Shown here in pieces: positions 1 through 64,000 of a stretch of DNA of 64,000 nt. Position 1 is the first letter of the stretch; each line of letters starts with the position of its first letter. The translations under genes and the position numbers were made by a program. The notes under the pieces are model-generated. The model had not been told where the DNA came from. It did no database searches and saw only the letters and a program-made list of their open reading frames with translations. The DNA lies in the IMG/VR virus record IMGVR_UViG_2974597119_000001, positions 1 to 64,000 of that record, one strand, 5' to 3'. The stretch is from a virus. Its lineage: Duplodnaviria > Caudoviricetes.

Positions 1-202
1 GCGAATTCTTCGGCGCCACGGTGGGCGGGATGATCACGCCGGAAACAAGGTCGTCGACGAACTTCTTGAGCCAAGCCGTCCGGTTGGCGAGGTTCAGGAG
101 CGGCGCGTTCGAGACTGCGCCGACGCCGCCGTCTACCGGGTCGGTGACCTCGAGCTGGTAGACGCCGGTGTCGTACTGGATGATTTCAGGTTGGAAAGCC
201 AC
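1..202 (-). CDS. Tail fibre protein, N-terminal part (runs off window start)
   Basis: GTG at 202 reads VAFQPEIIQYDTGVYQLEVTDPVDGGVGAVSNAPLLNLANRTAWLKK, the typical baseplate-attachment N-terminus of myovirus fibres; follows the baseplate genes. Confidence 0.8.
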   Translation of the reverse strand, partial: MAFQPEIIQYDTGVYQLEVTDPVDGGVGAVSNAPLLNLANRTAWLKKFVDDLVSGVIIPPTVAPKNS

Positions 203-209
203 AGGCGCC

Positions 210-662
210 TCAGAAATTGATGGTCCAGGTGCCGGCGAACGTCAGGTCCGATTCTTTGTTCAGCGGCGCCGAGCGCACCTTGCGCGCGTAGAGCATGTTG
301 CCGGCGGTCAGCAGGCCGAATTCGGAGATCGCCATGCCGTTGGCCTCGGCCGTGCCGAGCGAGAACGCGAACCGGACCTGGTTCGTCGCCGGATAGGACA
401 CGGTGTCGATCAGCTTGACGAAGGCGCCAGTGAGCGCGGTGTTGCCGCCGGTCGGCGGCGCCGGGTTGGTGCCGAAGCCGATCTGCGTCACGCTGCGGTT
501 CGTCACGTCGCCGCCCAGCAGGCGGGCATGGATCAGCTTGGAGTTGTCGACGATCAGGTTCTTCTCGTCGATCACCTCGATCAGCTTGCCGCGCCGATAG
601 ATGTGCAGCAGGAAATCACCGGTAGGCGGCCGGCCGTAAGTGTCTTGCAGGATAAGGCTCAC
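210..662 (-). CDS. Baseplate/tail-fibre attachment protein
   Basis: 150 aa, NLIV...EANGMAISEFGL...W-x-I-x-F signature; GGAGG SD; lies between baseplate wedge and fibre. Confidence 0.7.
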   Translation of the reverse strand: MSLILQDTYGRPPTGDFLLHIYRRGKLIEVIDEKNLIVDNSKLIHARLLGGDVTNRSVTQIGFGTNPAPPTGGNTALTGAFVKLIDTVSYPATNQVRFAFSLGTAEANGMAISEFGLLTAGNMLYARKVRSAPLNKESDLTFAGTWTINF

Positions 663-667
663 GCATA

Positions 668-702
668 CCTCCGTCAGATACGGAGGATTATTGCGTCACG
701 AC
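668..702 (-). promoter_or_regulatory. Late-type promoter (GTCGTGAC-GC-AATAAT) overlapping an SD-sequestering hairpin
   Basis: Motif at 687-702; hairpin CCTCCGT/ACGGAGG at 668-686 contains the GGAGG SD. Confidence 0.65.
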
Positions 703-706
703 CTTC

Positions 707-1816
707 TCACACGGGCTCTGTGATGACCTGCCCGCCCACGCGGAAGATGACGCCGTTGTAACGGCGGATCCCGTTGTACCGATAGTCGTAGGTGATCACG
801 AGCTCGGCGTCGTCCGTCGCGCCGGCGAAGGAGTCGGACAGGGCCCCGAAGGTCGACGTGATCGTGAACTGCGGATCGTCCGGCGCCGTCAGCGTGTCCT
901 CGAGCGCGGCCGCCGCCGACCAGGGGATCGCCCCGGCGTCGTTCGGCGGCGTGAACGTGTCCATCATGTCCGAGCCGCGCAGCAGCAGTGAACGCAGATG
1001 CGTCCCCGCATCGCGCAGCCGGCCGATTAGCTCGCGCACGATCTGCGCGAACTGCACGATGTCGCCGCCGTTCTCGAAATTGTAGCCGTACTCGACATCG
1101 AACAGCCCGTAGATGGGCGCCCGGCTGGCGTTGTAGTAGTAGACGCTGTTGCGGGTGATGACGCCGTTGTACAGCGGGAACACGTCGCCATAGACCGTCA
1201 CGTCGGTGACCTTGGCGTTCTGTCCCGTGAAAATCTTGATCGCCGCTTCCATGGCGACGTTGTTGCCGCGCGGGCGCAGCACCTCGGCGATGATGCGCGG
1301 GCCGTAGCTGGCGTCGTTCTCGCCCTGGATGCGCGGCACCGCGTAGTAGCCGCCGATCTCGTCCAGCCACTCGTTCTGCGCGGTCTTGGTGCTCATCTGC
1401 TTGAGCATTTCGCCGATCTGCACCTCGGCCTGCTGGAGCTCGACCGCCTGGGCCTCCATGTAGGCCCACAGCACGCTCGTGTAGCCGTAGAGGTGGTCGC
1501 CGTTCGAGCTCGCGATGTCGTTCGAGCCGTCCATCAGGACGCGCGCGGACAGCAGCGACAGCTCGGAATAGTCGCCGTATGGCAGCGAGTAGCCCGGCTG
1601 CTCGGCAAGATGGTTGTAGAGCTGGCCCAGGGTGTACTGGGTCAGGTCGACCGTCAGATTGCTGCCGGGGCCGCCGGTCACTGTCGTGGTCAGCACCGCG
1701 TCGGTGATGCGCCACGTCATGCCCCCGTCGTACTGCAGGCGCAGCGCGAGGAACTTGCCCGGATCCTTGTCAAAGACCCGGTGCAGGAGCGAGAGCAGTT
1801 TCTGAGTGAGCCGCAT
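707..1816 (-). CDS. Baseplate wedge subunit (gpI-like)
   Basis: Likely start MRLTQKLL at 1816; WLDEIGGYYAVPRIQGENDASY resembles the gpI/tail_P2_I LD..G...R..GE.D..Y motif; directly after baseplate J. Confidence 0.7.
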   Translation of the reverse strand: MRLTQKLLSLLHRVFDKDPGKFLALRLQYDGGMTWRITDAVLTTTVTGGPGSNLTVDLTQYTLGQLYNHLAEQPGYSLPYGDYSELSLLSARVLMDGSNDIASSNGDHLYGYTSVLWAYMEAQAVELQQAEVQIGEMLKQMSTKTAQNEWLDEIGGYYAVPRIQGENDASYGPRIIAEVLRPRGNNVAMEAAIKIFTGQNAKVTDVTVYGDVFPLYNGVITRNSVYYYNASRAPIYGLFDVEYGYNFENGGDIVQFAQIVRELIGRLRDAGTHLRSLLLRGSDMMDTFTPPNDAGAIPWSAAAALEDTLTAPDDPQFTITSTFGALSDSFAGATDDAELVITYDYRYNGIRRYNGVIFRVGGQVITEPV

Positions 1817-1818
1817 GG

Positions 1819-2937
1819 TCAGGTGATCGTGATGGCGCCCGGCATGAGCTTGGTTTTCTTGTCGACCGTCGTGTCGGCCGTCGGCGCGCTGGGCACGAAG
1901 TTGTAGACGCCTTCGATGTCCATGATGATCGCGATGATCTCCGACAGGATCGCCGGGGCGCCGATCTCGAGGCCCTGGATATAGGCGTAGACCGCCTCGG
2001 TCGCCTGCGTCACCAGGGTCGGTTTGTCGTACCCCGGCAGCGCGGTCAGATCGCCGATCACGTCGACCGTCTGCTCGACGGCGGCGTACACCTCGACCTT
2101 GACGCCGGCGGCCTTCCAGCCCGGCACGGCCTTGCCGCTGGAGTCGTAGTAGCCGTAGATCACCTCGCGCGCTCGGTTTACCAGGACGCTCGAGGTGCTG
2201 CCGACGCCGTTGTGGATGTAGCACTCGACCAGCGAGATCGGCATGCTGGAGTCGATATCCTTCCACGGCTCAACGATGGAGGCCGAAACCACGCGCTCGG
2301 TCACGTTGCCCGAGGCGTCGGTCAGGGACGTGGTTTTCAGGCCATACTCCAGCGCCGCGACCGTGCCACGGTTCAGCGACTGGACGAAGGCGCGGAATCG
2401 GAGCTTGCGGTCATCCTCGGTCTCAGCGTCCGTCCCGTTCGACCACGGCGAGAGGTTCGTCGCGCTGACAAAGCCAGTCGGCGCGGGCGACAGGGTGAAT
2501 TGCGTTCCCGCCGCCACATTGCCGGCGGCGCCGGCCGTGGCCGCCGTCACCAGCACGTCAGCGAACGTGTCGCCGGCCGGGATGATCACGTCCTGGTTGA
2601 CGGTATAGTCGATGTCGCCGTTCAGGTAGCTGACCGTCGTGCCGGACGAGATCAGGACATCCGAGGCATTCGAGGCAATCGTGACCCGCACCATTCCGGT
2701 CGCTGGCAGCGCCGGAAGGGCGTCGAAGTCGAACGAGAAATAGGTCGCAGCCGGGATCGCCTCTTTCAGCCCGTTGTGCATCTGCTGATAGAGCTCGTCG
2801 ATCTCCGACGCGGGTGCCTCGACGACGGTGCGCACGACGCTGCCGACGTTGAAGTCGGTGACCTTGCTTTGCGTCGACTTCATCCAGTTGATCATCGACG
2901 CGACAATCGAGGTGAAGTCCTTGATCTGAAATGCCAT
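1819..2937 (-). CDS. Baseplate J/gp47-like wedge protein
   Basis: TDFNVGSVVRT, AGAAGNV and NGTDAETEDDRKLR motifs. Confidence 0.9.
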   Translation of the reverse strand: MAFQIKDFTSIVASMINWMKSTQSKVTDFNVGSVVRTVVEAPASEIDELYQQMHNGLKEAIPAATYFSFDFDALPALPATGMVRVTIASNASDVLISSGTTVSYLNGDIDYTVNQDVIIPAGDTFADVLVTAATAGAAGNVAAGTQFTLSPAPTGFVSATNLSPWSNGTDAETEDDRKLRFRAFVQSLNRGTVAALEYGLKTTSLTDASGNVTERVVSASIVEPWKDIDSSMPISLVECYIHNGVGSTSSVLVNRAREVIYGYYDSSGKAVPGWKAAGVKVEVYAAVEQTVDVIGDLTALPGYDKPTLVTQATEAVYAYIQGLEIGAPAILSEIIAIIMDIEGVYNFVPSAPTADTTVDKKTKLMPGAITIT

Positions 2938-2946
2938 ATGTTGCCC

Positions 2947-3564
2947 TTACGGATTCGCCTCGATCTGAGCCGGCTGGCCGGATACCGGCTCGACCTTCAC
3001 GCCCACGTTCACCACGTCGCCAATCACCTCTGCCGTCGCGCTCACCACGCGGCGCACGCGCGGATCGGCCAGGACGGCGGACCGCGTGTACTGGGCGGCG
3101 AGCAGCGACGCGGTGGGCCCGTTCACGGCGCCAAGCAGCCGGCGCGTGCGGTTGCCGTAGTCCATGTGGTGGATCAGCTCGCCGGTTTCGGTCTCGACGC
3201 GGTTCCGGATCGCCTGCGTGAAGTTCTCCCGGCCGGCCGCCACCAGGAAGTCACCGCCGTCGACCGCCAGCATGCCGTTCTCGAGGCGAATGTCCCGCTG
3301 GAACACCTCCTGCGGGTCCGTCGACGTGGTGACCGCTGGGGCCGGCGCCGGTACCAGCAGCAGCTCGCCGGTCAGGATGACGCCGGGCTTCACCTGCGCC
3401 GGATCGTCGGTGATATACGGCGGAACCAGTTTGTTGAAGGCGATGAGCTCGTGCCAGCGGCCGGCATCGCCGAGCGTCCGCGCGGCAATCGCCTTGAGGG
3501 TGTCGCCGCGCCGGGTCTCCTCGAACCGGAAACCGTACATCGGCCGGGAAAATGGCGTCGTCAT
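2947..3564 (-). CDS. LysM-like + gp25/gpW-like baseplate protein
   Basis: N-terminal GDTLKAIAARTLGDAGRW (LysM-like); C-terminal QAIRNRVETETGEL..H.DYG..ADPRV (gp25-like). Confidence 0.75.
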   Translation of the reverse strand: MTTPFSRPMYGFRFEETRRGDTLKAIAARTLGDAGRWHELIAFNKLVPPYITDDPAQVKPGVILTGELLLVPAPAPAVTTSTDPQEVFQRDIRLENGMLAVDGGDFLVAAGRENFTQAIRNRVETETGELIHHMDYGNRTRRLLGAVNGPTASLLAAQYTRSAVLADPRVRRVVSATAEVIGDVVNVGVKVEPVSGQPAQIEANP

Positions 3565-4718
3565 ACTGCCACCGCCATGCCGTCTGCCACGCTGCGCACG
3601 GCGCTGTAGAGGGCCACCGGCGACATCCGCGCCAGCACCGGGTCATTCGCCGCGAGCGTCCGCAGGCTCGACTGCGCGCTTTCGGTCAGCGTCACCGGCA
3701 GCGGCCCGCTCGTCGGAACCACCGAGTAGAACGGGTTCTGGCCCGCCAGGACGCTGATCGGCCGGCCGCCGCTCGTCGACGAGCAGTTGGAGGCGCCGAA
3801 CAGCGGCGAGTAATCCTCGTAGTAGATTTGCTGGTTCAGCGCGTTGCGCAGCACGCAGAAGATGTTCGTGTAGGCCCCGGCCACCTGCATCAAGCGGGCC
3901 CTGACTTGCGACGGGATGTTCGCGATGGCCGCCGCCGTCCGGAAAATGTTGATGCCGGCCTGGGCCGTCATGCGAGCGACGCTGATCAGCGACCCAGCGA
4001 TGCCGTCGGCCGCCGAGATCGCGCCGCGCACGGCGCCATAGAGGCGCGCCGTCTGCTGCATGAACGTGCGGACCGGCGCGACAATCGTGCGGTCGACCCA
4101 CTGGTGGACATTGTTGATCGCCGACGTGATCTCGTTGATCGAGGCAGTCAGGCTGTCGAGGCCGGCGGCCTCGAGCACGTCGGCGTTCAGCAGGCCGCCC
4201 AGGGCGCCGAAAAGGCCGCCGGCGCCAACGTCGTCGCCCAGGACCGTCATGTTGATCTGGTACTGGGACAGGAGAGGCCGGGACCGGGATCGGCGCAGGG
4301 TGAACGACATCGGCGCGACCACGACGGTGAAATTGTCGAGCGCATCCGCGAACACCAGCTTGACCCGATCCGGGTCCATGCCGGCCTGCACGGCGGCCGC
4401 GCGGCGCTCGTGCCACTGCACATAGACCTGATCGTAGAGCTGCTGGAACCGCGCCGCGCCGTCGCCGCTGCCGAACGTCGGCCGCCAGCCCGTGTGGCCG
4501 CTGATCTGGATCGTCGGCACGCCGGGCCCGAAATTGTCGGCCCAGGCACCGCCGAGGGTCTGCTGGACGTTCAGGCGCGACGGGTCGTTGCGCGTCAAAT
4601 CCTCCGGCCGGATGACCAGATCGACGCTGGCAGGTGCGCCGCCCGTAGCTTGATCGTCCAGGAGGAAGCTGATCGGGCGAGCGTCGGCCTTCTGGCTCGA
4701 TGGGGCGCTCGTGAACAT
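3561..4718 (-). CDS. Tail tube initiator / baseplate-associated protein
   Basis: VQQTLGGAWADNFGPGVPTIQISGHTG and F.LRRSRSRPLL..Y.I motifs; located in the baseplate cluster. Confidence 0.55.
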   Translation of the reverse strand: MFTSAPSSQKADARPISFLLDDQATGGAPASVDLVIRPEDLTRNDPSRLNVQQTLGGAWADNFGPGVPTIQISGHTGWRPTFGSGDGAARFQQLYDQVYVQWHERRAAAVQAGMDPDRVKLVFADALDNFTVVVAPMSFTLRRSRSRPLLSQYQINMTVLGDDVGAGGLFGALGGLLNADVLEAAGLDSLTASINEITSAINNVHQWVDRTIVAPVRTFMQQTARLYGAVRGAISAADGIAGSLISVARMTAQAGINIFRTAAAIANIPSQVRARLMQVAGAYTNIFCVLRNALNQQIYYEDYSPLFGASNCSSTSGGRPISVLAGQNPFYSVVPTSGPLPVTLTESAQSSLRTLAANDPVLARMSPVALYSAVRSVADGMAVAV

Positions 4719-4740
4719 TGGCCCATTGTCGTGTCACGAC
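4719..4740 (-). promoter_or_regulatory. Late-type promoter, leaderless (GTCGTGAC-AC-GACAAT-6nt-ATG)
   Basis: Recurrent motif; ATG 4718 at predicted +1, no SD. Confidence 0.75.
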
Positions 4741-4760
4741 AACAGGCCAGACCTGTGCGG

Positions 4761-5615
4761 TTACGGCACCGAATTCGACGTGCGGCCGCCGATGCCCTTC
4801 TCGGTGTGGCCGTGGCCCTTGAGCGAGATGTCGTCGGCCTGCACATCGCCGCCGATGACCTGCACCGACCCCTTGATGGTCGAGGTCGCGCCGCCACCAC
4901 CGCCCTCGCCGTCCACATTCATGATTCCGGTGACGGACTGGTTGCCGGTCATGGTCGTTTGCGGCGTGTCGTTCGTCACGCTGGGCGCCTTGATCGTCGC
5001 GGCGCCGCCGGATTCCATGGTGTAGGTGCCGCCGACCTTGTGCAGGAAATCGCCGTCGTGCTCGAGCGTGACGTTTCCGCTCGGGTCAACGTGCAGCGTG
5101 GCGACCGGCGCGCCGGCATTCGCCAGCACGAGTTTCACATGAGGCGCGGTACCGGTGTTCTTGGTGATCTTCCAATTGCCGTCGGCATCCTTCCCGGTCA
5201 GATCCTCGTGATCCGGCGACGTGCCGATGCGCAGATAGGTGCCGCTCGGGTGATAGAGCTCGGTGTTCCCCTGCGCGTCCGTCGTCGTGTACACGTCCGA
5301 CGAATGCCGGTTGATGCGGCGCCCGAGCTCGTTGAACAGCATCTGGCAAATCTGCGGGAACCGAAAGCCGATGACGACCGGGAACTGTTCAAAGAATGCC
5401 ACGCCAGCCAGCACGTCGCGGTCGCGGGATTTCGTCAGGCTCCAGTCGCCGCCGCCGGATGGCTGGGCCATGTCGTTGTAGCCGGTGTTCGAGCTCGCGA
5501 ACGGCGTCAGCACCTGCACGCCGGCGAGCCGCGAGCCGTCGTCGGTCATCACGAGATCGACCGAATAATCCTCCGGATGGATGGCCTCGACGCGGCCCCA
5601 GCGCAAACTAGCCAT
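4761..5615 (-). CDS. Baseplate central spike (gpV/gp5-like)
   Basis: N-terminal OB-like region, beta-helix repeats, C-terminal ISLKGHGH metal-binding tip. Confidence 0.85.
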   Translation of the reverse strand: MASLRWGRVEAIHPEDYSVDLVMTDDGSRLAGVQVLTPFASSNTGYNDMAQPSGGGDWSLTKSRDRDVLAGVAFFEQFPVVIGFRFPQICQMLFNELGRRINRHSSDVYTTTDAQGNTELYHPSGTYLRIGTSPDHEDLTGKDADGNWKITKNTGTAPHVKLVLANAGAPVATLHVDPSGNVTLEHDGDFLHKVGGTYTMESGGAATIKAPSVTNDTPQTTMTGNQSVTGIMNVDGEGGGGGATSTIKGSVQVIGGDVQADDISLKGHGHTEKGIGGRTSNSVP

Positions 5616-7113
5616 TCAGCGTCCCCAGCAATTCGGACAGGTACGGGCTGTCGGATCCGCCGCCGCGCTTGGCGCGTTCGACGAAGCCCATGCCGCGCTC
5701 GACAGTCAGCGTCGAGAAAAACCCGTTGAACGGGATGTAGTCGTGGTCGACCTGCACCACGTAGTAGAGGGCATTGAACGTGCCGCGCTTGATCCGCACG
5801 TAACAGCCGGCCCTGATTTGCTCATTGCCGCGCACGCGCATGGTTCCGCTCTCGAGGACCACGTTGTCCTTGTTCTGCTCGACCATGATGCGGCGCCGGT
5901 CGGCGATCCAGCTCGCCATGCCGCTGTCGCGCTTCCGGCTGTCCGCCGCCTTCTGGCCGCTGTTGAATGTCGTCACGTCGTCGCCGCCCATCTCGGTCTG
6001 CCCGTACATGACGCGCAGGCCGTAGAGCGAGGTCTTGGTGTTCGGATAGTCCTCGAGCAGCACCGTTTTCTTGTCGGCGCCCTGGATCGCGAACAGCCTC
6101 ATGGTGATGTCGCCGACCATCTCGAAGCGCGGCGCCCGCACCCAGTAGAAGTTCGCCACGTTGGTGTCGGAGCGCGAGACGGACATGCTGAGCACGTCGA
6201 CATCCGGCAGGTCGACAATCGTCGGCTCCGGCGCATCGTCCTGGATCGGCTTTCCGTCGACGCTCTGCGCCGGGTTCGGCCGGTAGACGCAGAAAACACC
6301 GTCCTCGCGGTCCTCCAGGTAGAGCTCGTTCCAGATGCCCACGTCGGTGTACGTGCGCATCAGGTCGTAGATCGTGCCCTCCTGGTTCTGCGGGCCCGTG
6401 ATGCTGGTCGTGCCGTGCTGGGCCGAGATGTCGAGCTGGATTTCCGTCGGGTTCGGCGAATTCTCCGGCATCAGCTTCTTGAGGTACGGATTGACGACCT
6501 TCTGGATCATCTGCGTGACGAACTCGCCCCCCTTCATGGCGGTCTGGAAACCGACGCCGAAGCGCTCGAACAGCTTGAAGTTCGATAGGATGTCCTGGCC
6601 GATCACGTAGCCCGGCAGATACAGGATCTGGAGCATCTGCCAGAGCTTGCCGTAATCCTGGCCGTTGATGACGACGGAGCGCTGCGGCTTGCCGTCGGCG
6701 CCCATCGTCTCGTTCCGGTCGACCTTCGACACGAAGCCGCGCATGACAATCGGCGGCCGCGTCGGATCGTCATCGGCGCCGGCGGCGAGGTTGCCGATCA
6801 GGTCGGGCGGAGAATGGCGCACGCGGATCTCGATGAAATCCATCGGCTCGATCACGCCGTACAGCGTCTCGAACGTATCGATCCCCTTGTACGGCTTGTC
6901 GCCGACCGTGATGGAAAACCCGCCGGCGGCCTCGCGGACAGACTTCGACGTGCGCAGGCCGCTCGACTCGCTCAGGAACGGCGTCAGGTCGATCTTCTGG
7001 TCGATCCCCTGGAAGCGGGCCGAGACCGGCGTATCCTCGTCGAGCGTGGTGCGCTTGATCGTCTTGTAGAGCGTGACCCGCAGGTCCGGCTGGTAGACTT
7101 TGACGCTGGTCAT
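5608..7113 (-). CDS. Baseplate hub protein
   Basis: 501 aa between tape measure and spike; GQDYGK, GTMRVRGNEQIRAG and YYVVQVDH...TLTVERG motifs of gp27/gp44-like hubs. Confidence 0.75.
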   Translation of the reverse strand: MTSVKVYQPDLRVTLYKTIKRTTLDEDTPVSARFQGIDQKIDLTPFLSESSGLRTSKSVREAAGGFSITVGDKPYKGIDTFETLYGVIEPMDFIEIRVRHSPPDLIGNLAAGADDDPTRPPIVMRGFVSKVDRNETMGADGKPQRSVVINGQDYGKLWQMLQILYLPGYVIGQDILSNFKLFERFGVGFQTAMKGGEFVTQMIQKVVNPYLKKLMPENSPNPTEIQLDISAQHGTTSITGPQNQEGTIYDLMRTYTDVGIWNELYLEDREDGVFCVYRPNPAQSVDGKPIQDDAPEPTIVDLPDVDVLSMSVSRSDTNVANFYWVRAPRFEMVGDITMRLFAIQGADKKTVLLEDYPNTKTSLYGLRVMYGQTEMGGDDVTTFNSGQKAADSRKRDSGMASWIADRRRIMVEQNKDNVVLESGTMRVRGNEQIRAGCYVRIKRGTFNALYYVVQVDHDYIPFNGFFSTLTVERGMGFVERAKRGGGSDSPYLSELLGTLNG

Positions 7114-10037
7114 TACTTGGCGCCGAAAGCGGTCGGCGCGCCGACCTGCTTGTTGATCTGCACCGGCGCGGCCGCCGGCGTCCCGTCGGGCTTGTTCAGC
7201 GTGAACGTGCCTTCAACTGCAATGCGCTGCGTTTGATCCTGGCCGGCCGCCGGCTTGGCACCATCCGGCAGCGCCGTGCTGTACATGCCGCGCTTCGACA
7301 TGATTTTGGGGACATACTCAGAGGTCTCGCGGTTGCCCCACTTGCCCATGTCCCAGCCGCCATTGTACGCGCGCAGCGCATCCTCGACGTTGCCGAACCG
7401 CGCCAAGTTCTCGCGCATGAGCTCGCGCTGGATCAGCACGGCGTCGCGCGGATCATCCGGGTTCAGCTTGCGGCCGAAGCGCTCCTCGAGCGAGCGCAGC
7501 GTCTCCGGCATGACCTGGGCCAGCCCCATCGCGCCGGCACCGCTGCGCGCGGTCGGATTCCAACTGCTTTCCTGGTCCATCTGCGCGGCCGACGTGCCGG
7601 ACGGCAGGCCGAGCCGCCGGTCCGTCTCGGCGAGCTGGGCCATCAACCAGGAATCGCCTTTCAGGTTTCCGGCCGTGCCCGGGCCGCCGGTGATGTTGTC
7701 GGGCGTCACGCCGACCGGGACGGCCACGGTAGGTTTGGTGCCGGGCGAATTGCTCGCGTAGGCTTTGCTGGTCAGGTCGCGCAGGTCTTTCTTGAGCCGC
7801 GCATCCTCATCGCCCAGGGCCTTCTCGCGTTCGGCGGCGATATCGCGGACGCGCTGCTCGGCCGCAACCCTATCGTCCATCAGCTTCTTGAGCTCGGCGC
7901 GCGCCGCCTCTTGCTGCTCCGGAGGCATATCGGCGCCGTTTTGGCGGAACGCTTCCCACGCCGTTTGGTGACGCGCGCGCGCGTCCTGCACCTCTTTACC
8001 GGCCGCCTTGATCCTGTCCTCGTACTGGACGCCGATGGACTCCTTGCGCTCGCGCGACTCGGCCTCGAGCATCGCCTTTTGGATGCCCATCGGGCCGACC
8101 TTGCCCTTGTCGCCGGCGAGATAGAGGATGCCGGCGCGCATGTCGGTGAACAGCGGCACCAGCTTGCCGGCGAGCTCCTGCTGCAGGTTCAGCATGCCAA
8201 CCGTCGCGCGGCGGGTCTCGCTGCCGTCGGTCTTTTCCTGCTCGCGCGAGGCCGTGAGCTGGGTCAGCACGTCGCGCAGGTCGTCGTCGTTGCCGCTCGC
8301 CAGGGCGATGCGCAGGCGCTTCTCCTCCTCGGCGTTCAGCGCGTCGGCACCAGTCCGCGAGCGCAGGCTTTGTGCCTGGGCCTCGAGCACGTCGCGGCCG
8401 CCGCTGTTGATGCGCGCCAGGGACTCGATGCCGGTCGCCGATAGCTTGCTCAGGTCGAAACCGCCGCGCTGCAGGCGCTCGGCGATGCCGCCGAGGTTGT
8501 CGGGCGTCTGGAGCGCCAGCGCCATCGCCTGATTCGTGTTGATGCCGAAGAAATTCGACATCGCGTTCGCCATCAGCTCCGGCCGGCCGGCGTAGACCTT
8601 GTGGAACTGCTGCATCAGCATCTGCAGGTTGGTCGACGACGAGCCGGCGGCCGTGCCAGGGCTCGCCATGCCGAAGCGCTCGGCGTAGCGCGCGTACAGC
8701 GAGCCAGAGCCGAACGTGGCGGCGCCGGTCCCGAACGCGCCCTGCTCCTGCAGGATCTGCGTCTGGATCGGGTCCAGGCCGAGCCGGCGGCCGAGCGCCA
8801 TATAAAGGAAGTTCTGGCCGGCCTCGCCGGCGCTGCCGCCACCGGTGATGGCCGAGTTGACGCGGGACAGCAGGTTCGCCGAGCCGGCAGGGTCCAGGCC
8901 CGGCGTGCGCGAGCCGATCAGCCCCGACAGCATGCCGGCGTAGCCGGCGGAGTTGCCCGAGACCAGCCCCATGCGCGTCTGCTGCGCCGTGTAGGACGCG
9001 ATGGCCTGCAGCATCTCGTCGGCCTTTGAGAACGCGCCGGACTTGCCGATGCTCTCGCCGATCAGGAGCGCCAGCCGGCGGCTATCCCGTTCGTTGCCGG
9101 TGACCTGGAACTGGCGCATCTGCGCGAAGAACGCATTGCCCGCGCTGGGGTCCAGGCCGAAGGAGCGCCCGAAGCCGCCGCCGATCTGAACCTCGCCGGC
9201 CAGCGTCTTGTACTGGCCCGGCGCCATGCCGGAAATCTTCGCGAACTCGGTGCCGAGCTTCTGCCCTTCCTCGAACGTCACGTCGATGGACTTCGACGCC
9301 TCGCGCAGCGTTTCCTTGAGGACGCCGAAGCTGACATTCACGTCGCCCAGGGTCCGTTTGAGCGTGTCGTACTGGATGAATTCGCGCTGGGCGTCGTTGA
9401 CCTTGCCCATGACTGCGCCGATGGCCTTGCCGATGCCGAGCGCCACGATCCCGCCGACCAGCCCGGCGAGACCTGCCATCGCGCCGCCGGTCAGGCCGGC
9501 CGACAGCGCGTTGTCCGCGACGCCGCCAACCGGCCCGGCCGAACGCAGGCCCGACGAAACGATCCGCCGGCCAGCGTTGCCCCAGCCGCCGCCGGCGCCG
9601 GGGCCTGGATGCTGGGGCGCGCCGCCGCCACCACCGCCACCGGGCGTCGGCGCAGGAGCTGGCGGCGGGGCCGGCATGCCGCTGAACCCACCAGCCACGC
9701 CAGACGAGACGTACTCGAATGCGCGTCGCATTCGGCGCGCGCGCTCGGCCGGGTTGTCGTACATCCGGGCCCAGTCGATATCGAAGAACCCGGCGCCGCC
9801 CTGCCCGGTCGCCTTGAGGCGCTGGTTGAAGCCGCCGGATATCTTTTTCAGGCTCTCGAACTGCGCCTGGAGCTGGCGCATGTTGTCCAGCGTCGCCTTG
9901 TCGATGGGCTGGTATTTCAGCTTGTTCGCCTGCGCGACGGCCGCGCCCATCTTGTTCACCTGCTGGGTGAACGTCTGGATGGCGCGCTCGACATCAGCGG
10001 CATCGAACTGCGCTTCGACCGGGATCTGGATGCCCAT
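7113..10037 (-). CDS. Tape measure protein with C-terminal lytic transglycosylase (SLT) domain
   Basis: 974 aa Ala/Gly-rich helical; QESSWNPTARSGAGAMGLAQVMP...ALRAYNGG...ETSEYV. Confidence 0.9.
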   Translation of the reverse strand: MGIQIPVEAQFDAADVERAIQTFTQQVNKMGAAVAQANKLKYQPIDKATLDNMRQLQAQFESLKKISGGFNQRLKATGQGGAGFFDIDWARMYDNPAERARRMRRAFEYVSSGVAGGFSGMPAPPPAPAPTPGGGGGGGAPQHPGPGAGGGWGNAGRRIVSSGLRSAGPVGGVADNALSAGLTGGAMAGLAGLVGGIVALGIGKAIGAVMGKVNDAQREFIQYDTLKRTLGDVNVSFGVLKETLREASKSIDVTFEEGQKLGTEFAKISGMAPGQYKTLAGEVQIGGGFGRSFGLDPSAGNAFFAQMRQFQVTGNERDSRRLALLIGESIGKSGAFSKADEMLQAIASYTAQQTRMGLVSGNSAGYAGMLSGLIGSRTPGLDPAGSANLLSRVNSAITGGGSAGEAGQNFLYMALGRRLGLDPIQTQILQEQGAFGTGAATFGSGSLYARYAERFGMASPGTAAGSSSTNLQMLMQQFHKVYAGRPELMANAMSNFFGINTNQAMALALQTPDNLGGIAERLQRGGFDLSKLSATGIESLARINSGGRDVLEAQAQSLRSRTGADALNAEEEKRLRIALASGNDDDLRDVLTQLTASREQEKTDGSETRRATVGMLNLQQELAGKLVPLFTDMRAGILYLAGDKGKVGPMGIQKAMLEAESRERKESIGVQYEDRIKAAGKEVQDARARHQTAWEAFRQNGADMPPEQQEAARAELKKLMDDRVAAEQRVRDIAAEREKALGDEDARLKKDLRDLTSKAYASNSPGTKPTVAVPVGVTPDNITGGPGTAGNLKGDSWLMAQLAETDRRLGLPSGTSAAQMDQESSWNPTARSGAGAMGLAQVMPETLRSLEERFGRKLNPDDPRDAVLIQRELMRENLARFGNVEDALRAYNGGWDMGKWGNRETSEYVPKIMSKRGMYSTALPDGAKPAAGQDQTQRIAVEGTFTLNKPDGTPAAAPVQINKQVGAPTAFGAK

Positions 10038-10344
10038 TTACTTTCCGCTTTTCACGTCGATCAATGTCTCAAAATCATCCGGAAGCTGGCCGTTCTCGGC
10101 TTCCTCCGCCCACTGTCGTTCGATGGCTTCCTGGTCGAAATCATCGTCAACAACTTCATCGGCCGGCGGATTCTCGGTGTATCGATGGGCCCAGTAGTCG
10201 GTCTCCATCTCCTCGATCGTGGCGTCGAGATAGCGCGGGTCCGTCGGCGGCAGGCTGTACCGGCGACGGAACGCGAACTCGATGGTCTGCGCCCATTCCC
10301 GGCCGTTATTCCTTGCCCGCTTGCTCCTTCCCGCGTCGAAAGGA
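10038..10344 (-). CDS. Tail assembly chaperone C-terminal extension (gpGT-like), probably made by frameshift
   Basis: Overlaps the chaperone ORF in its +1 frame; FRRRYSLPPTDPRYLD motif; abuts the tape measure gene. Confidence 0.7.
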
Positions 10345-10674
10345 GCCCTCCTTTTCACGCAGGACCGCGTGAACTTTCAGGAGCGTGGCGTAGGTTTCGT
10401 CGTCGAGCGGATCGATCTCGTCGAGGTTGTTGGTCGGCTTCCCGTCGAGGTTCTTGATCCATCCACCGGGAGCCTCGACCGTCAGCACCTTGAGCGTCGC
10501 GATCCAGCCGGCCACCGTTGCCAGATAGGTCGTCGGCGTCTCGACGCCTTCCGTCAGCCGCGAGAATTCCGCTGCGATTCGCAGCTCGTCGCGCATGGTC
10601 CGCCGCGCGAAGCGGAAGGCACCGATCCCCTCGACGGGGATGGTGAAATCGTTGGCGTTTGGGGTACGGTCCAT
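10306..10674 (-). CDS. Tail assembly chaperone (gpG-like)
   Basis: ATG 10674 with AAGGAG SD; between tube and tape measure. Confidence 0.75.
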   Translation of the reverse strand: MDRTPNANDFTIPVEGIGAFRFARRTMRDELRIAAEFSRLTEGVETPTTYLATVAGWIATLKVLTVEAPGGWIKNLDGKPTNNLDEIDPLDDETYATLLKVHAVLREKEGSFRRGKEQAGKE

Positions 10675-10697
10675 AGAGGTCTCCTTTGCGATGCCCC

Positions 10698-10713
10698 ATT
10701 GTCCCGTCACGAC
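10698..10713 (-). promoter_or_regulatory. Late-type promoter (GTCGTGAC-GG-GACAAT), leadered
   Basis: Recurrent motif just downstream of the tube-gene terminator. Confidence 0.7.
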
Positions 10714-10714
10714 G

Positions 10715-10742
10715 AAAAAAAGGCCGCGCGAGGCGGCCTTTT
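10715..10742 (-). terminator. Rho-independent terminator after the tail tube gene
   Basis: AAAAGGCCGC-loop-GCGGCCTTTT stem with a T7 run on the minus strand. Confidence 0.85.
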
Positions 10743-10760
10743 CCGTGCAGCAGTAACCGA

Positions 10761-11183
10761 TCAGGCGGCGAGGCCGGTCACGTCCAGCGCGTTGAACATG
10801 CCAGACTGAACCACGATGGAGTGCTTGCTGATCTGGATGTTTCCCGAGGCATACGAGCAGCCGACGTACTTGCGCAGCAGCGTGCCGTCGTCTTTCGAGT
10901 ACGCCTCGAAATCGAACACCAGACCTTGCAGAACGGCGTCGCCGTTCTCCATGGCAATGCCGGCCTGGAGCATGGCGCCCCGGTTCAGCATCATGGCGCT
11001 CACATTCAGGCTGTGCCGCGCCATCGTCGGCACGTACTCGGTGACGTGGATGTCGCCGATACCGGAGGCCGGCTCGGGCGCGTAATCGTCGTTCATGTCG
11101 ACAGACTGGATCAGGCCGATCTGTTTGCCGTCGAACACAACGACAATCCGGTTGCCGCTGCGGGTTTGCAGGTTTTGACGCAT
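10761..11183 (-). CDS. Tail tube protein
   Basis: 140 aa directly downstream of the sheath; IGLIQSV...GIGDIHVTEYVP. Confidence 0.85.
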   Translation of the reverse strand: MRQNLQTRSGNRIVVVFDGKQIGLIQSVDMNDDYAPEPASGIGDIHVTEYVPTMARHSLNVSAMMLNRGAMLQAGIAMENGDAVLQGLVFDFEAYSKDDGTLLRKYVGCSYASGNIQISKHSIVVQSGMFNALDVTGLAA

Positions 11184-11199
11184 TTTCTTTCAGCCTCCG

Positions 11200-12918
11200 T
11201 TACGCGGCCGTCGCGGTCCCGCTGTACGGGACAGCGAAGATCGTGATGGGGATGTAGTTGATCGGCAGGACCGGCGAGCACTCGAACTCGATGCGCAGCA
11301 CGTCGCCCTCCAGCTCCGCCTTGATGTTCCGGTACGCCGGGCTCGCCTCGTCGCCGACGATCACGCCAGGGCCTTGCGGCTCGGGGCGTGCCAGCTCGCG
11401 CAGCGTCGACTCGGTGATGCTCACGGCGCGGCTCATGCTGATCGGCGACGCCTTCTCGCCGCGCAGAATGTCCACCGCGTCACGCACGTTGCGTGCCACG
11501 AAGTCGGCCGCCGCACCGACCGAGACCTCGACGCGATTGTAGTTGTCGTTCGCCAGCCACGTCGTGATCGACTTGACGACCTTGTAGCCGTTCGGCGTGT
11601 TCTCGAGGCACAGCACGCCGCCCTCGATCAGCACGTCGGTGTCGGTCGGGTTGCGCAGGTCGCGCTCCAGGCCGCGCACCTTCACGGTCTTGTTGGTCAG
11701 CGGCGTGCCCGGATTGACGCCCGAGAACGCGCCGGCCACCAGGGCGGCGGCGATGTACGGCGGGAACAGCACCAGCTTGCCGGCCGGGTTGTAGTCGTAA
11801 AAGCCCAGGTGGATGAGCGACGTGCGGTCGCTGTTCAGGGCCTTGGCAGCGGCCAGCGCCTGATCGTCGGTCGACCCGCTCGCCATGCCGACGATGCCGC
11901 GACGCTCCATGCGCGCCACGTTCGACATGAACGCGCAGTGCGTATCGTTCATGGCGTGGATCGACGGATCCGAGCTCACCGGAACCACCCACTGCGCATC
12001 GACGGTCTGCAGCGTCGCATAGGCGTCGCCCCATTCCGAGTTGGTGACGATGCCGTCGGAGCCGCCCGTCATGTAGGTGAACGGGATGTTCGCGGGCACC
12101 GTGCCGGCGTTGACGGCGCGCGTCGCGGTCACGAAACCCTCGCTCGTGCCGTTGAGCCAGTCCACGATGGCCTGCAGGTGGGCGGTCGCCACGTAGGGCG
12201 CCGTTTTCACGTCCTGCGCCGTCACCGTGTCCAGGCCGTTCAGGGCCGGCTTCTGGCCGTTGCCGTCCTCGACCGAGGCCGTGAAGCCCGTGACCGAATT
12301 GATGCGGTCCACCACCTGCTCGACCGACGGGAACGAATCCAGGTCGATGGTCGCCACGGTCGTACCGGTCGGCGCCTGCAGCGTGATCTGCGAGTTGGTC
12401 ACGTCCATCACGGCAGTCGCGGCGGCGCCGGTGTACTGCACGCGGAACGCGCTGCGCGAGATGTTGTCCGCCGTGTAGTAGGCATTGCCGAACTGCGTGG
12501 TGACCTTCTTGCCCGCCGTCGAGCCGGACTCGACCTTGACCTTGATCTGGTTGGTGTACAGGCCGTAGTCGGTCGATTTCAGGCTGATGACCGGGTTGTT
12601 GCTGGCGTCCAGCAGGCTCAGTCCAGACTGAACAGCCGGGTTGACGCGCACGGCGATGACCAGCGACGGACCGTTGGTCTGCGCGCTCGGATCGAATGCG
12701 CGCTTGACCGCTTCCAGCAGCTCGCCGTCGCGCAGCGTCGCGATGGCCTGCTGGGGACTGCCGAAGCGCAGCGCCTTGTTGGGCTCACCGCCGCTCGAGC
12801 GGCCGATCAGCACCAGGACGTTGCCGACGGACAGGTTCTGGTTCGCCATCGCGGTATCGTCCACCACCGACATGGTGGCAGGCGAGATCCACAGGCGACC
12901 GGCAAAGAAAACTCCCAT
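11200..12918 (-). CDS. Tail sheath protein
   Basis: 572 aa; sheath C-terminal motifs (PLTNK, GYKVVKSITT, SPVLPINYI). Confidence 0.92.
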   Translation of the reverse strand: MGVFFAGRLWISPATMSVVDDTAMANQNLSVGNVLVLIGRSSGGEPNKALRFGSPQQAIATLRDGELLEAVKRAFDPSAQTNGPSLVIAVRVNPAVQSGLSLLDASNNPVISLKSTDYGLYTNQIKVKVESGSTAGKKVTTQFGNAYYTADNISRSAFRVQYTGAAATAVMDVTNSQITLQAPTGTTVATIDLDSFPSVEQVVDRINSVTGFTASVEDGNGQKPALNGLDTVTAQDVKTAPYVATAHLQAIVDWLNGTSEGFVTATRAVNAGTVPANIPFTYMTGGSDGIVTNSEWGDAYATLQTVDAQWVVPVSSDPSIHAMNDTHCAFMSNVARMERRGIVGMASGSTDDQALAAAKALNSDRTSLIHLGFYDYNPAGKLVLFPPYIAAALVAGAFSGVNPGTPLTNKTVKVRGLERDLRNPTDTDVLIEGGVLCLENTPNGYKVVKSITTWLANDNYNRVEVSVGAAADFVARNVRDAVDILRGEKASPISMSRAVSITESTLRELARPEPQGPGVIVGDEASPAYRNIKAELEGDVLRIEFECSPVLPINYIPITIFAVPYSGTATAA

Positions 12919-12929
12919 GATCGCTTACC

Positions 12930-13142
12930 TCAGACCGGTTTGTTGACGAAAGCCTCGAACCGAGCCTGATAATTCGACTCGGCATCTTTGAAGCGCCCTG
13001 CTTGCTTTTCGACGAAGTTGAACGCGCCGATCAGCTCCACGCGCTTGTCACGGGTGGACAGGCGAAGGCAGAACTCATTGAGCGTCAGCGGCTCGACGGC
13101 GGGGTTGACCTGCTGGTCATCGGTTTTGTCGGCTTTAGCCAT
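12930..13142 (-). CDS. Small hypothetical tail-region protein
   Basis: 70 aa with GAGG SD, between tail completion and sheath genes. Confidence 0.65.
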   Translation of the reverse strand: MAKADKTDDQQVNPAVEPLTLNEFCLRLSTRDKRVELIGAFNFVEKQAGRFKDAESNYQARFEAFVNKPV

Positions 13143-13151
13143 TTGTTCCTC

Positions 13152-13976
13152 TCAGGGAGTGTTGACTTCAAGTTGAACATCGGTGATCGGGTCGACCTGA
13201 TCGCGCACGATCACGGGCGCGAGGCAGTTGAACGTCCCGGCTGCTTGGAACACCGGCGCCGGGTACTCACCGCTCACCGCATCCACGTCTTGCTGCGCGA
13301 TTTCGACCTTCACGAACCCGTTGGCGTCGAACACCGGTAGGTTGGCGACGATGATGCGGCGCAGCGCCTTGCGCAGCGCAATCCGCTCGTCGGGGTTTAG
13401 GCTCCAGGCGATGAATGCGATCTGCACGCCGGCCAGCCATCCCTCGTGCTCGTTCCAGTCGTCGTCATCGAAAAAATCGGGGACTATCAGCTCGCCGACG
13501 CCGCGCTCGGCGGGCGACTCGGACAGCAGGTGGACCGACACGACCGGAAAGCGCGTCTGCTCGAAGATCGGCGTCGCCACCAGCACCTTGATCGCGCCGT
13601 CTTTGGCGCGCAGCGTGCCGCGCTTCACTTCGGCCTGGAGGCCGAGCGCAAGGCGGTCCCGCAGGACCGTCAGCACGTCGGTGCTGCAGTCCTCGTAGGT
13701 CGAGTTCGGCGTCCCGGTCGCGGTCGCGCTGGGCGTCCAGGCCGCGCCATCCCAGTAGTAGGCACGGTAGTGGTACAGCGTGCCGTTCTGCAGGTGCTGG
13801 CTATCCAGCGCCGAGCGCTCGTCGCCCTCGTAAACGAGAAAGGCGTTCGGATCGTCCTGGCCGGTGAAGGTGTCGGCCGCCTTGCGCAAGATGCGCCACC
13901 GGCGCGCGCCGGCCGGCGGCTCCAGGAAAACCCGGAGCGCATTGCCAACGGCGAGAGGCACGATCATTGCAATCAT
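13152..13976 (-). CDS. Tail completion/terminator-like protein with N-terminal FN3-like domain
   Basis: Start reassigned to ATG 13976 (follows the promoter motif); LQNGTLYHYRAY FN3-like strand; precedes sheath. Confidence 0.6.
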   Translation of the reverse strand: MIAMIVPLAVGNALRVFLEPPAGARRWRILRKAADTFTGQDDPNAFLVYEGDERSALDSQHLQNGTLYHYRAYYWDGAAWTPSATATGTPNSTYEDCSTDVLTVLRDRLALGLQAEVKRGTLRAKDGAIKVLVATPIFEQTRFPVVSVHLLSESPAERGVGELIVPDFFDDDDWNEHEGWLAGVQIAFIAWSLNPDERIALRKALRRIIVANLPVFDANGFVKVEIAQQDVDAVSGEYPAPVFQAAGTFNCLAPVIVRDQVDPITDVQLEVNTP

Positions 13977-14036
13977 GGGGTCAATGATCGCGTCACGACC
14001 GCCGGCGCGGGGAAGGCGTGACACTAGAATTCAGGC
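13977..14036. promoter_or_regulatory. Back-to-back pair of late-type leaderless promoters
   Basis: Minus: GTCGTGAC(13999-13992)-GC-GATCAT-7nt-ATG13976; plus: GGCGTGAC(14015-14022)-AC-TAGAAT-6nt-ATG14037. Confidence 0.75.
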
Positions 14037-14897
14037 ATGGCCGAATACCGACTTTCCATCGATCTGTCCGGCATCACTGCCGCCGCGCGCGCCGCCGTAA
14101 ATGAGCAGGTGTTCCCCCTGCTCAATCAGGCCGTGCGCGCCGTGGCACAGCAGACGCAGATCAACTGGATGGAGGCCGTGCAGCGCGCGCGCCTCTGGAG
14201 CGGAGAGAAGCAGCCCTACGTCGAATCGATCACGATGAAGATGACGGGCCCGTTCTCCGCCGTCGTCTCGAGCGACTACAAGCACGCCGAGGAGATCGAG
14301 ACCGGCCGGCCGCCGCGCGACCTGAAAAAGATGCTCGATACGAGCCCGAAGGTTCGCCGGACCAAGGATGGGCGCCGCTTCATGGTGATCCCGTTCCGCC
14401 ACAACACGCCCGGGAACGAGGCGCACGCGCCGGCCATGCCGCAGCACGTCTATGACCTCGCCTCCCAGCTCACGCCCAGCAGGATCGTCGGCCAGGGCCA
14501 GCGCCCCGCCGGCGAGATCACGTCGGCCCATCCGCGCTGGGGCATGCGGCCGCTCAAGAAGCAGACGCCGTTCCTGTCCAACCCGGCGACGAAGGCGACC
14601 TATATGGTGCCGCGCAACGCCTATAACTGGGGACAGAGCCTGCCGGCCGGCCTGACGCCGAAGATGCGCCAAGAACACAAGACGGACATCCACGCCGGCA
14701 TGTACCGTTTCGACACCACGACGCCCGGCGGCCAGCGGCACAGCACGTACATGACGTTCCGGATCATGATGGAAGGCCAGACCGGCTGGATCGTGCCCGC
14801 CAAGCCCGGCCTCTATCTGGCGAAGAAGGTCAGCGAGGAGATGCAGCCGCTCGCCGAGCGCGCCTTCGGCGAGGCGGTCAAACGCACCCTGCGTTAG
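14037..14897 (+). CDS. Neck/tail-completion-like virion protein, inverted relative to its cluster
   Basis: 286 aa with AEEIETG...DLKKML...VIPF and YMTFR...GWIVP motifs; own promoter; stop overlaps the stop of the convergent gene. Confidence 0.6.
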   Translation: MAEYRLSIDLSGITAAARAAVNEQVFPLLNQAVRAVAQQTQINWMEAVQRARLWSGEKQPYVESITMKMTGPFSAVVSSDYKHAEEIETGRPPRDLKKMLDTSPKVRRTKDGRRFMVIPFRHNTPGNEAHAPAMPQHVYDLASQLTPSRIVGQGQRPAGEITSAHPRWGMRPLKKQTPFLSNPATKATYMVPRNAYNWGQSLPAGLTPKMRQEHKTDIHAGMYRFDTTTPGGQRHSTYMTFRIMMEGQTGWIVPAKPGLYLAKKVSEEMQPLAERAFGEAVKRTLR

Positions 14898-15541
14898 GCC
14901 GGCGCCAGATCCCGGCCGAACAGGTCGAAACTGCGCATAACCAGGCGTTTGGGCAGGCGCGCGCCCTGGTGCTCGTTGCGGTCGCTCGGATACGGGCCCC
15001 AGCAGAAATACTCGGTGAAGCGCGTGCCCGTGATACTGTACGTCGTACCAAGCGGCGGCTCGTCGTCGGCCCAGGTCAGCACGCCTCCGGCGCCGACCGT
15101 GGGAATGCCGCCCTCAACGATGGCGCCGGCCTGATCCAGCCAGAACACCCGCGTGATCTTGTCGACCTGGACGTGCAGGCGCTCGTCCTCGTCGCCGTGC
15201 ACCAGCGGCAGCGAGAAGTAGTCGGTGCTGTTCAGCATAACCACGCGGTCGAACTGTCCCATCTCGTACATGGGCGAATTCTCCGGGATCGACACGACCA
15301 TATCGCCGTCCTGCCACAGGCCGAACTGCGCCCAGCGGAGCTGAATCTGCTGGCTGGCGACGCCGGCCACGGCCGGCTTTGGCGCGACCCACAGCCAGCT
15401 CTTGCCGCCACACTGCGGGCAATCGAGCCGCGCGGCACCCGAATGCGGGTTGACGCACGGGCACCGGAACGCTTTGCGCCACAGGAATTTCTGTCCCATG
15501 TGATTGAGGTGCGCGTTGAACGCGGCCGGATCGAGTCGCAT
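14894..15541 (-). CDS. Head-tail joining/neck protein
   Basis: W.KA..CPC...DCPQCGGK.W Zn motif as in SPO1/Twort-type neck proteins. Confidence 0.65.
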   Translation of the reverse strand: MRLDPAAFNAHLNHMGQKFLWRKAFRCPCVNPHSGAARLDCPQCGGKSWLWVAPKPAVAGVASQQIQLRWAQFGLWQDGDMVVSIPENSPMYEMGQFDRVVMLNSTDYFSLPLVHGDEDERLHVQVDKITRVFWLDQAGAIVEGGIPTVGAGGVLTWADDEPPLGTTYSITGTRFTEYFCWGPYPSDRNEHQGARLPKRLVMRSFDLFGRDLAPA

Positions 15542-15542
15542 G

Positions 15543-16652
15543 TCAGCCCCCCATCACCATCGAGCGAATTCCGTGGATGGCCGTCATCAGGCCGCCGTTG
15601 CCGCCCTTCGGGCCGTTGAGGATCGTGTCGACCATCTCGTGATACTTCGCGAGATCGACGCTCATCGACTGCGACAGGCCGTCGGCGCTGATCGAGCCGG
15701 ACTGGGCCGGGAAGCCGTCCTCGATGGCCTTGAGCACAGCCGTTTTCTTGATGGCGTCGATCAGGTCAGGATAGTCGCGCGCGGCGTTCTCCAGGCCGGC
15801 GACATAGGTGATCTTCACCATGAGCGGCACGATGCTGTAGCCGGTCAGCGCGCGCATGACGAACGTGCCGGCCGTGCTGAACAGCGCCGGCGTCGACGGC
15901 ACGAATTGCAGGTGCGCGTACTTCTTGTAGGGGCGGATCCACTCGACCGGCATGTCAAAGAACGTGTCCCCCATCGTCGGGAAATCGAACTTCACGCTCT
16001 CGACGCCGATCAGCGGCTTGTTGTTCAGCTTGATCATGCCCCAGCCGTCGGGAAAGAACATATCCTGCTTGTAGTCGTAGCCGGGATCCTCGCCCCACGG
16101 CATGCCGTCCAGCGCCGCGATCTGGTCGGCCGTTGGCGTGCCCGGGAAGAACTTGGTCGGCACCAGCGGCACACGCAGCTCGTGCGCGATGTGGGCCTCG
16201 GCCGCCACGACCTTGCTCCAAATGTAATCGTCCGACATGACGGCGCCGCCCATGAAACCCTGCGCGGCCGCCATGAGCCGGTCGGCGCGGATCTCCTCGA
16301 CGATGAAATCCTTGGTGAACAGGAAGGATTTTGTTGGCGCCGTGGCCGACTCCACCGTCACCTTGAAGCGCTTGATGCTGAATCCGCTCGAGCCGGTCAG
16401 CACCAGCATGACATCGCCCAGCTCCAGGGCGGCGGTCTCGGTGTCGGTGAAGGAGACCGCCACGACGCCGGCCGGCCAGTCGGCACCGGCATCCGTCGAC
16501 GCGCAAGCCTTGGGGCCCGACAGTGCCGTCGAGCCGTCGACCGTGAATAGCTGCGCCGACACAGAGCTCGCCGCGTCGATAGCCACGGGCGCGCCGTCGA
16601 CCTGCACGGTCACCGTGAGTTGGGCCGGCTGGCCCTTGAAGATGGTCGTCAT
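15543..16652 (-). CDS. Head-tail adaptor with N-terminal Ig-like domain
   Basis: ITYVAG...SISADGLSQS motif; follows capsid genes. Confidence 0.65.
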   Translation of the reverse strand: MTTIFKGQPAQLTVTVQVDGAPVAIDAASSVSAQLFTVDGSTALSGPKACASTDAGADWPAGVVAVSFTDTETAALELGDVMLVLTGSSGFSIKRFKVTVESATAPTKSFLFTKDFIVEEIRADRLMAAAQGFMGGAVMSDDYIWSKVVAAEAHIAHELRVPLVPTKFFPGTPTADQIAALDGMPWGEDPGYDYKQDMFFPDGWGMIKLNNKPLIGVESVKFDFPTMGDTFFDMPVEWIRPYKKYAHLQFVPSTPALFSTAGTFVMRALTGYSIVPLMVKITYVAGLENAARDYPDLIDAIKKTAVLKAIEDGFPAQSGSISADGLSQSMSVDLAKYHEMVDTILNGPKGGNGGLMTAIHGIRSMVMGG

Positions 16653-16716
16653 GTCTTCTGCCTACGAAATAGGCCGCACGCGGCGGCCTATGAGTGTCGC
16701 CGGTAAGGGCGGTCGA

Positions 16717-16914
16717 TCAGGATGCGATGACGCCAGCCGCGCGCAGGCTCGCCAACAGGGCGTTGAACTCGGCCACGGTCGGGCTCGTCGTCTCCGTGCT
16801 GTCCGGCACAGCCGGGCCGGGATCCTTGACGATCAGGTCGCCGGCCTTTTCCTTCTGCATACCCAGGTTCAGGTTGTTGACCAGATCGCGGACGCGTTCG
16901 GTTCGGGTGCTCAT
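16717..16914 (-). CDS. Head fibre/decoration protein
   Basis: TVAEFNALLASLRAAGVIAS motif of phage head-fibre proteins; GGAGG SD. Confidence 0.75.
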   Translation of the reverse strand: MSTRTERVRDLVNNLNLGMQKEKAGDLIVKDPGPAVPDSTETTSPTVAEFNALLASLRAAGVIAS

Positions 16915-16925
16915 GGTGCCTCCGG

Positions 16926-17357
16926 TTAGGCGTTGTTTTCGGATTCACCGCCGGCGCCGCCATTTGCGGCTTCGTCAGCGGCCTTCTGCGCAGCTTCGTC
17001 GGCAGCGGCCTTCTGCGCGGCTTCTTCTTCCGCCGCCTTCTGCTCGGCTTCTGCGTCGGCGGCCTTCTTCGCTTCGGCCTTCTCGATCTCGGCCGTCAGG
17101 CGGTCGCGCCCCCACTTGCCATTGACCTTGATCTCGAGCGCGGCGGCCTTGGCACGCAGCTCCTCGAGCTCGGCGTCGTCGACCGGCGGCTTGGTCGGCT
17201 TCTTCTCGCCGTCCAGCTCGTAGCCGCGAATGGCGAGGAAGGTTTCGGCCAGATCGTCCGAGATGTCCTCGGAAATCACGCCGCGCTCGTGCGGCTCGAA
17301 TTTGACCCCGCTGATCAGCTCGGACGCATTGGGCAGGGTGCAGATGACTTTCGGCAT
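16926..17357 (-). CDS. Hypothetical head-region protein with HeH/Rho-N-like motif
   Basis: LEELRAKAAALEIKVNGKWGRDRL plus an Ala/Glu/Lys-rich tail; AGGAG SD. Confidence 0.6.
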   Translation of the reverse strand: MPKVICTLPNASELISGVKFEPHERGVISEDISDDLAETFLAIRGYELDGEKKPTKPPVDDAELEELRAKAAALEIKVNGKWGRDRLTAEIEKAEAKKAADAEAEQKAAEEEAAQKAAADEAAQKAADEAANGGAGGESENNA

Positions 17358-17422
17358 GTCTTTCTCCTTGACGTGGGGCGGGCCGGGCCCCGGAGGGCCC
17401 GGCCGGTTTGCTCACCGACCGA

Positions 17423-18925
17423 TTACTCGGCGGTGAACGGGCGCCACTTCGCGTTGCTGGGCAGGATGTTCTTGATGTAGCCGTGGTGCTTCGGCTTGGT
17501 CACGCGCAGGTAACCGAACAAGAACTGGAACCAGGAGATGACCGGCACACCGCCCACGCCGAACGGCAGCGGGATCTTGGTCATCGGCTGGTACTGGCGC
17601 CAGCCGATGGCATCGGCGGACGGGCCCAGGTTCAGCAGCGGGATCGACACCGTGCCGGGGATGTCGCGGTTCAGGTCGACGAAGGTCGTGGTCGCGCCAG
17701 CCTTCTTGACGATCTTCACCAGACGCAGATCGGCGGCCGCGTTGGTGCCGTTCTGGCGGCTGCGGTAGATCGCGTAGCCCGACTCGGTGCCGGAGGCCGA
17801 CTGGGCGATCGTCAGCGTCACCTTCTGGCCGGCGGCCACGGCGGTCTGCGTGGTCAGCGTCACGGCGGTCAGACCTTCGCCGTTGGCGCCGATGGCGGCC
17901 ACACCGTAGTAGAAGTTGCCGGCGCGGGCGGCCGAGAACTTCGACGCGGCGTCGGACGCGGTGGCGGCGGTCACGCTGGCCGGCTTGAACGCGACGTTGG
18001 CAGCGGCGACCGAGGCGTAGTTCACCTCGAACGGCTTGACCATCGGATGTTCTTCATCGTGGATGAAGGTGTCCATGTTGGTGCGCAGCACGCCGTGTTG
18101 CAGGCGGATGCCTTCGACGTGGCCGCCCAGCATCGGCGTGTTGTTGCCTTGCGGCACCCAGCGGTAGGCCGGGTCCAGACCCATGTTCAGGTCGTTCTGC
18201 ACCGAGTTGGGCAGGAACACGTCGGTCGAGCGGCCCCAGGAACCGTAGCGGCTGACGGCCGTGTTGATCTTGCCGAAGGCTTCCACGCTGTCCAGCTTGG
18301 CGCCGTCCAGGTCGACGATGTTGTCCTCGGGCATCTTGCCGTCGGCGATTTCCTTGTCGATGATGTTGAAAATACCATCGAACTGGGTCGGCGCGGCGTC
18401 GGCGTTGCCGTGGAACAGCAGGTACTCGGCGTCAGTCAGGAGCTGCAGCGCGCCGTTGCGTTCCTCGACGGCCGTGGCCTCGACGATATTCTTGCCGATG
18501 TTCAGGACGTAGCCGACCTGACGCAGAGACATCAGGAACTTCACCAGCCCGACTTCGCGGCTGTATTCGCCCTGCGCAGCGCGCACGACGCCCATCTGCG
18601 AGTTGGTCGAGCCGCCCAGGAAGCCGCCGACGCTCGACTGACGAACGTATTCGTCAACGATGTTGGTGGCCTTGGTCGCATTCAGGCGGTTGAACAGCAC
18701 GAAGTGCTCGTTCTCCTGAATCGTGGTCTTCATCGCCGTGTCCAGCGACTGCACGGTCAGGGCGCCACCGCCTTCCAGGGTCGCAACGTCCGTCTGGTAG
18801 TTGCTGGCCTGGAGAGCCTTCTGCAGCTCCTGGAACTGCTCCAGCGACCCGCCCGAGGTGCCACCCAGGGTCGGGATCGCGCCGCCGGGAACCATCCCGG
18901 CCATCATCTGTTGAATTCCGCTCAT
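17423..18925 (-). CDS. Major capsid protein (SPO1/Twort-like HK97 fold)
   Basis: 500 aa; LQKAL...GGALTVQSLD, LFHGN...QFDG, IVDLDG, FVDLNRDIPGT; downstream of protease and scaffold. Confidence 0.9.
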   Translation of the reverse strand: MSGIQQMMAGMVPGGAIPTLGGTSGGSLEQFQELQKALQASNYQTDVATLEGGGALTVQSLDTAMKTTIQENEHFVLFNRLNATKATNIVDEYVRQSSVGGFLGGSTNSQMGVVRAAQGEYSREVGLVKFLMSLRQVGYVLNIGKNIVEATAVEERNGALQLLTDAEYLLFHGNADAAPTQFDGIFNIIDKEIADGKMPEDNIVDLDGAKLDSVEAFGKINTAVSRYGSWGRSTDVFLPNSVQNDLNMGLDPAYRWVPQGNNTPMLGGHVEGIRLQHGVLRTNMDTFIHDEEHPMVKPFEVNYASVAAANVAFKPASVTAATASDAASKFSAARAGNFYYGVAAIGANGEGLTAVTLTTQTAVAAGQKVTLTIAQSASGTESGYAIYRSRQNGTNAAADLRLVKIVKKAGATTTFVDLNRDIPGTVSIPLLNLGPSADAIGWRQYQPMTKIPLPFGVGGVPVISWFQFLFGYLRVTKPKHHGYIKNILPSNAKWRPFTAE

Positions 18926-18955
18926 TTTGGTATGACCTCTGACGTGGGCGGGTTG

Positions 18956-19627
18956 TTAGGAAACGACTTTCTGGATCAGCTCGGCGCTGACGGGAGCACC
19001 GGTGCGCAGCGCCACGTCAATCGTGGTCAGCTCCTGGCCGGTTATCTTCTTGGCGTCGAACGCGGCATGCGACTTCGCCATGAACTCGCTGCCAGTCATG
19101 CCGCTGGGCTCGGACTTGTTCATCTGCTCGCCGGCGCCGGGCTTCTCGGTGATCGCCAGCACGGTCTTGCGGCCGCGGCCCTCGCCGCGCAGCTTGGCGA
19201 TCTCGCCCTGCATCGACTTGATCAGGTCGGCTTGACCCTTGACCAGACCGACGCACTGCTCGAGCGCCTTGAACATCTGGCTTTCGCCTTCGGCCTGCTT
19301 GGTGCCGAGCGCCTGCAATTGGCCCATCAGCGACTTGACCAGCTCGGTGCCATCGACGGCCTCGACCTGCTTACCGTCTTCCAGCGTGACGGTGCCGAGG
19401 GACTTGCCCAGGGTCTCGCCTTCGCCGTCGCCTTCACCTTCGCCGGCGCCGTCACCATCCGGCTTGCCGCCGGCGCCGTCGCCTTCACCATCCATGTCGC
19501 CGCCCTCCGCAGCGGCGGCTTGGATGTTCTTGTCATCCTCGCCATCACCCGCCGGAAGCGCTTTGCTCATGGTTTCTTGCTCCGAGGCCAAGCCGTCCAG
19601 CTCGGCCATCAGCTTGTCAAAACTCAT
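18956..19627 (-). CDS. Capsid scaffolding protein
   Basis: Acidic/coiled-coil 223 aa with repeated xxK[S/A] sites, between protease and capsid genes. Confidence 0.7.
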   Translation of the reverse strand: MSFDKLMAELDGLASEQETMSKALPAGDGEDDKNIQAAAAEGGDMDGEGDGAGGKPDGDGAGEGEGDGEGETLGKSLGTVTLEDGKQVEAVDGTELVKSLMGQLQALGTKQAEGESQMFKALEQCVGLVKGQADLIKSMQGEIAKLRGEGRGRKTVLAITEKPGAGEQMNKSEPSGMTGSEFMAKSHAAFDAKKITGQELTTIDVALRTGAPVSAELIQKVVS

Positions 19628-20517
19628 GGCTTACTCCGTTTTTTGAGACCAGTTTTCAGATCGCGCACAAAGCGCTCCACCCATTCGGCCGCGTCGCTTC
19701 GCGAGAGACCGAACGTATTCGCCGAATACTCGACGAGTTCCTTGATCCCGGGGTTGTCGCCGGCGGCGCCGTGGCGCATCGCATCGGCGAGCTTGTTCCG
19801 GAAATCGAAGTAGTTTGCCGGACCACCGGCATCGAGGGACTGCATGCCGAGCGCAGCGCCGCCCGTCTTGCCGACGGCATCGGTCGCATAGCCGGCCTCG
19901 AGCGCTTTCGACAGATCCAGGCCGCCCACGCCCCAGCACTTCGCGAGCGCACCGAACGGCACGGTCGCCACGGTCGGCACGGTCTGGTTCACCGGCGTCT
20001 TGCTGAATCCGATGTTGGTCCAGCGCACGCGCTTGACGAAAGCCTTCCGCAGCTTCGTGGTGGGGTCGATCTCGACGGCCTTCTCGAGCACCGCGCCGCC
20101 GACGGACGGATACCAGCGCGCCGGCGGGTCGACCTCGGTCACCGAGCTCCAGAATTGATTGGCGCGCTCCGCCGCCGGGCCCGTGCCGGCGAAGATTTCG
20201 CCTTTGACGAACGTGCGCCCGTCGGCGAAGCGCGCCTCGACCGGGCGACCGATCTCGAACAGCGTGTAGTCGGGGATCCCTGCCTTCGCGCCAATCTGTG
20301 TGATGTGATCGATGTCGAGATTGCCGTAGCGCAGGTAGTAGTCCGACGACGAGGAGAGTGCCTTTTGCAGCACCACCTCATTCTGTTGATCGGTCGCCTC
20401 GTTGCTCGCCTCGATGAACACGAACCGGCGACCGCCATCCATCATGGGCGTCGCCTTGAGCATCGAACCGATGCTCAAGTATTCGGGTACAGAGGCCAGC
20501 AGGTCGCGTTGATCCAT
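19624..20517 (-). CDS. Prohead protease
   Basis: EASNEATDQQNEVV, NLDIDH, YPSVGG and FSKTPVN motifs of herpes-fold phage proteases. Confidence 0.8.
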   Translation of the reverse strand: MDQRDLLASVPEYLSIGSMLKATPMMDGGRRFVFIEASNEATDQQNEVVLQKALSSSSDYYLRYGNLDIDHITQIGAKAGIPDYTLFEIGRPVEARFADGRTFVKGEIFAGTGPAAERANQFWSSVTEVDPPARWYPSVGGAVLEKAVEIDPTTKLRKAFVKRVRWTNIGFSKTPVNQTVPTVATVPFGALAKCWGVGGLDLSKALEAGYATDAVGKTGGAALGMQSLDAGGPANYFDFRNKLADAMRHGAAGDNPGIKELVEYSANTFGLSRSDAAEWVERFVRDLKTGLKKRSKP

Positions 20518-20539
20518 GCCGCAATTGTGCTGTCACGAC
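20518..20539 (-). promoter_or_regulatory. Late-type promoter, leaderless (GTCGTGAC-AG-CACAAT-6nt-ATG)
   Basis: Recurrent motif at the head of the protease-scaffold-capsid operon. Confidence 0.8.
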
Positions 20540-20562
20540 TTTTTTGGCTGGCACACCCGCAT

Positions 20563-20587
20563 AAAAAAAGGCGCCCGAAGGCGCCCA
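20563..20587 (-). terminator. Rho-independent terminator
   Basis: GGCGCC-loop-GGCGCC stem followed by T7 on the minus strand. Confidence 0.8.
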
Positions 20588-20611
20588 AGATCCCAAGGTA
20601 GGGGGATGCGG

Positions 20612-20872
20612 TTATGCGTTGCCCAGCGCCTCGCGCGCCTGGGCGATGACTTGATGCAGCCGGCCGCGCTCGTCGACCAGATCGGTGTAGCGCTGCTTCG
20701 CCGCGTCGTCGCCGGTCAGTGCCGCGACGCGCGCGTCCGAAATCTGTCCATCGACTTCGGACAGGCGCTCCTGCGCACGCGCCAGGATGCGCCGCTCCAT
20801 GTCCTCGGTCTGCTTCGCCATCGCGCCGAGCTCGCCAAGCTGGCGCCGCGTGTTTTCGATGTGGGCCTGCAT
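20612..20872 (-). CDS. Coiled-coil hypothetical protein
   Basis: Likely start MQAHIEN at 20872, coupled to the upstream stop. Confidence 0.6.
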   Translation of the reverse strand: MQAHIENTRRQLGELGAMAKQTEDMERRILARAQERLSEVDGQISDARVAALTGDDAAKQRYTDLVDERGRLHQVIAQAREALGNA

Positions 20873-21084
20873 CAGCGCGTCTCCGCCAAGCACTGCGCGC
20901 GCAGGTCTGCGGCCTTGATGGAATAGCACATGCCCGGCTCCTTGCGCGCCTTGGCGATGCAGTGCGCGCGGGCGTCCATATTGCCGATGGTGTAGCAGGC
21001 GCTCACGTCGGCGGCGTGCGCCGGCGCCACGACGTGCAGCATCGCGAGCGCGGCCAGCAGGGAAAGAATGCGTTTCGGGTTCAT
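20872..21084 (-). CDS. Small secreted Cys-rich protein
   Basis: Signal peptide ending AHA|A; two CYxIxxxDxRAxC repeats. Confidence 0.65.
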   Translation of the reverse strand: MNPKRILSLLAALAMLHVVAPAHAADVSACYTIGNMDARAHCIAKARKEPGMCYSIKAADLRAQCLAETR

Positions 21085-21097
21085 GGCTCAAATATAA

Positions 21098-24000
21098 TCA
21101 AAGCAGAGACGGTTGTGAATCCGGCGCGGCCTGACGTTGTTTCAAATAGTAAGCCACGCCGGACTCGTCGAGCCCTTCCAGCGGCGTCGTCATCAGATCG
21201 CGCAGCCCGTATTTCTTGCGCAGGCGGTCGCGCGCGCGGTGGACTTCGGGGTGATCCGGCACGCCGTCGATCAGCTCCACGTCGTTTTTCTGGCCGGTGC
21301 GGAAGATGCGGCCGTTGCGCTGCGCGTGCGTCATGGCCGTCTGCGGGGTGTCGTATTGGTACAACCATTGCCCGCGCTGGATGTTCATGCCCGTGGCGCC
21401 GGCGTCGGACGCGACCAGGATGTCGGCCTGGGCTTCGCCCTGCTCGGGGTTGAACATCTGCCGCTTGCGGTCCTTTTCCTTGGCGCTGTCGGCGCCGGTG
21501 ATGGTGACCACGCGGTGCCCTTCCCGCTCCAGCCGCTCGGTCAGCATCTTCACCGCCTCGAGCGAGTGCGCGAACACCACGCCGGGCTTACCCTTGCGCT
21601 CGGCCGCGACCTGGGAGAGCTGGTCGACGTTGGGGTTGTCCGGGTGCGTGTTGATCACGCGCTGCACGGCCGACGATTTCAGGATTCCCAGGTTCTGCTG
21701 CAGGTCGCGGGCGACGGCTTCATGCTGATCGTCCGGAACGCCCTCGAACGACGACGGCGAGATCGCGCGCATGGCGGTCACGTCCACCTTGCCCTGCATG
21801 CGCGCCAGCCGCGCCGTGCTGAAATGCTGGTCCAGCTCGCCCAGCGCCAGCTTCTGGCCGTCGGACAGGCCCAGGCGCATTTCCTTGCGGTCGGCCGCCA
21901 CGTCCGGATCGATCTTCGACGGATACACGTAGCGCGCCATCTCGCGGCGCAGCGCATCCTTCGACGCCAGCGTGTCGGCGCCGTAGCGGCGCATGAACGC
22001 GGCGCGGTCGTTGTACCGGGCCGGATCCATCTTGCGCATCAGGTCGTAGACCTCGGACGCGTCATTCTTCACCGGGTCGCCGGACGCCATCAGATAGTAA
22101 GGTGTGTGGTGCGACAGCGCGTCGACAACGTTGGCGAGCCGCGAGTTTTCCTTGCCGGCGCGGTTGAGGGTGTACTGGCTTTCGTCGACCGTGAGGTAAT
22201 CGAAATTGATACCCTCGGCATCCAGGACGCCGCGCATCCAGTCCTTGCGCTCGTCGTCGGTCATGGCGTTCAGCCGGTCGGACATTTCCGACTCGGCGAT
22301 GCCGGCGTGCTTGGCGCCCAGGTGCAGCATGTCGTCGCGGAACGACTGATGCGTCATGACGGCGAAATGCGTGTCCGGGTTCTTGTAGGCGGCGATGCGA
22401 TCCTCGCGGCCGGCGCCGGGCTCGATGTGCCAGTTGAACTTGCCGGGCTCGAGGTAGCGCAGGGCCTCGCCAGAGAACTGGCCCTGCACGATGGACGGCA
22501 CCAGGAACAGGCCGCGCTTCACCTTGCCCTGCTCGCGCAGGTGCGTGAACGAGGCGAGCTGCAGCAGCGACTTGCCGGAGCCGGTGCCGAACGCCGCGAC
22601 GACGCGCTTGTTGGCGTCGACCATCTTCACCAGCCGCTGGCGCGCCGCGTTCTTGCCGCCGCTCATGGTCGGATTCCAGAGCTTGGTCGGCTGGCCCGGT
22701 TTGAAATTCTGGCCGACGATTCCCATCATGCCGGCAATCTGCCGCTCGGCCTCGTGCCCCAGCGTGTGCCGCTCATCGCCGCCAAGCTGGATTTCCTTCG
22801 CCGCCTCGCCCGCACCACCGCCGAACATATCGTCCTGGGCGGAGAAAAAGCCCATCTGTGCCTGCTCGAACGCTTCCTGCCGGTCGCGCGCGGCGTCCAT
22901 CTTCTCGCCCACGCTACCGCTGGCGTAGCGGCCGCCCACGCGCTCGCGCAGGCTGTCGATCAGCGCGCGCTCGCGCTGCATGCGATCCTCGCGCGCGGCC
23001 GGGTCGGTCGCGTCGAGGTGATTCAAATTGTTACGGATGACGGCCTTGCCCAGCTTGATCGGCGCGCCCGGGTTGAGGCGGTTGTGGGCGTCCGCGAACG
23101 ACTTCGCGACGTTCGAGCGGATCAGATCCTGCACCGCCTCGTAGGCGTTCTCGTTGCCGCGCATCGTGTCGACGTACTTGCCCCAGGTCAGCGACGCCGC
23201 GCCGACCTTGGCCGCGAGCTCGTCGCGCTGCTGGCGCCACTCGGACCATTCGGGGTTGGTCACGGTGTCGCCGAACATATCGGTCGTCTCTTTCTCCGGC
23301 TCGGCGCCCTGAATGCGGTCCAGGTCCGCGCGCAGGCCGGCGGCCTCGGGGCTTTCCTTCGCCACGTTGCGATAGAAGAACTCGCGCAGCGCGCGCTGGT
23401 CCTGCGGCGTCAGCTCGCCGAGCTGCTTGTAGGCGGCCGTGCCCTCCGGCGTGTCCGACAGGGCGCGGTGCAGCGCGTCGACCGCCTTCTGGTCGACCGT
23501 GAATTTCTGCCGGTTCAGGGTCGAACGGCCGCCGCCGTAGCGCTGCTCGACGAACTGGTCGGCATACTGGTCGAAGCGATCCGCCAGGGCCTCGGCGCGC
23601 TGCATCTTGCCGTCCTGGCCCTTGAGCGGCGCCACCGCGTCGAGCGCGGCGCGGTATTCTTCCGACCGGTCGCGGCCCACCTTGACGAAGAACTCCGCCG
23701 ACTGGATGTCGGCCACGATATCGCCCGGCGCGTCGCCGTCGGCCGCACGGCCGCCGATGTAATCGCGCAGCGACTGCTCGAGGTCGGCGCCCGGCTGGAA
23801 TTGCTCGGCGAGGCGCGGCGCGACGCCGGGCTTCACGTCCATAACCAGGTCTGGCCGGTTCGCCACGCCCAGCGGCAACCAGCCGTCCTCGTCGTGCTCG
23901 CCCTGGATGATCGAGAGGTTGCGGCGCACCTGCTCGAGGTCGCCGCGCTGGATCGGCTTCGCCAGCCGGTCGAGGCCGGCGCCGTTCACGGTCAGGAAGG

Positions 24001-25654
24001 TGTCACCCGCCACGCTGTCGATGGTGTAGTCGCCGCGCTGCAGGCCGATGGCCCGCACCTGCCGGATGGCGTCCTCGATGCCCAGCTTGCCGAGCGAGAC
24101 CTGGAACTGGTCTTTCTTGCCCTGCTTGAGCGCCACGACCAGGGCCGCGTTCGCCTCCATCTCGCCCAGGGCCTGACCCAGCACCTTCTGCGCGCCCGTC
24201 ACGGCTTCGCGCCGGCGCGCGTTCAGCTCCTGCGCAGCCTGCAGGTCGGCGCCCGTGGCCGCCTCGCCGAGCTCGATTTCCTTCGCCGCGTCCATCAGGT
24301 CGCGCGCGGTGCCCAGGGCCTCCTCGCTAGCCTGCATATAATGGTGAAGGTGGAAGTCCTGCATGCCTTCGGCGACCCGCTCCACCTCGTCCGGCATGTC
24401 GGTGTGGATCCGGCGCGCCAGCACCTGCGCGGCACCGGCCACGCCCAGCACGTCGACGACGCTGCGGTCGACCAGGGCATCACCGCCGACGGCCAGCGCC
24501 AGCGAGTTGACGCTGTTGTAGGCGCCGATGCCGATATGCTTGCCCAGGGTTTCCTCGGGATTCGGCCCGGCCAGCTTCTCGAACTCGGACAGGAACGCCC
24601 GCGTCTGCATGGTGCGCAGGTCGTTGTTCAAGTCCTCGGCAATCTTGGCGTCGGTGTCCGGGTCGGCGCTGTACTCGAGCACGTAGGCTTTCGGCTCGGC
24701 GGCCGCGCGGTCGATTTCGGCGCTCGCCTCCCGCGCCTTCTTCTGGATGGCGCGCAGCTTCTTCTGCGCGCGCAGCAGTTCGACCGCCTGCTTGGCGTCG
24801 GCCAGGGCGGCGTCGGCGTCCGGCACGGCCGGCTCGCGGATGTTCTTGAGCTCGTCGCGGATCATGCGCGCGGTCTCGCCGCGCTGCACGGCCGCCTTGC
24901 GCTGGGCGTCCGTCATCTGCGCCTGCTTCGCGGCGCGCGCGCGGTCGGCCTCGGCCTTGAGCTCGTCGTCCGTCAGGCCGGCATCCTCGGCGCGCCCCTT
25001 GTAGTCCGTCTGGAAGCCCAGGCCGCCCGGGTTGTCAGGAATCGGGTTCAGGTCTTGGACCGACAGCACCTCCGGATCCTTGGCGTCCAGCGGAACCTCG
25101 CCGATGCCCGCCTCCATGCGCGCGGCCGAATCGGTGACAAGGCGCTGGCGCTGCAGCTCGACCGCATCGTTGGCGCGCTGCACGAGCTCGCGGTGATGCT
25201 TCTTGCGCATCTTGCCGAGCGCCGCGTCGGACAGGTGCGCGTAATCGGCCTCCGGAAACTCCAGGCCGGCCGGATCCCAGCCCATCGTTTGCGCGACGGT
25301 CTGCACGAACTCGCGCTCGTGCGCCATGCGCTGCGCGCGCACGTTCTCCTGCGCCTTCTTCTTCGACTCGAGGATGCCCGCCTCTTTGTCGCGCTTGCGC
25401 TGTTCCTTTTTCTGGTCAGCCTTGTCCTTCTTGCGCTGCTCGGCCTCGCGCTTGTATTCGGACTCCGAGCGCACGCTGCGCAGCTTGAGATAGTTCAGCT
25501 TGCCGCCGGCGCCGCCGATGACGTGCGCCGAGCCGTCCGGGTTTTCCTGGATCAGCACAGGCTGCCCCTCGGTGCCCGGCCCATTGGGATGCACGGTGAT
25601 CCAGCGCGCGCCGGCCGGGATTTTCGAGGCTTTCAGGAACAGGATCGGCTTCAT
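21098..25654 (-). CDS. Large SNF2/SF2 helicase-like protein, probable virion cargo
   Basis: Start MKPILFLKA (25654); FGTGSGKS, VDESQ, GMNIQ and QRNGR motifs. Confidence 0.85.
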   Translation of the reverse strand: MKPILFLKASKIPAGARWITVHPNGPGTEGQPVLIQENPDGSAHVIGGAGGKLNYLKLRSVRSESEYKREAEQRKKDKADQKKEQRKRDKEAGILESKKKAQENVRAQRMAHEREFVQTVAQTMGWDPAGLEFPEADYAHLSDAALGKMRKKHHRELVQRANDAVELQRQRLVTDSAARMEAGIGEVPLDAKDPEVLSVQDLNPIPDNPGGLGFQTDYKGRAEDAGLTDDELKAEADRARAAKQAQMTDAQRKAAVQRGETARMIRDELKNIREPAVPDADAALADAKQAVELLRAQKKLRAIQKKAREASAEIDRAAAEPKAYVLEYSADPDTDAKIAEDLNNDLRTMQTRAFLSEFEKLAGPNPEETLGKHIGIGAYNSVNSLALAVGGDALVDRSVVDVLGVAGAAQVLARRIHTDMPDEVERVAEGMQDFHLHHYMQASEEALGTARDLMDAAKEIELGEAATGADLQAAQELNARRREAVTGAQKVLGQALGEMEANAALVVALKQGKKDQFQVSLGKLGIEDAIRQVRAIGLQRGDYTIDSVAGDTFLTVNGAGLDRLAKPIQRGDLEQVRRNLSIIQGEHDEDGWLPLGVANRPDLVMDVKPGVAPRLAEQFQPGADLEQSLRDYIGGRAADGDAPGDIVADIQSAEFFVKVGRDRSEEYRAALDAVAPLKGQDGKMQRAEALADRFDQYADQFVEQRYGGGRSTLNRQKFTVDQKAVDALHRALSDTPEGTAAYKQLGELTPQDQRALREFFYRNVAKESPEAAGLRADLDRIQGAEPEKETTDMFGDTVTNPEWSEWRQQRDELAAKVGAASLTWGKYVDTMRGNENAYEAVQDLIRSNVAKSFADAHNRLNPGAPIKLGKAVIRNNLNHLDATDPAAREDRMQRERALIDSLRERVGGRYASGSVGEKMDAARDRQEAFEQAQMGFFSAQDDMFGGGAGEAAKEIQLGGDERHTLGHEAERQIAGMMGIVGQNFKPGQPTKLWNPTMSGGKNAARQRLVKMVDANKRVVAAFGTGSGKSLLQLASFTHLREQGKVKRGLFLVPSIVQGQFSGEALRYLEPGKFNWHIEPGAGREDRIAAYKNPDTHFAVMTHQSFRDDMLHLGAKHAGIAESEMSDRLNAMTDDERKDWMRGVLDAEGINFDYLTVDESQYTLNRAGKENSRLANVVDALSHHTPYYLMASGDPVKNDASEVYDLMRKMDPARYNDRAAFMRRYGADTLASKDALRREMARYVYPSKIDPDVAADRKEMRLGLSDGQKLALGELDQHFSTARLARMQGKVDVTAMRAISPSSFEGVPDDQHEAVARDLQQNLGILKSSAVQRVINTHPDNPNVDQLSQVAAERKGKPGVVFAHSLEAVKMLTERLEREGHRVVTITGADSAKEKDRKRQMFNPEQGEAQADILVASDAGATGMNIQRGQWLYQYDTPQTAMTHAQRNGRIFRTGQKNDVELIDGVPDHPEVHRARDRLRKKYGLRDLMTTPLEGLDESGVAYYLKQRQAAPDSQPSLL

Positions 25655-25677
25655 AATGCCGATGGTATGGTCACGAC
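25655..25677 (-). promoter_or_regulatory. Late-type promoter, leaderless (GTCGTGAC-CA-TACCAT-7nt-ATG)
   Basis: Recurrent motif. Confidence 0.7.
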
Positions 25678-25684
25678 ATGAGCA

Positions 25685-25914
25685 GGCCCCGGCGTTACCG
25701 CCGGGGCCCCGTTGTCTTTCCAACCGTCCGCGACACCTTTCGCAACGCCAGCACCCCTATGCACCGGTCTCGCTGCTACTCGGACAGGCACGCCGCAAGG
25801 AGAACGGCGCCCCGCGCAGCCGGGGTTTTTCTCTACAATCCACGCCCGGCTGGGACTGTCCGGCCTATCCTCTCATGAGGCCCCGCCGGCTGGGGGATCA
25901 GCTATCGCAAACAT
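25685..25914 (-). ncRNA. Candidate structured ncRNA (~230 nt) with its own late-type promoter at 25920-25935
   Basis: No credible ORF (13 codons only); nested helices 25781-87/25856-62, 25817-24/25845-52, 25791-95/25805-09; strong 3' hairpin 25685-25708. Confidence 0.5.
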
Positions 25915-25938
25915 GGCCCATCATTGCGTCACGACCGG

Positions 25939-26265
25939 TCAGAGGCCGCCGGCATCCGCATCGATCAAGGTGAAGGTCTCGCCCTCCGGGTCGGTCAGGT
26001 CGGCCGAGCCCATCGCGTAGGAGGCATTGATGCGATACGTCTCGATGGCCGCCGCGAGCGCTTCCTGCAGGTCGGCGTGCGCCGGCATGCGGTCGACCAC
26101 GGAATGGTCGATGTAGTCGCCGAGCAGGAACAGGTTGTCGCGCGTGTAGTACCGCTTGAGCAGTTCCTTGATCAGGAACCAGTACACGCCGAAGTTCCGG
26201 TAATTGCGCGGGTCGGTCTGTAGGAGCTGCAGCGTGCTCGCCGCAAGTTGCTTGGGATCGATCAT
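25939..26265 (-). CDS. Hypothetical protein coupled to the DarB-like gene
   Basis: 108 aa, ATGA overlap, GGAGG SD. Confidence 0.7.
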   Translation of the reverse strand: MIDPKQLAASTLQLLQTDPRNYRNFGVYWFLIKELLKRYYTRDNLFLLGDYIDHSVVDRMPAHADLQEALAAAIETYRINASYAMGSADLTDPEGETFTLIDADAGGL

Positions 26266-29200
26266 GCCGCCTCCTTGCGCAGCGCGTCAGCGAGTTTCAT
26301 GCCCTGCGTCTGGAACGGAATATGGGGCTGGTAGGACGGGCCCAGCTCTTTGACGGTTTTCTCGCCGATCTCGGGATGCTTGGCGATCATGTGTCGCACG
26401 GCGTCCGCGACGGCTTCGTTGCTCATGACGGGCAGGCGCATCAGGTCGCGCACGGTTGCCTCGGGGTCGCCATCCTTCGCCGACACCATCATCGCGGCCG
26501 CCAGATCGTGGTAGCCGTTCTTCTCGGCCAGCCTGACAAGAGTGTTGCGCACGGTCCCGGCGACGGGTTGGCCGTTGTACCAACCGTCGGCGGATAGCGC
26601 GCTCCCAATCTGACTGCCATCGCGATAGCTCCACAGCTCATTGGGAAGCACGTTGACCTGCCGGCCATAGCTTTCCGTCTTGGGCTGCACGGCCTGAAAT
26701 GACTGTCCCAGCACGCCGTCATGCTTCGCCTTGGCAAACAGCGTCGCCAGCGCCTTGCGCGGCCACGTCGGCGTGGTCGAGTACCCGAACTCGGCCATCG
26801 GCGCCGCCTCGCGCAGCGCGTCGGCGAAGGTCGGCGCCCGGCGGATGCGCTCGCCCTGGACGCGGCTGAACGCTTCCCGCGCCTCTTTCTCGAAGCCCTC
26901 GCCGAACGCCATCTTGCCGGCCGATGTCCAGCGGTTGTGCCGCTGGCCGAACTTGCCGGGGTACTTCTCGACGAACCGCGCCTCGGACCGGCCGCCGCGC
27001 CGCTTCGTCATGTACTCGGTGCCGAACGTGCGGGCCTGCTGGTCGGCGATATACGCCTGGATGGCCTTCTCGCGGTTTGCCTCGGTCGGAAGCAGGTAAT
27101 CGTGCGTGTCGTGCTGGTTATGATGGCCGTAGCTTTCCGCCACCTCCAGCGCGCCGGTTTCCCGGTTGATCATCGGCACATCGCCATAGGGCATGCGGAA
27201 CGTGTGCGCCTTGGCGCCCGCCTTCACCTGCCGCTGGATCGCATCGTGGCTCGACGCCAGGATCGACGGCGGCAGCGCCGTCACGTCTTCCCAGCTCCCC
27301 AGGTTGTTCGCCTTGTCGGCGGCCGCCGCCTCGAGCTTGGCCGCGACTTGCGCCGCCTCGGCCGCCTCGTCGAACTTGAAGGCCGCCACGCCGTGCGCCA
27401 GCTTCGACGACGGCACGGTGATCGCGCCGGCGCCCTTGATCTCGCCGTAGCGGCGCATGGACACGTCACCCGTGGTCGGGTTCACGTCGGTGACGACCCA
27501 CTTCACGGTGCTGCCGTCGGTCTCCGTCACGTCCAGGCCGGTGCCGCGCTGCATGGCGATGCCGGTATCCGGATGGATGACGACAGGCTGGTCGCTGTCC
27601 AGGGCGCCCTTGGCGCCGAAATACTTGTTGTTCGACAGGATCGTCTTGGCGCGCTCGATCTTGGCGCGCAGGCGTTGGGCGCTCACGGAATTCTTGTTCT
27701 GCAGGTCACGGAAACTGCGCTTCATGACCTGGAACCGGACGAACTCCGACGCGGCCGCACGGCGCTGCTCGCCGTCGTAGCGCTCCTGCGCCGCCGCCTT
27801 GTCGGCCTCGAACTTGGCGCGCTCGGCTTCCGGGTCGGCCGACATCATGATCAGCAGGTCGGAGCGGTCGAACCGGCCCTCGCGCGCCATGTTGTCCACG
27901 CGGTCGCCGCCGTTCCACAGCACGTCCTGCCAGTCCTTTTTCGCCATCATCGACTGATAGCGATAGCCGTCGAACGAGCCCTTGCTGATGTAGACGTGCA
28001 GCCGCACGGCCTCGTTGATATTGCCCTGGCGCAGGCCACGCCCGTTGCGCTGCTGCATCGAGGCCGGCTCCCACGGCAGGTCCATATGGTGGATGTCGGT
28101 CGTGCGTTTCTGGAGGTTCTGGCCCTCCTCCATCGTCTTGTTGCCGATTACTACATCGAGCTTCCCGGCATTGAACGCGTCAGCGATGTTCTGCCGTTTG
28201 GCAGACGATTCCGCCTCCTGCGCGTTCATGATCGCGATCCGGTCGCGCGGGATACCGGCCTTCACCAGGGCGGCGGCGATCTTCTCGTGCGTGTCCACGG
28301 CCTCGGCGAACACCACCTGCCCGCCATCCTTGGCGCCAGCGGCGATATGCTTGGCGGCCTCGGCGTATTTCGGCGAGTGCGCGCCGGCGTGCTCGGCGCC
28401 CAGCAGCTCCAGGTCCATCGCCGCCTTCGCCATCTTGTCCATGATCGAGAAGATGTGCGCGTCGCCGGTCGCATCCTTCTTCGTGGCGAGCTCGGCCATC
28501 TGCTCGCGCAGGTCCGCGTACACCGCCTGCTGCTCGGCCGTCATGTCGATCATGTGCATGCGGTCGTCGCGCGCCGGCAGCGCCAGCCCCACGTCGGCCG
28601 CCGTCTTGCGGTCGATGTAGCGGCGCATGATCTCGCGCAGCTCACCCAGGTTCTTGAACCCGACCGTGACCAGCGCATCCTGGATCGTGCCGTCGGTGCC
28701 CAGGATCTTGTCGTTGGCGAACTCGCAGAAGCGGTCGAGGAATTCTTCCGAGTTGCGGATGCCGATGCGCTCGAACGCCTCCGGCGAGATATGCGACAGC
28801 ATCGAGTAAATCTCGAGCGGCGAGTTCTTCGTCGGCGTCGCGGTCAGCATGAAAATGCCGTTGCCGCCGTTCTGCTCACGCACCCACCTCGTCTTGAGGT
28901 TCATGTCGAGCGCGCGATTCGACAGGCCCTGGCCGCCCAGGAACTTCGGCGACTCGCCGAACCGGGCGCGCGCCGCGTACAGGTTTTTGAACGCGTGGCC
29001 CTCGTCAACCAGGAGCATGTCGACGCCCAGGTCGTTGAAGTAGATCGCGTCGGTGCGCTTACGGAAATCGCGGTCGGCGATGGCCTGCTCGTAAGCCTCG
29101 CGCACCTTCTTGCGGCGCTTGTCGCCGGCGTTGCCCAGCTTGTCGCCGCGCTGGACCCAAAAATCCTCGCCGACGTACTGTTCCTTGGTGATCGGGTCCA

Positions 29201-32200
29201 GGTCGATGTCGTTGAACGACGGCTGCGAGATGAACACGAAATCGTAGTCGTTCTGCGTCAGCTCGTGCAGCTTGCGGTTCCGCTCGGCCGCCGTGTCCGG
29301 CTTCGATTTCAGGTTGCCCGCCTTGTCGCGGGTGTAGGTCTCGCCGATCACCAGCACGCGCGAGCCCGGGAACCACTTCTCGGCCTCGGCCATCCAGTTC
29401 GCCAGGACCGACTTCGGCACGACAAACGTCGGCTTCTTGGCCTGTCCGTTCATCTTCGCCATGCGCGCCAGCATCAGGCCGCGCACGGTCTTGCCCAGGC
29501 CCACGTCGGCCGCGATGATGCCCTTGCCGGCCGCCAGCGCCCAGCGCAGGCCGCCGTACTGGTAGTCTTTCAGGCCCTCGTCGTTCAGGCCCGGTATGTC
29601 GATGGGCGCGTTCGAGAACTCGCGCTGCACGAAGCCCCGGAATTTCCGGTTGTACAGATCCTCGACCTGATCGCGGTAGCGCGACGACAGCAGCCAGAGC
29701 TTGAAATCCTCGTTCCAGCGCTCGATGGTCGGCAGGTCGTCTTTGCGCACGCCGGTGCGGTTCAGGTACTTGTCCAGCAGCGCGGCGTCGCCGTACTGGT
29801 TGCCGCCCTGGATGGTGTAGATGCCGTCGGCAAACGTGATCGACACGTCCGGCTGCTTGCGCACCCAGTCGTTGTCGGAGCCGTTCTTTCGGTCGTTGAA
29901 GTAGGCCGCCAGCACGTCCGTCGGCACGAAGGCCGAGTTGACCATCACCTCGACATCCTCGAGGGACTTCGGATCGATCACTTCCTCCAGGCGCCGGGCC
30001 TGGGCGGCATACTTCTCGGCCAGCCCGTCGCGCAGGTCGCCGCGCGCGATCTCGGCGCGCACAAGGTCCAGCTTCGGCCAGAGCTCGCCGGTCAGGTACT
30101 GGTCCATCGTGGTCCACTGGCCGCCGCCGGCGTAGGCGTAGGCCGGCGAGGCGAACAGCGCGTCCTCGACCTCCTCCACATCCTTGCCGATCCGGTCGGC
30201 CAGCTCCGCCGCTGAGAATGTGCCGCTGGTGCGCTCGAGCGCCAGGGACTGCGCGGCGGTGTCCAGCGTTCCCTCGACGCGGCGCGCGGCTCGGCCGGTC
30301 ACGGCGTCGGACAGGGAGCCGTCGGCGCTCACGGCGCCGATCAGGCGGTACAGCGTCTTGTCCTGCGACGCGGCAAGCTGGAGGTTGGCGTTCTTGCCCG
30401 GGTTGCCGTGCTGGGCCACCCAGGCGCGCACACGCTCCTCGAGCGCGGGCCGGTCGACGGCCTGCCCGGTGAACAGCCGGTCGATGTCGGCCGCGATGTC
30501 CTGCGCGTCGCGCACGGCGGGATCCGCCAGGAATTCGTCGACGCGGTGCCAGCGCGGCGGCCGGCCCTGCAGGATGTAGGTCACGCCGTCGACGACCTTG
30601 GTGTCTCCGACCTTGGCGTTGCCATAGGCCCGCATCACAGCGCCGCCGAGCGCCTTCTTCTTCGCGGCCTCGTCATCGCCAAGCGCATCGAGCACGGCGT
30701 GCACGTCCGGCGTGGCCGTCGTCACCTCGTCCGGCGTCCACTTCGCGATCTCATCCGGCACGCCCTGCATGGAGCCGGACACGGTGATGTCCTGGCCCAT
30801 GCCGGCCTTGGCGCGCCAGCCGGCTTCCATCGTGCCGAAGATGCTCGAGGCGCCGCGCCCGGCGAAGTAGCCGCCGGACAGGTATTCGTCGTCCCATACG
30901 CCGAGCTGCTTGAGCGTGTCCCGGTTGACCGTCATCAGCGCGCCGGCCACATCGTCCGCCCTCTTGCGGAAGAACACGATGTCGGTCGTCACTCCGGTAT
31001 GCGAGTGCTCGAATGCGGTATTCGGCATGCGCACGGCGCCCAGGAACTCGCCCTTTCGCAGCAGGCGTTCGCGCAAGCTCCGATTCGACTTCGCGTCCAT
31101 CACGCTGGTCGGCACGATCATGGCGACGATGCCACCCGGCTTTGTCTTGTCGAGCGCGGTGTCCAGGAAGTAGCCCTCGGCCGACTTGAGGCCGGGCTTG
31201 TCGTCCTTGATCAACGGGCCGCGCAGGCCGAACGGCGCATTGCCGATCACCACGTCGAATTGCCGGTCGCCGTCCTGCGTCGCGAAGCGCTCCAGGCTCG
31301 CATTGACGATCTCGTGTCGGTCGCCGTGCAGCACCTCCGCCACCTTGGCGCTGGTCGGGTCGAGCTCGACGCCGGTCACCTTCACGCCGGCCGGCGCGGT
31401 GTGCAGGAACACGCCAGTCGCGCAGGACGGCTCGAGCACGGTGCCGCTCGTGAAGCCCAGGTTCGCGAGCGCCGTCCACATGGCCGAGGCCACGGCCGGG
31501 TCAGTGTAGAACTCGTTCCAACTGTCGCCGCAGCCGCCGTTGCCGCTGTACTGGCGCATCAGCGCGCGGTCGGCGTCGCTGTACTCGTCCTTGTCGGCGG
31601 TCACCAGATCGACGACCTGCGCGTTGATCTCGCGGCGCTGGCCCTTGGTGATGCCAGCCGGCACGCCGAAGGAGCCGCGCTCGGCTGGCGCTATGTCCAC
31701 AGCTACCGGCGTTGTGTCCAGAGCTGCCGGCGCTATGTCCGGAGCTTTCGCCGGCGTCGCGGCCGCAAGGTGCTTTTCCCGGATGAACCACCCGCCGTCC
31801 TTCCTGAACGTGTACGGGTCGATGTCCTTCGCCTCGGCCTGCGTCAGGTCGCGACGAATGATGCCGCGCAGCGTCTTGCCCTTGCCGTTCTTGGTGACGT
31901 GCTCGACGATCTCGGGCGCCGGGTCGGCGGTCATGCCCAGCGCTTCGCGCGGCAGGTAGTCCTGCATCTGCACGGGAACAACGCCGTTCGCCTGCTGGCG
32001 CCCGCGCGTGGTGCTCGACAGGTGCGCCATCACCTTGCCATCGTCGCGCGCGGCGCCAGTGTTCAGGACGTGCCAAGTATCGCCATCGTGCTCGACGACA
32101 GGCAGGTCGAGCGCCGGCGGGGCCACGAACTCGCTGGCGGGCTTCGGTTCGGCGGCCGGCTGCGCGAACAGATCCAGCGTCTCGCCCTTGGCCGGCTCGG

Positions 32201-32555
32201 CAGGCTTGAGGCCGTCGAACATGGCCGCCATCTCGGCCGGCGTCTTGCCGTCGAGCTTCCCCATGCCGGCGAAAATCTGCTGCTGCTGGCCCTCGGTCAT
32301 GCCGGCCAGCATCTGCGCGAGCCCGTTCAGGCCGCCGTGGCGCGCGATGAAGGCGTCCAGCTTCGACCGCTTCGCGCGCGGCGCCGGCGCAGGCGGCGGT
32401 TCCGCAAACAGCGATCCCTGCGCATGCGGTTTGAGCGCGACCTTCTGGATCCGGATGTGCGGCTTGACGACCGTGCCGTCCTTGCGGACGTGGGCGCCCA
32501 CATGGACCGGCGTGTCAAAGAGCGCGAGCTGCGCTTTCGTGAGGAGAATGATCAT
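26262..32555 (-). CDS. DarB-like DNA methyltransferase + SNF2 helicase polyvalent protein
   Basis: 2097 aa; EFYT, VLEPSCATGVF and IGNAPF (amino-MTase); DVGLGKT, VDEGH, LTATP and QRNGR (SNF2). Confidence 0.88.
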   Translation of the reverse strand: MIILLTKAQLALFDTPVHVGAHVRKDGTVVKPHIRIQKVALKPHAQGSLFAEPPPAPAPRAKRSKLDAFIARHGGLNGLAQMLAGMTEGQQQQIFAGMGKLDGKTPAEMAAMFDGLKPAEPAKGETLDLFAQPAAEPKPASEFVAPPALDLPVVEHDGDTWHVLNTGAARDDGKVMAHLSSTTRGRQQANGVVPVQMQDYLPREALGMTADPAPEIVEHVTKNGKGKTLRGIIRRDLTQAEAKDIDPYTFRKDGGWFIREKHLAAATPAKAPDIAPAALDTTPVAVDIAPAERGSFGVPAGITKGQRREINAQVVDLVTADKDEYSDADRALMRQYSGNGGCGDSWNEFYTDPAVASAMWTALANLGFTSGTVLEPSCATGVFLHTAPAGVKVTGVELDPTSAKVAEVLHGDRHEIVNASLERFATQDGDRQFDVVIGNAPFGLRGPLIKDDKPGLKSAEGYFLDTALDKTKPGGIVAMIVPTSVMDAKSNRSLRERLLRKGEFLGAVRMPNTAFEHSHTGVTTDIVFFRKRADDVAGALMTVNRDTLKQLGVWDDEYLSGGYFAGRGASSIFGTMEAGWRAKAGMGQDITVSGSMQGVPDEIAKWTPDEVTTATPDVHAVLDALGDDEAAKKKALGGAVMRAYGNAKVGDTKVVDGVTYILQGRPPRWHRVDEFLADPAVRDAQDIAADIDRLFTGQAVDRPALEERVRAWVAQHGNPGKNANLQLAASQDKTLYRLIGAVSADGSLSDAVTGRAARRVEGTLDTAAQSLALERTSGTFSAAELADRIGKDVEEVEDALFASPAYAYAGGGQWTTMDQYLTGELWPKLDLVRAEIARGDLRDGLAEKYAAQARRLEEVIDPKSLEDVEVMVNSAFVPTDVLAAYFNDRKNGSDNDWVRKQPDVSITFADGIYTIQGGNQYGDAALLDKYLNRTGVRKDDLPTIERWNEDFKLWLLSSRYRDQVEDLYNRKFRGFVQREFSNAPIDIPGLNDEGLKDYQYGGLRWALAAGKGIIAADVGLGKTVRGLMLARMAKMNGQAKKPTFVVPKSVLANWMAEAEKWFPGSRVLVIGETYTRDKAGNLKSKPDTAAERNRKLHELTQNDYDFVFISQPSFNDIDLDPITKEQYVGEDFWVQRGDKLGNAGDKRRKKVREAYEQAIADRDFRKRTDAIYFNDLGVDMLLVDEGHAFKNLYAARARFGESPKFLGGQGLSNRALDMNLKTRWVREQNGGNGIFMLTATPTKNSPLEIYSMLSHISPEAFERIGIRNSEEFLDRFCEFANDKILGTDGTIQDALVTVGFKNLGELREIMRRYIDRKTAADVGLALPARDDRMHMIDMTAEQQAVYADLREQMAELATKKDATGDAHIFSIMDKMAKAAMDLELLGAEHAGAHSPKYAEAAKHIAAGAKDGGQVVFAEAVDTHEKIAAALVKAGIPRDRIAIMNAQEAESSAKRQNIADAFNAGKLDVVIGNKTMEEGQNLQKRTTDIHHMDLPWEPASMQQRNGRGLRQGNINEAVRLHVYISKGSFDGYRYQSMMAKKDWQDVLWNGGDRVDNMAREGRFDRSDLLIMMSADPEAERAKFEADKAAAQERYDGEQRRAAASEFVRFQVMKRSFRDLQNKNSVSAQRLRAKIERAKTILSNNKYFGAKGALDSDQPVVIHPDTGIAMQRGTGLDVTETDGSTVKWVVTDVNPTTGDVSMRRYGEIKGAGAITVPSSKLAHGVAAFKFDEAAEAAQVAAKLEAAAADKANNLGSWEDVTALPPSILASSHDAIQRQVKAGAKAHTFRMPYGDVPMINRETGALEVAESYGHHNQHDTHDYLLPTEANREKAIQAYIADQQARTFGTEYMTKRRGGRSEARFVEKYPGKFGQRHNRWTSAGKMAFGEGFEKEAREAFSRVQGERIRRAPTFADALREAAPMAEFGYSTTPTWPRKALATLFAKAKHDGVLGQSFQAVQPKTESYGRQVNVLPNELWSYRDGSQIGSALSADGWYNGQPVAGTVRNTLVRLAEKNGYHDLAAAMMVSAKDGDPEATVRDLMRLPVMSNEAVADAVRHMIAKHPEIGEKTVKELGPSYQPHIPFQTQGMKLADALRKEAA

Positions 32556-32585
32556 CGAGGGACGGCCTTTTCGGAACGTCCCCCG

Positions 32586-32601
32586 ATTGTGCTGTCACGA
32601 T
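32586..32601 (-). promoter_or_regulatory. Late-type promoter (ATCGTGAC-AG-CACAAT) for the DarB-like gene
   Basis: Recurrent motif about 30 nt upstream of ATG 32555. Confidence 0.7.
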
Positions 32602-33110
32602 CAGTTTGCCGGGCGCGCCGCCAAGAACAGCACCAGGGCCTTGATCATGGCCGGCTTGTCGCGCGTGGCCCGCACCTTCGTTACAAACTCGTCGACCGGC
32701 ATCGCCGTGATCGGGCCGAGAAAGCGCGGATCGTCGTAGTGCTCGAGGTACGCGGCGCGCGCGGCGGCCTCGCTGGGGAAGCCCAGCATGCACTTGTCCT
32801 CGTCGTACTTGGCCCATTCGCCATACTTGCGCTGATGCACCACGTAGACCGTCGGCGCCGTCTCGAGCTCCGGGCCCAGGTACACGTCCACCTCGTCGCC
32901 GTCGACCGCCTCCGACCGGCAGACGTAGCCGTAGTCGTACTTCATCTTCGTGCGCCAGCCCTTGCCCTCGCGCACGGACCCGGCCGGGTTCTCGATGGCG
33001 ATCTCCAGGCCGTTCCACTTCACGCGCGGCTTCTTGTAGTTGCCGGCCTCGGCCTGCGCCGGCGTGGGCGGCGTCCACGCATCGGCCTTGAGCAGCACAA
33101 CGGCGCCCAC
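32601..33110 (-). CDS. Phage inorganic pyrophosphatase-like protein
   Basis: GTG 33110; IENPAGSVR, YGY, DGDEVDV and DEDKCMLGF motifs of the polyvalent-protein PPase domain. Confidence 0.8.
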   Translation of the reverse strand: MGAVVLLKADAWTPPTPAQAEAGNYKKPRVKWNGLEIAIENPAGSVREGKGWRTKMKYDYGYVCRSEAVDGDEVDVYLGPELETAPTVYVVHQRKYGEWAKYDEDKCMLGFPSEAAARAAYLEHYDDPRFLGPITAMPVDEFVTKVRATRDKPAMIKALVLFLAARPAN

Positions 33111-33112
33111 TG

Positions 33113-33292
33113 CTATTCCCTGGCCTTCTGGACCATCTTCTGGCCGACGTTCGCCGTGAGATAGGCGCCGACGGACGCGATGACGACGGCGGAATACACG
33201 CCGTCCGAGATGTGGCCGAACCACACGAGGCCCGTGGCGCTGGCGAGGGTCGCGGCGGCCAACAGGAATTTGCGGCTTGCGTAACGGATCAT
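33113..33292 (-). CDS. Small two-TM membrane protein (holin-like)
   Basis: MIRYASRKFLL start, two hydrophobic segments, basic C-terminus. Confidence 0.55.
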   Translation of the reverse strand: MIRYASRKFLLAAATLASATGLVWFGHISDGVYSAVVIASVGAYLTANVGQKMVQKARE

Positions 33293-34449
33293 TTCGTCTC
33301 CAGGGTCTGGCGGAGCCAGTTTCCAAAATCGGTGTCGTCGCCGGGCTCGTCCTGGATCACAGGAAGCCAGCGGCCACGGCAATGCGGGTGCTGCACGCCG
33401 GCGGCGATCCACCAGCGCTCATCCGGCTCGCGCTCGACCAGCGTGTTGCCTACGCGCTTGCGCGGCGCCGCTGAGCGGCCGATGTTCGTTTTGCCCGGCC
33501 AGATTTGCGTGTCGCCGTCCTTTTTCGGCGCATCGGCCGCCACGACCTCGACCACCTTGCCGTCGATCTTTCGGCAAAAGGCGCAGGCGTTGCGGTACTG
33601 CTCGACGCGCTTTAGCTTCGTCCCCGGTTTCTGGCTGGAGACATAGCCCTGATTGGCGTTCTCGCCGGCCTCGGTCACAGCGATGCGGCGCCAGTCGCGG
33701 TTCAGCGTCGCGAACTCGTCGAGCAGCGTCGTCTGCAGGCTGTGAGACGGGCGCGGCGCCTCGCCGTGGCCGGCCAGCATCTGCTCCTCGGTGTGCTGCC
33801 GGATCACGTTGCGCATGCGGTGCCGCGCGTCGTCGGCCAGCTTCTGCACGTTCTCCGCAGCGCGCGCCGCGCCGAAGCGCATGACGTTGACCTGCAGCGG
33901 CGTGAGCGGCAGGAACTGCGCCGCTTCGTCCACGGTCGACGGCAGCGCCGCGAGCACCGTGTCGGCCTGCTTGGCGTTCAGGGCCTCCATGCTGGCCTGC
34001 ACGCGGCCCATGAGCGTCGCGCGCGTCGCGAGCCATTCGGCCTCGGTGCGCAGGTCGTCCGCCGGCAGGTAGCGCTGCACGAGGTAGTCGACCATCAGCA
34101 TGTTGTCGTCGAGCGTCCATTCGGCCGGCGGCAGGGCCTCGAGATAGAGCTTCACCAGCTCGCGCTCGCCCTCAGTCCAGCGCTGCATGGCGCCATCGGG
34201 ACGCGCCGGCACCGTGCCCGGCCGGTGCTTCTCGCCAGCCAACCACTTCTCGAGCTCGGCCCGGAAGCCATCCAGGCGCATGAGCCCGCGCTGCGTGAAC
34301 AATTCGATCAGGCGTCGGACGAACGGCGACTCGTGCGGGTTCCAGATGGAATCGTCGCCGTCGTGAGTGTGCAGGGCCTTGTAAATCTGGTTGAGCGCGC
34401 GGTCAGTCTGCGGCTCGTTCAGGGCGCCCAGGTCGAATAGGAGTGCCAT
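33289..34449 (-). CDS. MuF/gp7-like head morphogenesis protein
   Basis: RIAVTE, ACAFC and HPHCRG motifs. Confidence 0.8.
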   Translation of the reverse strand: MALLFDLGALNEPQTDRALNQIYKALHTHDGDDSIWNPHESPFVRRLIELFTQRGLMRLDGFRAELEKWLAGEKHRPGTVPARPDGAMQRWTEGERELVKLYLEALPPAEWTLDDNMLMVDYLVQRYLPADDLRTEAEWLATRATLMGRVQASMEALNAKQADTVLAALPSTVDEAAQFLPLTPLQVNVMRFGAARAAENVQKLADDARHRMRNVIRQHTEEQMLAGHGEAPRPSHSLQTTLLDEFATLNRDWRRIAVTEAGENANQGYVSSQKPGTKLKRVEQYRNACAFCRKIDGKVVEVVAADAPKKDGDTQIWPGKTNIGRSAAPRKRVGNTLVEREPDERWWIAAGVQHPHCRGRWLPVIQDEPGDDTDFGNWLRQTLETK

Positions 34450-34471
34450 GCTGCGAGCATAGCGTCACGAT
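34450..34471 (-). promoter_or_regulatory. Late-type promoter, leaderless (ATCGTGAC-GC-TATGCT-6nt-ATG)
   Basis: Recurrent motif. Confidence 0.7.
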
Positions 34472-35163
34472 CACGCGGCCCAATCCAACGCGGGACCGGC
34501 CAGCGCCACGGGCTTCAAGGTCGCCGCATCCAGGATGGTGAAATCATGCCCTTGGAACACTGCGCCGGTGTCGATGTGGTAGACGTTGCCGAGGATCACC
34601 GGCCGTTGCAGCGGCGTATGCCCGACCACGACCGCACGCACGCCGGCCACGGGGATGTGGCGTTCCTGCTGGATCCGCTCGCGGCTCCACATTGCGAGCA
34701 TCCCGAACACGTCATCTTTCAGGTACTCGGGGAAATCCGCCCAGTCGTCCGGGCAATTCGCATGCACGATCCCGACAAGGCCGTCGGCCGTCTCGAGCTC
34801 GATTGCGATGGGAAGCTCGTCGAAAGCGGCCGCGAATGCTTTTTGGCGCATCGTCGGCAGGTCCATGAACCATTGGCCGCCGTTCGCCGCGTAGGTGCGC
34901 GGGTCGTACATGCCCTTCGCCGCGTCGACTGCCATCTGCTCATGGTTGCCGCGCACCGCGTGGAACCAGGGCTGCGCCAGCCACTCCAGCGCGAGCTCGG
35001 ATTCGGGCCCGCGATCCACCAGATCGCCGACGCTGAACAGCCGGTCGCGCGAAGGGTCGAACCCCATTTGATCGAGGCGCGCTTGCAGGCGCGAGAAACA
35101 CCCGTGGATGTCGCCAACGATGAAATCGCGGCCGGCGCTATTGCCGCCGAATTGTTTGATCAT
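34471..35163 (-). CDS. Metallophosphoesterase (lambda NinI/PphA-like Ser/Thr phosphatase family)
   Basis: GDIHG, GDLVDRG, RGNHE, GHT and IDTG motifs. Confidence 0.9.
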   Translation of the reverse strand: MIKQFGGNSAGRDFIVGDIHGCFSRLQARLDQMGFDPSRDRLFSVGDLVDRGPESELALEWLAQPWFHAVRGNHEQMAVDAAKGMYDPRTYAANGGQWFMDLPTMRQKAFAAAFDELPIAIELETADGLVGIVHANCPDDWADFPEYLKDDVFGMLAMWSRERIQQERHIPVAGVRAVVVGHTPLQRPVILGNVYHIDTGAVFQGHDFTILDAATLKPVALAGPALDWAA

Positions 35164-35165
35164 GG

Positions 35166-35744
35166 TTAGAGCTGGCTGATGCCAGTCAGGTAGGTCGTCT
35201 CGAACAACCGCCGGAGCAAGGCATTCCGGGGCCCCATTGCATGCACGACGCTGCGCGCATGATCGAAATACTCGCGCTTGCGTTCCTGACTCCAGGGCGG
35301 CGGCGCCGCGATGATGTCGCGCAGGTTCGCCGTCTTGTCCGCCGTCTTGATCCAGGCCGCGCGGTCGCTGTAGTGCGGCGCCTTGTCGATCTGCGCCTGC
35401 TTCTGCTGCGGCTTCGGCAGCGTCTCGTCGTTGGTCAGCTCGGCCACCAAGTCGGCCACGGTCAGGCCGAACCGCGCCGCGAGCTCGGCGTGCTTGACGC
35501 CGGTGTCCTCGATGGTGTCGTGCAGGACCGCCGCGATCAGCGTGTCGCGGTCGGTGATGCCCGCCTCGTCACGCAGGATGCTCACGACGGCGCGCGGGTG
35601 CGCTATATAAGGTGTCTTGCCGTCCTTGCGGTATTGGCCGGCGTGCTTGTGCTCGGCGAACCGGTCGGCGCGGTAGTAGGGAGAAACGACAGTCCCGTCC
35701 TGGCGGGTGTATCCGGCGACCTGCGCCTTGAGGAATACGATCAC
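35166..35744 (-). CDS. HD-domain small alarmone hydrolase (SpoT/Mesh1/Aph1-like)
   Basis: HAGQYRK..TPYIAHP, AAVLHDTIEDT and IKTADKTANL motifs. Confidence 0.88.
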   Translation of the reverse strand: MIVFLKAQVAGYTRQDGTVVSPYYRADRFAEHKHAGQYRKDGKTPYIAHPRAVVSILRDEAGITDRDTLIAAVLHDTIEDTGVKHAELAARFGLTVADLVAELTNDETLPKPQQKQAQIDKAPHYSDRAAWIKTADKTANLRDIIAAPPPWSQERKREYFDHARSVVHAMGPRNALLRRLFETTYLTGISQL

Positions 35745-35953
35745 TCCGCCGCCTGCGCAGGTTGCTCCTTCTGACCGGCGCCCATCAGGGCCCGGGCTTC
35801 TTCCTCGCTGATCACGCTGCCCCAGTCGATGGGCTTGTCCTTGCTGCCCTTGTAGGGAACGAACTTGCCCTGTCCCTCGCTCCAGACCTCCTGGGGGACG
35901 CCCCGGGCCGGGCCCCGGAACAAAGCACCTTCGTTTTCGATGTAGACCATCAC
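35741..35953 (-). CDS. Small protein between synthetase and hydrolase (putative immunity protein)
   Basis: 70 aa, 4-nt overlaps with both neighbours; C-terminal ISEEEA motif. Confidence 0.6.
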   Translation of the reverse strand: MMVYIENEGALFRGPARGVPQEVWSEGQGKFVPYKGSKDKPIDWGSVISEEEARALMGAGQKEQPAQAAE

Positions 35954-37431
35954 GTTCTCCGAATCAGCATGATCATTTTAGAGAAAGGCGCGGCCTTCTG
36001 CAAAGGTACATGGTCCTGCTGTTGCTTTCCGTCAACGCCGGACTGCCCTGCGCCGGACGCCTTGCTCCAGGCCGTGTCGTAGATTTCCTTCTGCGCCTTG
36101 AGCGCTTCGTAGAACTTCCGGTGATCCTCGTCCGACCATTTGTCGCCCGGCTCGGCCTCGCCGTACTTGGCCTGGAGGCTGCGGCTCACGTTGTAGTGCT
36201 CGTGCCCCTCCTCCTTGGCGAGCGTCATCGCTTTGACGTGAATCTGGAGCTCGGCCAGCATTCCGTTGGGCAGCTTCACGATGGTCATGAGGTCGCGGTA
36301 GCCCTCGTCGGTCGGCTTGGCGAACCGATCCTTGGGTTTCTGCGCCAGCTCGATCCCGGCGTCGCGCAGGTGCCCCAGCGCCTGTTTCACGCTGCCCATC
36401 GACGGCACGCTGATCGTGGCGCGCACGATGTCGCGCAACTGCGACCAGTCGCCGTCATAGTCGGCCTCGACCTTTTCCTTGGCGCGCTTCTCGCCCTTGA
36501 GCGGCGCGATGAACAGGAACCCGGTGTCGCTTTCCCATTCCTCCGGCGTGATGTCGTCCGGTTTCTTGCCGGACTGCAGGCCCATGACCTGGGCGACCTT
36601 GCCGAGCTGTTCGCGGAACTGGCCCAGCCCCTCGGTGCCCTTCTCGACCAGCTCCTCCCACGATTTGACCGGCTGGTTCACCTTCGCCGGCAGCTTGGCG
36701 AGCTCGTCGGCAGTGAACAGCGCGCCGCTGTCGTTGGCCGGCGCCGGCGCGGCCGCGCCCTGGTCGGCTATCTCGGACCAGCGGACCTGATGCACGCGGC
36801 CGGACGCGTCTTTGACGTGCGCGCCATCTGCGCCCGGTTCACCGACGATCTCGCCCTCGCCCTCGAAATCGCCCGCCTTGAACCGCACCTTGTCGCCCGG
36901 CTTGGCGCGCGGCGCGCCGGCGGCGGCCGGATCCTCATGCGCCGCAGGCTTGCGCTGGGCCGGCTGGCCCTTGTCGGTGCGGACCCATTTCGTCTGCTTG
37001 CGGCCGGTCCGGTCGACGATCTGCTTGCGCGTCAGCCCGGCGCGGTTCGCCGGCGGCATGTCGTGGTTGTCGGCTTTGAAGAACAGCAGCACGCGCCCGT
37101 CGGCGCCGAGAGATTTGGTGACCAATTTGTCCTCGTCTGCGTCGGGCGGGATGGACAGGTAGCGGCGCTGGCCGGCCGCATCCTCGACGATCATGCCGTC
37201 CTCGCCCTCATCGAGGATCGTGTAGCGCTGCGCGGCGCGCTTCTTGTGCCCGAGCACCTTGCCCCAGGGGACGCGGTGATCTTCGCCATCGCAGTCAACC
37301 GTGCAGCCGTGCTTGCCGTGCGCGCGCACGCAGCCGGCGCGCGGGCCGTCGCCGTGCTGGAAATAGACGTGATCGCCGATCTCGACGCCGGGCACGCGCT
37401 CCGGCTCTTGCTGGGGCTTCGCTTTCTTCAT
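35950..37431 (-). CDS. RelA/SpoT-family nucleotidyltransferase (small alarmone synthetase) with N-terminal extension
   Basis: LKGEKRAKEKV, LRDIVRATI, DRF...GYRD, AELQIH and H..Y motifs. Confidence 0.82.
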   Translation of the reverse strand: MKKAKPQQEPERVPGVEIGDHVYFQHGDGPRAGCVRAHGKHGCTVDCDGEDHRVPWGKVLGHKKRAAQRYTILDEGEDGMIVEDAAGQRRYLSIPPDADEDKLVTKSLGADGRVLLFFKADNHDMPPANRAGLTRKQIVDRTGRKQTKWVRTDKGQPAQRKPAAHEDPAAAGAPRAKPGDKVRFKAGDFEGEGEIVGEPGADGAHVKDASGRVHQVRWSEIADQGAAAPAPANDSGALFTADELAKLPAKVNQPVKSWEELVEKGTEGLGQFREQLGKVAQVMGLQSGKKPDDITPEEWESDTGFLFIAPLKGEKRAKEKVEADYDGDWSQLRDIVRATISVPSMGSVKQALGHLRDAGIELAQKPKDRFAKPTDEGYRDLMTIVKLPNGMLAELQIHVKAMTLAKEEGHEHYNVSRSLQAKYGEAEPGDKWSDEDHRKFYEALKAQKEIYDTAWSKASGAGQSGVDGKQQQDHVPLQKAAPFSKMIMLIRRT

Positions 37432-39176
37432 GGCTCGATGCGGAAAACCGGCAGGCCGAACGCTTTCTGCAGCTCCTCGCCGCCGGCGGCGCCATCGTCC
37501 TGGCCGTCATCGTCGGCCGGCGGCTTGCCGAAGTTGGCGCCGGTGTCGTTCTCGCCACCCGGGCTCCCGAAATCCTCGCCGTCGTCGTCGTCATCGTCGC
37601 CGGGCGCGCCGGGCTGGCCCTGCCCCGGCTGGCCGAAATCCTGCTCCTGCGCCTGGTTCTCGGCCTGCCACACGCCGATCAGCGACGGGTTGATGGGCGC
37701 GGTGCCGATCTTCCCGCCCACGGGATCGAGGCCGTCGATGGCGCGCATCTCGTCCCAGGTCATCGCCAGCTTCTGGCGCTCGAACGCGCGCTGCTCGTCC
37801 TCCTCGTCCAGGCCGGTCCAGCGGAACACGTACTTGTCGGAGAACTCGGCGACGATGAAGTCTGAGAACAGGTTCTCGAAATAGGACAGCAGCGGACGCA
37901 GGCCCTTGTCCTTTGAATTCGCCAGCTTCTCCTCGGTGTCGTCGCCCGACAGGCTCGACGTGCCGGCTGTGAAGGACTCGAAATTGATCTCGTCCGGGGC
38001 GATGCCGTAGATCGCGCAGATGATGCTCGTGAGGAACGTCATCCACTTGGCGAACATGATCTCGTTCACCTCGACGCCGAAGTTCTCGAACGAGGCTTTC
38101 GATTCCTGGTCCTTGGAGATCATGACCGGCAGGGTCCAGGCATTGTTGATGCCCTTGACCATCGCGTTCCAGTAGCGCCGGAACGCCGCCAGATCCTTGT
38201 CGTCGTAGTTCCCCGTGAGGTGCAGCAGGCCCTTCGGGATCTGGTTCGAGTCGAAAAACTTGGTGTTGTAGGTGAAGGCGTTCAGGAACCCGGTGACCGT
38301 GCGCACCAGCAATTCCGTCTCGGCGAAGCCGTAGCCACCTACCGTGACATCGGTGCGCGGATTGCGCGGCACGTAGATCAGGTCGTCGTAGGTGTAGACG
38401 GAGCGGATGTTCCCCTCGACGACCTGGAGCGAGAAAATCTCGTCATCGCCGCGATAGCCATCCTCGGAACACAGGCGGATCGTGCCGCCGTCGACCGCGT
38501 ACAGCCCGTCCAGGCCCAGGGTCTTGTCGCGCTTCCATTCGGTTTCGATGGGCGCCGAATCCATCGTCAGGCTGTCGCGCACCAGCTTCGCCATGAAGCC
38601 TGAGAAGTTGTCGCGCTTGAGCCGCATGCGCTGGCGAGGCTTGGCCTCCCAGCCGCAGTTGAGGAAGAAATCCTGCAGCAGGAGGATGGACTGATTTTCC
38701 TCCTCGCCCGCCTTCGCCTTGTCATCCTTGAGCGCGATGCGGAAGCCCGGGCCCTTGCCGGCGCCCTGGACGCGGCAGAAGCGGTCGATCTGGCGCAGGC
38801 GCGTGAAAATCACCGCGCTCAGGATCGGCGTCTGGTCGACCATCGCGCGCATGTTCTGGAAGCTGAACGCGGTCGGCCGCTCGTACCAGTCGCCGACCAG
38901 GGCGAACTGCCGGTCATCCAGCCAGACCGACTGCATGCCCGGCTCCTTCTCACGCACGGCGCGGCTGGGGAACGGGATGATGTTCGGCTTGGCGAGCGCC
39001 TTCGCGAATTCCTGCTGCTCGTACTGATCGCGCATGAACTCGACCATCGGCAGCATGCGCTCGACGTTGACCGACGCCGGGTCGAGCGCCGCCTTTTGGA
39101 GCTCGGTTTGCGCATCGCGCCGCTCGTCGGCGGGCGCAGCGTCGTTGTAGGCGATTTTTGCGGCAGTGTCGGTCAT
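37428..39176 (-). CDS. Portal protein
   Basis: 582 aa; YAVDGGTIR, FFDSNQIPKGLL, CAIYGIAPDEI, SKDKGLRPLL and DEMRAIDGLDP motifs. Confidence 0.9.
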   Translation of the reverse strand: MTDTAAKIAYNDAAPADERRDAQTELQKAALDPASVNVERMLPMVEFMRDQYEQQEFAKALAKPNIIPFPSRAVREKEPGMQSVWLDDRQFALVGDWYERPTAFSFQNMRAMVDQTPILSAVIFTRLRQIDRFCRVQGAGKGPGFRIALKDDKAKAGEEENQSILLLQDFFLNCGWEAKPRQRMRLKRDNFSGFMAKLVRDSLTMDSAPIETEWKRDKTLGLDGLYAVDGGTIRLCSEDGYRGDDEIFSLQVVEGNIRSVYTYDDLIYVPRNPRTDVTVGGYGFAETELLVRTVTGFLNAFTYNTKFFDSNQIPKGLLHLTGNYDDKDLAAFRRYWNAMVKGINNAWTLPVMISKDQESKASFENFGVEVNEIMFAKWMTFLTSIICAIYGIAPDEINFESFTAGTSSLSGDDTEEKLANSKDKGLRPLLSYFENLFSDFIVAEFSDKYVFRWTGLDEEDEQRAFERQKLAMTWDEMRAIDGLDPVGGKIGTAPINPSLIGVWQAENQAQEQDFGQPGQGQPGAPGDDDDDDGEDFGSPGGENDTGANFGKPPADDDGQDDGAAGGEELQKAFGLPVFRIEP

Positions 39177-39198
39177 GCCGCCATTGTCGTGTCACGAC
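39177..39198 (-). promoter_or_regulatory. Late-type promoter, leaderless (GTCGTGAC-AC-GACAAT-6nt-ATG)
   Basis: Recurrent motif directly before the portal ATG. Confidence 0.8.
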
Positions 39199-39277
39199 AA
39201 CAGCCGCCACGCCCGCCGCACAGGGTGAATCAAATTTGATTTATCATTCGCACATCAATGGAAATTCTGGAGCAACC

Positions 39278-39454
39278 GTGAACACGCCCGCCGCGCCGCA
39301 ATCTATGGCGCCGATCATCCTGGCGCACCCCGCGCCGCTACTGCTTGCCATCGCCAGCCGTTGCCGCAAGGGCCTGACAACCGTCGACGACGCCGAAGCG
39401 CTCGAGGAGCTGGCGAGGCAGGCGGAGAAACAGATTCAAGATCAGGCTGCATGA
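39278..39454 (+). CDS. Small hypothetical protein
   Basis: GTG start with GGAG SD; first gene of the divergent plus-strand block. Confidence 0.45.
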   Translation: MNTPAAPQSMAPIILAHPAPLLLAIASRCRKGLTTVDDAEALEELARQAEKQIQDQAA

Positions 39455-39535
39455 CAAGGCAGAGCAAGGTTTAATGCGGGTATCCGCCCGCCGCCATTGC
39501 CGCCCGGGCGCGTATAGGGCGCAGAAAGGAAAGGT

Positions 39536-39757
39536 GTGAGCACCACGAAACCCACGATGCCGCCGCTCCCCGAGTGGGATGACGTGCGCGACAAGGTAGA
39601 CGCAGAAGGCATGGAAGCTCTGACCGCCATCGAGCGCCTTGTCTACGAAAACGAGCCGTATGTCGGCGCCGCTGAATGGCGCGACTTCACGCAGGCCGCC
39701 CTGCAGGAAGCGTTCGACCTGGGCGTGATCGCGGGCCGCAAGGAAGCGCCGCTATGA
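39536..39757 (+). CDS. Hypothetical protein
   Basis: 73 aa, AGG-rich SD, ATGA overlap with next gene. Confidence 0.65.
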   Translation: MSTTKPTMPPLPEWDDVRDKVDAEGMEALTAIERLVYENEPYVGAAEWRDFTQAALQEAFDLGVIAGRKEAPL

Positions 39758-40044
39758 GAACGCCAATCCTTTTCATCGGCGGACCGGCCGATGGCCGGCG
39801 GAAGGTCGTGGAACACATGCCGGAATTATGGCGCGTCGAGACCATGCCAGGACTTAGCGAGCACCTTTACCGACCGACGCGCAAATCTGATCAGCCAGTG
39901 AGGTTCGAGGCCGTGCGCCATACCTACCGCCTCGAGCACCTGTACGGCGGCAACGGCCAAACGTTCCCCGTCTACGTCCATACCGACAACACGCAGGACA
40001 CGATTGCCATGCTACTGGCCGGCTACCGGGAGGCGCGCGCATGA
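39754..40044 (+). CDS. Hypothetical protein (FIGGPADG motif family)
   Basis: Start MRTPILFIGGPADG; coupled on both sides. Confidence 0.65.
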   Translation: MRTPILFIGGPADGRRKVVEHMPELWRVETMPGLSEHLYRPTRKSDQPVRFEAVRHTYRLEHLYGGNGQTFPVYVHTDNTQDTIAMLLAGYREARA

Positions 40045-40463
40045 CCCCCGCCGAACAACGCGCCTGGGCCCGCCTGACCGCCGACATGGCCGGCGGCGCC
40101 CACCAGTACGACTACTGGGAGGACGTGCCGGCGGACGTGCGCCAGCGCTACCTCGCGGCGACCGCCGAGCCGGTCTACGTCTCCCGCCTAACCGGCGCCG
40201 AGCTCGAGCGCTGGGCCGCGCGCGCCGCCGGCCTGGAATCGCTCGATGGCGTCGACGTGCTCGAGCGTATCGTCGAGCACTACCGGATCAAGGTCTCGCC
40301 GCTGCGCGAGATCCGCCGCGACTTCGTGCCGGCGGGCTGGGCTGCTGCAGTGGCGCACGATCCCGTCATGCCCCTGATGTTCGGCGCCACCGCACGAGAG
40401 GCCACGCTGCGCGCGCTGGTCGGCTCGAAGTTTGGCTACACCGTTACCGAGGAGCAGGATTGA
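40041..40463 (+). CDS. NinX-like hypothetical protein
   Basis: VSRLTGAELERWAARAAG...ATLRALVGSKFG resembles the NinX/DUF2591 pattern. Confidence 0.55.
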   Translation: MTPAEQRAWARLTADMAGGAHQYDYWEDVPADVRQRYLAATAEPVYVSRLTGAELERWAARAAGLESLDGVDVLERIVEHYRIKVSPLREIRRDFVPAGWAAAVAHDPVMPLMFGATAREATLRALVGSKFGYTVTEEQD

Positions 40464-40873
40464 AGCGCGTCACCCCCAACAAGCTCGGACGCACCGCGCA
40501 GTCCGCCATCATGAGCCCGCTGACCGCTGGCCTTGTCGCGCTGCGCCTGGGCCGCGCCGACGCCGAGCACTACCACGACCTCGCCGGCGGCATGTCCATC
40601 GCCTACCGCGCCGCCGAGCTCGTGCCGCGCCACCGGCACCTGCTGGCCGAGCTGCAGCCGGCGCTGGACGCGCTGAACGCGATCTTCGCTCGGCACCAGC
40701 AGCGCACGGTCGAGGATGCACCGTGGAGCGGCACGGTCGAGGAAGTCGATCAGGTCGAGAACGGCATGCGTATTTATGAGGGTCTGATCAGGACGACGCC
40801 GGGCCCCGTGATGCTGCGCGCCATCGCGCGCGTGAGGCTCGATGCGGCCGAGGCCGCGAACGTACCAGACTGA
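40460..40873 (+). CDS. Hypothetical protein
   Basis: TTG start overlapping the upstream stop; GGAG SD. Confidence 0.55.
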   Translation: MKRVTPNKLGRTAQSAIMSPLTAGLVALRLGRADAEHYHDLAGGMSIAYRAAELVPRHRHLLAELQPALDALNAIFARHQQRTVEDAPWSGTVEEVDQVENGMRIYEGLIRTTPGPVMLRAIARVRLDAAEAANVPD

Positions 40874-40999
40874 TTGTCTGTTGCTCGAGCGCGACAACCC
40901 GCTGCGCAATCAGCGGGCTTTATCATTTTTGAGCGATAATGGACCCACATAGGGCGCAACGCTCTCAACCCACCGCGCTACGGCGCACAAGGAAAGGCT

Positions 41000-42193
41000 G
41001 TGAACCATGTCATCCACGAAGAAGGATCTCGCCCCGTAAAAATCTGGACCGATGAGGTCGAGGACAGCGCGCTCACCCAGCTCAAGAATCTGGCGCGCCT
41101 GCCGTTCATCCACGGCAACGGCGTCGCGGCCATGCCCGACGTTCACGCTGGCATCGGCGCCACGGTCGGCAGCGTCATCGCGACGGACAAAGCGATCATC
41201 CCGGCCGCCGTCGGCGTCGACATCGGTTGCGGCATGAACGCCGTGCGCCTGTCGCTCAAAGCGTCCGACCTGCCGGAAAGCCTGACCGCCATTCGCCACC
41301 AGATCGAGCGCGACGTGCCGCTGGGCGCCGGCGGCGCACACAAGCCCGACCGTATGCCGACCATGCCCGAGCATCTGTGGAACGGCCTGGGCCTGCTGAC
41401 CGCGAAGCACGAGGCCCTGGAAAAGAACAGCGCCGGCCGCCAGCTCGGCACGCTCGGCTCCGGCAATCACTTCATCGAGCTCTGCCTGGACGAGAACCAG
41501 GACGTGTGGATCATGCTGCACTCCGGCTCGCGCGGCATCGGCAACCTGATCGGCCGCTACTTCATCGAGAAGGCCAAGCGCCGGATGGAGCAGTATTTCA
41601 TCAGCCTGCCCGACGGCGATCTCGCCTACCTGCCCGAGGACACCGACGACTTCAACGATTACGTCGAGGCGGTGAACTGGGCCCAGGACTACGCGCTCGA
41701 GAACCGGCGCGTCATGATGGAGGCCGTCATCGCCGCGCTGCGCCGGCATGTGTCGTCGCACCTTTTCGACTTCACGATCACCCAGGAAGCGATCAACTGC
41801 CACCACAACTACGTCGAGAAGGAGAACCATTTCGGCCGGAACCTGTGGGTCACGCGCAAGGGCGCCATCCGCGCGCGCGCCGGAGACTTGGGCATCATTC
41901 CTGGCTCGATGGGCCAGCGCAGCTACATCGTGCGCGGCAAGGGCAATGTCGAATCCTACTGCTCATGCTCGCACGGTGCCGGCCGGAAGATGAGCCGCGC
42001 CGCCGCGCGCCGGATGTTCACGGTCGACGACCTGAAAGCACAGACCGCCGGCGTCGAGTGCCGCAAGGACGACGCCGTGCTGGACGAGATCCCGGCCAGC
42101 TACAAGGACATCGACGCCGTGATGGAAAACCAGCGCGATCTCGTCGAGGTCGTGCATGTCCTGAAACAAGTTCTGTGCGTCAAGGGCGCGTAA
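41000..42193 (+). CDS. rtcB: RtcB RNA 2',3'-cyclic phosphate ligase
   Basis: MPDVHAG, VGVDIGCG, GNHFIE, HSGSRG, HHNY, RKGA, PGSMG and SHGAGR motifs. Confidence 0.95.
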   Translation: MNHVIHEEGSRPVKIWTDEVEDSALTQLKNLARLPFIHGNGVAAMPDVHAGIGATVGSVIATDKAIIPAAVGVDIGCGMNAVRLSLKASDLPESLTAIRHQIERDVPLGAGGAHKPDRMPTMPEHLWNGLGLLTAKHEALEKNSAGRQLGTLGSGNHFIELCLDENQDVWIMLHSGSRGIGNLIGRYFIEKAKRRMEQYFISLPDGDLAYLPEDTDDFNDYVEAVNWAQDYALENRRVMMEAVIAALRRHVSSHLFDFTITQEAINCHHNYVEKENHFGRNLWVTRKGAIRARAGDLGIIPGSMGQRSYIVRGKGNVESYCSCSHGAGRKMSRAAARRMFTVDDLKAQTAGVECRKDDAVLDEIPASYKDIDAVMENQRDLVEVVHVLKQVLCVKGA

Positions 42194-42201
42194 GGGAAGA
42201 C

Positions 42202-42654
42202 ATGAAAACCGCCCTCGAACAACAGCAAGAGATTGCTCGCGACCGCGACGAGCGGGCCTGCCGGCACGCCTACGACAACCGCTACCATAAGATCCGCGCC
42301 GCAGTCGGCTACGACGAATTCCGCGCCATCTGGTTCAAGGCGCTCGAGAGTCACGAGGTCTACGAGGCCGAGCTGCAGCGCCTCGCCGAGCTGGGCCGGA
42401 ACCTGCCGCCGATGGATGATGAATCCGAGTTCGTGTTCATGAAGGTGCGCAAGGGCCTCGTGAAGCCGTCCATTCATTCCCTGGAGCACATCGTGAGTTT
42501 GATAGCTAACGGAACACCGTTCGTGGTTACGTCTGGCGTTGAGGGCGCCCGCCTACGGAAAATCGTCAGGCTGGTCGACGAAAAATTCGCCTCCGGCAAC
42601 GACATCCCGGTCGAGCGCATCACGCTCACGCGCGACGAAGTGGGGCTCGACTGA
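42202..42654 (+). CDS. Hypothetical protein
   Basis: ATG 42202 with SD; phage-like codon usage. Confidence 0.6.
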   Translation: MKTALEQQQEIARDRDERACRHAYDNRYHKIRAAVGYDEFRAIWFKALESHEVYEAELQRLAELGRNLPPMDDESEFVFMKVRKGLVKPSIHSLEHIVSLIANGTPFVVTSGVEGARLRKIVRLVDEKFASGNDIPVERITLTRDEVGLD

Positions 42655-42655
42655 C

Positions 42656-42892
42656 ATGGGCACCTGGGTCGGGATCCGCTGCGAGAAGCTGGGCCCGGGC
42701 TGCTTGTCGGCCGAGAACATTGGCCCGTCCGGCATGTTCGCCGACGGCTCCTACAACGTGGCCGCCGGCGTCCGGAAACTCTACGCCGACGCACATAAGC
42801 AGGGATGGCGCCGCGAGAGCGAAGTGCCGAGCGCCGGGCCGCGCGGCGGCTGGCTGTGCCCTGTGTGTTTGAAGAACAAGGAACAATCGTGA
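42656..42892 (+). CDS. Small Zn-finger-like protein
   Basis: IRCE..GC and WLCPVC. Confidence 0.55.
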   Translation: MGTWVGIRCEKLGPGCLSAENIGPSGMFADGSYNVAAGVRKLYADAHKQGWRRESEVPSAGPRGGWLCPVCLKNKEQS

Positions 42893-44367
42893 ATGACAAG
42901 AATTCTCAATTCGTGCTGTCGGATGACGAAATCGAACGGATTGGCACGCACCACGATGTGCAAGGGCCGCACTCCTTCGCCCGCGCCATCGAATCCGCCC
43001 TGCTGTCCAAGCTGCGCGCCCCTGTAGCCGATGAGCGGTGCAAGCGGTGCGGCGGCCCCGGCTGGTACACCAGCCACACCACCGGATACCCGGAGTCGAT
43101 TCCGTGCAGCGCCTGCAACCCTCAAGGCGTTTCGGCGGAGCGGCTGGAAAAGGACCCATTCTTGGCTGCGCAGCTTTGGCGCAAACCTGTGGACTTCGCG
43201 GACGCCTACGAGGGCGCCCGGGAGGATCTGGCCATCTGGAAACGGCGCGCCCTGGAAGCCGAGCGCGACTTACGCGCAGAGCGGGAAACGTCGTCGCACC
43301 TGGTTGCCGAGTTGAATGCCGAGAACGGCCCGATGCGCATGGGCGGCCCTGCCGCCCTGGCAAGCGCCCCTGTAGCCGATGAGCGGGCGGCGCTGCAAAG
43401 GATCGTGGAGACCGCAGAAGACGGTGCAAACTCCGGCGACCGTCACGCCCGCTGCGTTGAAATAGCGCGTGCCACTCTGGCAAGTGCCCCTGTAGCCGGG
43501 GAGGCGCAGCCGGCCGCCTACCTGACGCTGGACGAGGAAGGTTCGCCCAGTATGCTGTTCTTCGATGTGGTCGAGGCGCGCACCTATTGCGAACTCGGGG
43601 ACGAGCCGGAGCCGCTGTTTCGTCGCTCGGCTCTCGTAGCGGGTGATGCCAATCCCCAGGCCCCTGCGGGATGGCGTTGGACGCTGCACCCGGCAGGGCT
43701 GCATCCTGATGTGTACGCGGCAGCCGCGGCCCGGGACAGCGTCGAGGACGTGCGCAATGCGGCGCTGGAGGAAGCGGCGGGACACATCGAAAGCAAGAAG
43801 CCCGTCGGGACAATCGCCCTAGTCGTTCAGGCGTTCGCCGACGAAGTGCGCACCCTCAAGTACACCCCCGCGCCCACGGCGGCAGAGGGCAGCCAGGCCA
43901 GCGAGGCGGTGCGCGATGCTATCGAGACGTGCGCCAAGATTTGCGACGGCCGCAGTGCAAGCCTGATGCAGTCGCAGATGCTGACGGCCAGCAACGAAGC
44001 GCACAAGTGCGGTATGGCAATTCGATCTCGTGCCAAGGAATTGCTTTCGCTGTCCCTGTCCGCGCAACCGGGAGCTATTCGAAATCCTCTAATAGCTGAA
44101 CCATCCGGAGAGTTGGGGCGCGCCGCCACTGAGGATGTGGTGCTGCCGCCGGTTCCGAGCGCTTACAACGACACCGGCAGCTATATCGGGTACGCCAAGT
44201 CCGACCTGCAGGCTTACGCCCGCGCCGCCGTCCTGGCCGACCGCCAGCGGCGCTCCGGGGACGCCCCGCGCGAAGACGACATGCTGACCATCGCTTACCT
44301 CGCGGGAGCGCAAGCGGAGAAAGAACGCGCCGCCCTGGCCGCGCGAAAGGAGGGGGACGATGCGTAA
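42889..44367 (+). CDS. Mosaic hypothetical protein with repeated APVA(D/G)E linkers
   Basis: GTG 42889; CxxC pair; NAALEEAA motif; internal DNA repeats. Confidence 0.65.
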   Translation: MNDKNSQFVLSDDEIERIGTHHDVQGPHSFARAIESALLSKLRAPVADERCKRCGGPGWYTSHTTGYPESIPCSACNPQGVSAERLEKDPFLAAQLWRKPVDFADAYEGAREDLAIWKRRALEAERDLRAERETSSHLVAELNAENGPMRMGGPAALASAPVADERAALQRIVETAEDGANSGDRHARCVEIARATLASAPVAGEAQPAAYLTLDEEGSPSMLFFDVVEARTYCELGDEPEPLFRRSALVAGDANPQAPAGWRWTLHPAGLHPDVYAAAAARDSVEDVRNAALEEAAGHIESKKPVGTIALVVQAFADEVRTLKYTPAPTAAEGSQASEAVRDAIETCAKICDGRSASLMQSQMLTASNEAHKCGMAIRSRAKELLSLSLSAQPGAIRNPLIAEPSGELGRAATEDVVLPPVPSAYNDTGSYIGYAKSDLQAYARAAVLADRQRRSGDAPREDDMLTIAYLAGAQAEKERAALAARKEGDDA

Positions 44368-44710
44368 AGCATTCCTCTACATCGCCACGACCGCGCTGTT
44401 CGTGGTGTGGGAAGCCTGCAAGCGCGTGCACGGCTGGTGGCGTCGGCGGGGATGATCATGATCGCCTACCTGCTCGACAACCCGCCGCTGGTCATCGCCA
44501 TCGTCACGGGCCTGATCCTGGCCGTGGTGTGCGCCGTTGCAAACTGGCCTCGACGGAAACAGATCAGAAATCAGTTGTCCGCGCGCAACAGAGCCAGCAA
44601 TGACGCGGGTTCCGAGCGGTATACTGAAATCGTAGGGCGCTCATAGGGCGCAACAACGTGGATTCACATTCGTCGGCAGAGACTGTACTGTCGGCGCCGA
44701 GGGGAAAATC

Positions 44711-45076
44711 ATGAAGCGCATTCTCGTATCCATCCTGGCCGCCGCCATAATGGCGCCCGTCGCCGCGCACGCTGGCGACTTCATCGCCAAGCGGCTGCAG
44801 GACGACGGCTCGATCATCGGCCTGACATCGGTGCCGTGCGACGGCGAGCCCGGCCACAAGGCGCTGATCGCCAAGGGCAACTGGATGGGCGCCGGCTGCT
44901 ACCTCGTGATGCCCGACGGCTCCGTCAACGTGCGCTGGATCTGGAAGAAGGATCCGCTCGACGCGTACCAGCGCATCGAGCCCGCGCAGCTCCAGCCGGT
45001 CGGCGATTTCAAGGGCTGGCCCGCCGTCGACTGGTCCAAGCAAGCGCCGTTGTCGCCAAAAGGCAACAGAGGCTGA
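44711..45076 (+). CDS. Secreted hypothetical protein
   Basis: Signal peptide MKRILVSILAAAIMAPVAAHA; TATACT -10 at 44620-44625. Confidence 0.65.
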   Translation: MKRILVSILAAAIMAPVAAHAGDFIAKRLQDDGSIIGLTSVPCDGEPGHKALIAKGNWMGAGCYLVMPDGSVNVRWIWKKDPLDAYQRIEPAQLQPVGDFKGWPAVDWSKQAPLSPKGNRG

Positions 45077-45117
45077 TGCGCGCGACGCGCGAATCGAAAT
45101 TGATGTAGAATTCGTTC

Positions 45118-45193
45118 CGTGGTGTAGCGCAGTTGGGAGCGCGCCGGGCTCATAACCCGGAGGTCGCAGGTTCGAGTCCTGTCACCGCAACCA
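45118..45193 (+). tRNA. tRNA-fMet (CAT), initiator type
   Basis: C1:A72 mismatch, CCGGG-CTCATAA-CCCGG anticodon arm with 3 GC pairs, TTCGAGT T-loop, encoded CCA; TAGAAT -10 at 45106-45111. Confidence 0.92.
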
Positions 45194-45268
45194 GATTCAT
45201 CGCTCTTTCAAAACTTGTCGCGAGCACGTCGACGCCATCGAAGATGGCCGAGGCGGAAGCTCATGAAT

Positions 45269-45344
45269 TGCCAAGTATCTCAGTTGGTAGAGAGGCGCAC
45301 TGTTAATGCGCATGTCGCTGGTTCGATCCCAGCCTTGGCAGCCA
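45269..45344 (+). tRNA. tRNA-Asn (GTT)
   Basis: TGCCAAG/CTTGGCA acceptor stem, GCGCA-CTGTTAA-TGCGC arm, G73, CCA. Confidence 0.93.
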
Positions 45345-45500
45345 GAATGTCTACCACCGACGCTCAGCTTGCTGAGCAGCTAGATGCCAGCCTAGGGTGG
45401 GAATGGCTGGACCCAAACCGGACGGGTATTGCGGGCGTGTGGTAACGCTCAAGAGACGGGGACTACGCCCGACTGGCCGCCGTAAGCGGCCATCGATTTC

Positions 45501-45578
45501 CGGTCCCTAGCTCAGTCCGATTAGAGCGTTCGCTTTGGGAGCGAAGGGTCGCAGGTTTGAATCCTGCGGGACCGACCA
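45501..45578 (+). tRNA. tRNA-Pro (TGG), atypical D and T loops
   Basis: CGGTCCC/GGGACCG acceptor stem, TTCGC-TTTGGGA-GCGAA arm, CCA; T-loop TTTGAAT and D-loop lacks GG. Confidence 0.85.
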
Positions 45579-45579
45579 G

Positions 45580-46000
45580 AATTGCAGCAGTGCCGAGCCC
45601 GCTCGATGACGACTGAGTGCCCAACTGGCGGGAAACAAGTTCGTCCGATTGGCCCCCGTTAACAGGCCCGTGAGCTCCCTGGCAACAGGGACCACACGTA
45701 AGCAGGTTGGTCGGATAGCGGCGCAAGCCGTGATGCTTCCGAGGTGATGACCAGCCAGCCTGCTACCGTGTGGTGCTCAGCCCCAGTTGAACCTCTGAAA
45801 CATGAGACCGGCCCCGGAAGGTGTAGCTTCGGCACGACCGCCCAAGGACTGGCAGATAGCAGACACTGAGCACCGCTCGCATACACCTGTGAGAGAAGTC
45901 CCCGCCGACGCCAGAAGCTGGCCGAGGGGCAGGCGCAGATCGGAGTCGTAAGCCGCCAAATCGAGTAGCACGTAACCTGGGCCGCGTAAGTGCCCAGGAT
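45580..46000 (+). ncRNA. Candidate large structured ncRNA block A
   Basis: No credible ORF; long-range helices 45691-45710/45755-45774 and 45772-45780/45866-45874; several tetraloop hairpins. Confidence 0.5.
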
Positions 46001-46074
46001 CCTCAAGACGTGGTGCTGAACATCCTTGGTCGGGTTTCCGGGGTGGTTCCCGGACAGCACCACGCCTTGAGGAT

Positions 46075-46383
46075 GGTAGTGTGCGGGCCTCGGCCCGCGA
46101 GACGTGAAGTGAATGGCGTTCGGACGCGGGTTCAATTCCCGCCGGCTCCACCACTGGCAGCATTGGCGTCGAGCTCAGCATCCCCGGGGTCCGGATCACG
46201 GGTGAGTTCCAGTGCTGCCAGTCATGGGGCCGACCGGTTTCGACGGGCGCGCTGCAGCGGATCGGACTACTCGGCAAGCGGAGCCGTAAACCAAGCAAAA
46301 TCGTAGACGCCAACGACGACTACATCCGCGCCGCTGCTTAAGCGGTGACGGCCTCCCCCGGCAGGTGGCAACAGAAGCCGGGG
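46075..46383 (+). ncRNA. ssrA: Circularly permuted (two-piece) tmRNA; tag (A)ANDDYIRAAA
   Basis: Acceptor piece with T-arm GCGGG-TTCAATT-CCCGC and CGGCTCCACCA ends at 46153; coding piece starts GGGGCCGACCGGTTTCGAC at 46226; G3:U70 pair; tag ORF 46309-46341. Confidence 0.9.
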
Positions 46384-47300
46384 ACCATCATCGAAGCGGC
46401 ATTCGAGCCGGGGATAAGCCCGGCCCGCTTCGATGATGGTGTCCCGCAAGGGATGGGATTGACCCACACGCAAACGTCCTTCGAGGCGGTACCCGCTGGC
46501 GACGGTTAAAGCAGCCAGCTCATCACGTCCGCCCTGGCGACGAAAAGGCCAGGACCATTGGTCCGGGGTCGCCCCCCAGCATGCCGGCGGGTCGCCGAGG
46601 AAGAACGACCGTCGATCCGGAAAACGAGGCACGGGTTCTCGGATGGCTCGCCGGCATGTGGACCGCCATGATGATGGCGCTCCTGGCGCAGTAGTGCGGA
46701 GGGACTTGTCTATCCCCGAGCCGCGTCAGGGCGCCGCCATGATGGCGAATGCCCTGACTGACGGGCACGTCCTAAGTGGCGTGGGGATAGGCATCCACGC
46801 TGCCGGTTAGATTCCGGCCGCCGTCAACGAGGAAAGCCCCGGTACGCAAGCCGGCAAGCGGAGGCAGAGCCCGCTCCGCCTCAAGCGCAGGGTCAGCGCG
46901 CCGCGCGGCTGGAAGGCCGCAAGAGTCTTCCGGACCGATCCGTCGGTCTCGGCCGCAGGCCCGGGACCCCGGGAACGAAAGCGGATGCTGAGATACCGCC
47001 CGCAAGGCGGATCATTTCAGTGCAGCGAGTAGGAGGTCGGGAGAACCGTTCCGGCGGCAGTCATGCGCGCAGGAGCAAACGTCAGACCCAGCCAATCCAT
47101 ACGGTCGGTGGAAGTCCGAGCCGGAGACGTAACCGGCACCCTGACGCGCAGCAGGCAGGCTGCGCGGTCCTATCCCAAGGATCACCGGTAGGAAGGAAAC
47201 GCCGGGCCGATGAGGGTCGCGAGCCTGAGCACAGGGGCCGACTGACGATAAATTGGGAAGCCATCGCGAGAGTGCGAGGCCCGCTTGCCGGGCCGCCTAT
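46384..47300 (+). ncRNA. Candidate giant ornate ncRNA block B (~900 nt)
   Basis: No credible ORF on either strand; dense hairpins, several with GCAA/GAGA-type loops; long-range helix ~46580-46600/46638-46660. Confidence 0.55.
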
Positions 47301-47485
47301 CGATCCAAGTTGACGGTTTCGTTACTTGACTCTCACTTCAAAAAATCGAGTCCGATCAACGGGTTAAGTCCCTGTTTGAAACCTACTTGCGCGCTTCTGG
47401 CGCACATAATCCACATGCCCATTTGCTAAATCGTGCGCGGCCACAGATTGGTCACAGAGCAACAAACCAACAGTCCACACCCATC

Positions 47486-48382
47486 ATGCGCGCACATGGC
47501 AACAATCGGATTACTGAACCTATCGTGAAGTATCGCCCAGGCACCGTGCACACAGAGCACAACGTGCACGGGCTGAGCATTCACCACGTCTCGGACGTGA
47601 CTGGGGTCGAAAACATCCTCGTCCCCGAGCACTCGATATTCCTGGTCAACACACCCGTGATCTCACTGGATACGTGGCAAGGGGAGCGCCTGCCCCCGCG
47701 CCACTGGGCTACCGGCGACGTAGCGTTTCTACCGGCCGGATCAGAAATCACATCCACCCCGGATAGACCCTACGGCAGTGCCATGATCCGCGTGAACGAC
47801 GAGGCGTTCAAAAGGGCCACGAGCTGCGACCTGCAGTACGACAGCGCCGAGCTTCGGTATGTCGGAATGTCGAACCCCATCGTCTCCCGCATCGCGACCA
47901 CAGTGGCAATTTCTCTCGTGCAGCATCCGCCATGCGCCTTGCTTGTCGATAGCCTCGCGACGACCCTGAGCATCGCAGTGCTCAACGAGATCACCGGCAG
48001 GCCCAGGAAGGAGATGAGCGGAGCCCTCTGCCCCAAGAGGAAGCAGCGCGTGATCGAGTACATCGAGGCGAATATTGGGGATCCAATCACCCTGTCCGAA
48101 CTCGCGAGCGTGGCGGCGCTCAGCCCTCACCATTTCAGCCGGTCGTTCCGTCGGACGTTCGGTGTTTCGCCAGTGCGATACGTCTGGACGCGGCGCATCG
48201 ACATGGCAAAGCGGTTGATGCGCTACTCGGCGCTGCCGCTCGCGGCGGTCGCCTTGACGTGTGGCTTCTCCAGCCAAAGCCACTTCTCGACGGCGTTCCG
48301 GGTGGCGACCGGAGTGACGCCGGCCGCCTACATGCGCACGATCACCGATATCGCGCGACCGAGGGATTCTCGAGCGACCTGA
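47486..48382 (+). CDS. AraC-family transcriptional regulator
   Basis: VIEYIEANI...LSPHHFSRSF...CGFSSQSHFSTAFR...GVTPAAY. Confidence 0.9.
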   Translation: MRAHGNNRITEPIVKYRPGTVHTEHNVHGLSIHHVSDVTGVENILVPEHSIFLVNTPVISLDTWQGERLPPRHWATGDVAFLPAGSEITSTPDRPYGSAMIRVNDEAFKRATSCDLQYDSAELRYVGMSNPIVSRIATTVAISLVQHPPCALLVDSLATTLSIAVLNEITGRPRKEMSGALCPKRKQRVIEYIEANIGDPITLSELASVAALSPHHFSRSFRRTFGVSPVRYVWTRRIDMAKRLMRYSALPLAAVALTCGFSSQSHFSTAFRVATGVTPAAYMRTITDIARPRDSRAT

Positions 48383-48414
48383 TGCGCAATCAGACGATCT
48401 GACCGGAAGAAGCA

Positions 48415-48450
48415 AGCCCCGCAGTCGTTTCCAACGTGCGGGGCTTTTTT
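48415..48450 (+). terminator. Rho-independent terminator after the AraC gene
   Basis: AAGCCCCGCA...TGCGGGGCTTTTTT. Confidence 0.8.
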
Positions 48451-48562
48451 AGGGCGCCGATAGGGCGCAGCAGCATCACTCAGAAAGAATCCAGCTTAGG
48501 CTTTCATGGCGGTCTCCGGTGACGGTTGATCAGGCGTTCACACGATGAACCGCCATTGTACA

Positions 48563-49318
48563 TCACGACCGCCAGTCAGAGATCCCCAGCTCGTCGCGCA
48601 TCACCTCGTCGACCTCATCGCCCAGGTCAGGGCGGCGAGCGGCGATGTATTGTGCCAACGCACGACTCGAGCCGCCGGCCGACTCCAGGACGCGCATCAC
48701 GTCCGTGCGCCGTAGCTGCTCGACGGAATCCGCCGCGATCTTGATCAGGTGCTCCATGTCCTCGCCGCCAGCCGGCGCCGCCGAGGCACCGATACCCAGC
48801 CGCTCGTTCAGCACGCCCGGCCGGTGATTGTCCGACACGACGCCGGCCGTGCCGAAGGAATCGAACGTCGAGCGCGGGTCCGCCTTCTCGGCCTCCTCGC
48901 GCGCGCGGTCGACGTGCGCCAGGGCCTCGTCGTGCGTGTCGAACGGGCCAGCCAGCCGCGCGACGCCACGCCCCTCTCGCGCCATCGTCACGTAATACTT
49001 CCGGCGCGGGTCGTCGTCGTCCGGGCCCTGCTTGGTGCTGCGCACAGCTTCGCGCGCCTCCGCCTCGTCGGCCATGCGGTCGTAGCCCTTGGCGTCCTCG
49101 TGGTGGCCGCGCTCGCGGTACTTCCGCGCCATGTCGCGAAAGCGCTCGGAATCGGATTGCTTCGGCGCTGGCGTGGCCGCCGGCGCCGGGAACAGCGCGA
49201 GCTGGCCGGTCGCTGCCGACGCCACCGCGCCGCCCTTGCGCTCGTGCGGCTTCACGTAGCGTCCGGCGCGCATGTAGCCGGCAACATGCGATTTCAGGAA
49301 CAGGATGACGGTGCTCAT
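48563..49318 (-). CDS. Hypothetical protein, probable virion cargo
   Basis: MSTVILFLKSHVAGYMRAGRYVKPH N-terminus; leaderless late-type promoter at 49319-49340. Confidence 0.7.
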   Translation of the reverse strand: MSTVILFLKSHVAGYMRAGRYVKPHERKGGAVASAATGQLALFPAPAATPAPKQSDSERFRDMARKYRERGHHEDAKGYDRMADEAEAREAVRSTKQGPDDDDPRRKYYVTMAREGRGVARLAGPFDTHDEALAHVDRAREEAEKADPRSTFDSFGTAGVVSDNHRPGVLNERLGIGASAAPAGGEDMEHLIKIAADSVEQLRRTDVMRVLESAGGSSRALAQYIAARRPDLGDEVDEVMRDELGISDWRS

Positions 49319-49468
49319 GCCGCGATTGTCGTTTCACGACCACACTCGCGGCGTCGCGAATCATTTTTGATCTACAATTTCACTTCACGCTTTTTCACTA
49401 CAGGGACGCGCCTCGAATACGAGACGTGACAAGAAACTCAAGTGCCGTGAACCAACGCGGCCTCCTCT

Positions 49469-50485
49469 ATGAACGATCTGAAACTTGACGGGGCAACCGT
49501 CCTGCTCGGCGACTGCATCCAGCGCCTGAAAGAACTTCCAGACTGCAGCGTCCAGATGTGCGTCACCAGCCCGCCCTACTTCGGGCTGCGCGACTATGGC
49601 GTCGACGGACAGATCGGACTCGAGGAAACGCCGGATGCGTACATCGCCAAGATGGTCGATGTGTTCCGCGAGGTGCGTCGCGTCCTCGCAGACGATGGCA
49701 CGCTGTGGCTGAACATTGGGGATAGCTACGCCAGCACTGGCGGCCAGGGCAAGCAGAGCGGACCGCAATTCGCTAATCGCGCGGTTGGCAAAGAGCACGT
49801 CACCAAAGCAGCGCGATACGTCGGCGGCGATGCAAAGCCCAAAGACCTGATCGGCATTCCATGGATGCTCGCCTTCGCCCTGCGCGCTGATGGCTGGTAT
49901 CTGCGGCAGGACATCATCTGGCACAAGCCCAACCCGATGCCCGAGAGCGTGCGCGACCGTTGCACCAAGGCGCACGAGTACGTGTTCCTGCTGTCGAAGT
50001 CGGAGCGCTACTTCTACGACGCCGAGGCGGTGAAGGAGCCTGCGGTAAGCGAAAGCCCAGCAGGAAATCGGACTCATAGAGGGGCAACCGCTGATGCCGC
50101 CGGCGAACTCGGGCATCGGACAAAGGCCGGCCTTACCGCGTTGCGTGGTGTCGAGTGGGTCACCCGCAACCGCCGCAGTGTCTGGACCGTGCCAACCCGC
50201 CCGTACAAAGGCGCGCACTTCGCCGTGTTCCCGCCTGCCCTGGTCGAGCCGTGCATCCTGGCCGGCAGCAGGCCCGGCGACGCGGTTCTCGACCCGTTCA
50301 ACGGCAGCGGCACGACCGGGCAGGTCGCCATCGAGCATGGGCGCGAATACGTCGGAATCGAACTGAATCCGGAGTACGTCGATCTCACGCGCCAGCGGTT
50401 GGACCGCGCGATCGCGGAGCGCGATGCGGCAATAGCTGCGGCATCTCCATCGCCGCAGGCTGAACTTTTCGGGAGCGTGGCATGA
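49469..50485 (+). CDS. Orphan DNA amino-methyltransferase (beta class, N4-mC/N6-mA)
   Basis: VTSPPY precedes VLDPFNGSGTT; HFAVFP. Confidence 0.92.
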   Translation: MNDLKLDGATVLLGDCIQRLKELPDCSVQMCVTSPPYFGLRDYGVDGQIGLEETPDAYIAKMVDVFREVRRVLADDGTLWLNIGDSYASTGGQGKQSGPQFANRAVGKEHVTKAARYVGGDAKPKDLIGIPWMLAFALRADGWYLRQDIIWHKPNPMPESVRDRCTKAHEYVFLLSKSERYFYDAEAVKEPAVSESPAGNRTHRGATADAAGELGHRTKAGLTALRGVEWVTRNRRSVWTVPTRPYKGAHFAVFPPALVEPCILAGSRPGDAVLDPFNGSGTTGQVAIEHGREYVGIELNPEYVDLTRQRLDRAIAERDAAIAAASPSPQAELFGSVA

Positions 50486-50721
50486 AGGTCATCCCTCGCT
50501 ACCGCAAGCGCGTCTACCCGCTGGCCGGCGTGACGGTCTACTACCTCGACCGCATCGTGCCGATGCCGCACGGCATGGGGCCGCTGCTGCTGTCGCATTC
50601 GGTCGCCATCAGCAACACCGAGATCGAGCAGGCCGAGAAAGGCCGCTCCCTCGCTGCCTACCGGCTTCTGCGCGCGCGCCGCGAGATCCGGTCCATCGAC
50701 ATCACCAGGAGAAAGGATTGA
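50482..50721 (+). CDS. Hypothetical protein
   Basis: 79 aa, overlap-coupled to both neighbours. Confidence 0.55.
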   Translation: MKVIPRYRKRVYPLAGVTVYYLDRIVPMPHGMGPLLLSHSVAISNTEIEQAEKGRSLAAYRLLRARREIRSIDITRRKD

Positions 50722-51647
50722 AAATCGACCTCGAAGCCATGAAGGCGGCCGCGCTCGCGGCCCAGCACGGCGCCGACCCGGAGCACCCGTGGGAGCTGGC
50801 CGGCCATACCGCCTACCAGCTCGAGCATGCCGGATGGCGCCGTGGCGTGGAGCAATTCCAGAACCGCATCTACGCGAGCGTGCAGCGCGGGCCCAACACG
50901 ACGGAGGCCCAGGCCAATGCCGTCGCGGCGCACATCGTCGCCGCGCAGCCCGCCGTCGTCCTGGCGCTGATCGAGCGGCTGGAGCGCGCCGAGAACGTCA
51001 TCAACAACCCGCGCCTCACCGGCCTGACCGTTCACGACAACCTCGTGAGCATGGGCCTGGAGGGCGCCGCGTGTCAGGCATTCGCCGAGGCGTTCGCGGA
51101 ACAATTCCGCCGCGCCGGGTCGGTCAACTACCTGGAGATGTCGTTCGACCACAGCGACGCGGAGATTGGCCCGCTGGTTGTGACCGTGCAGCGCAGCCAG
51201 GGCAAGACGCCGGGCGCGCTTCGCGCCGAGGCGGAAACCCGCGCCGAGCGTGCCGAGGCCGAGGCGGTCGACCTGCGCGCCGCCATCCGCAAGCAGGCCG
51301 CCGCCGCCACGATGGGCATGGACGAGGCGAAGCGCGGCGCATCAATCATGCTCAAGCGCGCCGAGGAGCTGCACGGCCAGTCCAACCCCGACGCGCTGGC
51401 ATCCGAGCGCGCCGCGAACGCCATGCTGACCGAGGAGAACGAGCGGCTGCGCGCCGAGCTCGAGGCGGCCGAGGAGCGCAATCGCATCTACAGGCGCATG
51501 ACCGGCTACTGCGTGGGCGGAGAGAAATTGACCCGCGAGGAATATCCGGGGCTGTTCTCGGCGGCGGACGAGGCCGCGAAGAACTACACCGGCGGCGATT
51601 TCAAGCTGCCGGACCTGAAAGGCCAATTCATCAAGGGGCAGTCATGA
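50718..51647 (+). CDS. Ead/Ea22-like protein with C-terminal tail-collar-like segment
   Basis: AAHIVAAQPAVVLALIERLE; coiled coil; ends YPGLF...FKLPDLKGQFIKG. Confidence 0.6.
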   Translation: MKIDLEAMKAAALAAQHGADPEHPWELAGHTAYQLEHAGWRRGVEQFQNRIYASVQRGPNTTEAQANAVAAHIVAAQPAVVLALIERLERAENVINNPRLTGLTVHDNLVSMGLEGAACQAFAEAFAEQFRRAGSVNYLEMSFDHSDAEIGPLVVTVQRSQGKTPGALRAEAETRAERAEAEAVDLRAAIRKQAAAATMGMDEAKRGASIMLKRAEELHGQSNPDALASERAANAMLTEENERLRAELEAAEERNRIYRRMTGYCVGGEKLTREEYPGLFSAADEAAKNYTGGDFKLPDLKGQFIKGQS

Positions 51648-52090
51648 ACCGTCGCGGCTTCCTAAAATCCCTCGCCGGCGCGGCCGCTGTCGGCGCCCTG
51701 CCGGGGTTGTCGTTTTCCTCGGCCCGGGCGCTCACCCGGTCGGTCGACCCTCTGCTGAGCGGTCTCCCGGAGACCGACGGTCAATGGCCGGTTGGCGTCG
51801 TGATGCCCTGGGCGACCAGGAAGCATCCCGGGATGGTCTACCTGATCAAATGCGGCCGCGCCAAATGGGAACTGGCTTATGGGCAGGATCTGCATAGCAG
51901 CGCGTACCCTGAGCTGTTCGAGGCAATCGGGCACAGCTATGGCGGATCGGGCAAGTGGTTTCGTGTGCCTGATTTGCGAGGTCAATTCATACTGCCGGCG
52001 GGCCGCCACGCGCTGACCACCAGACACCGAGTCTGTTTTCCAACGCATAAATTCCCTTACGAATCATGCGTTGTGCGCTCAAGCGCATAA
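51644..52090 (+). CDS. Tail-collar domain protein with twin-arginine-like N-terminus
   Basis: MNRRGFLKSLAGAAA; PVGVVMPWA...YPELFEAIG..YGG...FRVPDLRGQF. Confidence 0.65.
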   Translation: MNRRGFLKSLAGAAAVGALPGLSFSSARALTRSVDPLLSGLPETDGQWPVGVVMPWATRKHPGMVYLIKCGRAKWELAYGQDLHSSAYPELFEAIGHSYGGSGKWFRVPDLRGQFILPAGRHALTTRHRVCFPTHKFPYESCVVRSSA

Positions 52091-52241
52091 TCTAGGGCGC
52101 ACATAGGGCGCGGCGGCTGACAATCCATCCCAGGTTCCCACACCCTGAACTGTCCGCGCTGGCCCCACACCGGCGCGCAGGCCGCCGCGCCCACGTCGAC
52201 CATTTGCCATAACGCCCGGGTCAAGCAAGCGACTTGTTGAC

Positions 52242-52586
52242 TCAGCGCACGGGCTCCCACACCGGAACGCCGGCGGCGCGCGCAGCGTCCGCCATGTCGG
52301 CCGTGCCGCGCCCACCAGGGAACGCAACCACGCCGTCGGGCTTGAGCTCGAGCATCTTCCGATTGCGCAGCGGCCCGGCCCGCCGGCCATGCGTTGCCCA
52401 GTCGGCCGGGTGCGGGTCGCGCGGCACGCCCCGGGCACGCGCCCAGTCGTCGGCCAGGGAATCGGCGCCGCGCGCCGCGCCGTGGATCAGCAGCGTCACC
52501 GGCCGCTTCGCATGCACGCGGTCGAGCGCGGCGAAGACCGCCTCGCGGTCCGCGTAGTCGCGGCCGCCGCAGACCAGCAGCTTCAT
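52242..52586 (-). CDS. SLOG/YspA-like (DUF2493) protein
   Basis: MKLLVCGGRDY, IHGAARGAD, AGPLRN..ML and AFPGGRGT motifs. Confidence 0.85.
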   Translation of the reverse strand: MKLLVCGGRDYADREAVFAALDRVHAKRPVTLLIHGAARGADSLADDWARARGVPRDPHPADWATHGRRAGPLRNRKMLELKPDGVVAFPGGRGTADMADAARAAGVPVWEPVR

Positions 52587-54679
52587 GCGGCCTCGTCGTA
52601 GAAGTCGCAGCCGGGCGCCGTCGGCTTGGTGCGGAAATGCCGCTCGCTGCACATGCCGCTATGCTCGTCGAACGCCGAGCAGCGGCCGCACACGTTGCCG
52701 GACAGCGCCGGCAGGTCGGCCAGCGGCACCTTCACGATCTCGGCGATCTTCTCCACCACGTTGACAGTCTGCTCCATCTTCGGCGCCTCCGGCAGGATGA
52801 ACGATGTCGTGCCGTGGGCGCGGGCCCAGGCCACGTCGCACAGCATGTTGGCGTAGCTGTAGTGCGGGTCGATGCCGACCTTGAGCACCTTCATGCGCAG
52901 CTTACGCGCCTCCATGTCCTTTTTCGGGCGTCCGTTCGCGGTCTCCGACCCGTCATCGACGACGAGCGCGGTTTTCGTGAAGTGAACGAACACCCAGTCG
53001 CGCAGGAGCGGAATGCGCTTGCGCTCGCCGTCCTCGAGCACGTCCTGCACGAGATCGTCGGCCGCCGGGAACAGGCAATGGCCGTCACGCACGCGGTACA
53101 GCGCGGTCTGCATGCACTTGTACTGGTTGAGCGTCACCGAGTAGCGCGAGCGATCCTCCTCGGACGTGCGCCGGTCGGACTTCGACAGGTCGTCGCCCCA
53201 CACCATCTGGTCGTCGCGCAGGTCGGCATAACCGGCCAGGAACACGCGGCCCGGGTGCCGGTTCGCGAAGCGCCGCGCGTCGTTGACGTTGGGCAACTGC
53301 TCGACCACGCACACATCGATCTTGAACTGCCGCATGAGCTCGCTGCAGCGCTCGAACGGGTCGTTGTCGAACACAGCCTCGACATGCGCGTAAGCCTGCC
53401 GTCCATCCGGCAAGCGCTTCTTGATGACGGCCGCATTGAAGCCGCCCATCTGGTCGATACCCATGAAGTAGCTGCTCACGCCGTCGTGCTTGGCCTCCCA
53501 TTTGAGGCCGTACTTGATTCCGGCCTCCATCGCCGCGATGCAGTGCGCCATCGTCACCGGCAACTGGTCGGCGTCAATGTACGGCCGCGCCAGGGTGCGA
53601 TTGTAGAAGCTCTTTTTCTGGTTGCCGGTCTTGGCCCGCCGGAAGCCCTCGATCATCTTGCGCGGCGTCATCTTCGGGCTGATCGTGCGCGGCAGCAGGA
53701 ACGACCGGATGCGCGGGTTGGCGCCCGGGTTGGTCACGATGTAGCGGCCGATCTGCGGATCCTGAATCCAGCCGCCGCAGCTCGGGCACGTCCAGACGTA
53801 CTCGTTGACCGGCGCGCCCTCGATCTGGCCCGTGTTGTAGCCGATGGACTTCGCCGGGAAGATGCCGGCCGGGTCGGACAGGTCCGACATGGCTTTGCAG
53901 TGCGGGCATTCGGTGTGCCAAACCTCCTGCGTCCCTTCCAAGTACCAAAAATGGATGTCCAGGTCCGGCATGTTGGCCGTGGACAGCATGAGCGTGAAGG
54001 CGATCTCGGAATCGCCCATACGCGCGCGCACCTTGTCGATCTGGTCGAGGGCCATTTCCTGCACCTCGTCCAGGGTCACAATGTCCATCGGCACCGATTC
54101 GGTCGTCACCTTGCCGGTCGTCCAGAGGAACAGCAGCAGCGACTCGCCGACCTTCCGGGTCAGCACGTTGCCCTCGCCGACCTTCTGCGCGTTGCCGTCG
54201 GCATCCCGGCCGTTGACCAGCAGCTTGTAGAGGTCCGGCGCGCTCCGGACCATGCGCATGAACCGGTGCTCGGACTTGTGGATCGCGGTCGTCATCGACG
54301 GCATGAACATGCCGATGCTGACCGGATCCCACTTGCACGCCATGTAGAGGTTCGCCAGGACTTCCCACACAGTCAGGCCGAGCTGCGTCGCCTTCATGGC
54401 GATCAGCATCGCGTCCTTGGCCTCCTCGCGGGTGCTGGGGATGGCCTCGTAGATCGGCCGCAGCGCCGGACGGTTGTCCAGGCGGAACGGCTTGCCGTCG
54501 ACCTTCAGCCCCTTCTCGCCCAGGTATTCGCACCACTCGACGAACGTTTTGTCCCCGATTTCGCTGGTGTCGACGCGGAAGCCGGTCATGTGCTCGATGC
54601 GGCCGATCAGCTCTCCCAGCGTGTCGAATGGATCCTCTGCCTGCTGCGGCTGTCGGCGGCCGCGCTTCGGGAACGCCAT
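52583..54679 (-). CDS. Terminase large subunit (GpA family)
   Basis: KATQLGLT Walker A, TLDEV Walker B, STAN, CPHC/CPSC, MGIDQ nuclease, DPHY. Confidence 0.9.
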   Translation of the reverse strand: MAFPKRGRRQPQQAEDPFDTLGELIGRIEHMTGFRVDTSEIGDKTFVEWCEYLGEKGLKVDGKPFRLDNRPALRPIYEAIPSTREEAKDAMLIAMKATQLGLTVWEVLANLYMACKWDPVSIGMFMPSMTTAIHKSEHRFMRMVRSAPDLYKLLVNGRDADGNAQKVGEGNVLTRKVGESLLLFLWTTGKVTTESVPMDIVTLDEVQEMALDQIDKVRARMGDSEIAFTLMLSTANMPDLDIHFWYLEGTQEVWHTECPHCKAMSDLSDPAGIFPAKSIGYNTGQIEGAPVNEYVWTCPSCGGWIQDPQIGRYIVTNPGANPRIRSFLLPRTISPKMTPRKMIEGFRRAKTGNQKKSFYNRTLARPYIDADQLPVTMAHCIAAMEAGIKYGLKWEAKHDGVSSYFMGIDQMGGFNAAVIKKRLPDGRQAYAHVEAVFDNDPFERCSELMRQFKIDVCVVEQLPNVNDARRFANRHPGRVFLAGYADLRDDQMVWGDDLSKSDRRTSEEDRSRYSVTLNQYKCMQTALYRVRDGHCLFPAADDLVQDVLEDGERKRIPLLRDWVFVHFTKTALVVDDGSETANGRPKKDMEARKLRMKVLKVGIDPHYSYANMLCDVAWARAHGTTSFILPEAPKMEQTVNVVEKIAEIVKVPLADLPALSGNVCGRCSAFDEHSGMCSERHFRTKPTAPGCDFYDEAA

Positions 54680-55332
54680 CAGGGCCTCGCCGCCATCGTC
54701 AGGCCGCGCTTATTGTTCAGCGCGCGCAGCTTCGCCAGCACGGCCTGCTGTACCTCGGGGTCAGCCTCGCCCACCGCGTCCATGATCAATTCGTACAGCT
54801 CGCGGATGCGCTCGACGTTGTAGATGACCTCGACCGACTGCAGGTAGGTCTGCAGGATGCCCAGCCGGCGCGAGATGTTCCGGTCGAACATGGCCGGGTT
54901 GATCACCTTGACCGTGCCGTCCGGGTTCTCGCGCAGGTTCGAGCCCCGTGCCAGTTCGGCATCTTTTACGATACGATCGAAAAAGGCGAAGAAGTTGAAC
55001 GCCTTCATGACATCGCGCGGAGATGCGGCGACGACAGCCGGCGACGGCGCCGTGGGCAGGTGCGCCTTTATCCGCTCCTGGATGTGCTCGGCCGGCTCAA
55101 CCCGCTCGCGGATGCGCTTTTGAACCTCGCGCAGCTCGCCAGGGCTACCGGACATCGCCGCTTGCCCCTCCATCCGCTCGCGGGTTTCCCTGATCAGGCG
55201 CCATAAAGTCGACCGCGACACCTCCGGCCATTTCGCTTCCAGCCCTTCCCAGTTACGCGGGCCTTCGATCAAAAGGTGTTCGCGGATCTGATCAATCAAT
55301 GCGCTTTTTTGATCATCCGTAAGCCGTGCCAT
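54679..55332 (-). CDS. Terminase small subunit (putative)
   Basis: HTH-like VSRSTLWRLI; immediately upstream of TerL; late-type promoter at 55363-55378. Confidence 0.65.
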   Translation of the reverse strand: MARLTDDQKSALIDQIREHLLIEGPRNWEGLEAKWPEVSRSTLWRLIRETRERMEGQAAMSGSPGELREVQKRIRERVEPAEHIQERIKAHLPTAPSPAVVAASPRDVMKAFNFFAFFDRIVKDAELARGSNLRENPDGTVKVINPAMFDRNISRRLGILQTYLQSVEVIYNVERIRELYELIMDAVGEADPEVQQAVLAKLRALNNKRGLTMAARP

Positions 55333-55430
55333 AGAACCAGTTCCATTGTCTCAATAGTCCTGATTCTAGTGTCACGAGTCTCAAAGTCCTGAGACTGGGC
55401 CGCGCCCAGACGGGCGGGCCCATGCAGAGG

Positions 55431-55781
55431 TTACAGCTCGAGGCGCGCGAGGATGCCGCGCAAGGCCGAGGTGATATCGCGCACTTTCTTTTCCTGAACC
55501 TGCAGGCGCTGTCCCAGCGGCGACGTGCAGGCTGGCTCGCCACCGCTTTCGTTGCTGTATTCGGTGTCGGTGCGCGAAAGCACAGCCTCGAGACGGCCGA
55601 ACAGAACGCCGACGACATTGTGCAGGTCATTCAGGGCCTGATCGGTACAGTCGAGGCGCTGCGGGATTTCGTTGGCCATCTCATTCTCGTAGCAGGCTTC
55701 CATCGCCGTGGCGGGCGCCGCGATGCGCGCGGCCGCAGCGGCGAATTGGGAGGTCTTGCTGTTGAACATTCCGTTGCTCAT
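55431..55781 (-). CDS. Hypothetical protein
   Basis: 116 aa, AAGGA SD. Confidence 0.6.
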   Translation of the reverse strand: MSNGMFNSKTSQFAAAAARIAAPATAMEACYENEMANEIPQRLDCTDQALNDLHNVVGVLFGRLEAVLSRTDTEYSNESGGEPACTSPLGQRLQVQEKKVRDITSALRGILARLEL

Positions 55782-56105
55782 TTTTGATTCCTTTGGCGCC
55801 CCATGTGCGCCCTAAGATCAGCGCCCTGAACGGATCGCCTTTGTTGGCGCGGTTTCCCGCGCGAAATCGTCTGACTGCGGATCAGTTTTTCGGCAGCTTC
55901 ACTTTGTCGGCTTCCTGGTAGCGGCCCATGCCGTGCAGCTCCGCCATCGCATGCGTCAGCTCGCGCGTGGCCTTCGCGCGGATCCAGCAGCGCACCTGCC
56001 AGATCAATTCGCCGGACAGAGCGCCCAGGCCAACCCACACCAAATGATCAAACCATTCCATGATTGCTCCTAAATGATGCCGGCGGCCGGCCGGCGCGGT
56101 ACAGA

Positions 56106-56288
56106 TCAGGTCTTGCCGGCCGCATAGCCAGCGGCATAGGCCATGCGGATCAGGGCGGCCACGCCCCGCAGCTCGGCGATGCGGGCCAGATCCTTCGGGC
56201 TTGGAACGAACAGCGCAGGGTTGTAGTCGGCGGCCCGCTCGAGCGCCTTGGCTATCGCAATCGGATGCGGTGCGGCGGCGGCGCTCAC
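56106..56288 (-). CDS. Small hypothetical protein
   Basis: 60 aa, AYAAGY motif. Confidence 0.45.
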   Translation of the reverse strand: MSAAAAPHPIAIAKALERAADYNPALFVPSPKDLARIAELRGVAALIRMAYAAGYAAGKT

Positions 56289-56360
56289 GTCAGCCCCCGG
56301 CTTCCTGTGCCCAGCAGAACGCGGTCGTAAGCGACGATGGCGCGGGCGCGCGGCGTCGTG

Positions 56361-56645
56361 TCATCCCACATCGCGGTCGACCCTTTGGTGACGGTTGAAG
56401 CGCTCGGCGAACTTGCGCTCGTCGGCCTGTTGCTTCGCGCGCTTGCGCTCGTCGGCCAGGACCAGGAAGGCCCACAGCGGCGCCAGCAGAGCCAGCACGG
56501 GACCGAGCAACAGCAGGAGCGCCACACCCAGCGCCCGCAGTGCGTCGCCCAGCTCGTCCAGGATCTCCCGGCCGTAGACCGGCAGGCGGCGCCAGCTCAG
56601 CAGCAGGGCGACGAACGACTCGCGCAGGGCTTCTCGGTAGGTCAT
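56361..56645 (-). CDS. Membrane hypothetical protein
   Basis: Start MTYREAL; one long hydrophobic segment. Confidence 0.5.
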   Translation of the reverse strand: MTYREALRESFVALLLSWRRLPVYGREILDELGDALRALGVALLLLLGPVLALLAPLWAFLVLADERKRAKQQADERKFAERFNRHQRVDRDVG

Positions 56646-56869
56646 TCGCGCCCCTCGAACCAGCGGCGCCACTTGCGCGATGTCTCGGGGTGCGCCTTGT
56701 GCCACTCGCGCAGGGCCTGCATGACGATGGTCAGGCCGACGATGGACTTGACGGCCCGGAACAGCAGGCTGGCGGCGACGAGCACGGCGACCGCGAGTGC
56801 CAGGACGACCGACAGCAGCATCCACGCGTAGCCCACCCAGGGCGCGGCGGATTGAGCAAATTCGATCAT
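56642..56869 (-). CDS. Membrane hypothetical protein
   Basis: Start MIEFAQS; TM segment. Confidence 0.5.
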   Translation of the reverse strand: MIEFAQSAAPWVGYAWMLLSVVLALAVAVLVAASLLFRAVKSIVGLTIVMQALREWHKAHPETSRKWRRWFEGRE

Positions 56870-57207
56870 CGCCCGCCCCCGCATTGGACGCCGCCCAGGC
56901 CGGTCGGGCAGTTGGCGCGCGGGCACGAGTACATCATGACGCCACCCAGCTTGAGGCCGCAGGCCGAGCATTGGTTCTCGGCGTAGGCCGGGCCCGGCGC
57001 GGCGGGCTGCGCGGGGATGGTCGGGAATTCGGGGCGCGGCACCGGCGTCGTCGGCAGGCGGGTCCAGCGATGCAGCCGCCGGAGCTCGTCCAGCGCGTCG
57101 CGCAGCAAGCCCTCGAGCTGGTAGACGCGCCGCTCGAGCGAAGCGATGCGGTCGTTGGTATGGTCCACGGCATTTCCAGGTTGGCCGGGATCCGCCCGGC
57201 TCGGCAT
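56866..57207 (-). CDS. Hypothetical Zn-ribbon protein
   Basis: ATG 57207 follows CTCGTGAC-G-TAGAAT; CSACG..YSCPRANCP. Confidence 0.55.
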   Translation of the reverse strand: MPSRADPGQPGNAVDHTNDRIASLERRVYQLEGLLRDALDELRRLHRWTRLPTTPVPRPEFPTIPAQPAAPGPAYAENQCSACGLKLGGVMMYSCPRANCPTGLGGVQCGGGR

Positions 57208-57220
57208 GATCAATTCTACG

Positions 57221-57481
57221 TCACGAGAGCGCGAAGCGGCGCGGTTGTCGCACCAAAGCAACGGCGGGCATGCTCAGGCCGCGCCACGACTCCACGTCAG
57301 CCTCGTCGCCGATGTTGCCGAAGCGGGCCACGTCGCCGCCGGGCTCGTGCCGCCACAGGGCGCCATCGAACCAGAAGCGCTGCGGCAGGTCGCCGTCGAA
57401 GTACCGGCACTCGTACCAGCCCACGTAGGCCGGATCGATGTTGGCGGGGAACCAGTCGGTCACGGGCGGCAGGTCCGTCAT
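57221..57481 (-). CDS. Hypothetical protein (paralog of 60380-60634)
   Basis: TDWFP...P..VGWYE...WRGL. Confidence 0.65.
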   Translation of the reverse strand: MTDLPPVTDWFPANIDPAYVGWYECRYFDGDLPQRFWFDGALWRHEPGGDVARFGNIGDEADVESWRGLSMPAVALVRQPRRFALS

Positions 57482-57999
57482 GCGTCGCCCTGCTGGGCGG
57501 CCGCGATGAAGTCGCGGATCTCGTCGTTCCAGACGCCGTAGCGGCGGACCACAGACGTGAACTCCTCCACGTCATGACCGCGCAGGCCGTAGACCGGGTT
57601 GCCGTCCAGGTCGAAGCGCAGCTCGCCGTGGCGGTCGCGCTTTTGCTGGCAATGCGTCAGCTCGTGGAAAACCAGGATCTCGCGGTTGCGCGCGCCGCAC
57701 TCCTGCCAGTAGCCCTCGTCCAGCACGACCAGGAAGCGCGGCATGCGGCCCAGCATGCGCTGGATCATCCACTCGAAAACGTCTTTCAGGCCGCCTTGCA
57801 CCTTGGGCTCGTAGACCGTGCCCAGGATCATCCGGCCGCCCATGATCTTTTCCTTGCGCCGAAAGAGAAACGCTAAGTCGATCTCATTCTCGACAAGGTG
57901 CTCGTGCTCCGGCATGCGCAGCACGGCATCCACAATGGGCTCGAGCCCGTCGTCGGGCTCGGGTAGGCGGAACAGGTCGAATTCGTCGGGCTCATCCAT
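57478..57999 (-). CDS. Putative phage metallopeptidase
   Basis: LVFHELTH (HExxH) and HDVEEF..VVRRYG; leaderless late-type promoter at 58000-58021. Confidence 0.8.
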   Translation of the reverse strand: MDEPDEFDLFRLPEPDDGLEPIVDAVLRMPEHEHLVENEIDLAFLFRRKEKIMGGRMILGTVYEPKVQGGLKDVFEWMIQRMLGRMPRFLVVLDEGYWQECGARNREILVFHELTHCQQKRDRHGELRFDLDGNPVYGLRGHDVEEFTSVVRRYGVWNDEIRDFIAAAQQGDA

Positions 58000-58043
58000 G
58001 CGCCCATTGTGGCGTCACGAGTCGGACCCGCGCACCCAGGGCG

Positions 58044-59258
58044 TTACAGGCCGAGCCATGCCCGGATCTGGTTCGCCAGCCATGTGCCTAGGGTGGCGTG
58101 GCCGGCGGTATCCGGGAGAACCCCGTCGGATTTGGTGTAGGCAAGCCCCGTCGGGTCCAGAAAGAGGCACCCATAGGCATCACCCAATTCCTGCTCGACC
58201 AACGCTTTCAGGGTGTCACGGAACTCGATGTGCTTTGCGCTTGGCGCCGCCGGCGCGGTTGGATCCCACGGGCCCACGATGACCATTTGCGGCTCACCCT
58301 TACCGCCTCGCGCCCGGAAAAGAAGGTCTTTGGCCGCAGCATAGAATTCAGCTGCCGTGGACCCCGCCAAGTCCTCCAGGCCGAACGCGACAACCATGAT
58401 GTGCGTGTGGCCGGTACCCGGCCAATCAAAATGCGAGCGGTCGACACCCCGATATCGCGTGCCCCCGGCATCGGCGATGTATCCCGTCCCCGCCGATCCC
58501 GACGTGAGAACGTCGTCCATGCCGAGCAGGTCTCCCGCGACAAGAGCAAGGTTGTCGCCGGCGATTGCCGCGCCGTCGCCAGACACAAACCCATCCCCGA
58601 AAGCCAGCATGCGCCAGCGGGGACGCTCCTCCCACTGCATGTCTTCCGGCGCCGCAAGCAAGATCCCGGAGAATGCCTGATCCCCAGTCCCCTCCACGAA
58701 GATGTTTCGAGCCGCGCGCGTGGGGAACTCGATCCGGAACGACTCGACCCCTGGCCCGGCCGTCGACATCACTCCGTCCAGGCTCACGTATTGGCCGTCG
58801 ACGATGAAGCGGTATGGCCGGCTCGATTTGGATACCTGGAACGCGACCACCTGGGCATCCAGGCGCGCGCCAGCGCGCCATACCACGGCATCACGCCCGC
58901 CCCCGACATTTCCGCCCGTCTCGCCCACCGTGACGCACGGGAACTGCCGGAGCCCGCCAGCGTCCTTGTCGGCCCCGCCGAAATAGTGAATCCAATCGCT
59001 GCGGTTCGCGTAGGTATGGTCCTGCACTGGCAGCTCGGCGCTCACGTCCGCGCCCACCGTAATGATCGGCGGATCGGCCATGACCGGGCTGCCGTGAGGG
59101 CTTGGCAAGCTCGCAGCAGCGGCGATGCGGGCCTTCAACGCCGGCCTATCCCGTAGCCAGTCCGGGATAGGCGGCCGCTTGGCGCCAGCCAGAGCAGACG
59201 GCAAACCCGGCTCCATCGTCGGAGCCAGCAAGGCATCCAGGAGCACGGGCTTGAGCAT
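58044..59258 (-). CDS. SGNH/GDSL-fold protein with degenerate catalytic residues
   Basis: LAFGDGF, GSAGTGY, FGLED and DGVLP blocks. Confidence 0.7.
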   Translation of the reverse strand: MLKPVLLDALLAPTMEPGLPSALAGAKRPPIPDWLRDRPALKARIAAAASLPSPHGSPVMADPPIITVGADVSAELPVQDHTYANRSDWIHYFGGADKDAGGLRQFPCVTVGETGGNVGGGRDAVVWRAGARLDAQVVAFQVSKSSRPYRFIVDGQYVSLDGVMSTAGPGVESFRIEFPTRAARNIFVEGTGDQAFSGILLAAPEDMQWEERPRWRMLAFGDGFVSGDGAAIAGDNLALVAGDLLGMDDVLTSGSAGTGYIADAGGTRYRGVDRSHFDWPGTGHTHIMVVAFGLEDLAGSTAAEFYAAAKDLLFRARGGKGEPQMVIVGPWDPTAPAAPSAKHIEFRDTLKALVEQELGDAYGCLFLDPTGLAYTKSDGVLPDTAGHATLGTWLANQIRAWLGL

Positions 59259-59527
59259 CAGGATTTGTCGATCAGACAGTTGCCAGTAGTCGTAGCCACG
59301 TTGAACGTGCCCGGCACGCCGGGGATGACCGTGGCCGGCCGGTACTGGTTGATTTCACCGATGGGCGTGTAGGTGCCGTCGGCGTTCTTGAAGTTGATCG
59401 TAGCCCGCCAGGGCGGACCGTCGACGCCCGACCGGCGGCCTACCACCATGACGGGAACGCCGCTATCGACGTTGAAATCGGGGGACGTTTGGGCGCCCTC
59501 ACCAGGGGATATGAGTGCTTGTGCCAT
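59258..59527 (-). CDS. Small beta-rich late protein
   Basis: 89 aa; leaderless late-type promoter at 59528-59549; coupled to the SGNH gene. Confidence 0.65.
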   Translation of the reverse strand: MAQALISPGEGAQTSPDFNVDSGVPVMVVGRRSGVDGPPWRATINFKNADGTYTPIGEINQYRPATVIPGVPGTFNVATTTGNCLIDKS

Positions 59528-59581
59528 GCCGAGATTGTGCAGTCACGACGCACGTTCCGAAGCGAAAGCTGCATCGACACA

Positions 59582-59881
59582 TCACGCCTTGCCGCTGCGC
59601 TTGGCTTTCTTTTCCTGCTCCTCCCGAACCGCGTCCAGGTGCATCAACGCCTTGTGAAGGTCATCGACCCGCGCCGCCGGCAGCTCGCCGCCATTGGCGA
59701 TGGTCCGCGCGAACACCTCGAGCGGGCGCAGCGCCAGGAGCTCATCGTTCAGCGCCGGCGCGCGGCCGCTCCAGAATTCCTCGGCGCGCAGGTCAGCCAG
59801 CAGCTCGACGCGCTCGGCATCGGTCAGCAACTGCGCCGTCTCGACCAGGGCCCGAAGGTTTTTCACGTTGTGGACTTGCAT
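59582..59881 (-). CDS. Hypothetical protein
   Basis: Likely start MQVHNVK with GAGGAG SD. Confidence 0.55.
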   Translation of the reverse strand: MQVHNVKNLRALVETAQLLTDAERVELLADLRAEEFWSGRAPALNDELLALRPLEVFARTIANGGELPAARVDDLHKALMHLDAVREEQEKKAKRSGKA

Positions 59882-59882
59882 C

Positions 59883-60131
59883 TCATCTCCTCGCGGCCTG
59901 CAGCCGCTCAATTTCGGGTCGCCGCTCGGCGTCCCATATCGCCCGGACTTCCGCCTCGAGCACCTTGCGGGCGGCCGTGCCGCGCCGCCGTTCAATCCTG
60001 TCCAGGTACAGCCGCCGCTCGGCCATCGTCGGCATCCAGGCGATGGACCGCGCCTCGCATTCGTGCCGCCATTCCTCCGACCAGCTCGAGACCTGCCGGC
60101 CGTCGCGCAGCGTGACGACCGGCCGCGTCAA
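59883..60131 (-). CDS. Hypothetical protein
   Basis: SEEWRHECEAR...RRG motif typical of small phage proteins. Confidence 0.65.
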   Translation of the reverse strand: MTRPVVTLRDGRQVSSWSEEWRHECEARSIAWMPTMAERRLYLDRIERRRGTAARKVLEAEVRAIWDAERRPEIERLQAARR

Positions 60132-60376
60132 TCACGGCTGGCGTCCTCGGGGCGCTTGCCGATCAGCCGGCCGGGCATGTCGCGCAGATACCGGGGCGCC
60201 GCGTCCAGCGGTATCCACTCGTAGCACGGGCCGCTGTTGGTGCGGATGTAGGCGCCACGGTGCGGGCCGCTCTTGACCGTCTCGAGCACGCGGACGTGCT
60301 CAACTCCACGGATGAACTTGCGGTCGCCGACCTGGGGCCTGGGCCGGGCCGGCGCTGTCGAAATGTGGATGCGCAT
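60128..60376 (-). CDS. Hypothetical protein
   Basis: 82 aa, GGAGG SD. Confidence 0.55.
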   Translation of the reverse strand: MRIHISTAPARPRPQVGDRKFIRGVEHVRVLETVKSGPHRGAYIRTNSGPCYEWIPLDAAPRYLRDMPGRLIGKRPEDASRD

Positions 60377-60379
60377 GGC

Positions 60380-60634
60380 TCAGCCCTCCGCCGGCGCCAC
60401 CAGCCCGCGCCACTGGTGCGTTTCGTGCGTGCCCATGATCGACGGCTCAGCCCAGGAATGAACGGCAGGGTCCGCCGTCATCCAGCGCTTGCCGTCCCAA
60501 AAGCGGAACGTGCCGATCAGGCGGCCCTTTGCATTCCAATGCATCAGCCTCGAATTGCGCACCTCGTAGCGGCCCACATGGACTGGGTTCACGTCGCGCG
60601 GGAACCAGCCCGTTACCTTAGGTTTGTTGATCAT
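60380..60634 (-). CDS. Hypothetical protein (paralog of 57221-57481)
   Basis: TGWFP...P..VGRYE...WRGL. Confidence 0.65.
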   Translation of the reverse strand: MINKPKVTGWFPRDVNPVHVGRYEVRNSRLMHWNAKGRLIGTFRFWDGKRWMTADPAVHSWAEPSIMGTHETHQWRGLVAPAEG

Positions 60635-60746
60635 TTTCGGTTCTTGTGCGCCCTATGCGCGCCCTAAACATTGCCGGTTGCCCGGAGACCCGCATAAACG
60701 CTTGCTGTGCGGGGCTAGATAGCCTGACTAACTATCTGGTTTGGAT

Positions 60747-61034
60747 TCACTTGCTCATATTCTGTACTTGCTCGGCCACGATCTCGCTGGGCCATTCCGG
60801 CGACTTGTCAGCGTTCACCATGCAGCGCACGCCGGCATCGATACCGGTCCGCAGCTTGAGCCCGCAGGTGCAGATCACGCGGCTATCGTGGCCCTCGCGC
60901 TCGGCTCCGCAGTTGCTGCAGCGGAACACCTTGCGCCGGTCGAACGTCTCGCGCATCAGCACGCGGCCGAAGCAGGCCCGGCAGACGTGCGGCGTCAGCT
61001 TCCAATCCCAATTGTCTTGATCTTTTTTGCTCAT
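60747..61034 (-). CDS. Cys-rich Zn-finger protein
   Basis: CRAC, CSNC and CTC motifs. Confidence 0.7.
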   Translation of the reverse strand: MSKKDQDNWDWKLTPHVCRACFGRVLMRETFDRRKVFRCSNCGAEREGHDSRVICTCGLKLRTGIDAGVRCMVNADKSPEWPSEIVAEQVQNMSK

Positions 61035-61555
61035 TACCAAAGCCTCAACTGCGACGGCGCGCCCCGGATCTCGCCACGGAACGAGAAGCGCGCATGCCGG
61101 TCGGCATCGCGCAGCGTTGCCACGATCAGCTCATCGGTCGCGGCCGACAAATCGAGCTCGAGCCGCTTTGGCTCGCCGCCCTCGAGGTAGTAGATGCGTC
61201 GCCGCGACAGCGGGCGCACCTTCACCGGCTTCGCGCCCTTCGCGTTCTTGCCGATGCGCACCTCGCGCTCGCGGTTGTAGCAGCTCACGCACACATGGCC
61301 CCGGATCAGGCGCGCGGCGATGCGATGGCAGCGGCCGCAGATCGTCGTGCCCTTGAGCGGCGACATGGACGCGGCAGTCTCGCCAGCATGCACGGCGCCC
61401 AGCGGGCAGACGCGGCATTTGAATTGCTGCTCGCTGCCCTCGTGGTTCGCCTTACGCCACATGCCGGCGCACGACGTGACGCTGAGCGTGGCGCTGTAGC
61501 GGTCGCATCGGAAGTACTGACCCGGTGCGCCCTCGATTTTGAAGTACTCGACCAT
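61034..61555 (-). CDS. Cys-rich Zn-finger protein
   Basis: CRVC, CGRC and CVSC motifs; basic. Confidence 0.7.
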   Translation of the reverse strand: MVEYFKIEGAPGQYFRCDRYSATLSVTSCAGMWRKANHEGSEQQFKCRVCPLGAVHAGETAASMSPLKGTTICGRCHRIAARLIRGHVCVSCYNREREVRIGKNAKGAKPVKVRPLSRRRIYYLEGGEPKRLELDLSAATDELIVATLRDADRHARFSFRGEIRGAPSQLRLW

Positions 61556-61729
61556 TCCGGCCCCAATTGATCAAACGCTGACCAATTTTATCACGGTGGC
61601 CGTCGCTTATTTCAAACAGCACGAGAAGAATAGCGCGGATACAACAGTTGGTTGCGTGCGCTTTGGTGATCGCGAGCGATGCAGCGTGATAGCTCGGGAT
61701 GCTTTTCGAGGGTTATCCCTGCTTTGCAG

Positions 61730-62005
61730 GGCAGGATACCGTGGCCCGCTGATTGATACCGCTCGGTTCCCGGTTCGGTATCCAACTTTTCCCTTTCAAA
61801 TCATGCCCCTAGAAGAAGAAGATACCAAGATACCAAGAAATAATAATAAAGGGATCATGTGAGGTGGGTGCCTTTGTGCATGTATGTCGCGCGATGCGCA
61901 TGCATGTACATGACGTGTTTGTATGTATCCCTCCGGGTATCCGGTATCCGGTATCCTCTTTAAAATCATGCACTTGCGAGCGGGTCGCTGATACCGTGGT
62001 ATCCG
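61730..62005. repeat. GATACC/GGTATC repeat cluster around an AT-rich patch (origin-like)
   Basis: 10 hexamer copies at 61735, 61755, 61777, 61821, 61829, 61936, 61943, 61950, 61990 and 61998; AAATAATAATAAA near 61838. Confidence 0.6.
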
Positions 62006-62144
62006 AACAGCTCAATTCCGATACGAATTCACGCGCTACCGCTATCGGTTGATCGAATCCGATTAACACAATCAATTGGGCTAATCCTTCGCATCCGCGC
62101 ACCATAGAGGCGTGGCCGATGACCGGCCGGTAATTGGAACCGAC

Positions 62145-62930
62145 ATGATCACCCAAACCTACTACGTTTCGACGGGTCGCAAGAACGCGATGTACACGCT
62201 GCGGTGCCGCCGCGATGTTGTCGGTCAGGCTCCAGTGCTGCGCGACTACATGCCCGACTTCTACCTGTGCAACCTCGCCGCGACCGAAGATAAGGCCGTC
62301 GAAAAGGCGCGCGAATACATGGAAGCGATGCGCATCCGGATCGGTGAGAGCGACGGGTTCAAGATCGAATTCGATGAATACCCCGACCACGAGGCATTCA
62401 AGCGGCGCGGCAAGCTGTCGGTGCGCGACACGCGCTCGATGCAGTTGATCGAGGCAGGCGTGTTCCCGTTCGGTAAGCACCGTGGCGAGCTGATCGCCGA
62501 GGCCCCGGATTCCTACGTGCTGTTCTTCGCCGACAAGACCCGCGACGCCGACGAGCCGGTCATGGCCGCGCTCGCCGCCGCGTGCATGGGCGTTGCGCTC
62601 GAAAAGGGCCTGATCGCCAAGCGCGACGCCCGCCGCGCCGAACAAGCTGCCCAGGACGCGAAGTCCAACTTCGTCGGCGCCGTCGGCGAGCGCCGCGACT
62701 TCGAGGGCGAGTTGTTCGTCTGCTTCGAGAAGAAGATCCGGTACGGCTCGGAAGAGTTCACCGACTACTGGGTCAACAAGGTTCGCATCGGTGACGACAT
62801 CGTGACCTATCTCGGCGGCAAGCCGCTGGGCGAGCGCGGCGCCATCATCAAATTCCGCGCAACCATCAAGAAGCACAACGAATACCAAGGCGTGAAGACG
62901 ACTATCGTCAACCGCCCCTCCGCCGCCTGA
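62145..62930 (+). CDS. Hypothetical protein with FPFGKHRG (DUF3820-like) motif and C-terminal OB-like region
   Basis: FPFGKHRGELI..PDSY; FVGAVGERR...KKHNEYQGVKTT. Confidence 0.7.
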   Translation: MITQTYYVSTGRKNAMYTLRCRRDVVGQAPVLRDYMPDFYLCNLAATEDKAVEKAREYMEAMRIRIGESDGFKIEFDEYPDHEAFKRRGKLSVRDTRSMQLIEAGVFPFGKHRGELIAEAPDSYVLFFADKTRDADEPVMAALAAACMGVALEKGLIAKRDARRAEQAAQDAKSNFVGAVGERRDFEGELFVCFEKKIRYGSEEFTDYWVNKVRIGDDIVTYLGGKPLGERGAIIKFRATIKKHNEYQGVKTTIVNRPSAA

Positions 62931-62971
62931 TCAACCCGCCCGGTTCGCGCCGGGCCCTCTATCCATCAAAT

Positions 62972-63376
62972 ATGATCACTACCATCCTTCGCGCACCCAC
63001 CGGCGCCGGCATCCACTACTGCGCCCTGCAGCTCGCTGAGCGAGCCCGCATCGCCAACGAATACGTCGCCCCGGTCGCCGTCATCGTCCCTCCGATCAAA
63101 GAGCTGATCGAGCAATGGAAGCGCATCGCCGGCGGTCTGGATATCCTCGTCAACGTCTACCGGCCGAACGAATGGAAGCGGCTTCGCGCCGGCCAGGGAA
63201 ATGGCATCGTTCTGGTCAATGAACTGCGGTGGCATCACCTCAACCCGATCTTGCAAGCGCTGCAGGACGACACGCACGAGCACTGGTTGCTCAACCCGCC
63301 GCTCGAGATCGAGATCGAGATAGGCGTGAACCTGCAGCCGCGCCCGCCGCGCCGGATAGATGGGAAGGGCGTATGA
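62972..63376 (+). CDS. Hypothetical protein (degenerate P-loop-like start)
   Basis: ILRAPTGAG; 134 aa. Confidence 0.5.
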   Translation: MITTILRAPTGAGIHYCALQLAERARIANEYVAPVAVIVPPIKELIEQWKRIAGGLDILVNVYRPNEWKRLRAGQGNGIVLVNELRWHHLNPILQALQDDTHEHWLLNPPLEIEIEIGVNLQPRPPRRIDGKGV

Positions 63377-63681
63377 CGCCCCGCCAGCGCCGCGACTGGA
63401 TCCTCGCCCACATGCGCGAGCGGCCGCGTGAGAGCTTCGACGTGCTCAACAGCGATTTCGTCTATGCCTACGCCGAAGCCACGGACGCGCCGGTCGCGCT
63501 GCAGATGTTCGGTGCGCCGAAATGCCAGCAGCTCGGCCGAGACCTGGGCGAGCTCCACAAGCGCGGCCACCTCAAGCGCAACGCCACCGGGTTGCCCGCC
63601 GGCGACTCGAGCATGGGATTCCCGAAGTGGGTCTACTGCTACCGGCTTCGAGCGATTGAATCTGACTATCTGCCCGATTGA
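63373..63681 (+). CDS. Hypothetical protein, possibly winged helix
   Basis: Start MTPRQRRDWIL, ATGA overlap. Confidence 0.55.
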   Translation: MTPRQRRDWILAHMRERPRESFDVLNSDFVYAYAEATDAPVALQMFGAPKCQQLGRDLGELHKRGHLKRNATGLPAGDSSMGFPKWVYCYRLRAIESDYLPD

Positions 63682-63776
63682 AAAATTCAATCGAGATGTT
63701 GCGCGCCTACAACCCGCAAAGGTTCGCGCAAGCGCATCATAGAACCGTGCTGATTGAATTTGATTAGGAGCGAATC

Positions 63777-64000
63777 ATGAAGATCGTAAGCGAAGTGATC
63801 CAGCCCGACGCCAGCGCCTGGAGCGCGCTGGTTGAGGTGCGCGGCGTGTTGTTCCGCGCCTCCTACGTCGCCAACCGGCTGAGCTGCGGTCTCGCTCCCT
63901 ACAAGCACGCGCCGCGCCGCCCCCGCTGGTATCTCGAATCGGTGCAGCGCTGGGCCGAGAAGCAAGTCGCCGCCCTGCCGGCCGAATGGATGCAGATGCA
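63777..64000 (+). CDS. Hypothetical protein, truncated by window end
   Basis: AGGAG SD + ATG 63777; open to the end. Confidence 0.55.
   Translation, partial: MKIVSEVIQPDASAWSALVEVRGVLFRASYVANRLSCGLAPYKHAPRRPRWYLESVQRWAEKQVAALPAEWMQM

Follow-up and report, generated by a model that had tools for sequence, protein, structure and literature searches.

The Apk2–IapK (BcTis1)–Aph1 systems are MuF polymorphic toxins of temperate phages of Bacteroides caccae, S. pneumoniae, and M. haemolytica (PMC10083569, PMC12226406), in which a Tis1-like gene is never missing, whereas aph genes accompany some of the systems only (PMC10083569). The same type of catalytic domain is found in Tas1/Apk1–Tis1, a T6SS effector and its partner from Pseudomonas aeruginosa (PDB 6OX6). 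In the chromosomal toxin–antitoxin pair FaRel–ATfaRel (toxSAS) of Cellulomonas marina, the antitoxin is a hydrolase that breaks down what the toxin, a small alarmone synthetase, makes. For RelA/SpoT domains, which also occur in polyvalent proteins, as for InPase, Zeta, DarB-like MTase-helicase, 2H, and ART domains, packaging and injection have been predicted (Iyer, Burroughs, Anand, de Souza, Aravind 2017; PMC5512222). Short N-terminal peptides common to unrelated cargo are represented by the capsid-targeting sequence of T4 internal proteins and the packaging signal of P1 DarB (PMC9026906, PMC9024508).

Here, we analyzed a locus in a 64,000-nucleotide stretch ("the window") of a Caudoviricetes virus (IMG/VR record IMGVR_UViG_2974597119_000001). 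The similarity to the Apk2 arrangement suggested in a first-pass annotation is supported. Like Apk2 modules, the locus lies in a head-morphogenesis block and combines a putatively head-associated N-terminal module and a C-terminal Tas1-like pyrophosphokinase with a small protein and an HD hydrolase, the small gene being present nearly always and the hydrolase gene sometimes. Several features set it apart from these modules: a carrier other than MuF, a position of the effector gene between those for the portal and a distinct, weakly MuF-like protein, a small protein without sequence similarity to Tis1/IapK, and a hydrolase of the Mesh1 type with an N-terminal cargo tag; the phage is Otagovirus-like, with a size of ~94 kb. 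Compared with Tas1–Tis1, there is no PAAR and no T6SS; delivery by the phage capsid is proposed instead, with an additional, enzymatic safeguard. FaRel–ATfaRel, in turn, lacks both the head-module context and a carrier.

Organization of the locus

The gene order portal, RelA/SpoT-like synthetase, small protein, HD hydrolase, and metallophosphoesterase was verified, and the five-gene block is real (Table 1). All five genes are on the minus strand and show a strong third-position GC bias (GC3 0.82–0.91). Direct reading of the junctions bore out the tight spacing claimed earlier. The portal stop codon and the synthetase start overlap by 4 nt (ATGA), the synthetase and small-protein genes by 4 nt (GTG start) or 1 nt (ATG start) within GTGATG, and the small-protein and hydrolase genes by 4 nt (GTGA). 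The phosphoesterase gene follows the hydrolase gene after 2 nt, and the gene for a 386-aa protein follows after another 21 nt. Promoter-like and terminator-like sites were not more frequent than in shuffled sequence.

Table 1. Features of the locus and its surroundings in the window.
Feature	Positions	Strand	Evidence or description
Portal protein, 582 aa	37428..39176	-	PF04860 E 8e-17; phrog_12 E 1e-43
Synthetase, 493 aa	35950-37431	-	PF04607 RelA_SpoT 30.6 bits, cut-off 27
Carrier module, synthetase residues 1-232	36736..37431	-	Two Tudor/SH3-like beta-barrels and hairpins
Disordered linker, residues 103-120	37072..37125	-	Conserved LVTK/S and LLFFK/A motifs; pLDDT ~40
Catalytic small-alarmone-synthetase domain, Tas1/Apk1-like, residues 236-462	36046..36726	-	PF04607 above cut-off
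C-terminal tail, residues 476-493	35953..36006	-	PLQK/A, then hydrophobic run MIMLIRR
69-aa partner protein, small70 family	35741..35950 (listed 35741-35953)	-	Probable synthetase inhibitor
Mesh1-like small alarmone hydrolase, 192 aa, HD_4	35166..35744	-	PF13328 76 bits
Hydrolase N-terminal tag, first ~30 residues	35655-35744	-	Tag alignment
NinI-like Ser/Thr phosphatase/metallophosphoesterase, 230 aa	34471..35163	-	PF00149 E 2e-15, 58 bits; phrog_246 E 2e-77
Conserved minor-head-like protein, 386 aa	33289..34449	-	Distantly MuF/minor-capsid-2-like
InPase, polyvalent-protein-type inorganic pyrophosphatase	32601..33110	-	PF18823, E 3e-45 or 9e-45 in separate searches
DarB-like N6-methylase and SNF2 helicase, 2097 aa	26262..32555	-	Pfam matches; same tag as hydrolase
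SNF2/DEAD-type helicase, ~1517 aa from MKPILFLK/AS start	21098..25651	-	Pfam matches; short tag

The census comprised 71 non-redundant loci, including 24 with carrier and synthetase and 13 of the Zeta type. In nearly all related loci, a portal gene whose product is 60–88% identical lies upstream of the carrier gene. The slot downstream of the portal gene is variable, being empty in phage Jeremy and occupied by a GDSL lipase in Touem01. No cultured relative with the gene was found among 50,697 phage records. The genome analyzed here encodes a tyrosine recombinase, and its relative Touem01 has a ParA-like gene.

The metallophosphoesterase had been counted as a member of the system. We place it outside because it is of a common NinI-like type, is found in Zeta-type loci as well (L007, L030), and is absent from most synthetase loci; it carries no tag, and it also occurs elsewhere in the Touem01 genome. 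Of the MuF protein that was said to follow the block, what stands is a distant minor-head-like character of the 386-aa protein. Its MuF identity is weak: the protein's own hit to Phage_min_cap2 has E 0.014 and that to phrog_581 E 0.008, whereas among six family members, three hit Phage_min_cap2 (best E 5e-4), and Phage_Mu_F scores 0.25. Homologues of this protein adjoin the portal in Jeremy and Touem01, and the one in Mecenats66 is annotated as a minor head protein.

A small alarmone synthetase on a carrier module

By family profile, Foldseek, rmsd, and identity, the nearest solved relative of the catalytic domain is Tas1, a (p)ppApp toxin. The family profile found Tas1 in the PDB with E 6e-10 and every other RSH at 2e-3 or weaker, and Tas1 was also the top Foldseek match (E 3e-8). 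In VIA, the domain aligned to Tas1 with Z 14.0, an rmsd of 2.4 Å, and 24% identity, and to RelP/RelQ with Z 14–15. CapRel (Z 11.8) scored below Tas1, RelP, RelQ, and SaEAS and had the lowest identity (13%).

Residues D334, R337, Y378, E394, and Q396 are invariant across 36 homologues, as are the ATP-binding lysines and the catalytic Asp and Glu, and the catalytic residues align with D264, Y308, and E323 of RelSeq. The syn2 and syn4 signatures are of the adenosine type (D..R.T and Q.H), and GYRDLM, the syn3 motif, agrees with neither of the published signatures, adenosine or guanosine. For Apk1-like enzymes, the output can be (p)ppGpp alone or both products (PMC12691689), so that any product proposed for the synthetase here is tentative.

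The catalytic domain is not fused to MuF and is preceded by a module of its own, as the first-pass annotation had stated. This carrier had no match in Pfam, PHROG, or PADLOC and is a new module of no known family. Its two barrels (residues 21–64 and 181–217) were modeled by AF2 with pLDDT ~90, and its Tudor-like structural matches are weak (Z 7–7.8). The effector that it carries is swappable. In P0119 the carrier is 73% identical and the C-terminus is a Zeta toxin, and in sister phages a Zeta-toxin kinase likewise takes the place of the synthetase; across 82 clusters, the carrier is paired with RelA_SpoT, with Zeta_toxin/AAA_33, or with no effector. Since some phages (L022, Mecenats66) have the carrier alone, it may itself serve a structural function.

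Both the linker within the carrier and the C-terminal tail contain short motifs that could relate to head assembly. In the linker, all of the 36 homologues retain K106, and at least 90% of them retain K119; the motifs around these lysines are predicted prohead-protease or capsid-targeting motifs. The tail, which is disordered in the AF2 model, is a predicted cleavable C-terminal propeptide: [LM]-x-K-[SA] followed 5–8 residues later by a hydrophobic run is seen in 31 of the 36 homologues, and the remaining five have neither element.

The small protein and the HD hydrolase

The small gene reported earlier as encoding 70 residues is present, although the product is probably 69 aa long with ATG 35950 as the true start, because all homologues begin with MVYIENEG or MIYIENEG. 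Small proteins that are 57–71% identical lie directly 3' of the synthetase in related loci, and this family, small70, is found downstream of the synthetase in 20 of the 24 carrier-and-synthetase loci. In Zeta-type loci, an unrelated conserved small protein takes its place, so that each effector type comes with a small downstream partner of its own kind. An intact orphan small70 gene occurs in a Zeta locus (L066) and another orphan in L113, both without a synthetase; in L115, a single ORF joins half a synthetase domain to small70, and distant relatives adjoin unrelated genes. The 69-aa protein has neither the tag nor a protease motif. Foldseek and sequence searches gave no match, known immunity proteins included. 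The AF2 model (pLDDT 79) matched Tis1 (6OX6_B) weakly, with Z 3.0, rank 3 of 48,161 chains, over 56 residues with 20% identity. Taken with the gene neighborhoods, this makes the protein a probable cognate inhibitor, that is, an immunity protein, of the synthetase.

The hydrolase had been likened to Aph1, which the searches do not uphold: residues 24–179 match human MESH1/HDDC3 with E 5e-36, as against E 6e-4 for Aph1 (7SMG), and the HD and ED motifs are present. Enzymes of the Mesh1-like type hydrolyse (p)ppGpp (PMC12691689). The hydrolase gene was found in 13 of 24 synthetase loci and in none of the 13 Zeta loci (Fisher p 9e-4). A timed alarmone pulse and an erasure of host defence alarmones had been suggested in the first-pass annotation as possible effects. 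Because the gene accompanies only the synthetase-type effector, its function is better explained by the enzyme that the phage itself encodes than by a broad action against host alarmones.

Likely links to the virion

The putative packaging tag noted earlier on the hydrolase is not a chance resemblance, as the N-terminal hydrophobic-K-[A/S] tag is shared by five proteins of the genome, compared with 0.1 expected by shuffling. It consists of a hydrophobic run and K/[A/S], often followed by G-[YH]-x-R-x-DG-x-V-x-P-[HY], and is present on 13 of 18 cassette hydrolases and absent from five. With the hydrolase tag as query, tblastn found the N-termini of DarB-like-type proteins in L057, L059, and L064. 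Since the tag is held in common with the DarB-like, helicase, and InPase proteins, the hydrolase is probably packaged as well. In the scaffold, the motif that ends the tag, Phi-x-K-[AS], occurs 7 times against 0.6 expected (p 4e-6); it is enriched in the protease too, and is conserved at the N-terminus of the capsid protein and at both ends of the portal. The tag thus resembles the T4 and P1 signals in being short, N-terminal, and shared by unrelated cargo, including a DarB-like protein, and it ends in a motif of head processing sites. Its sequence is unrelated to those signals and its function putative, and the synthetase motifs differ in being internal and C-terminal.

The pyrophosphatase included in the earlier proposal is indeed an InPase, a domain for which packaging was predicted by Iyer et al. 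2017 (PMC5512222), with an N-terminal VVLLK/A tag, a C-terminal MIK/ALVLFL tail, and a probable start at GTG 33110 rather than TTG 33326. It is, however, independent of the effector type, occurring in synthetase-type and Zeta-type loci alike.

Members of the same synthetase clade form fusions with portals (L017, L082) and are also found within MuF, ART, 2H, and Acb1 polyvalent proteins, including the giant proteins L085, L086, L100, and L104, which makes a link to the virion likely. In contrast to the polyvalent proteins, the present locus has the domains in separate genes with individual short tags or carriers, and there are dedicated partners of an immunity-like kind.

Discussion

We consider it probable that the locus is a head-cargo effector cassette that follows the logic of MuF-Apk2/IapK/Aph1 with different parts. 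The 493-aa effector would consist of a lineage-specific carrier of ~230 residues and a C-terminal Tas1/Apk1-like small alarmone synthetase, the carrier, with its barrels, linker, and tail motifs, bringing the enzyme into the procapsid next to the portal. With ATP as the donor, the synthetase would pyrophosphorylate adenine, possibly guanine, nucleotides at the 3'-OH. The 69-aa protein, which lacks a tag and whose gene is translationally coupled to that of the synthetase, would be a cognate Tis1-like inhibitor that silences the enzyme in the producing cell, such that ATP-dependent DNA packaging is not poisoned. The Mesh1-like enzyme would add a further safeguard, an enzymatic one, by turning (p)ppApp or (p)ppGpp into normal nucleotides again. 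Points that count against this reading are the weak Tis1 match, the cassette hydrolases that lack the tag, the distant small70 relatives beside unrelated genes, and the phages with the carrier alone; moreover, a very fast ATP-consuming enzyme, once injected, would harm the phage as well, so that the advantage is not obvious.

With the same architecture, the enzyme could instead be a tRNA 3'-CCA pyrophosphokinase of the CapRel, FaRel2, or PhRel2 type that blocks translation in the newly infected or producing cell, the HD enzyme removing the 3'-pyrophosphate; small alarmone hydrolases are said, from the work of Kurata et al. 2021, to be able to reverse tRNA pyrophosphorylation. The adenosine-type syn2/syn4 signatures do not discriminate here, since the tRNA acceptor is also an adenosine 3'-OH, and the phage carries RtcB, which suggests encounters with translation-directed conflict. 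We nevertheless regard such an activity as unlikely: the structural alignment to CapRel, itself a point in favor, is inferior to those listed above, the profile that found Tas1 detected no tRNA-modifying toxSAS at E up to 1, and the small partner is weakly Tis1-like. Likewise improbable is an unpackaged, late toxin–antitoxin or addiction module that serves, for example, to maintain a plasmid-like or integrated prophage or to exclude other phages abortively, and that simply occupies a variable slot with the portal gene on one side and minor-head genes on the other. The contents of that slot in Jeremy and Touem01, the tyrosine recombinase, and the ParA-like gene of Touem01 are in its favor, and a toxin with a small antitoxin and a hydrolase antitoxin is the FaRel/ATfaRel pattern (PMC10083569). 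Yet translational coupling of the synthetase gene to the portal gene recurs in nearly every relative, enzymes of its clade are fused to portal and MuF proteins, its motifs are of the class enriched in the scaffold and protease, and its DarB-like and InPase neighbors are classic packaged cargo.

The small protein might also be an assembly chaperone or adaptor that loads the effector domain into the procapsid, with the hydrolase acting independently after injection, removing host (p)ppGpp and so keeping the host metabolically active. This would accord with the lack of sequence relatives among known immunity proteins and the low Tis1 score, and with a hydrolase that is tagged like other cargo and of a (p)ppGpp-hydrolysing type (PMC12691689). 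We judge it quite improbable, because the restriction of the hydrolase to synthetase effectors speaks against a general anti-host role, because orphans such as those of small70 are typically seen with immunity genes and not with loading chaperones, and because the two partners, one always there and the other sometimes, are distributed just as Tis1-like and Aph1 genes are.

The cassette is a variation on the Apk2–IapK–Aph1 and polyvalent-protein theme. If its cargo is packaged and toxic as proposed, the synthetase, once ejected into a new host, would be active at an early stage, in host shut-off or in competition.

Catalytic domain of the synthetase

The 493-aa protein encoded downstream of the portal gene matches PF04607 (RelA_SpoT) with 30.6 bits against a cut-off of 27, and with 34 bits in a six-frame search of the genome. 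Full-length homologues were found in more than 200 metagenomic clusters, many of them on contigs of 80–98 kb. Among 36 aligned homologues, residues K312, K320, D334, R337, G377-Y378-R379-D380, E394, Q396, K406, and H410 are invariant; D334, Y378, and E394 align with the catalytic Asp (D264), the stacking Tyr (Y308), and the catalytic Glu (E323) of RelSeq, respectively. The AF2 model has a pLDDT above 90 for residues 236–460 and contains the small alarmone synthetase (SAS) fold, with Z scores of 14–15 to RelP, RelQ, and Tas1 in alignments of about 170 residues. Based on this match, the conserved residues, and the fold, the protein is assigned to the PF04607 small alarmone synthetase superfamily and is predicted to be a pyrophosphokinase.

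The closest match of the catalytic domain by profile, Foldseek, rmsd, and sequence identity is Tas1, the toxin of the Apk1 pair Tas1/Tis1. A profile of the synthetase family retrieved Tas1 (6OX6) with E 6e-10 and all other RSH enzymes with E 2e-3 or weaker; no tRNA-modifying toxSAS appeared in this search at E up to 1. Tas1 also ranked first in Foldseek with the synthetase model. In the VIA comparison, RelP, RelQ, and Tas1 were tied on Z, the rmsd was lowest (2.4 Å) and the identity highest (24%) for Tas1, and CapRel matched the model with a Z of 11.8 and 13% identity.

Published signatures of adenosine-type enzymes are RYT in syn2, GxN in syn3, and YH in syn4 (PMC12226406). The synthetase has D..RAT in syn2 and Q-I-H in syn4, a partial fit that leans toward the adenosine type, and its syn3 sequence, GYRDL[M/N], fits neither GxN nor SxH. 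Some Apk1-like enzymes produce (p)ppGpp (PMC12691689).

The N-terminal carrier

Residues 1–232 of the synthetase, here called the carrier, belong to no known family. A search of residues 1–240 gave no MuF or other Pfam match even at E 10, and the model of this region shows two Tudor/SH3-like barrels and hairpins, which agrees with the first-pass annotation that the synthetase has its own N-terminal module and not MuF. The model is disordered at residues 97–129 and in the tail (462–489). Structural matches to the carrier in the ESM Atlas were all below a query TM of 0.35 except for small Tudor-like barrels, and nothing usable was found among the feature matches.

The same carrier occurs with other C-terminal domains. 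In the homologue P0119, which is 73% identical over residues 1–240, the C-terminal domain is Zeta_toxin/AAA_33, and a query with the carrier alone retrieved 82 clusters with RelA_SpoT, Zeta-toxin, or no recognizable effector. A constant, presumed delivery module joined to an exchangeable effector is a polymorphic-toxin architecture.

In a tblastn search of 50,697 phage records with the synthetase, the sole hit was an ORF of Morganella phage Mecenats66 that consists of the carrier alone (locus L025). This 152-aa ORF58 (record positions 33500–33958) lies immediately 3' of the portal gene; behind it come a 49-aa ORF, the gene for a “putative minor head protein,” and that for a large helicase. The paper describing Mecenats66 contains no proteomics. 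Mecenats66 is a cultured phage and could be a tractable model for the role of the carrier itself.

Organization of the gene block and its genomic setting

The parent record of 94,005 bp, of which the window covers the first 64 kb, is rated complete by CheckV. Codon-position GC bias picks out an unbroken run of minus-strand genes, in which the helicase is followed by protease, scaffold, and capsid genes. The order portal, synthetase, small protein, hydrolase, and phosphoesterase was read with junctions ATGA, GTGATG, GTGA, and a 2-nt gap, confirming the tight coupling noted at first pass. The block as a whole also stood as it had been described, with corrections to the starts of the small protein and the inorganic pyrophosphatase (InPase) and to the naming of the 386-aa neighbor as MuF. 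For this neighbor, every score against PF04233 and PF06152 is below cut-off; Phage_min_cap2 matches three of six family members (best E 5e-4), and Mu_F scores 0.25.

Features of the gene block, the head genes, and other genes discussed in the text
Feature	Position	Strand	Family or match
Portal	37428-39176	-	PF04860
493-aa synthetase	35950-37431	-	PF04607 RelA_SpoT, over cut-off
Small protein	35741-35950 or 35741-35953	-	no family
HD_4 hydrolase	35166-35744	-	PF13328
Metallophosphoesterase	34471-35163	-	phrog_246, NinI-like phosphatase
386-aa protein	33289-34449	-	weakly minor-capsid-like
InPase	32601-33110	-	PF18823
DarB-like methyltransferase + SNF2 protein, 2097 aa	26262-32555	-	Pfam
Helicase, ~1517 aa	21098-25651	-	Pfam
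Prohead protease	19624-20517
Scaffold	18956-19627
Head-gene region with the Phi-x-K-[A/S] motif	17423-20517
RtcB RNA ligase	41000-42193	+	PF01139, E 1e-129
251-aa protein	48563-49318	-	no known family
Tyrosine recombinase (in 508-aa open frame)	G000:C1:87443-87892 (outside window)		PF00589, 35 bits, over cut-off

The closest cultured relatives, with genomes of ~90–95 kb, are Pseudomonas phages Jeremy, Dolphis, and Touem01 and Aeromonas phage ST4. In Jeremy, the homologue of the 386-aa protein lies immediately 3' of the portal gene, and in Touem01 a GDSL lipase lies between the two. Because Jeremy and Touem01 differ at this place, we regard the synthetase block as occupying a variable cargo slot between the portal gene and the conserved minor-head-like gene.

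Promoter-like and terminator-like sites in the cassette showed no excess over shuffled sequence, and neither the synthetase nor the small protein has a counterpart family in PHROGs. PADLOC returned no defense-system match for any cassette protein apart from a lone DndB match to the 386-aa protein, which is spurious. On the strand opposite the cassette and a few kb away lies an intact RtcB RNA ligase gene. The phage also encodes a tyrosine recombinase, so that it may be temperate or be maintained as a plasmid prophage.

Proteins encoded downstream of the synthetase

We collected 106 related loci, 71 of them non-redundant, and counted partner genes in those whose downstream sequence spans 1.5 kb or more. 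The 69-aa small protein belongs to a family, termed small70, that is encoded downstream of the synthetase in 20 of 24 synthetase-type loci; none of these has the small protein typical of Zeta-kinase loci, and a true HD_4 gene is present in 13. Among 13 Zeta-kinase loci, the Zeta-type small protein, a distinct conserved family with the motif IPSPxxRPDLYDDFD, is encoded downstream of the effector in 10, small70 in one, and HD_4 in none. The difference in hydrolase occurrence (13/24 versus 0/13) is significant (Fisher p 9e-4). Apparent HD hits in four loci (L053, L057, L059, and L064; one Zeta-type and three carrier-only or unassigned) were left out of the hydrolase count because only the N-terminal tag of other proteins had matched.

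The single small70 gene at a Zeta-type locus (L066:8001-8207) is intact and lies immediately behind the effector and its own small partner, with the synthetase absent from the locus; it resembles an orphan immunity gene. In a locus from an NCBI assembly (L115:4001-4945), a 314-aa ORF combines the C-terminal half of the synthetase domain (hhalign probability 99.6) with a small70 domain. This ORF may represent either a genuine fusion or the decay of a locus, and transposases are nearby. The small70 profile retrieved 231 representative clusters, which consist almost entirely of stand-alone proteins of 55–110 aa, and a few relatives adjoin unrelated genes, one of them in an island that encodes a type I restriction enzyme. 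In that mobile island, which also carries AlpA and a D5_N primase, a distant small70 relative (L113:4001-4189) adjoins a gene for a 143-aa protein; it may provide host-side or satellite-side immunity against injected synthetases. No synthetase identity was detectable for this 143-aa protein or for the 291-aa protein beside another small70 relative (L112).

The position and near-constant presence of small70 fit a downstream immunity gene, with no sequence or Foldseek match to Tis1. The small70 profile gave chance-level matches only against PDB sequences, and Foldseek with its AF2 model (pLDDT 79) returned nothing from the PDB at E up to 0.001. Exhaustive alignment of the model against 48,161 representative chains placed Tis1 (6OX6_B), the sole chain named in advance by hypothesis, at rank 3 with a weak score (Z 3.0; rmsd 3.5 Å over 56 residues; 20% identity).

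The hydrolase matches PF13328 (HD_4) with 76 bits against a cut-off of 27.2, and its residues 24–179 align end to end with residues 8–165 of human MESH1 (E 5e-36). The HP, LHDTIED, and ADK..N segments are conserved, and the HD and ED motifs are kept. By match and motifs, it is thus a Mesh1-type small alarmone hydrolase, predicted to hydrolyze (p)ppGpp or (p)ppApp; human Mesh1 cleaves both (PMC12691689). An Aph1 identity was rejected, since Aph1 (7SMG) matches only with E 6e-4 over 80 residues.

The NinI-like phosphoesterase, considered as a fourth member of the system, is placed outside it by its distribution: it occurs in Zeta-type loci and elsewhere in the genomes of relatives, and is missing from most synthetase loci. 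InPase is present with either effector type.

Terminal tag, internal motif, and links to the virion

Across the genome, five proteins begin with a tag in which K-[A/S] comes after four hydrophobic residues. These are the hydrolase, the DarB-like protein, the helicase, InPase, and a 251-aa protein. In 2000 shuffles the tag occurred 0.107 times on average and at most twice, which upholds the earlier observation that the hydrolase bears a putative packaging tag. The tag is kept in a relative with 46% GC, and 13 of 18 cassette hydrolases bear it. The likeness runs for about 30 residues (G-[YH]-x-R-x-DG-x-V-x-P-[HY]) among three of the five proteins: the hydrolase, the DarB-like protein, and the 251-aa protein. 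The 251-aa protein, which starts MSTVILFLKSHVAGYMR..VKPH and is encoded outside the head module, is a further candidate packaged protein because its tag is the same as that of the hydrolase and the DarB-like protein. Such a terminal peptide, common to unrelated proteins of one phage above chance as in capsid-targeting sequences of the T4 internal-protein or P1 DarB type, may suffice for packaging and be cleaved by the prohead protease, to which the motif distribution described next lends indirect support.

The hydrophobic-K-[A/S] motif also occurs inside the synthetase linker. Its shorter form, Phi-x-K-[AS], is strongest in the scaffold (7 versus 0.6 expected, p 4e-6), followed by the prohead protease (5 versus 0.8, p 0.0015) and, in third rank, the synthetase (4 versus 1.3). 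It is conserved close to either end of the portal and, as ELQK|AL, about 36 residues into the capsid protein, and Jeremy and Touem01 share both features. Phi-x-K-[A/S] is probably the cleavage consensus of the prohead protease. In the synthetase family, K106 in the disordered linker is invariant, and 31 of 36 homologues have a C-terminal [LM]-x-K-[SA] and, after it, a hydrophobic run. Both tag and motif are absent from the 69-aa protein and the phosphoesterase.

Related synthetase domains of the same clade (37–48% identical) recur in portal-fused and polyvalent proteins. The domain forms the C terminus of a PF06381 portal, with an adjoining small70 gene, in locus L017, and is part of a portal-NUDIX-synthetase protein in L082 (2903-8248). 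In L085, L086, and L100, it is embedded in giant polyvalent proteins with MuF, ART-PolyVal, 2H phosphoesterase, and Zeta domains; the 4059-aa protein of L086 (1598-13777) combines it with Zeta, 2H phosphoesterase, C70 protease, and MuF. The giant protein of L104 (3233-12826) joins it to the anti-CBASS protein Acb1 and LPD38, with no MuF match. Iyer et al. (2017) described RelA/SpoT and InPase as phage-only polyvalent-protein domains, predicted to be packaged and injected.

Discussion

The logic of the cassette resembles that of Apk2-IapK-Aph1, a MuF-fused (p)ppApp synthetase with a small immunity protein and a hydrolase, and the parts appear to differ. Apk2 carries MuF in the same polypeptide, whereas the carrier described here is without MuF, and the hydrolase downstream of Apk2 is of the Aph1 family, whereas that of the cassette is of the Mesh1 type; on these two grounds we set the cassette apart from Apk2 and Aph1. 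The pattern of the present census, a near-constant small gene and an occasional hydrolase, is the one reported for Apk2 loci (PMC10083569). Apk1 (Tas1) is delivered through PAAR and the type VI secretion system, whereas the synthetase has no PAAR match and its N terminus is a phage carrier encoded among head genes.

The most likely reading, of moderate probability, is a predicted capsid-loaded, carrier-borne Tas1-like synthetase that would be curbed in the producing cell by a cognate Tis1-like inhibitor and the Mesh1-type hydrolase. A more far-reaching scheme, which we consider unlikely, is that the virion co-delivers the synthetase, the tagged hydrolase, and the tagged InPase, with the untagged 69-aa inhibitor staying behind. 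In such a self-limiting circuit, the synthetase would convert two ATP to pppApp and AMP, the hydrolase would split pppApp into ATP and PPi, and InPase would cleave PPi to two Pi. The net effect would be a brief alarmone pulse and a controlled drain of ATP, shutting down the host and not killing the infection. Under co-delivery, free-standing small70 proteins in other phages and host islands would confer immunity against injected enzymes, as superinfection or anti-phage protection, and the hydrophobic-K|[A/S] peptide would serve as a portable address that loads any protein into the capsid.

To our knowledge, phage-borne (p)ppApp synthetase toxins have so far been known only as MuF fusions in temperate phages, and we know of no work showing either that they travel in the virion or that they benefit the phage. 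The family described here builds the same three-part logic from other parts, namely a carrier and a small partner family that are both new, and a hydrolase of the Mesh1 type. It is spread through a large clade of ~90-kb phages, in which the effector has been exchanged between a Tas1-like synthetase and a Zeta-type kinase, and each of these comes with a small partner of its own. Fusions to portal and MuF, along with the short tag on at least five proteins, open direct, cheap experiments on packaging, processing, and delivery, and may offer a handle for putting foreign proteins into capsids. If the prediction is true, alarmone-based warfare would extend to phage infection itself.

Follow-up and report, generated by a model that had tools for sequence, protein, structure and literature searches.

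Candidate small structured RNA modules downstream of the tRNA and tmRNA genes of a complete phage genome

The stable-RNA island and its surroundings

The window analysed here comprises bases 1-64000 (64,000 nt) of a 94,005-bp virus record that is rated complete, and carries on its + strand an island of stable RNA genes approximately 3 kb downstream of an rtcB gene (41000-42193, +; phrog_1075, E 2e-154). Genes for tRNA-Met, tRNA-Asn and tRNA-Pro (45118-45578, +) are followed, after ~480 nt without assignment, by a permuted two-piece tmRNA (46061-46432 according to ARAGORN, +; Rfam RF04321, 104.5 bits). A perfect hairpin of 15-16 bp, H, evident from the sequence (46385..46439, +), marks the boundary with the tmRNA and precedes the stretch of principal interest, 46441-47300, whose nearest tRNA gene is situated ~900 nt upstream. 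The next gene after the island encodes an AraC-family regulator (47387-48382, +; HTH_18, E 3e-22) and is separated from it by an AT-richer region that may carry a promoter of its own. A preliminary description of this DNA had singled out 46441-47300 as nearly 0.9 kb without a plausible ORF, and this is borne out by the absence of third-position GC periodicity throughout 45080-47360, as against a spread of 0.3-0.5 in the flanking genes. The gene-free island therefore extends well beyond 46441-47300 to 2.3 kb, inclusive of the three tRNAs and the permuted tmRNA. The 3' limit of the tmRNA was placed at 46341 by the permuted tmRNA model, at 46390 by the beta_tmRNA model and at 46432 by ARAGORN, and a reading of 46441-47300 as a 3' extension of the tmRNA was rejected since all tmRNA models stop by 46432. 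No sigma-70-like promoter or intrinsic-terminator-like site was found in 44500-48000, which fits read-through from the tRNA and tmRNA genes.

The interval between tRNA-Pro and the tmRNA (45579-46060) is a second gene-free stretch, pieces of which recur in other phages (L020, L082) and in a soil contig. Two oligo-dT RNA-seq runs from one study contained exact contigs for 45514-45763 and 45796-45980, at a depth of 3-4, and none covering 46433-47300; contigs of such depth bear in neither direction on transcription of the latter. Further upstream, 2.5 kb of odd composition lie between rtcB and a small ORF (+ strand). Neither Pfam nor PHROG matched the ORF at 42805-44367 (520 aa), in which GC is lowest at the third codon position. 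Short segments of its DNA are shared at 90-100% identity with several phages in differing orders, and this DNA also contains internal repeats at 43002-43035, 43350-43383 and 43470-43503; relatives found via this ORF had the ORF in common and lacked the RNA stretch. The presence of RtcB suggested a bacterial Y RNA (YrlA)/Ro60 system, an idea that was discarded as the ORFs of 42.1-44.7 kb contain no TROVE or other Pfam domain and no Rfam Y-RNA match was obtained. Elsewhere in the window, a Proteo-phage-1 RNA (RF03044) was identified at 25815-25895 (-; 60.6 bits).

Known RNA families and predicted folding

GOLLD and ROOL are described as gene-free, hairpin-rich, phage-borne and tRNA-adjacent RNAs of unknown function (PMC5737381; bioRxiv 10.1101/2024.12.08.627333). 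The stretch 46441-47300 is likewise gene-free, hairpin-rich, phage-borne and located beside tRNA genes, in a virus record with tRNA-Met, tRNA-Asn, tRNA-Pro and the tmRNA directly upstream, and the preliminary description had suggested a GOLLD-like RNA or a new large RNA class. Rfam 15 was searched with cmscan at the gathering score and, for 45000-47600, with permissive filters at E<=10. No covariance-model match was obtained to GOLLD (RF01998) at either setting or to ROOL (RF03087) at E<=10, so that neither identity could be upheld. Group I and II introns, RNase P RNA, HEARO, OLE, raiA and other large Rfam RNAs gave no match in 46433-47300 at E<=10, the sole match in that interval being a sub-threshold one to tRNA-Sec (46741-46825; 21.7 bits, E 0.39). 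Rfam scans of 23 homologous loci gave no name to any module described below, and motif strings of the modules met only chance primer matches in the literature searched.

All hairpins listed in the preliminary description were located in the sequence of the + strand: GTCCC-GCAA-GGGAT at 46441-46454, GGAAGGC-CGCAAGA-GTCTTCC at 46913-46933, GACCGA-TCCG-TCGGTC at 46934-46949, CCGCC-CGCAA-GGCGG at 46997-47011, the two CGCCAT...ATGGCG stems at 46665-46680 and 46735-46747, and the helix of CATGCCGGCG (46581-46590) with CGCCGGCATG (46650-46659). The minimum free energy (MFE) fold of 46433-47300 on the + strand has -427.6 kcal/mol (z -4.47; none of 20 shuffles as good) and pairs the two ends of the stretch with each other, whereas the - strand scores z -1.62. 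Folded piece by piece, the strength of this signal resides in 46663-46747 (z -4.4), 46741-46826 (z -2.9) and 46561-46662 (z -2.8), and other pieces are near chance.

Homologues and covariation of the individual modules

Homologues were sought by blastn against 50,697 phage records, by pattern scans of IMG/VR, of a collection with one genome per species and of a metagenome collection, and by BLAST of 401 genomes from the family sample centred on Bordetella trematum. Exact loop patterns were used to assemble the homologue sets, so that loop invariance is partly built in; left free in the patterns were hairpin 2 of the C core, the outer stems of LH and the stems of D3'. A first C-core pattern was too strict and returned no matches. 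The blastn search gave only two matches inside the stretch, both to unannotated intergenic gaps in early operons: 46969-47136 with Bordetella phage IFTN6 (75% identity; 170 nt) and 46814-46874 with Burkholderia phage CSP3 (85% identity). Homologues occur in Burkholderiales-type phages and prophages. Across IMG/VR and the collections of phages, genomes and metagenomes, no sequence was collinear with the full 860 nt. Pattern and covariance-model scans of the window yielded no extra module copies, and the 94-kb genome contains no second copy.

The larger blastn match corresponds to an element of roughly 180 nt that we term the S-D RNA (46960-47138, +). Its S domain (46960..47032, +) is predicted to fold as a P1 hairpin, the block GAAAGCRGAUGC, a variable P2 and the block GYAGYGAGUAG, the P2 apex in the window being the CCGCC-CGCAA-GGCGG hairpin. 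Sixteen distinct examples share the two blocks and the predicted architecture with several unrelated P2 sequences, and the facing GAA and AGUA strands may form a loop-E-like motif. D-mid (47033-47104, +) comes in two types among the homologues, and because the S-D alignment mixes them, RNAalifold recovered only the hairpins of D3' from it. D3' (47105-47138, +) consists of twin hairpins with the fixed loops UGGAAGU and AGACGUAA, and was found in 22 IMG/VR contigs and five genomes, its carriers including Achromobacter, Bordetella, an uncultured Alcaligenaceae bacterium, Geminicoccus and Pseudomonas paralcaligenes. Its stems, of which that of hairpin 2 was free in the pattern, exchange C-G for U-A ten times, G-C for C-G once and C-G for A-U once; 98.4% of cells pair, three pairs have double changes, and a U-G and a G-U pair arise on the + strand, the U-G kind on that strand only. 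Among 151 genomes from the Bordetella trematum family sample, a D3' covariance model reached >=50 bits in four; the S-D element is rare and probably prophage-borne. An 8-bp hairpin, CGCGCAGC / GCUGCGCG, is predicted to fold just after D3' (47145..47166, +), and in five loci (L023, L025, L086, L088, L092) a similar hairpin was recognised by eye after D3' or B.

A contig of Geminicoccus flavidas (L036) has a full S-D copy and, in tandem, a divergent second D3' copy that overlaps the start of a tRNA-Met (ARAGORN coordinates) and has a compensatory change in hairpin 1. The Burkholderiales-2 RNA (RF02917) was detected at two unrelated loci (L002:1684-1757 and L053:979-1052, both -), on the opposite strand and ~0.5-1.3 kb upstream of S-D/D3', which may represent a recurrent neighbourhood.

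Two hairpins of a second kind, B, lie close to H. B1 (46495..46519, +) has the stem GCUGGC/GCCAGC and a GACG...UAAAG-type loop, and was recognised by pattern match (a single match in the window, against 0.03 expected by chance), by its predicted hairpin and by alignment with B and D3' hairpins; B2 (46532..46555, +) is a homologous motif with the stem CCUGGC/GCCAGG and the loop GACGAAAAG. The B motif is present in 20 IMG/VR contigs and, at 90-95% identity, in intergenic DNA of five genomes of the Bordetella trematum family sample. The H stem also recurs, in six loci (L069, L078, L084, L012, L091, L095), and in L078 and L084 it stands upstream of the B hairpin, as in the window. In five other loci (L081, L083, L086, L088, L092) B directly follows the S domain, and L025, with S and D, is 94-98% identical to L086, with S and B, on either side of the exchange. 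This exchange, together with the base-for-base alignment of the B hairpin with hairpin 2 of D3', shows B to be a shorter allelic form of the 3' end of D. In total, 46441-47300 contains three hairpins with the GACG...UAA-type loop of the B/D3' hairpin 2 kind.

LH is a long hairpin of 85 nt with a conserved apex (46663..46747, +; z -4.4), which was retrieved with a 30-nt exact pattern as search key in four further loci (L069, L097, L098, L099). Forty-four columns are invariant in the alignment of five sequences, while five pairs of the outer stems have compensatory changes; 95.5% of cells pair and none of 500 shuffles equalled this. Its loop begins CUUG, which we take to be of the YUNR type, as in antisense RNA loops, and treat as a lead only. 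One of the four, the distant relative L099 (9500-11700), has in common with the window the gene at 38001-38951 (74% identity), and there LH sits with a tRNA-Met and a tRNA-Cys-like gene in a gene-free island of >2 kb that likewise lacks third-position GC periodicity.

The sequence overlapping the 3' end of LH has a cloverleaf as its MFE fold (46741..46826, +; z -2.9), with the T loop UUAGAUU, an 8-bp stem and 8-nt loop at the anticodon position, and no CCA. It scores 21.7 bits with the Rfam tRNA-Sec model against a threshold of 47, is not called by ARAGORN and has a non-canonical T loop; it is probably a degenerate tRNA, tRNA-like in shape only. In L069, L097 and L098 the acceptor strands differ in sequence and still pair, as judged by reading the sequences rather than by a tool count. 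The 5' acceptor strand of the cloverleaf is also the 3' strand of LH, and the two folds are therefore mutually exclusive. The tRNA-like piece was also considered as an attP site, an idea that was dropped as the adjoining C core covaries across unrelated phages.

The C core (46829..46874, +) consists of GAGGAAAG, hairpin 1 (CCGG, loop UACGCAAK, CCGG) and hairpin 2 (5 bp, loop UGCRRAG), and is known from ~18 distinct examples. Hairpin 1 is invariant. Hairpin 2 lay outside the search pattern, and each of its five pairs covaries (pairing in 96.5% of cells, equalled by 0 of 500 shuffles). The module begins 0 nt past a tRNA CCA in L068 (by ARAGORN) and in L070/L072, L073 and L075 (by sequence reading), and in L070/L072 it alone makes up the entire spacer between two tRNAs. 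The other copies, that of the window included, follow a T-arm-like hairpin ending ...UCAAC. A CRISPR spacer in a genome from the Bordetella trematum family sample (L057:1502-1534; genome G296, contig C20) is the reverse complement of the C core, GAGGAAGG...CCGGTACGCAAGCCGG..., within an array of ~49 repeats with a 61-nt period. Host immunity has thus drawn a spacer from a conserved, non-coding module of the phages. L057 was the only CRISPR array among the genome and metagenome loci examined, which comprise those with the other short chromosomal matches.

No convincing homologues were obtained for 46441-46494, 46556-46661, 46875-46957 and 47167-47300, ~40% of the stretch, which could be spacer or lineage-specific parts of a larger fold. 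Among these pieces only the long irregular hairpin with the CATGCCGGCG/CGCCGGCATG helix (46576..46661, +) folds clearly above chance (z -2.8), and since no homologue of it exists in any collection searched, its proposal derives from folding energy only. A predicted Y-shaped element that comprises the GGAAGGC...GTCTTCC and GACCGA-TCCG-TCGGTC hairpins (46905..46956, +; z -0.55) gave weak chromosomal DNA matches and no convincing homologue, and the tail before the AT-richer region (47167..47300, +) has fold z-scores of -1.2 and +0.5.

Each named module has a homologue set of its own, and their order differs among phages. S-D and a tRNA fill a 384-nt gap in Bordetella phage IFTN6; in L078, L084 and L012 the order is D, H, B, tRNA-Arg; LH is present without the C core in L098 and L099; and L097 and CSP3 contain common pieces in differing orders. 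The locus L069 is collinear with 46396-46873 only, and in a soil-metagenome contig 45767-45873 is linked to 46666-46874 across 367 intervening letters of other sequence. Three distinct loci have D3' ending 10-11 nt ahead of a tRNA-Arg(UCU), and inspection by eye shows a shared downstream context after the C core in L106 and after D3' in L021/L022. Such comparisons show B, D3' and the C core substituting for each other at one site in related phages. Among temperate relatives, the modules occupy early operons, upstream of genes for recombination or SSB, and in L007 and L010 a start codon follows them after ~35-45 nt; PHROG annotation beside the element in L007 revealed nothing useful.

Judged from the alignments, the stems of the C core, D3' and LH covary while their loops are fixed, and the G-U and U-G pairs in covarying stems, together with the strand-asymmetric fold z-scores, indicate that the modules act as RNAs of the + strand. 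We conclude that S-D, LH, the C core and B/D3' are apparently new RNA motif families. Covariation was obtained per module (C core, D3', LH) and not for the whole stretch, and GOLLD, ROOL and intron models all failed to match. The proposal of a GOLLD-like or new large RNA class consequently survives only in part: the sequence is non-coding, structured as judged by covariation, located beside tRNA and tmRNA genes and outside any described family, but it is neither GOLLD nor ROOL, nor one large conserved RNA.

Proposed interpretation as a set of small RNAs

The reading that we favour, with moderate confidence, is that 46441-47300 forms the tail of a stable-RNA operon and holds a chain of autonomous small structured RNAs rather than one molecule. 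The + strand island would run from the three tRNAs and the two-piece tmRNA to B, LH, the cloverleaf, the C core and S-D, arranged head-to-tail, and these would share a single precursor transcript. TRNA-processing enzymes could then cut this precursor, RNase P at the 5' ends of tRNAs and tRNA-like elements, and RNase E with exonucleases at 3' trailers, to leave several stable small RNAs. The fixed loops, including the three of the GACG...UAA type, may serve as docking sites for a protein or RNA partner, and the small RNAs might act as decoys, sponges or guides during infection. Separate processing is suggested because the modules adjoin tRNAs in other phages, and release by tRNA-type processing is probable on this sequence-based argument; against it, the stretch itself appears to contain only a degenerate cloverleaf, and the nearest tRNA lies ~900 nt upstream.

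The same observations bear on the alternatives. A single giant ornate RNA of ~860 nt, as the preliminary description had envisaged, would have the modules as its domains and the unconserved parts as a variable periphery, and it draws on the fold of the stretch as a whole (z -4.47), in which a closing helix is predicted to join the ends, on the location in a phage tRNA cluster and on the lack of internal promoter-like or terminator-like sites. We nonetheless consider it quite unlikely because the modules stand alone elsewhere, in short gaps and in other orders; only pieces of ~25-210 nt have homologues, none in the collections searched being collinear with all 860 nt, no Rfam model matches, and the closing helix lacks comparative support. 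A cis-acting role, as antitermination hairpins of the nut/boxB or put kind or as leader or trailer signals for tRNA maturation, with the cassettes as phage-specific recognition sites, would suit the early-operon position in temperate relatives, where the modules come after the repressor/cro region and upstream of recombination or SSB genes, as well as their occurrence ~35-45 nt before the start codon in L007 and L010. The boxB sites of lambdoid nut are phage-specific, which the cassette exchange recalls, hairpin types differing among related phages for the modules here too. The put RNA of HK022 is ~70 nt long with two stem-loops downstream of early promoters and acts without protein, with a triplex in stem I (PMC9378689), and D3', with two adjacent stem-loops and invariant loops, resembles it and boxB as short hairpins of early phage operons, in shape and position only. 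The put RNA also contacts the beta' zinc-binding domain of RNA polymerase and suppresses terminators in cis. In the window, however, the modules are found at the end of the + strand unit, where the sole downstream gene is the AraC-family gene behind a possible promoter of its own, no terminator-like sites are nearby, and a C core directly between tRNAs better fits a processed spacer RNA; for this locus a cis-acting role therefore seems improbable to us.

The stretch might also be non-functional debris composed of decayed tRNA and tmRNA pieces, recombination scars and hairpins arising from GC-rich palindromes, and the degenerate cloverleaf (46741-46826), the ~40% without relatives, the several pieces that fold no better than shuffles and the sharp mosaic junctions are all in keeping with this. 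We find it very doubtful because covariation goes together with invariant loops: compensatory changes keep stems across distant phages, and the LH apex is conserved in five phages with differing flanks, which would be unexpected for scars. Hidden small protein genes are the least credible, and indeed highly improbable; + strand ORFs do exist at 46643-46810 (55 aa) and 47020-47313 (97 aa), but the region lacks third-position GC periodicity, homologue alignments carry 1- and 2-nt indels, which are not multiples of three, and conservation tracks stems and loops, not codons.

A chain of small RNAs would place the stretch among the products of phage tRNA clusters. The tRNA gene cluster of phage T4 includes the stable RNAs 'species 1 and 2' (bands C and D), which are co-transcribed with the tRNAs and freed by tRNA-processing enzymes. 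By description, the modules resemble these as small RNAs of a phage tRNA cluster with a presumed processing of the same type, but T4 has two fixed genes as opposed to the interchangeable cassette set seen here. In E. coli, the regulatory RNA 3'ETS-leuZ derives by cleavage from the trailer or spacer region in a tRNA operon. The C core is comparable in that it starts at the first base past the tRNA CCA and can be the entire spacer to the next tRNA, yet it is a conserved, covarying two-hairpin structure whereas 3'ETS-leuZ is a linear sponge sequence. Descriptions of GOLLD distinguish a conserved from a variable half of one large conserved unit of about 800 nt; the homologues found here are autonomous, shuffled modules of only ~25-210 nt in other orders, and their hosts appear to be Burkholderiales-type as opposed to Firmicutes, Actinobacteria and Fusobacteria. 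In contrast to put and boxB, the elements in the window sit at the end of the operon.

Enigmatic RNAs, GOLLD, ROOL and the T4 stable RNAs among them, are already known from phage tRNA clusters, and this stretch adds several undescribed motif families with comparative support: S-D (~180 nt), LH, the C core and B/D3'. These behave as mobile, interchangeable cassettes, at least one of which is targeted by host CRISPR immunity, and covariance models and coordinates are now defined for module RNAs that phages may ship alongside tRNA, tmRNA and RtcB genes. A long, gene-free and hairpin-rich stretch need not, on this evidence, equal one giant RNA. More tentatively, and as a possibility to which we give limited weight, Burkholderiales-type phages may carry 'RNA islands' whose modules (S-D, B, C core, LH) are exchanged like protein-coding morons, with B, D3' and the C core as alleles that determine specificity towards an RNA-binding factor of phage or host. 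If true, phage-host or phage-phage interaction would possess a new layer based on RNA, linked to the translation-repair kit of tRNA, tmRNA and RtcB.
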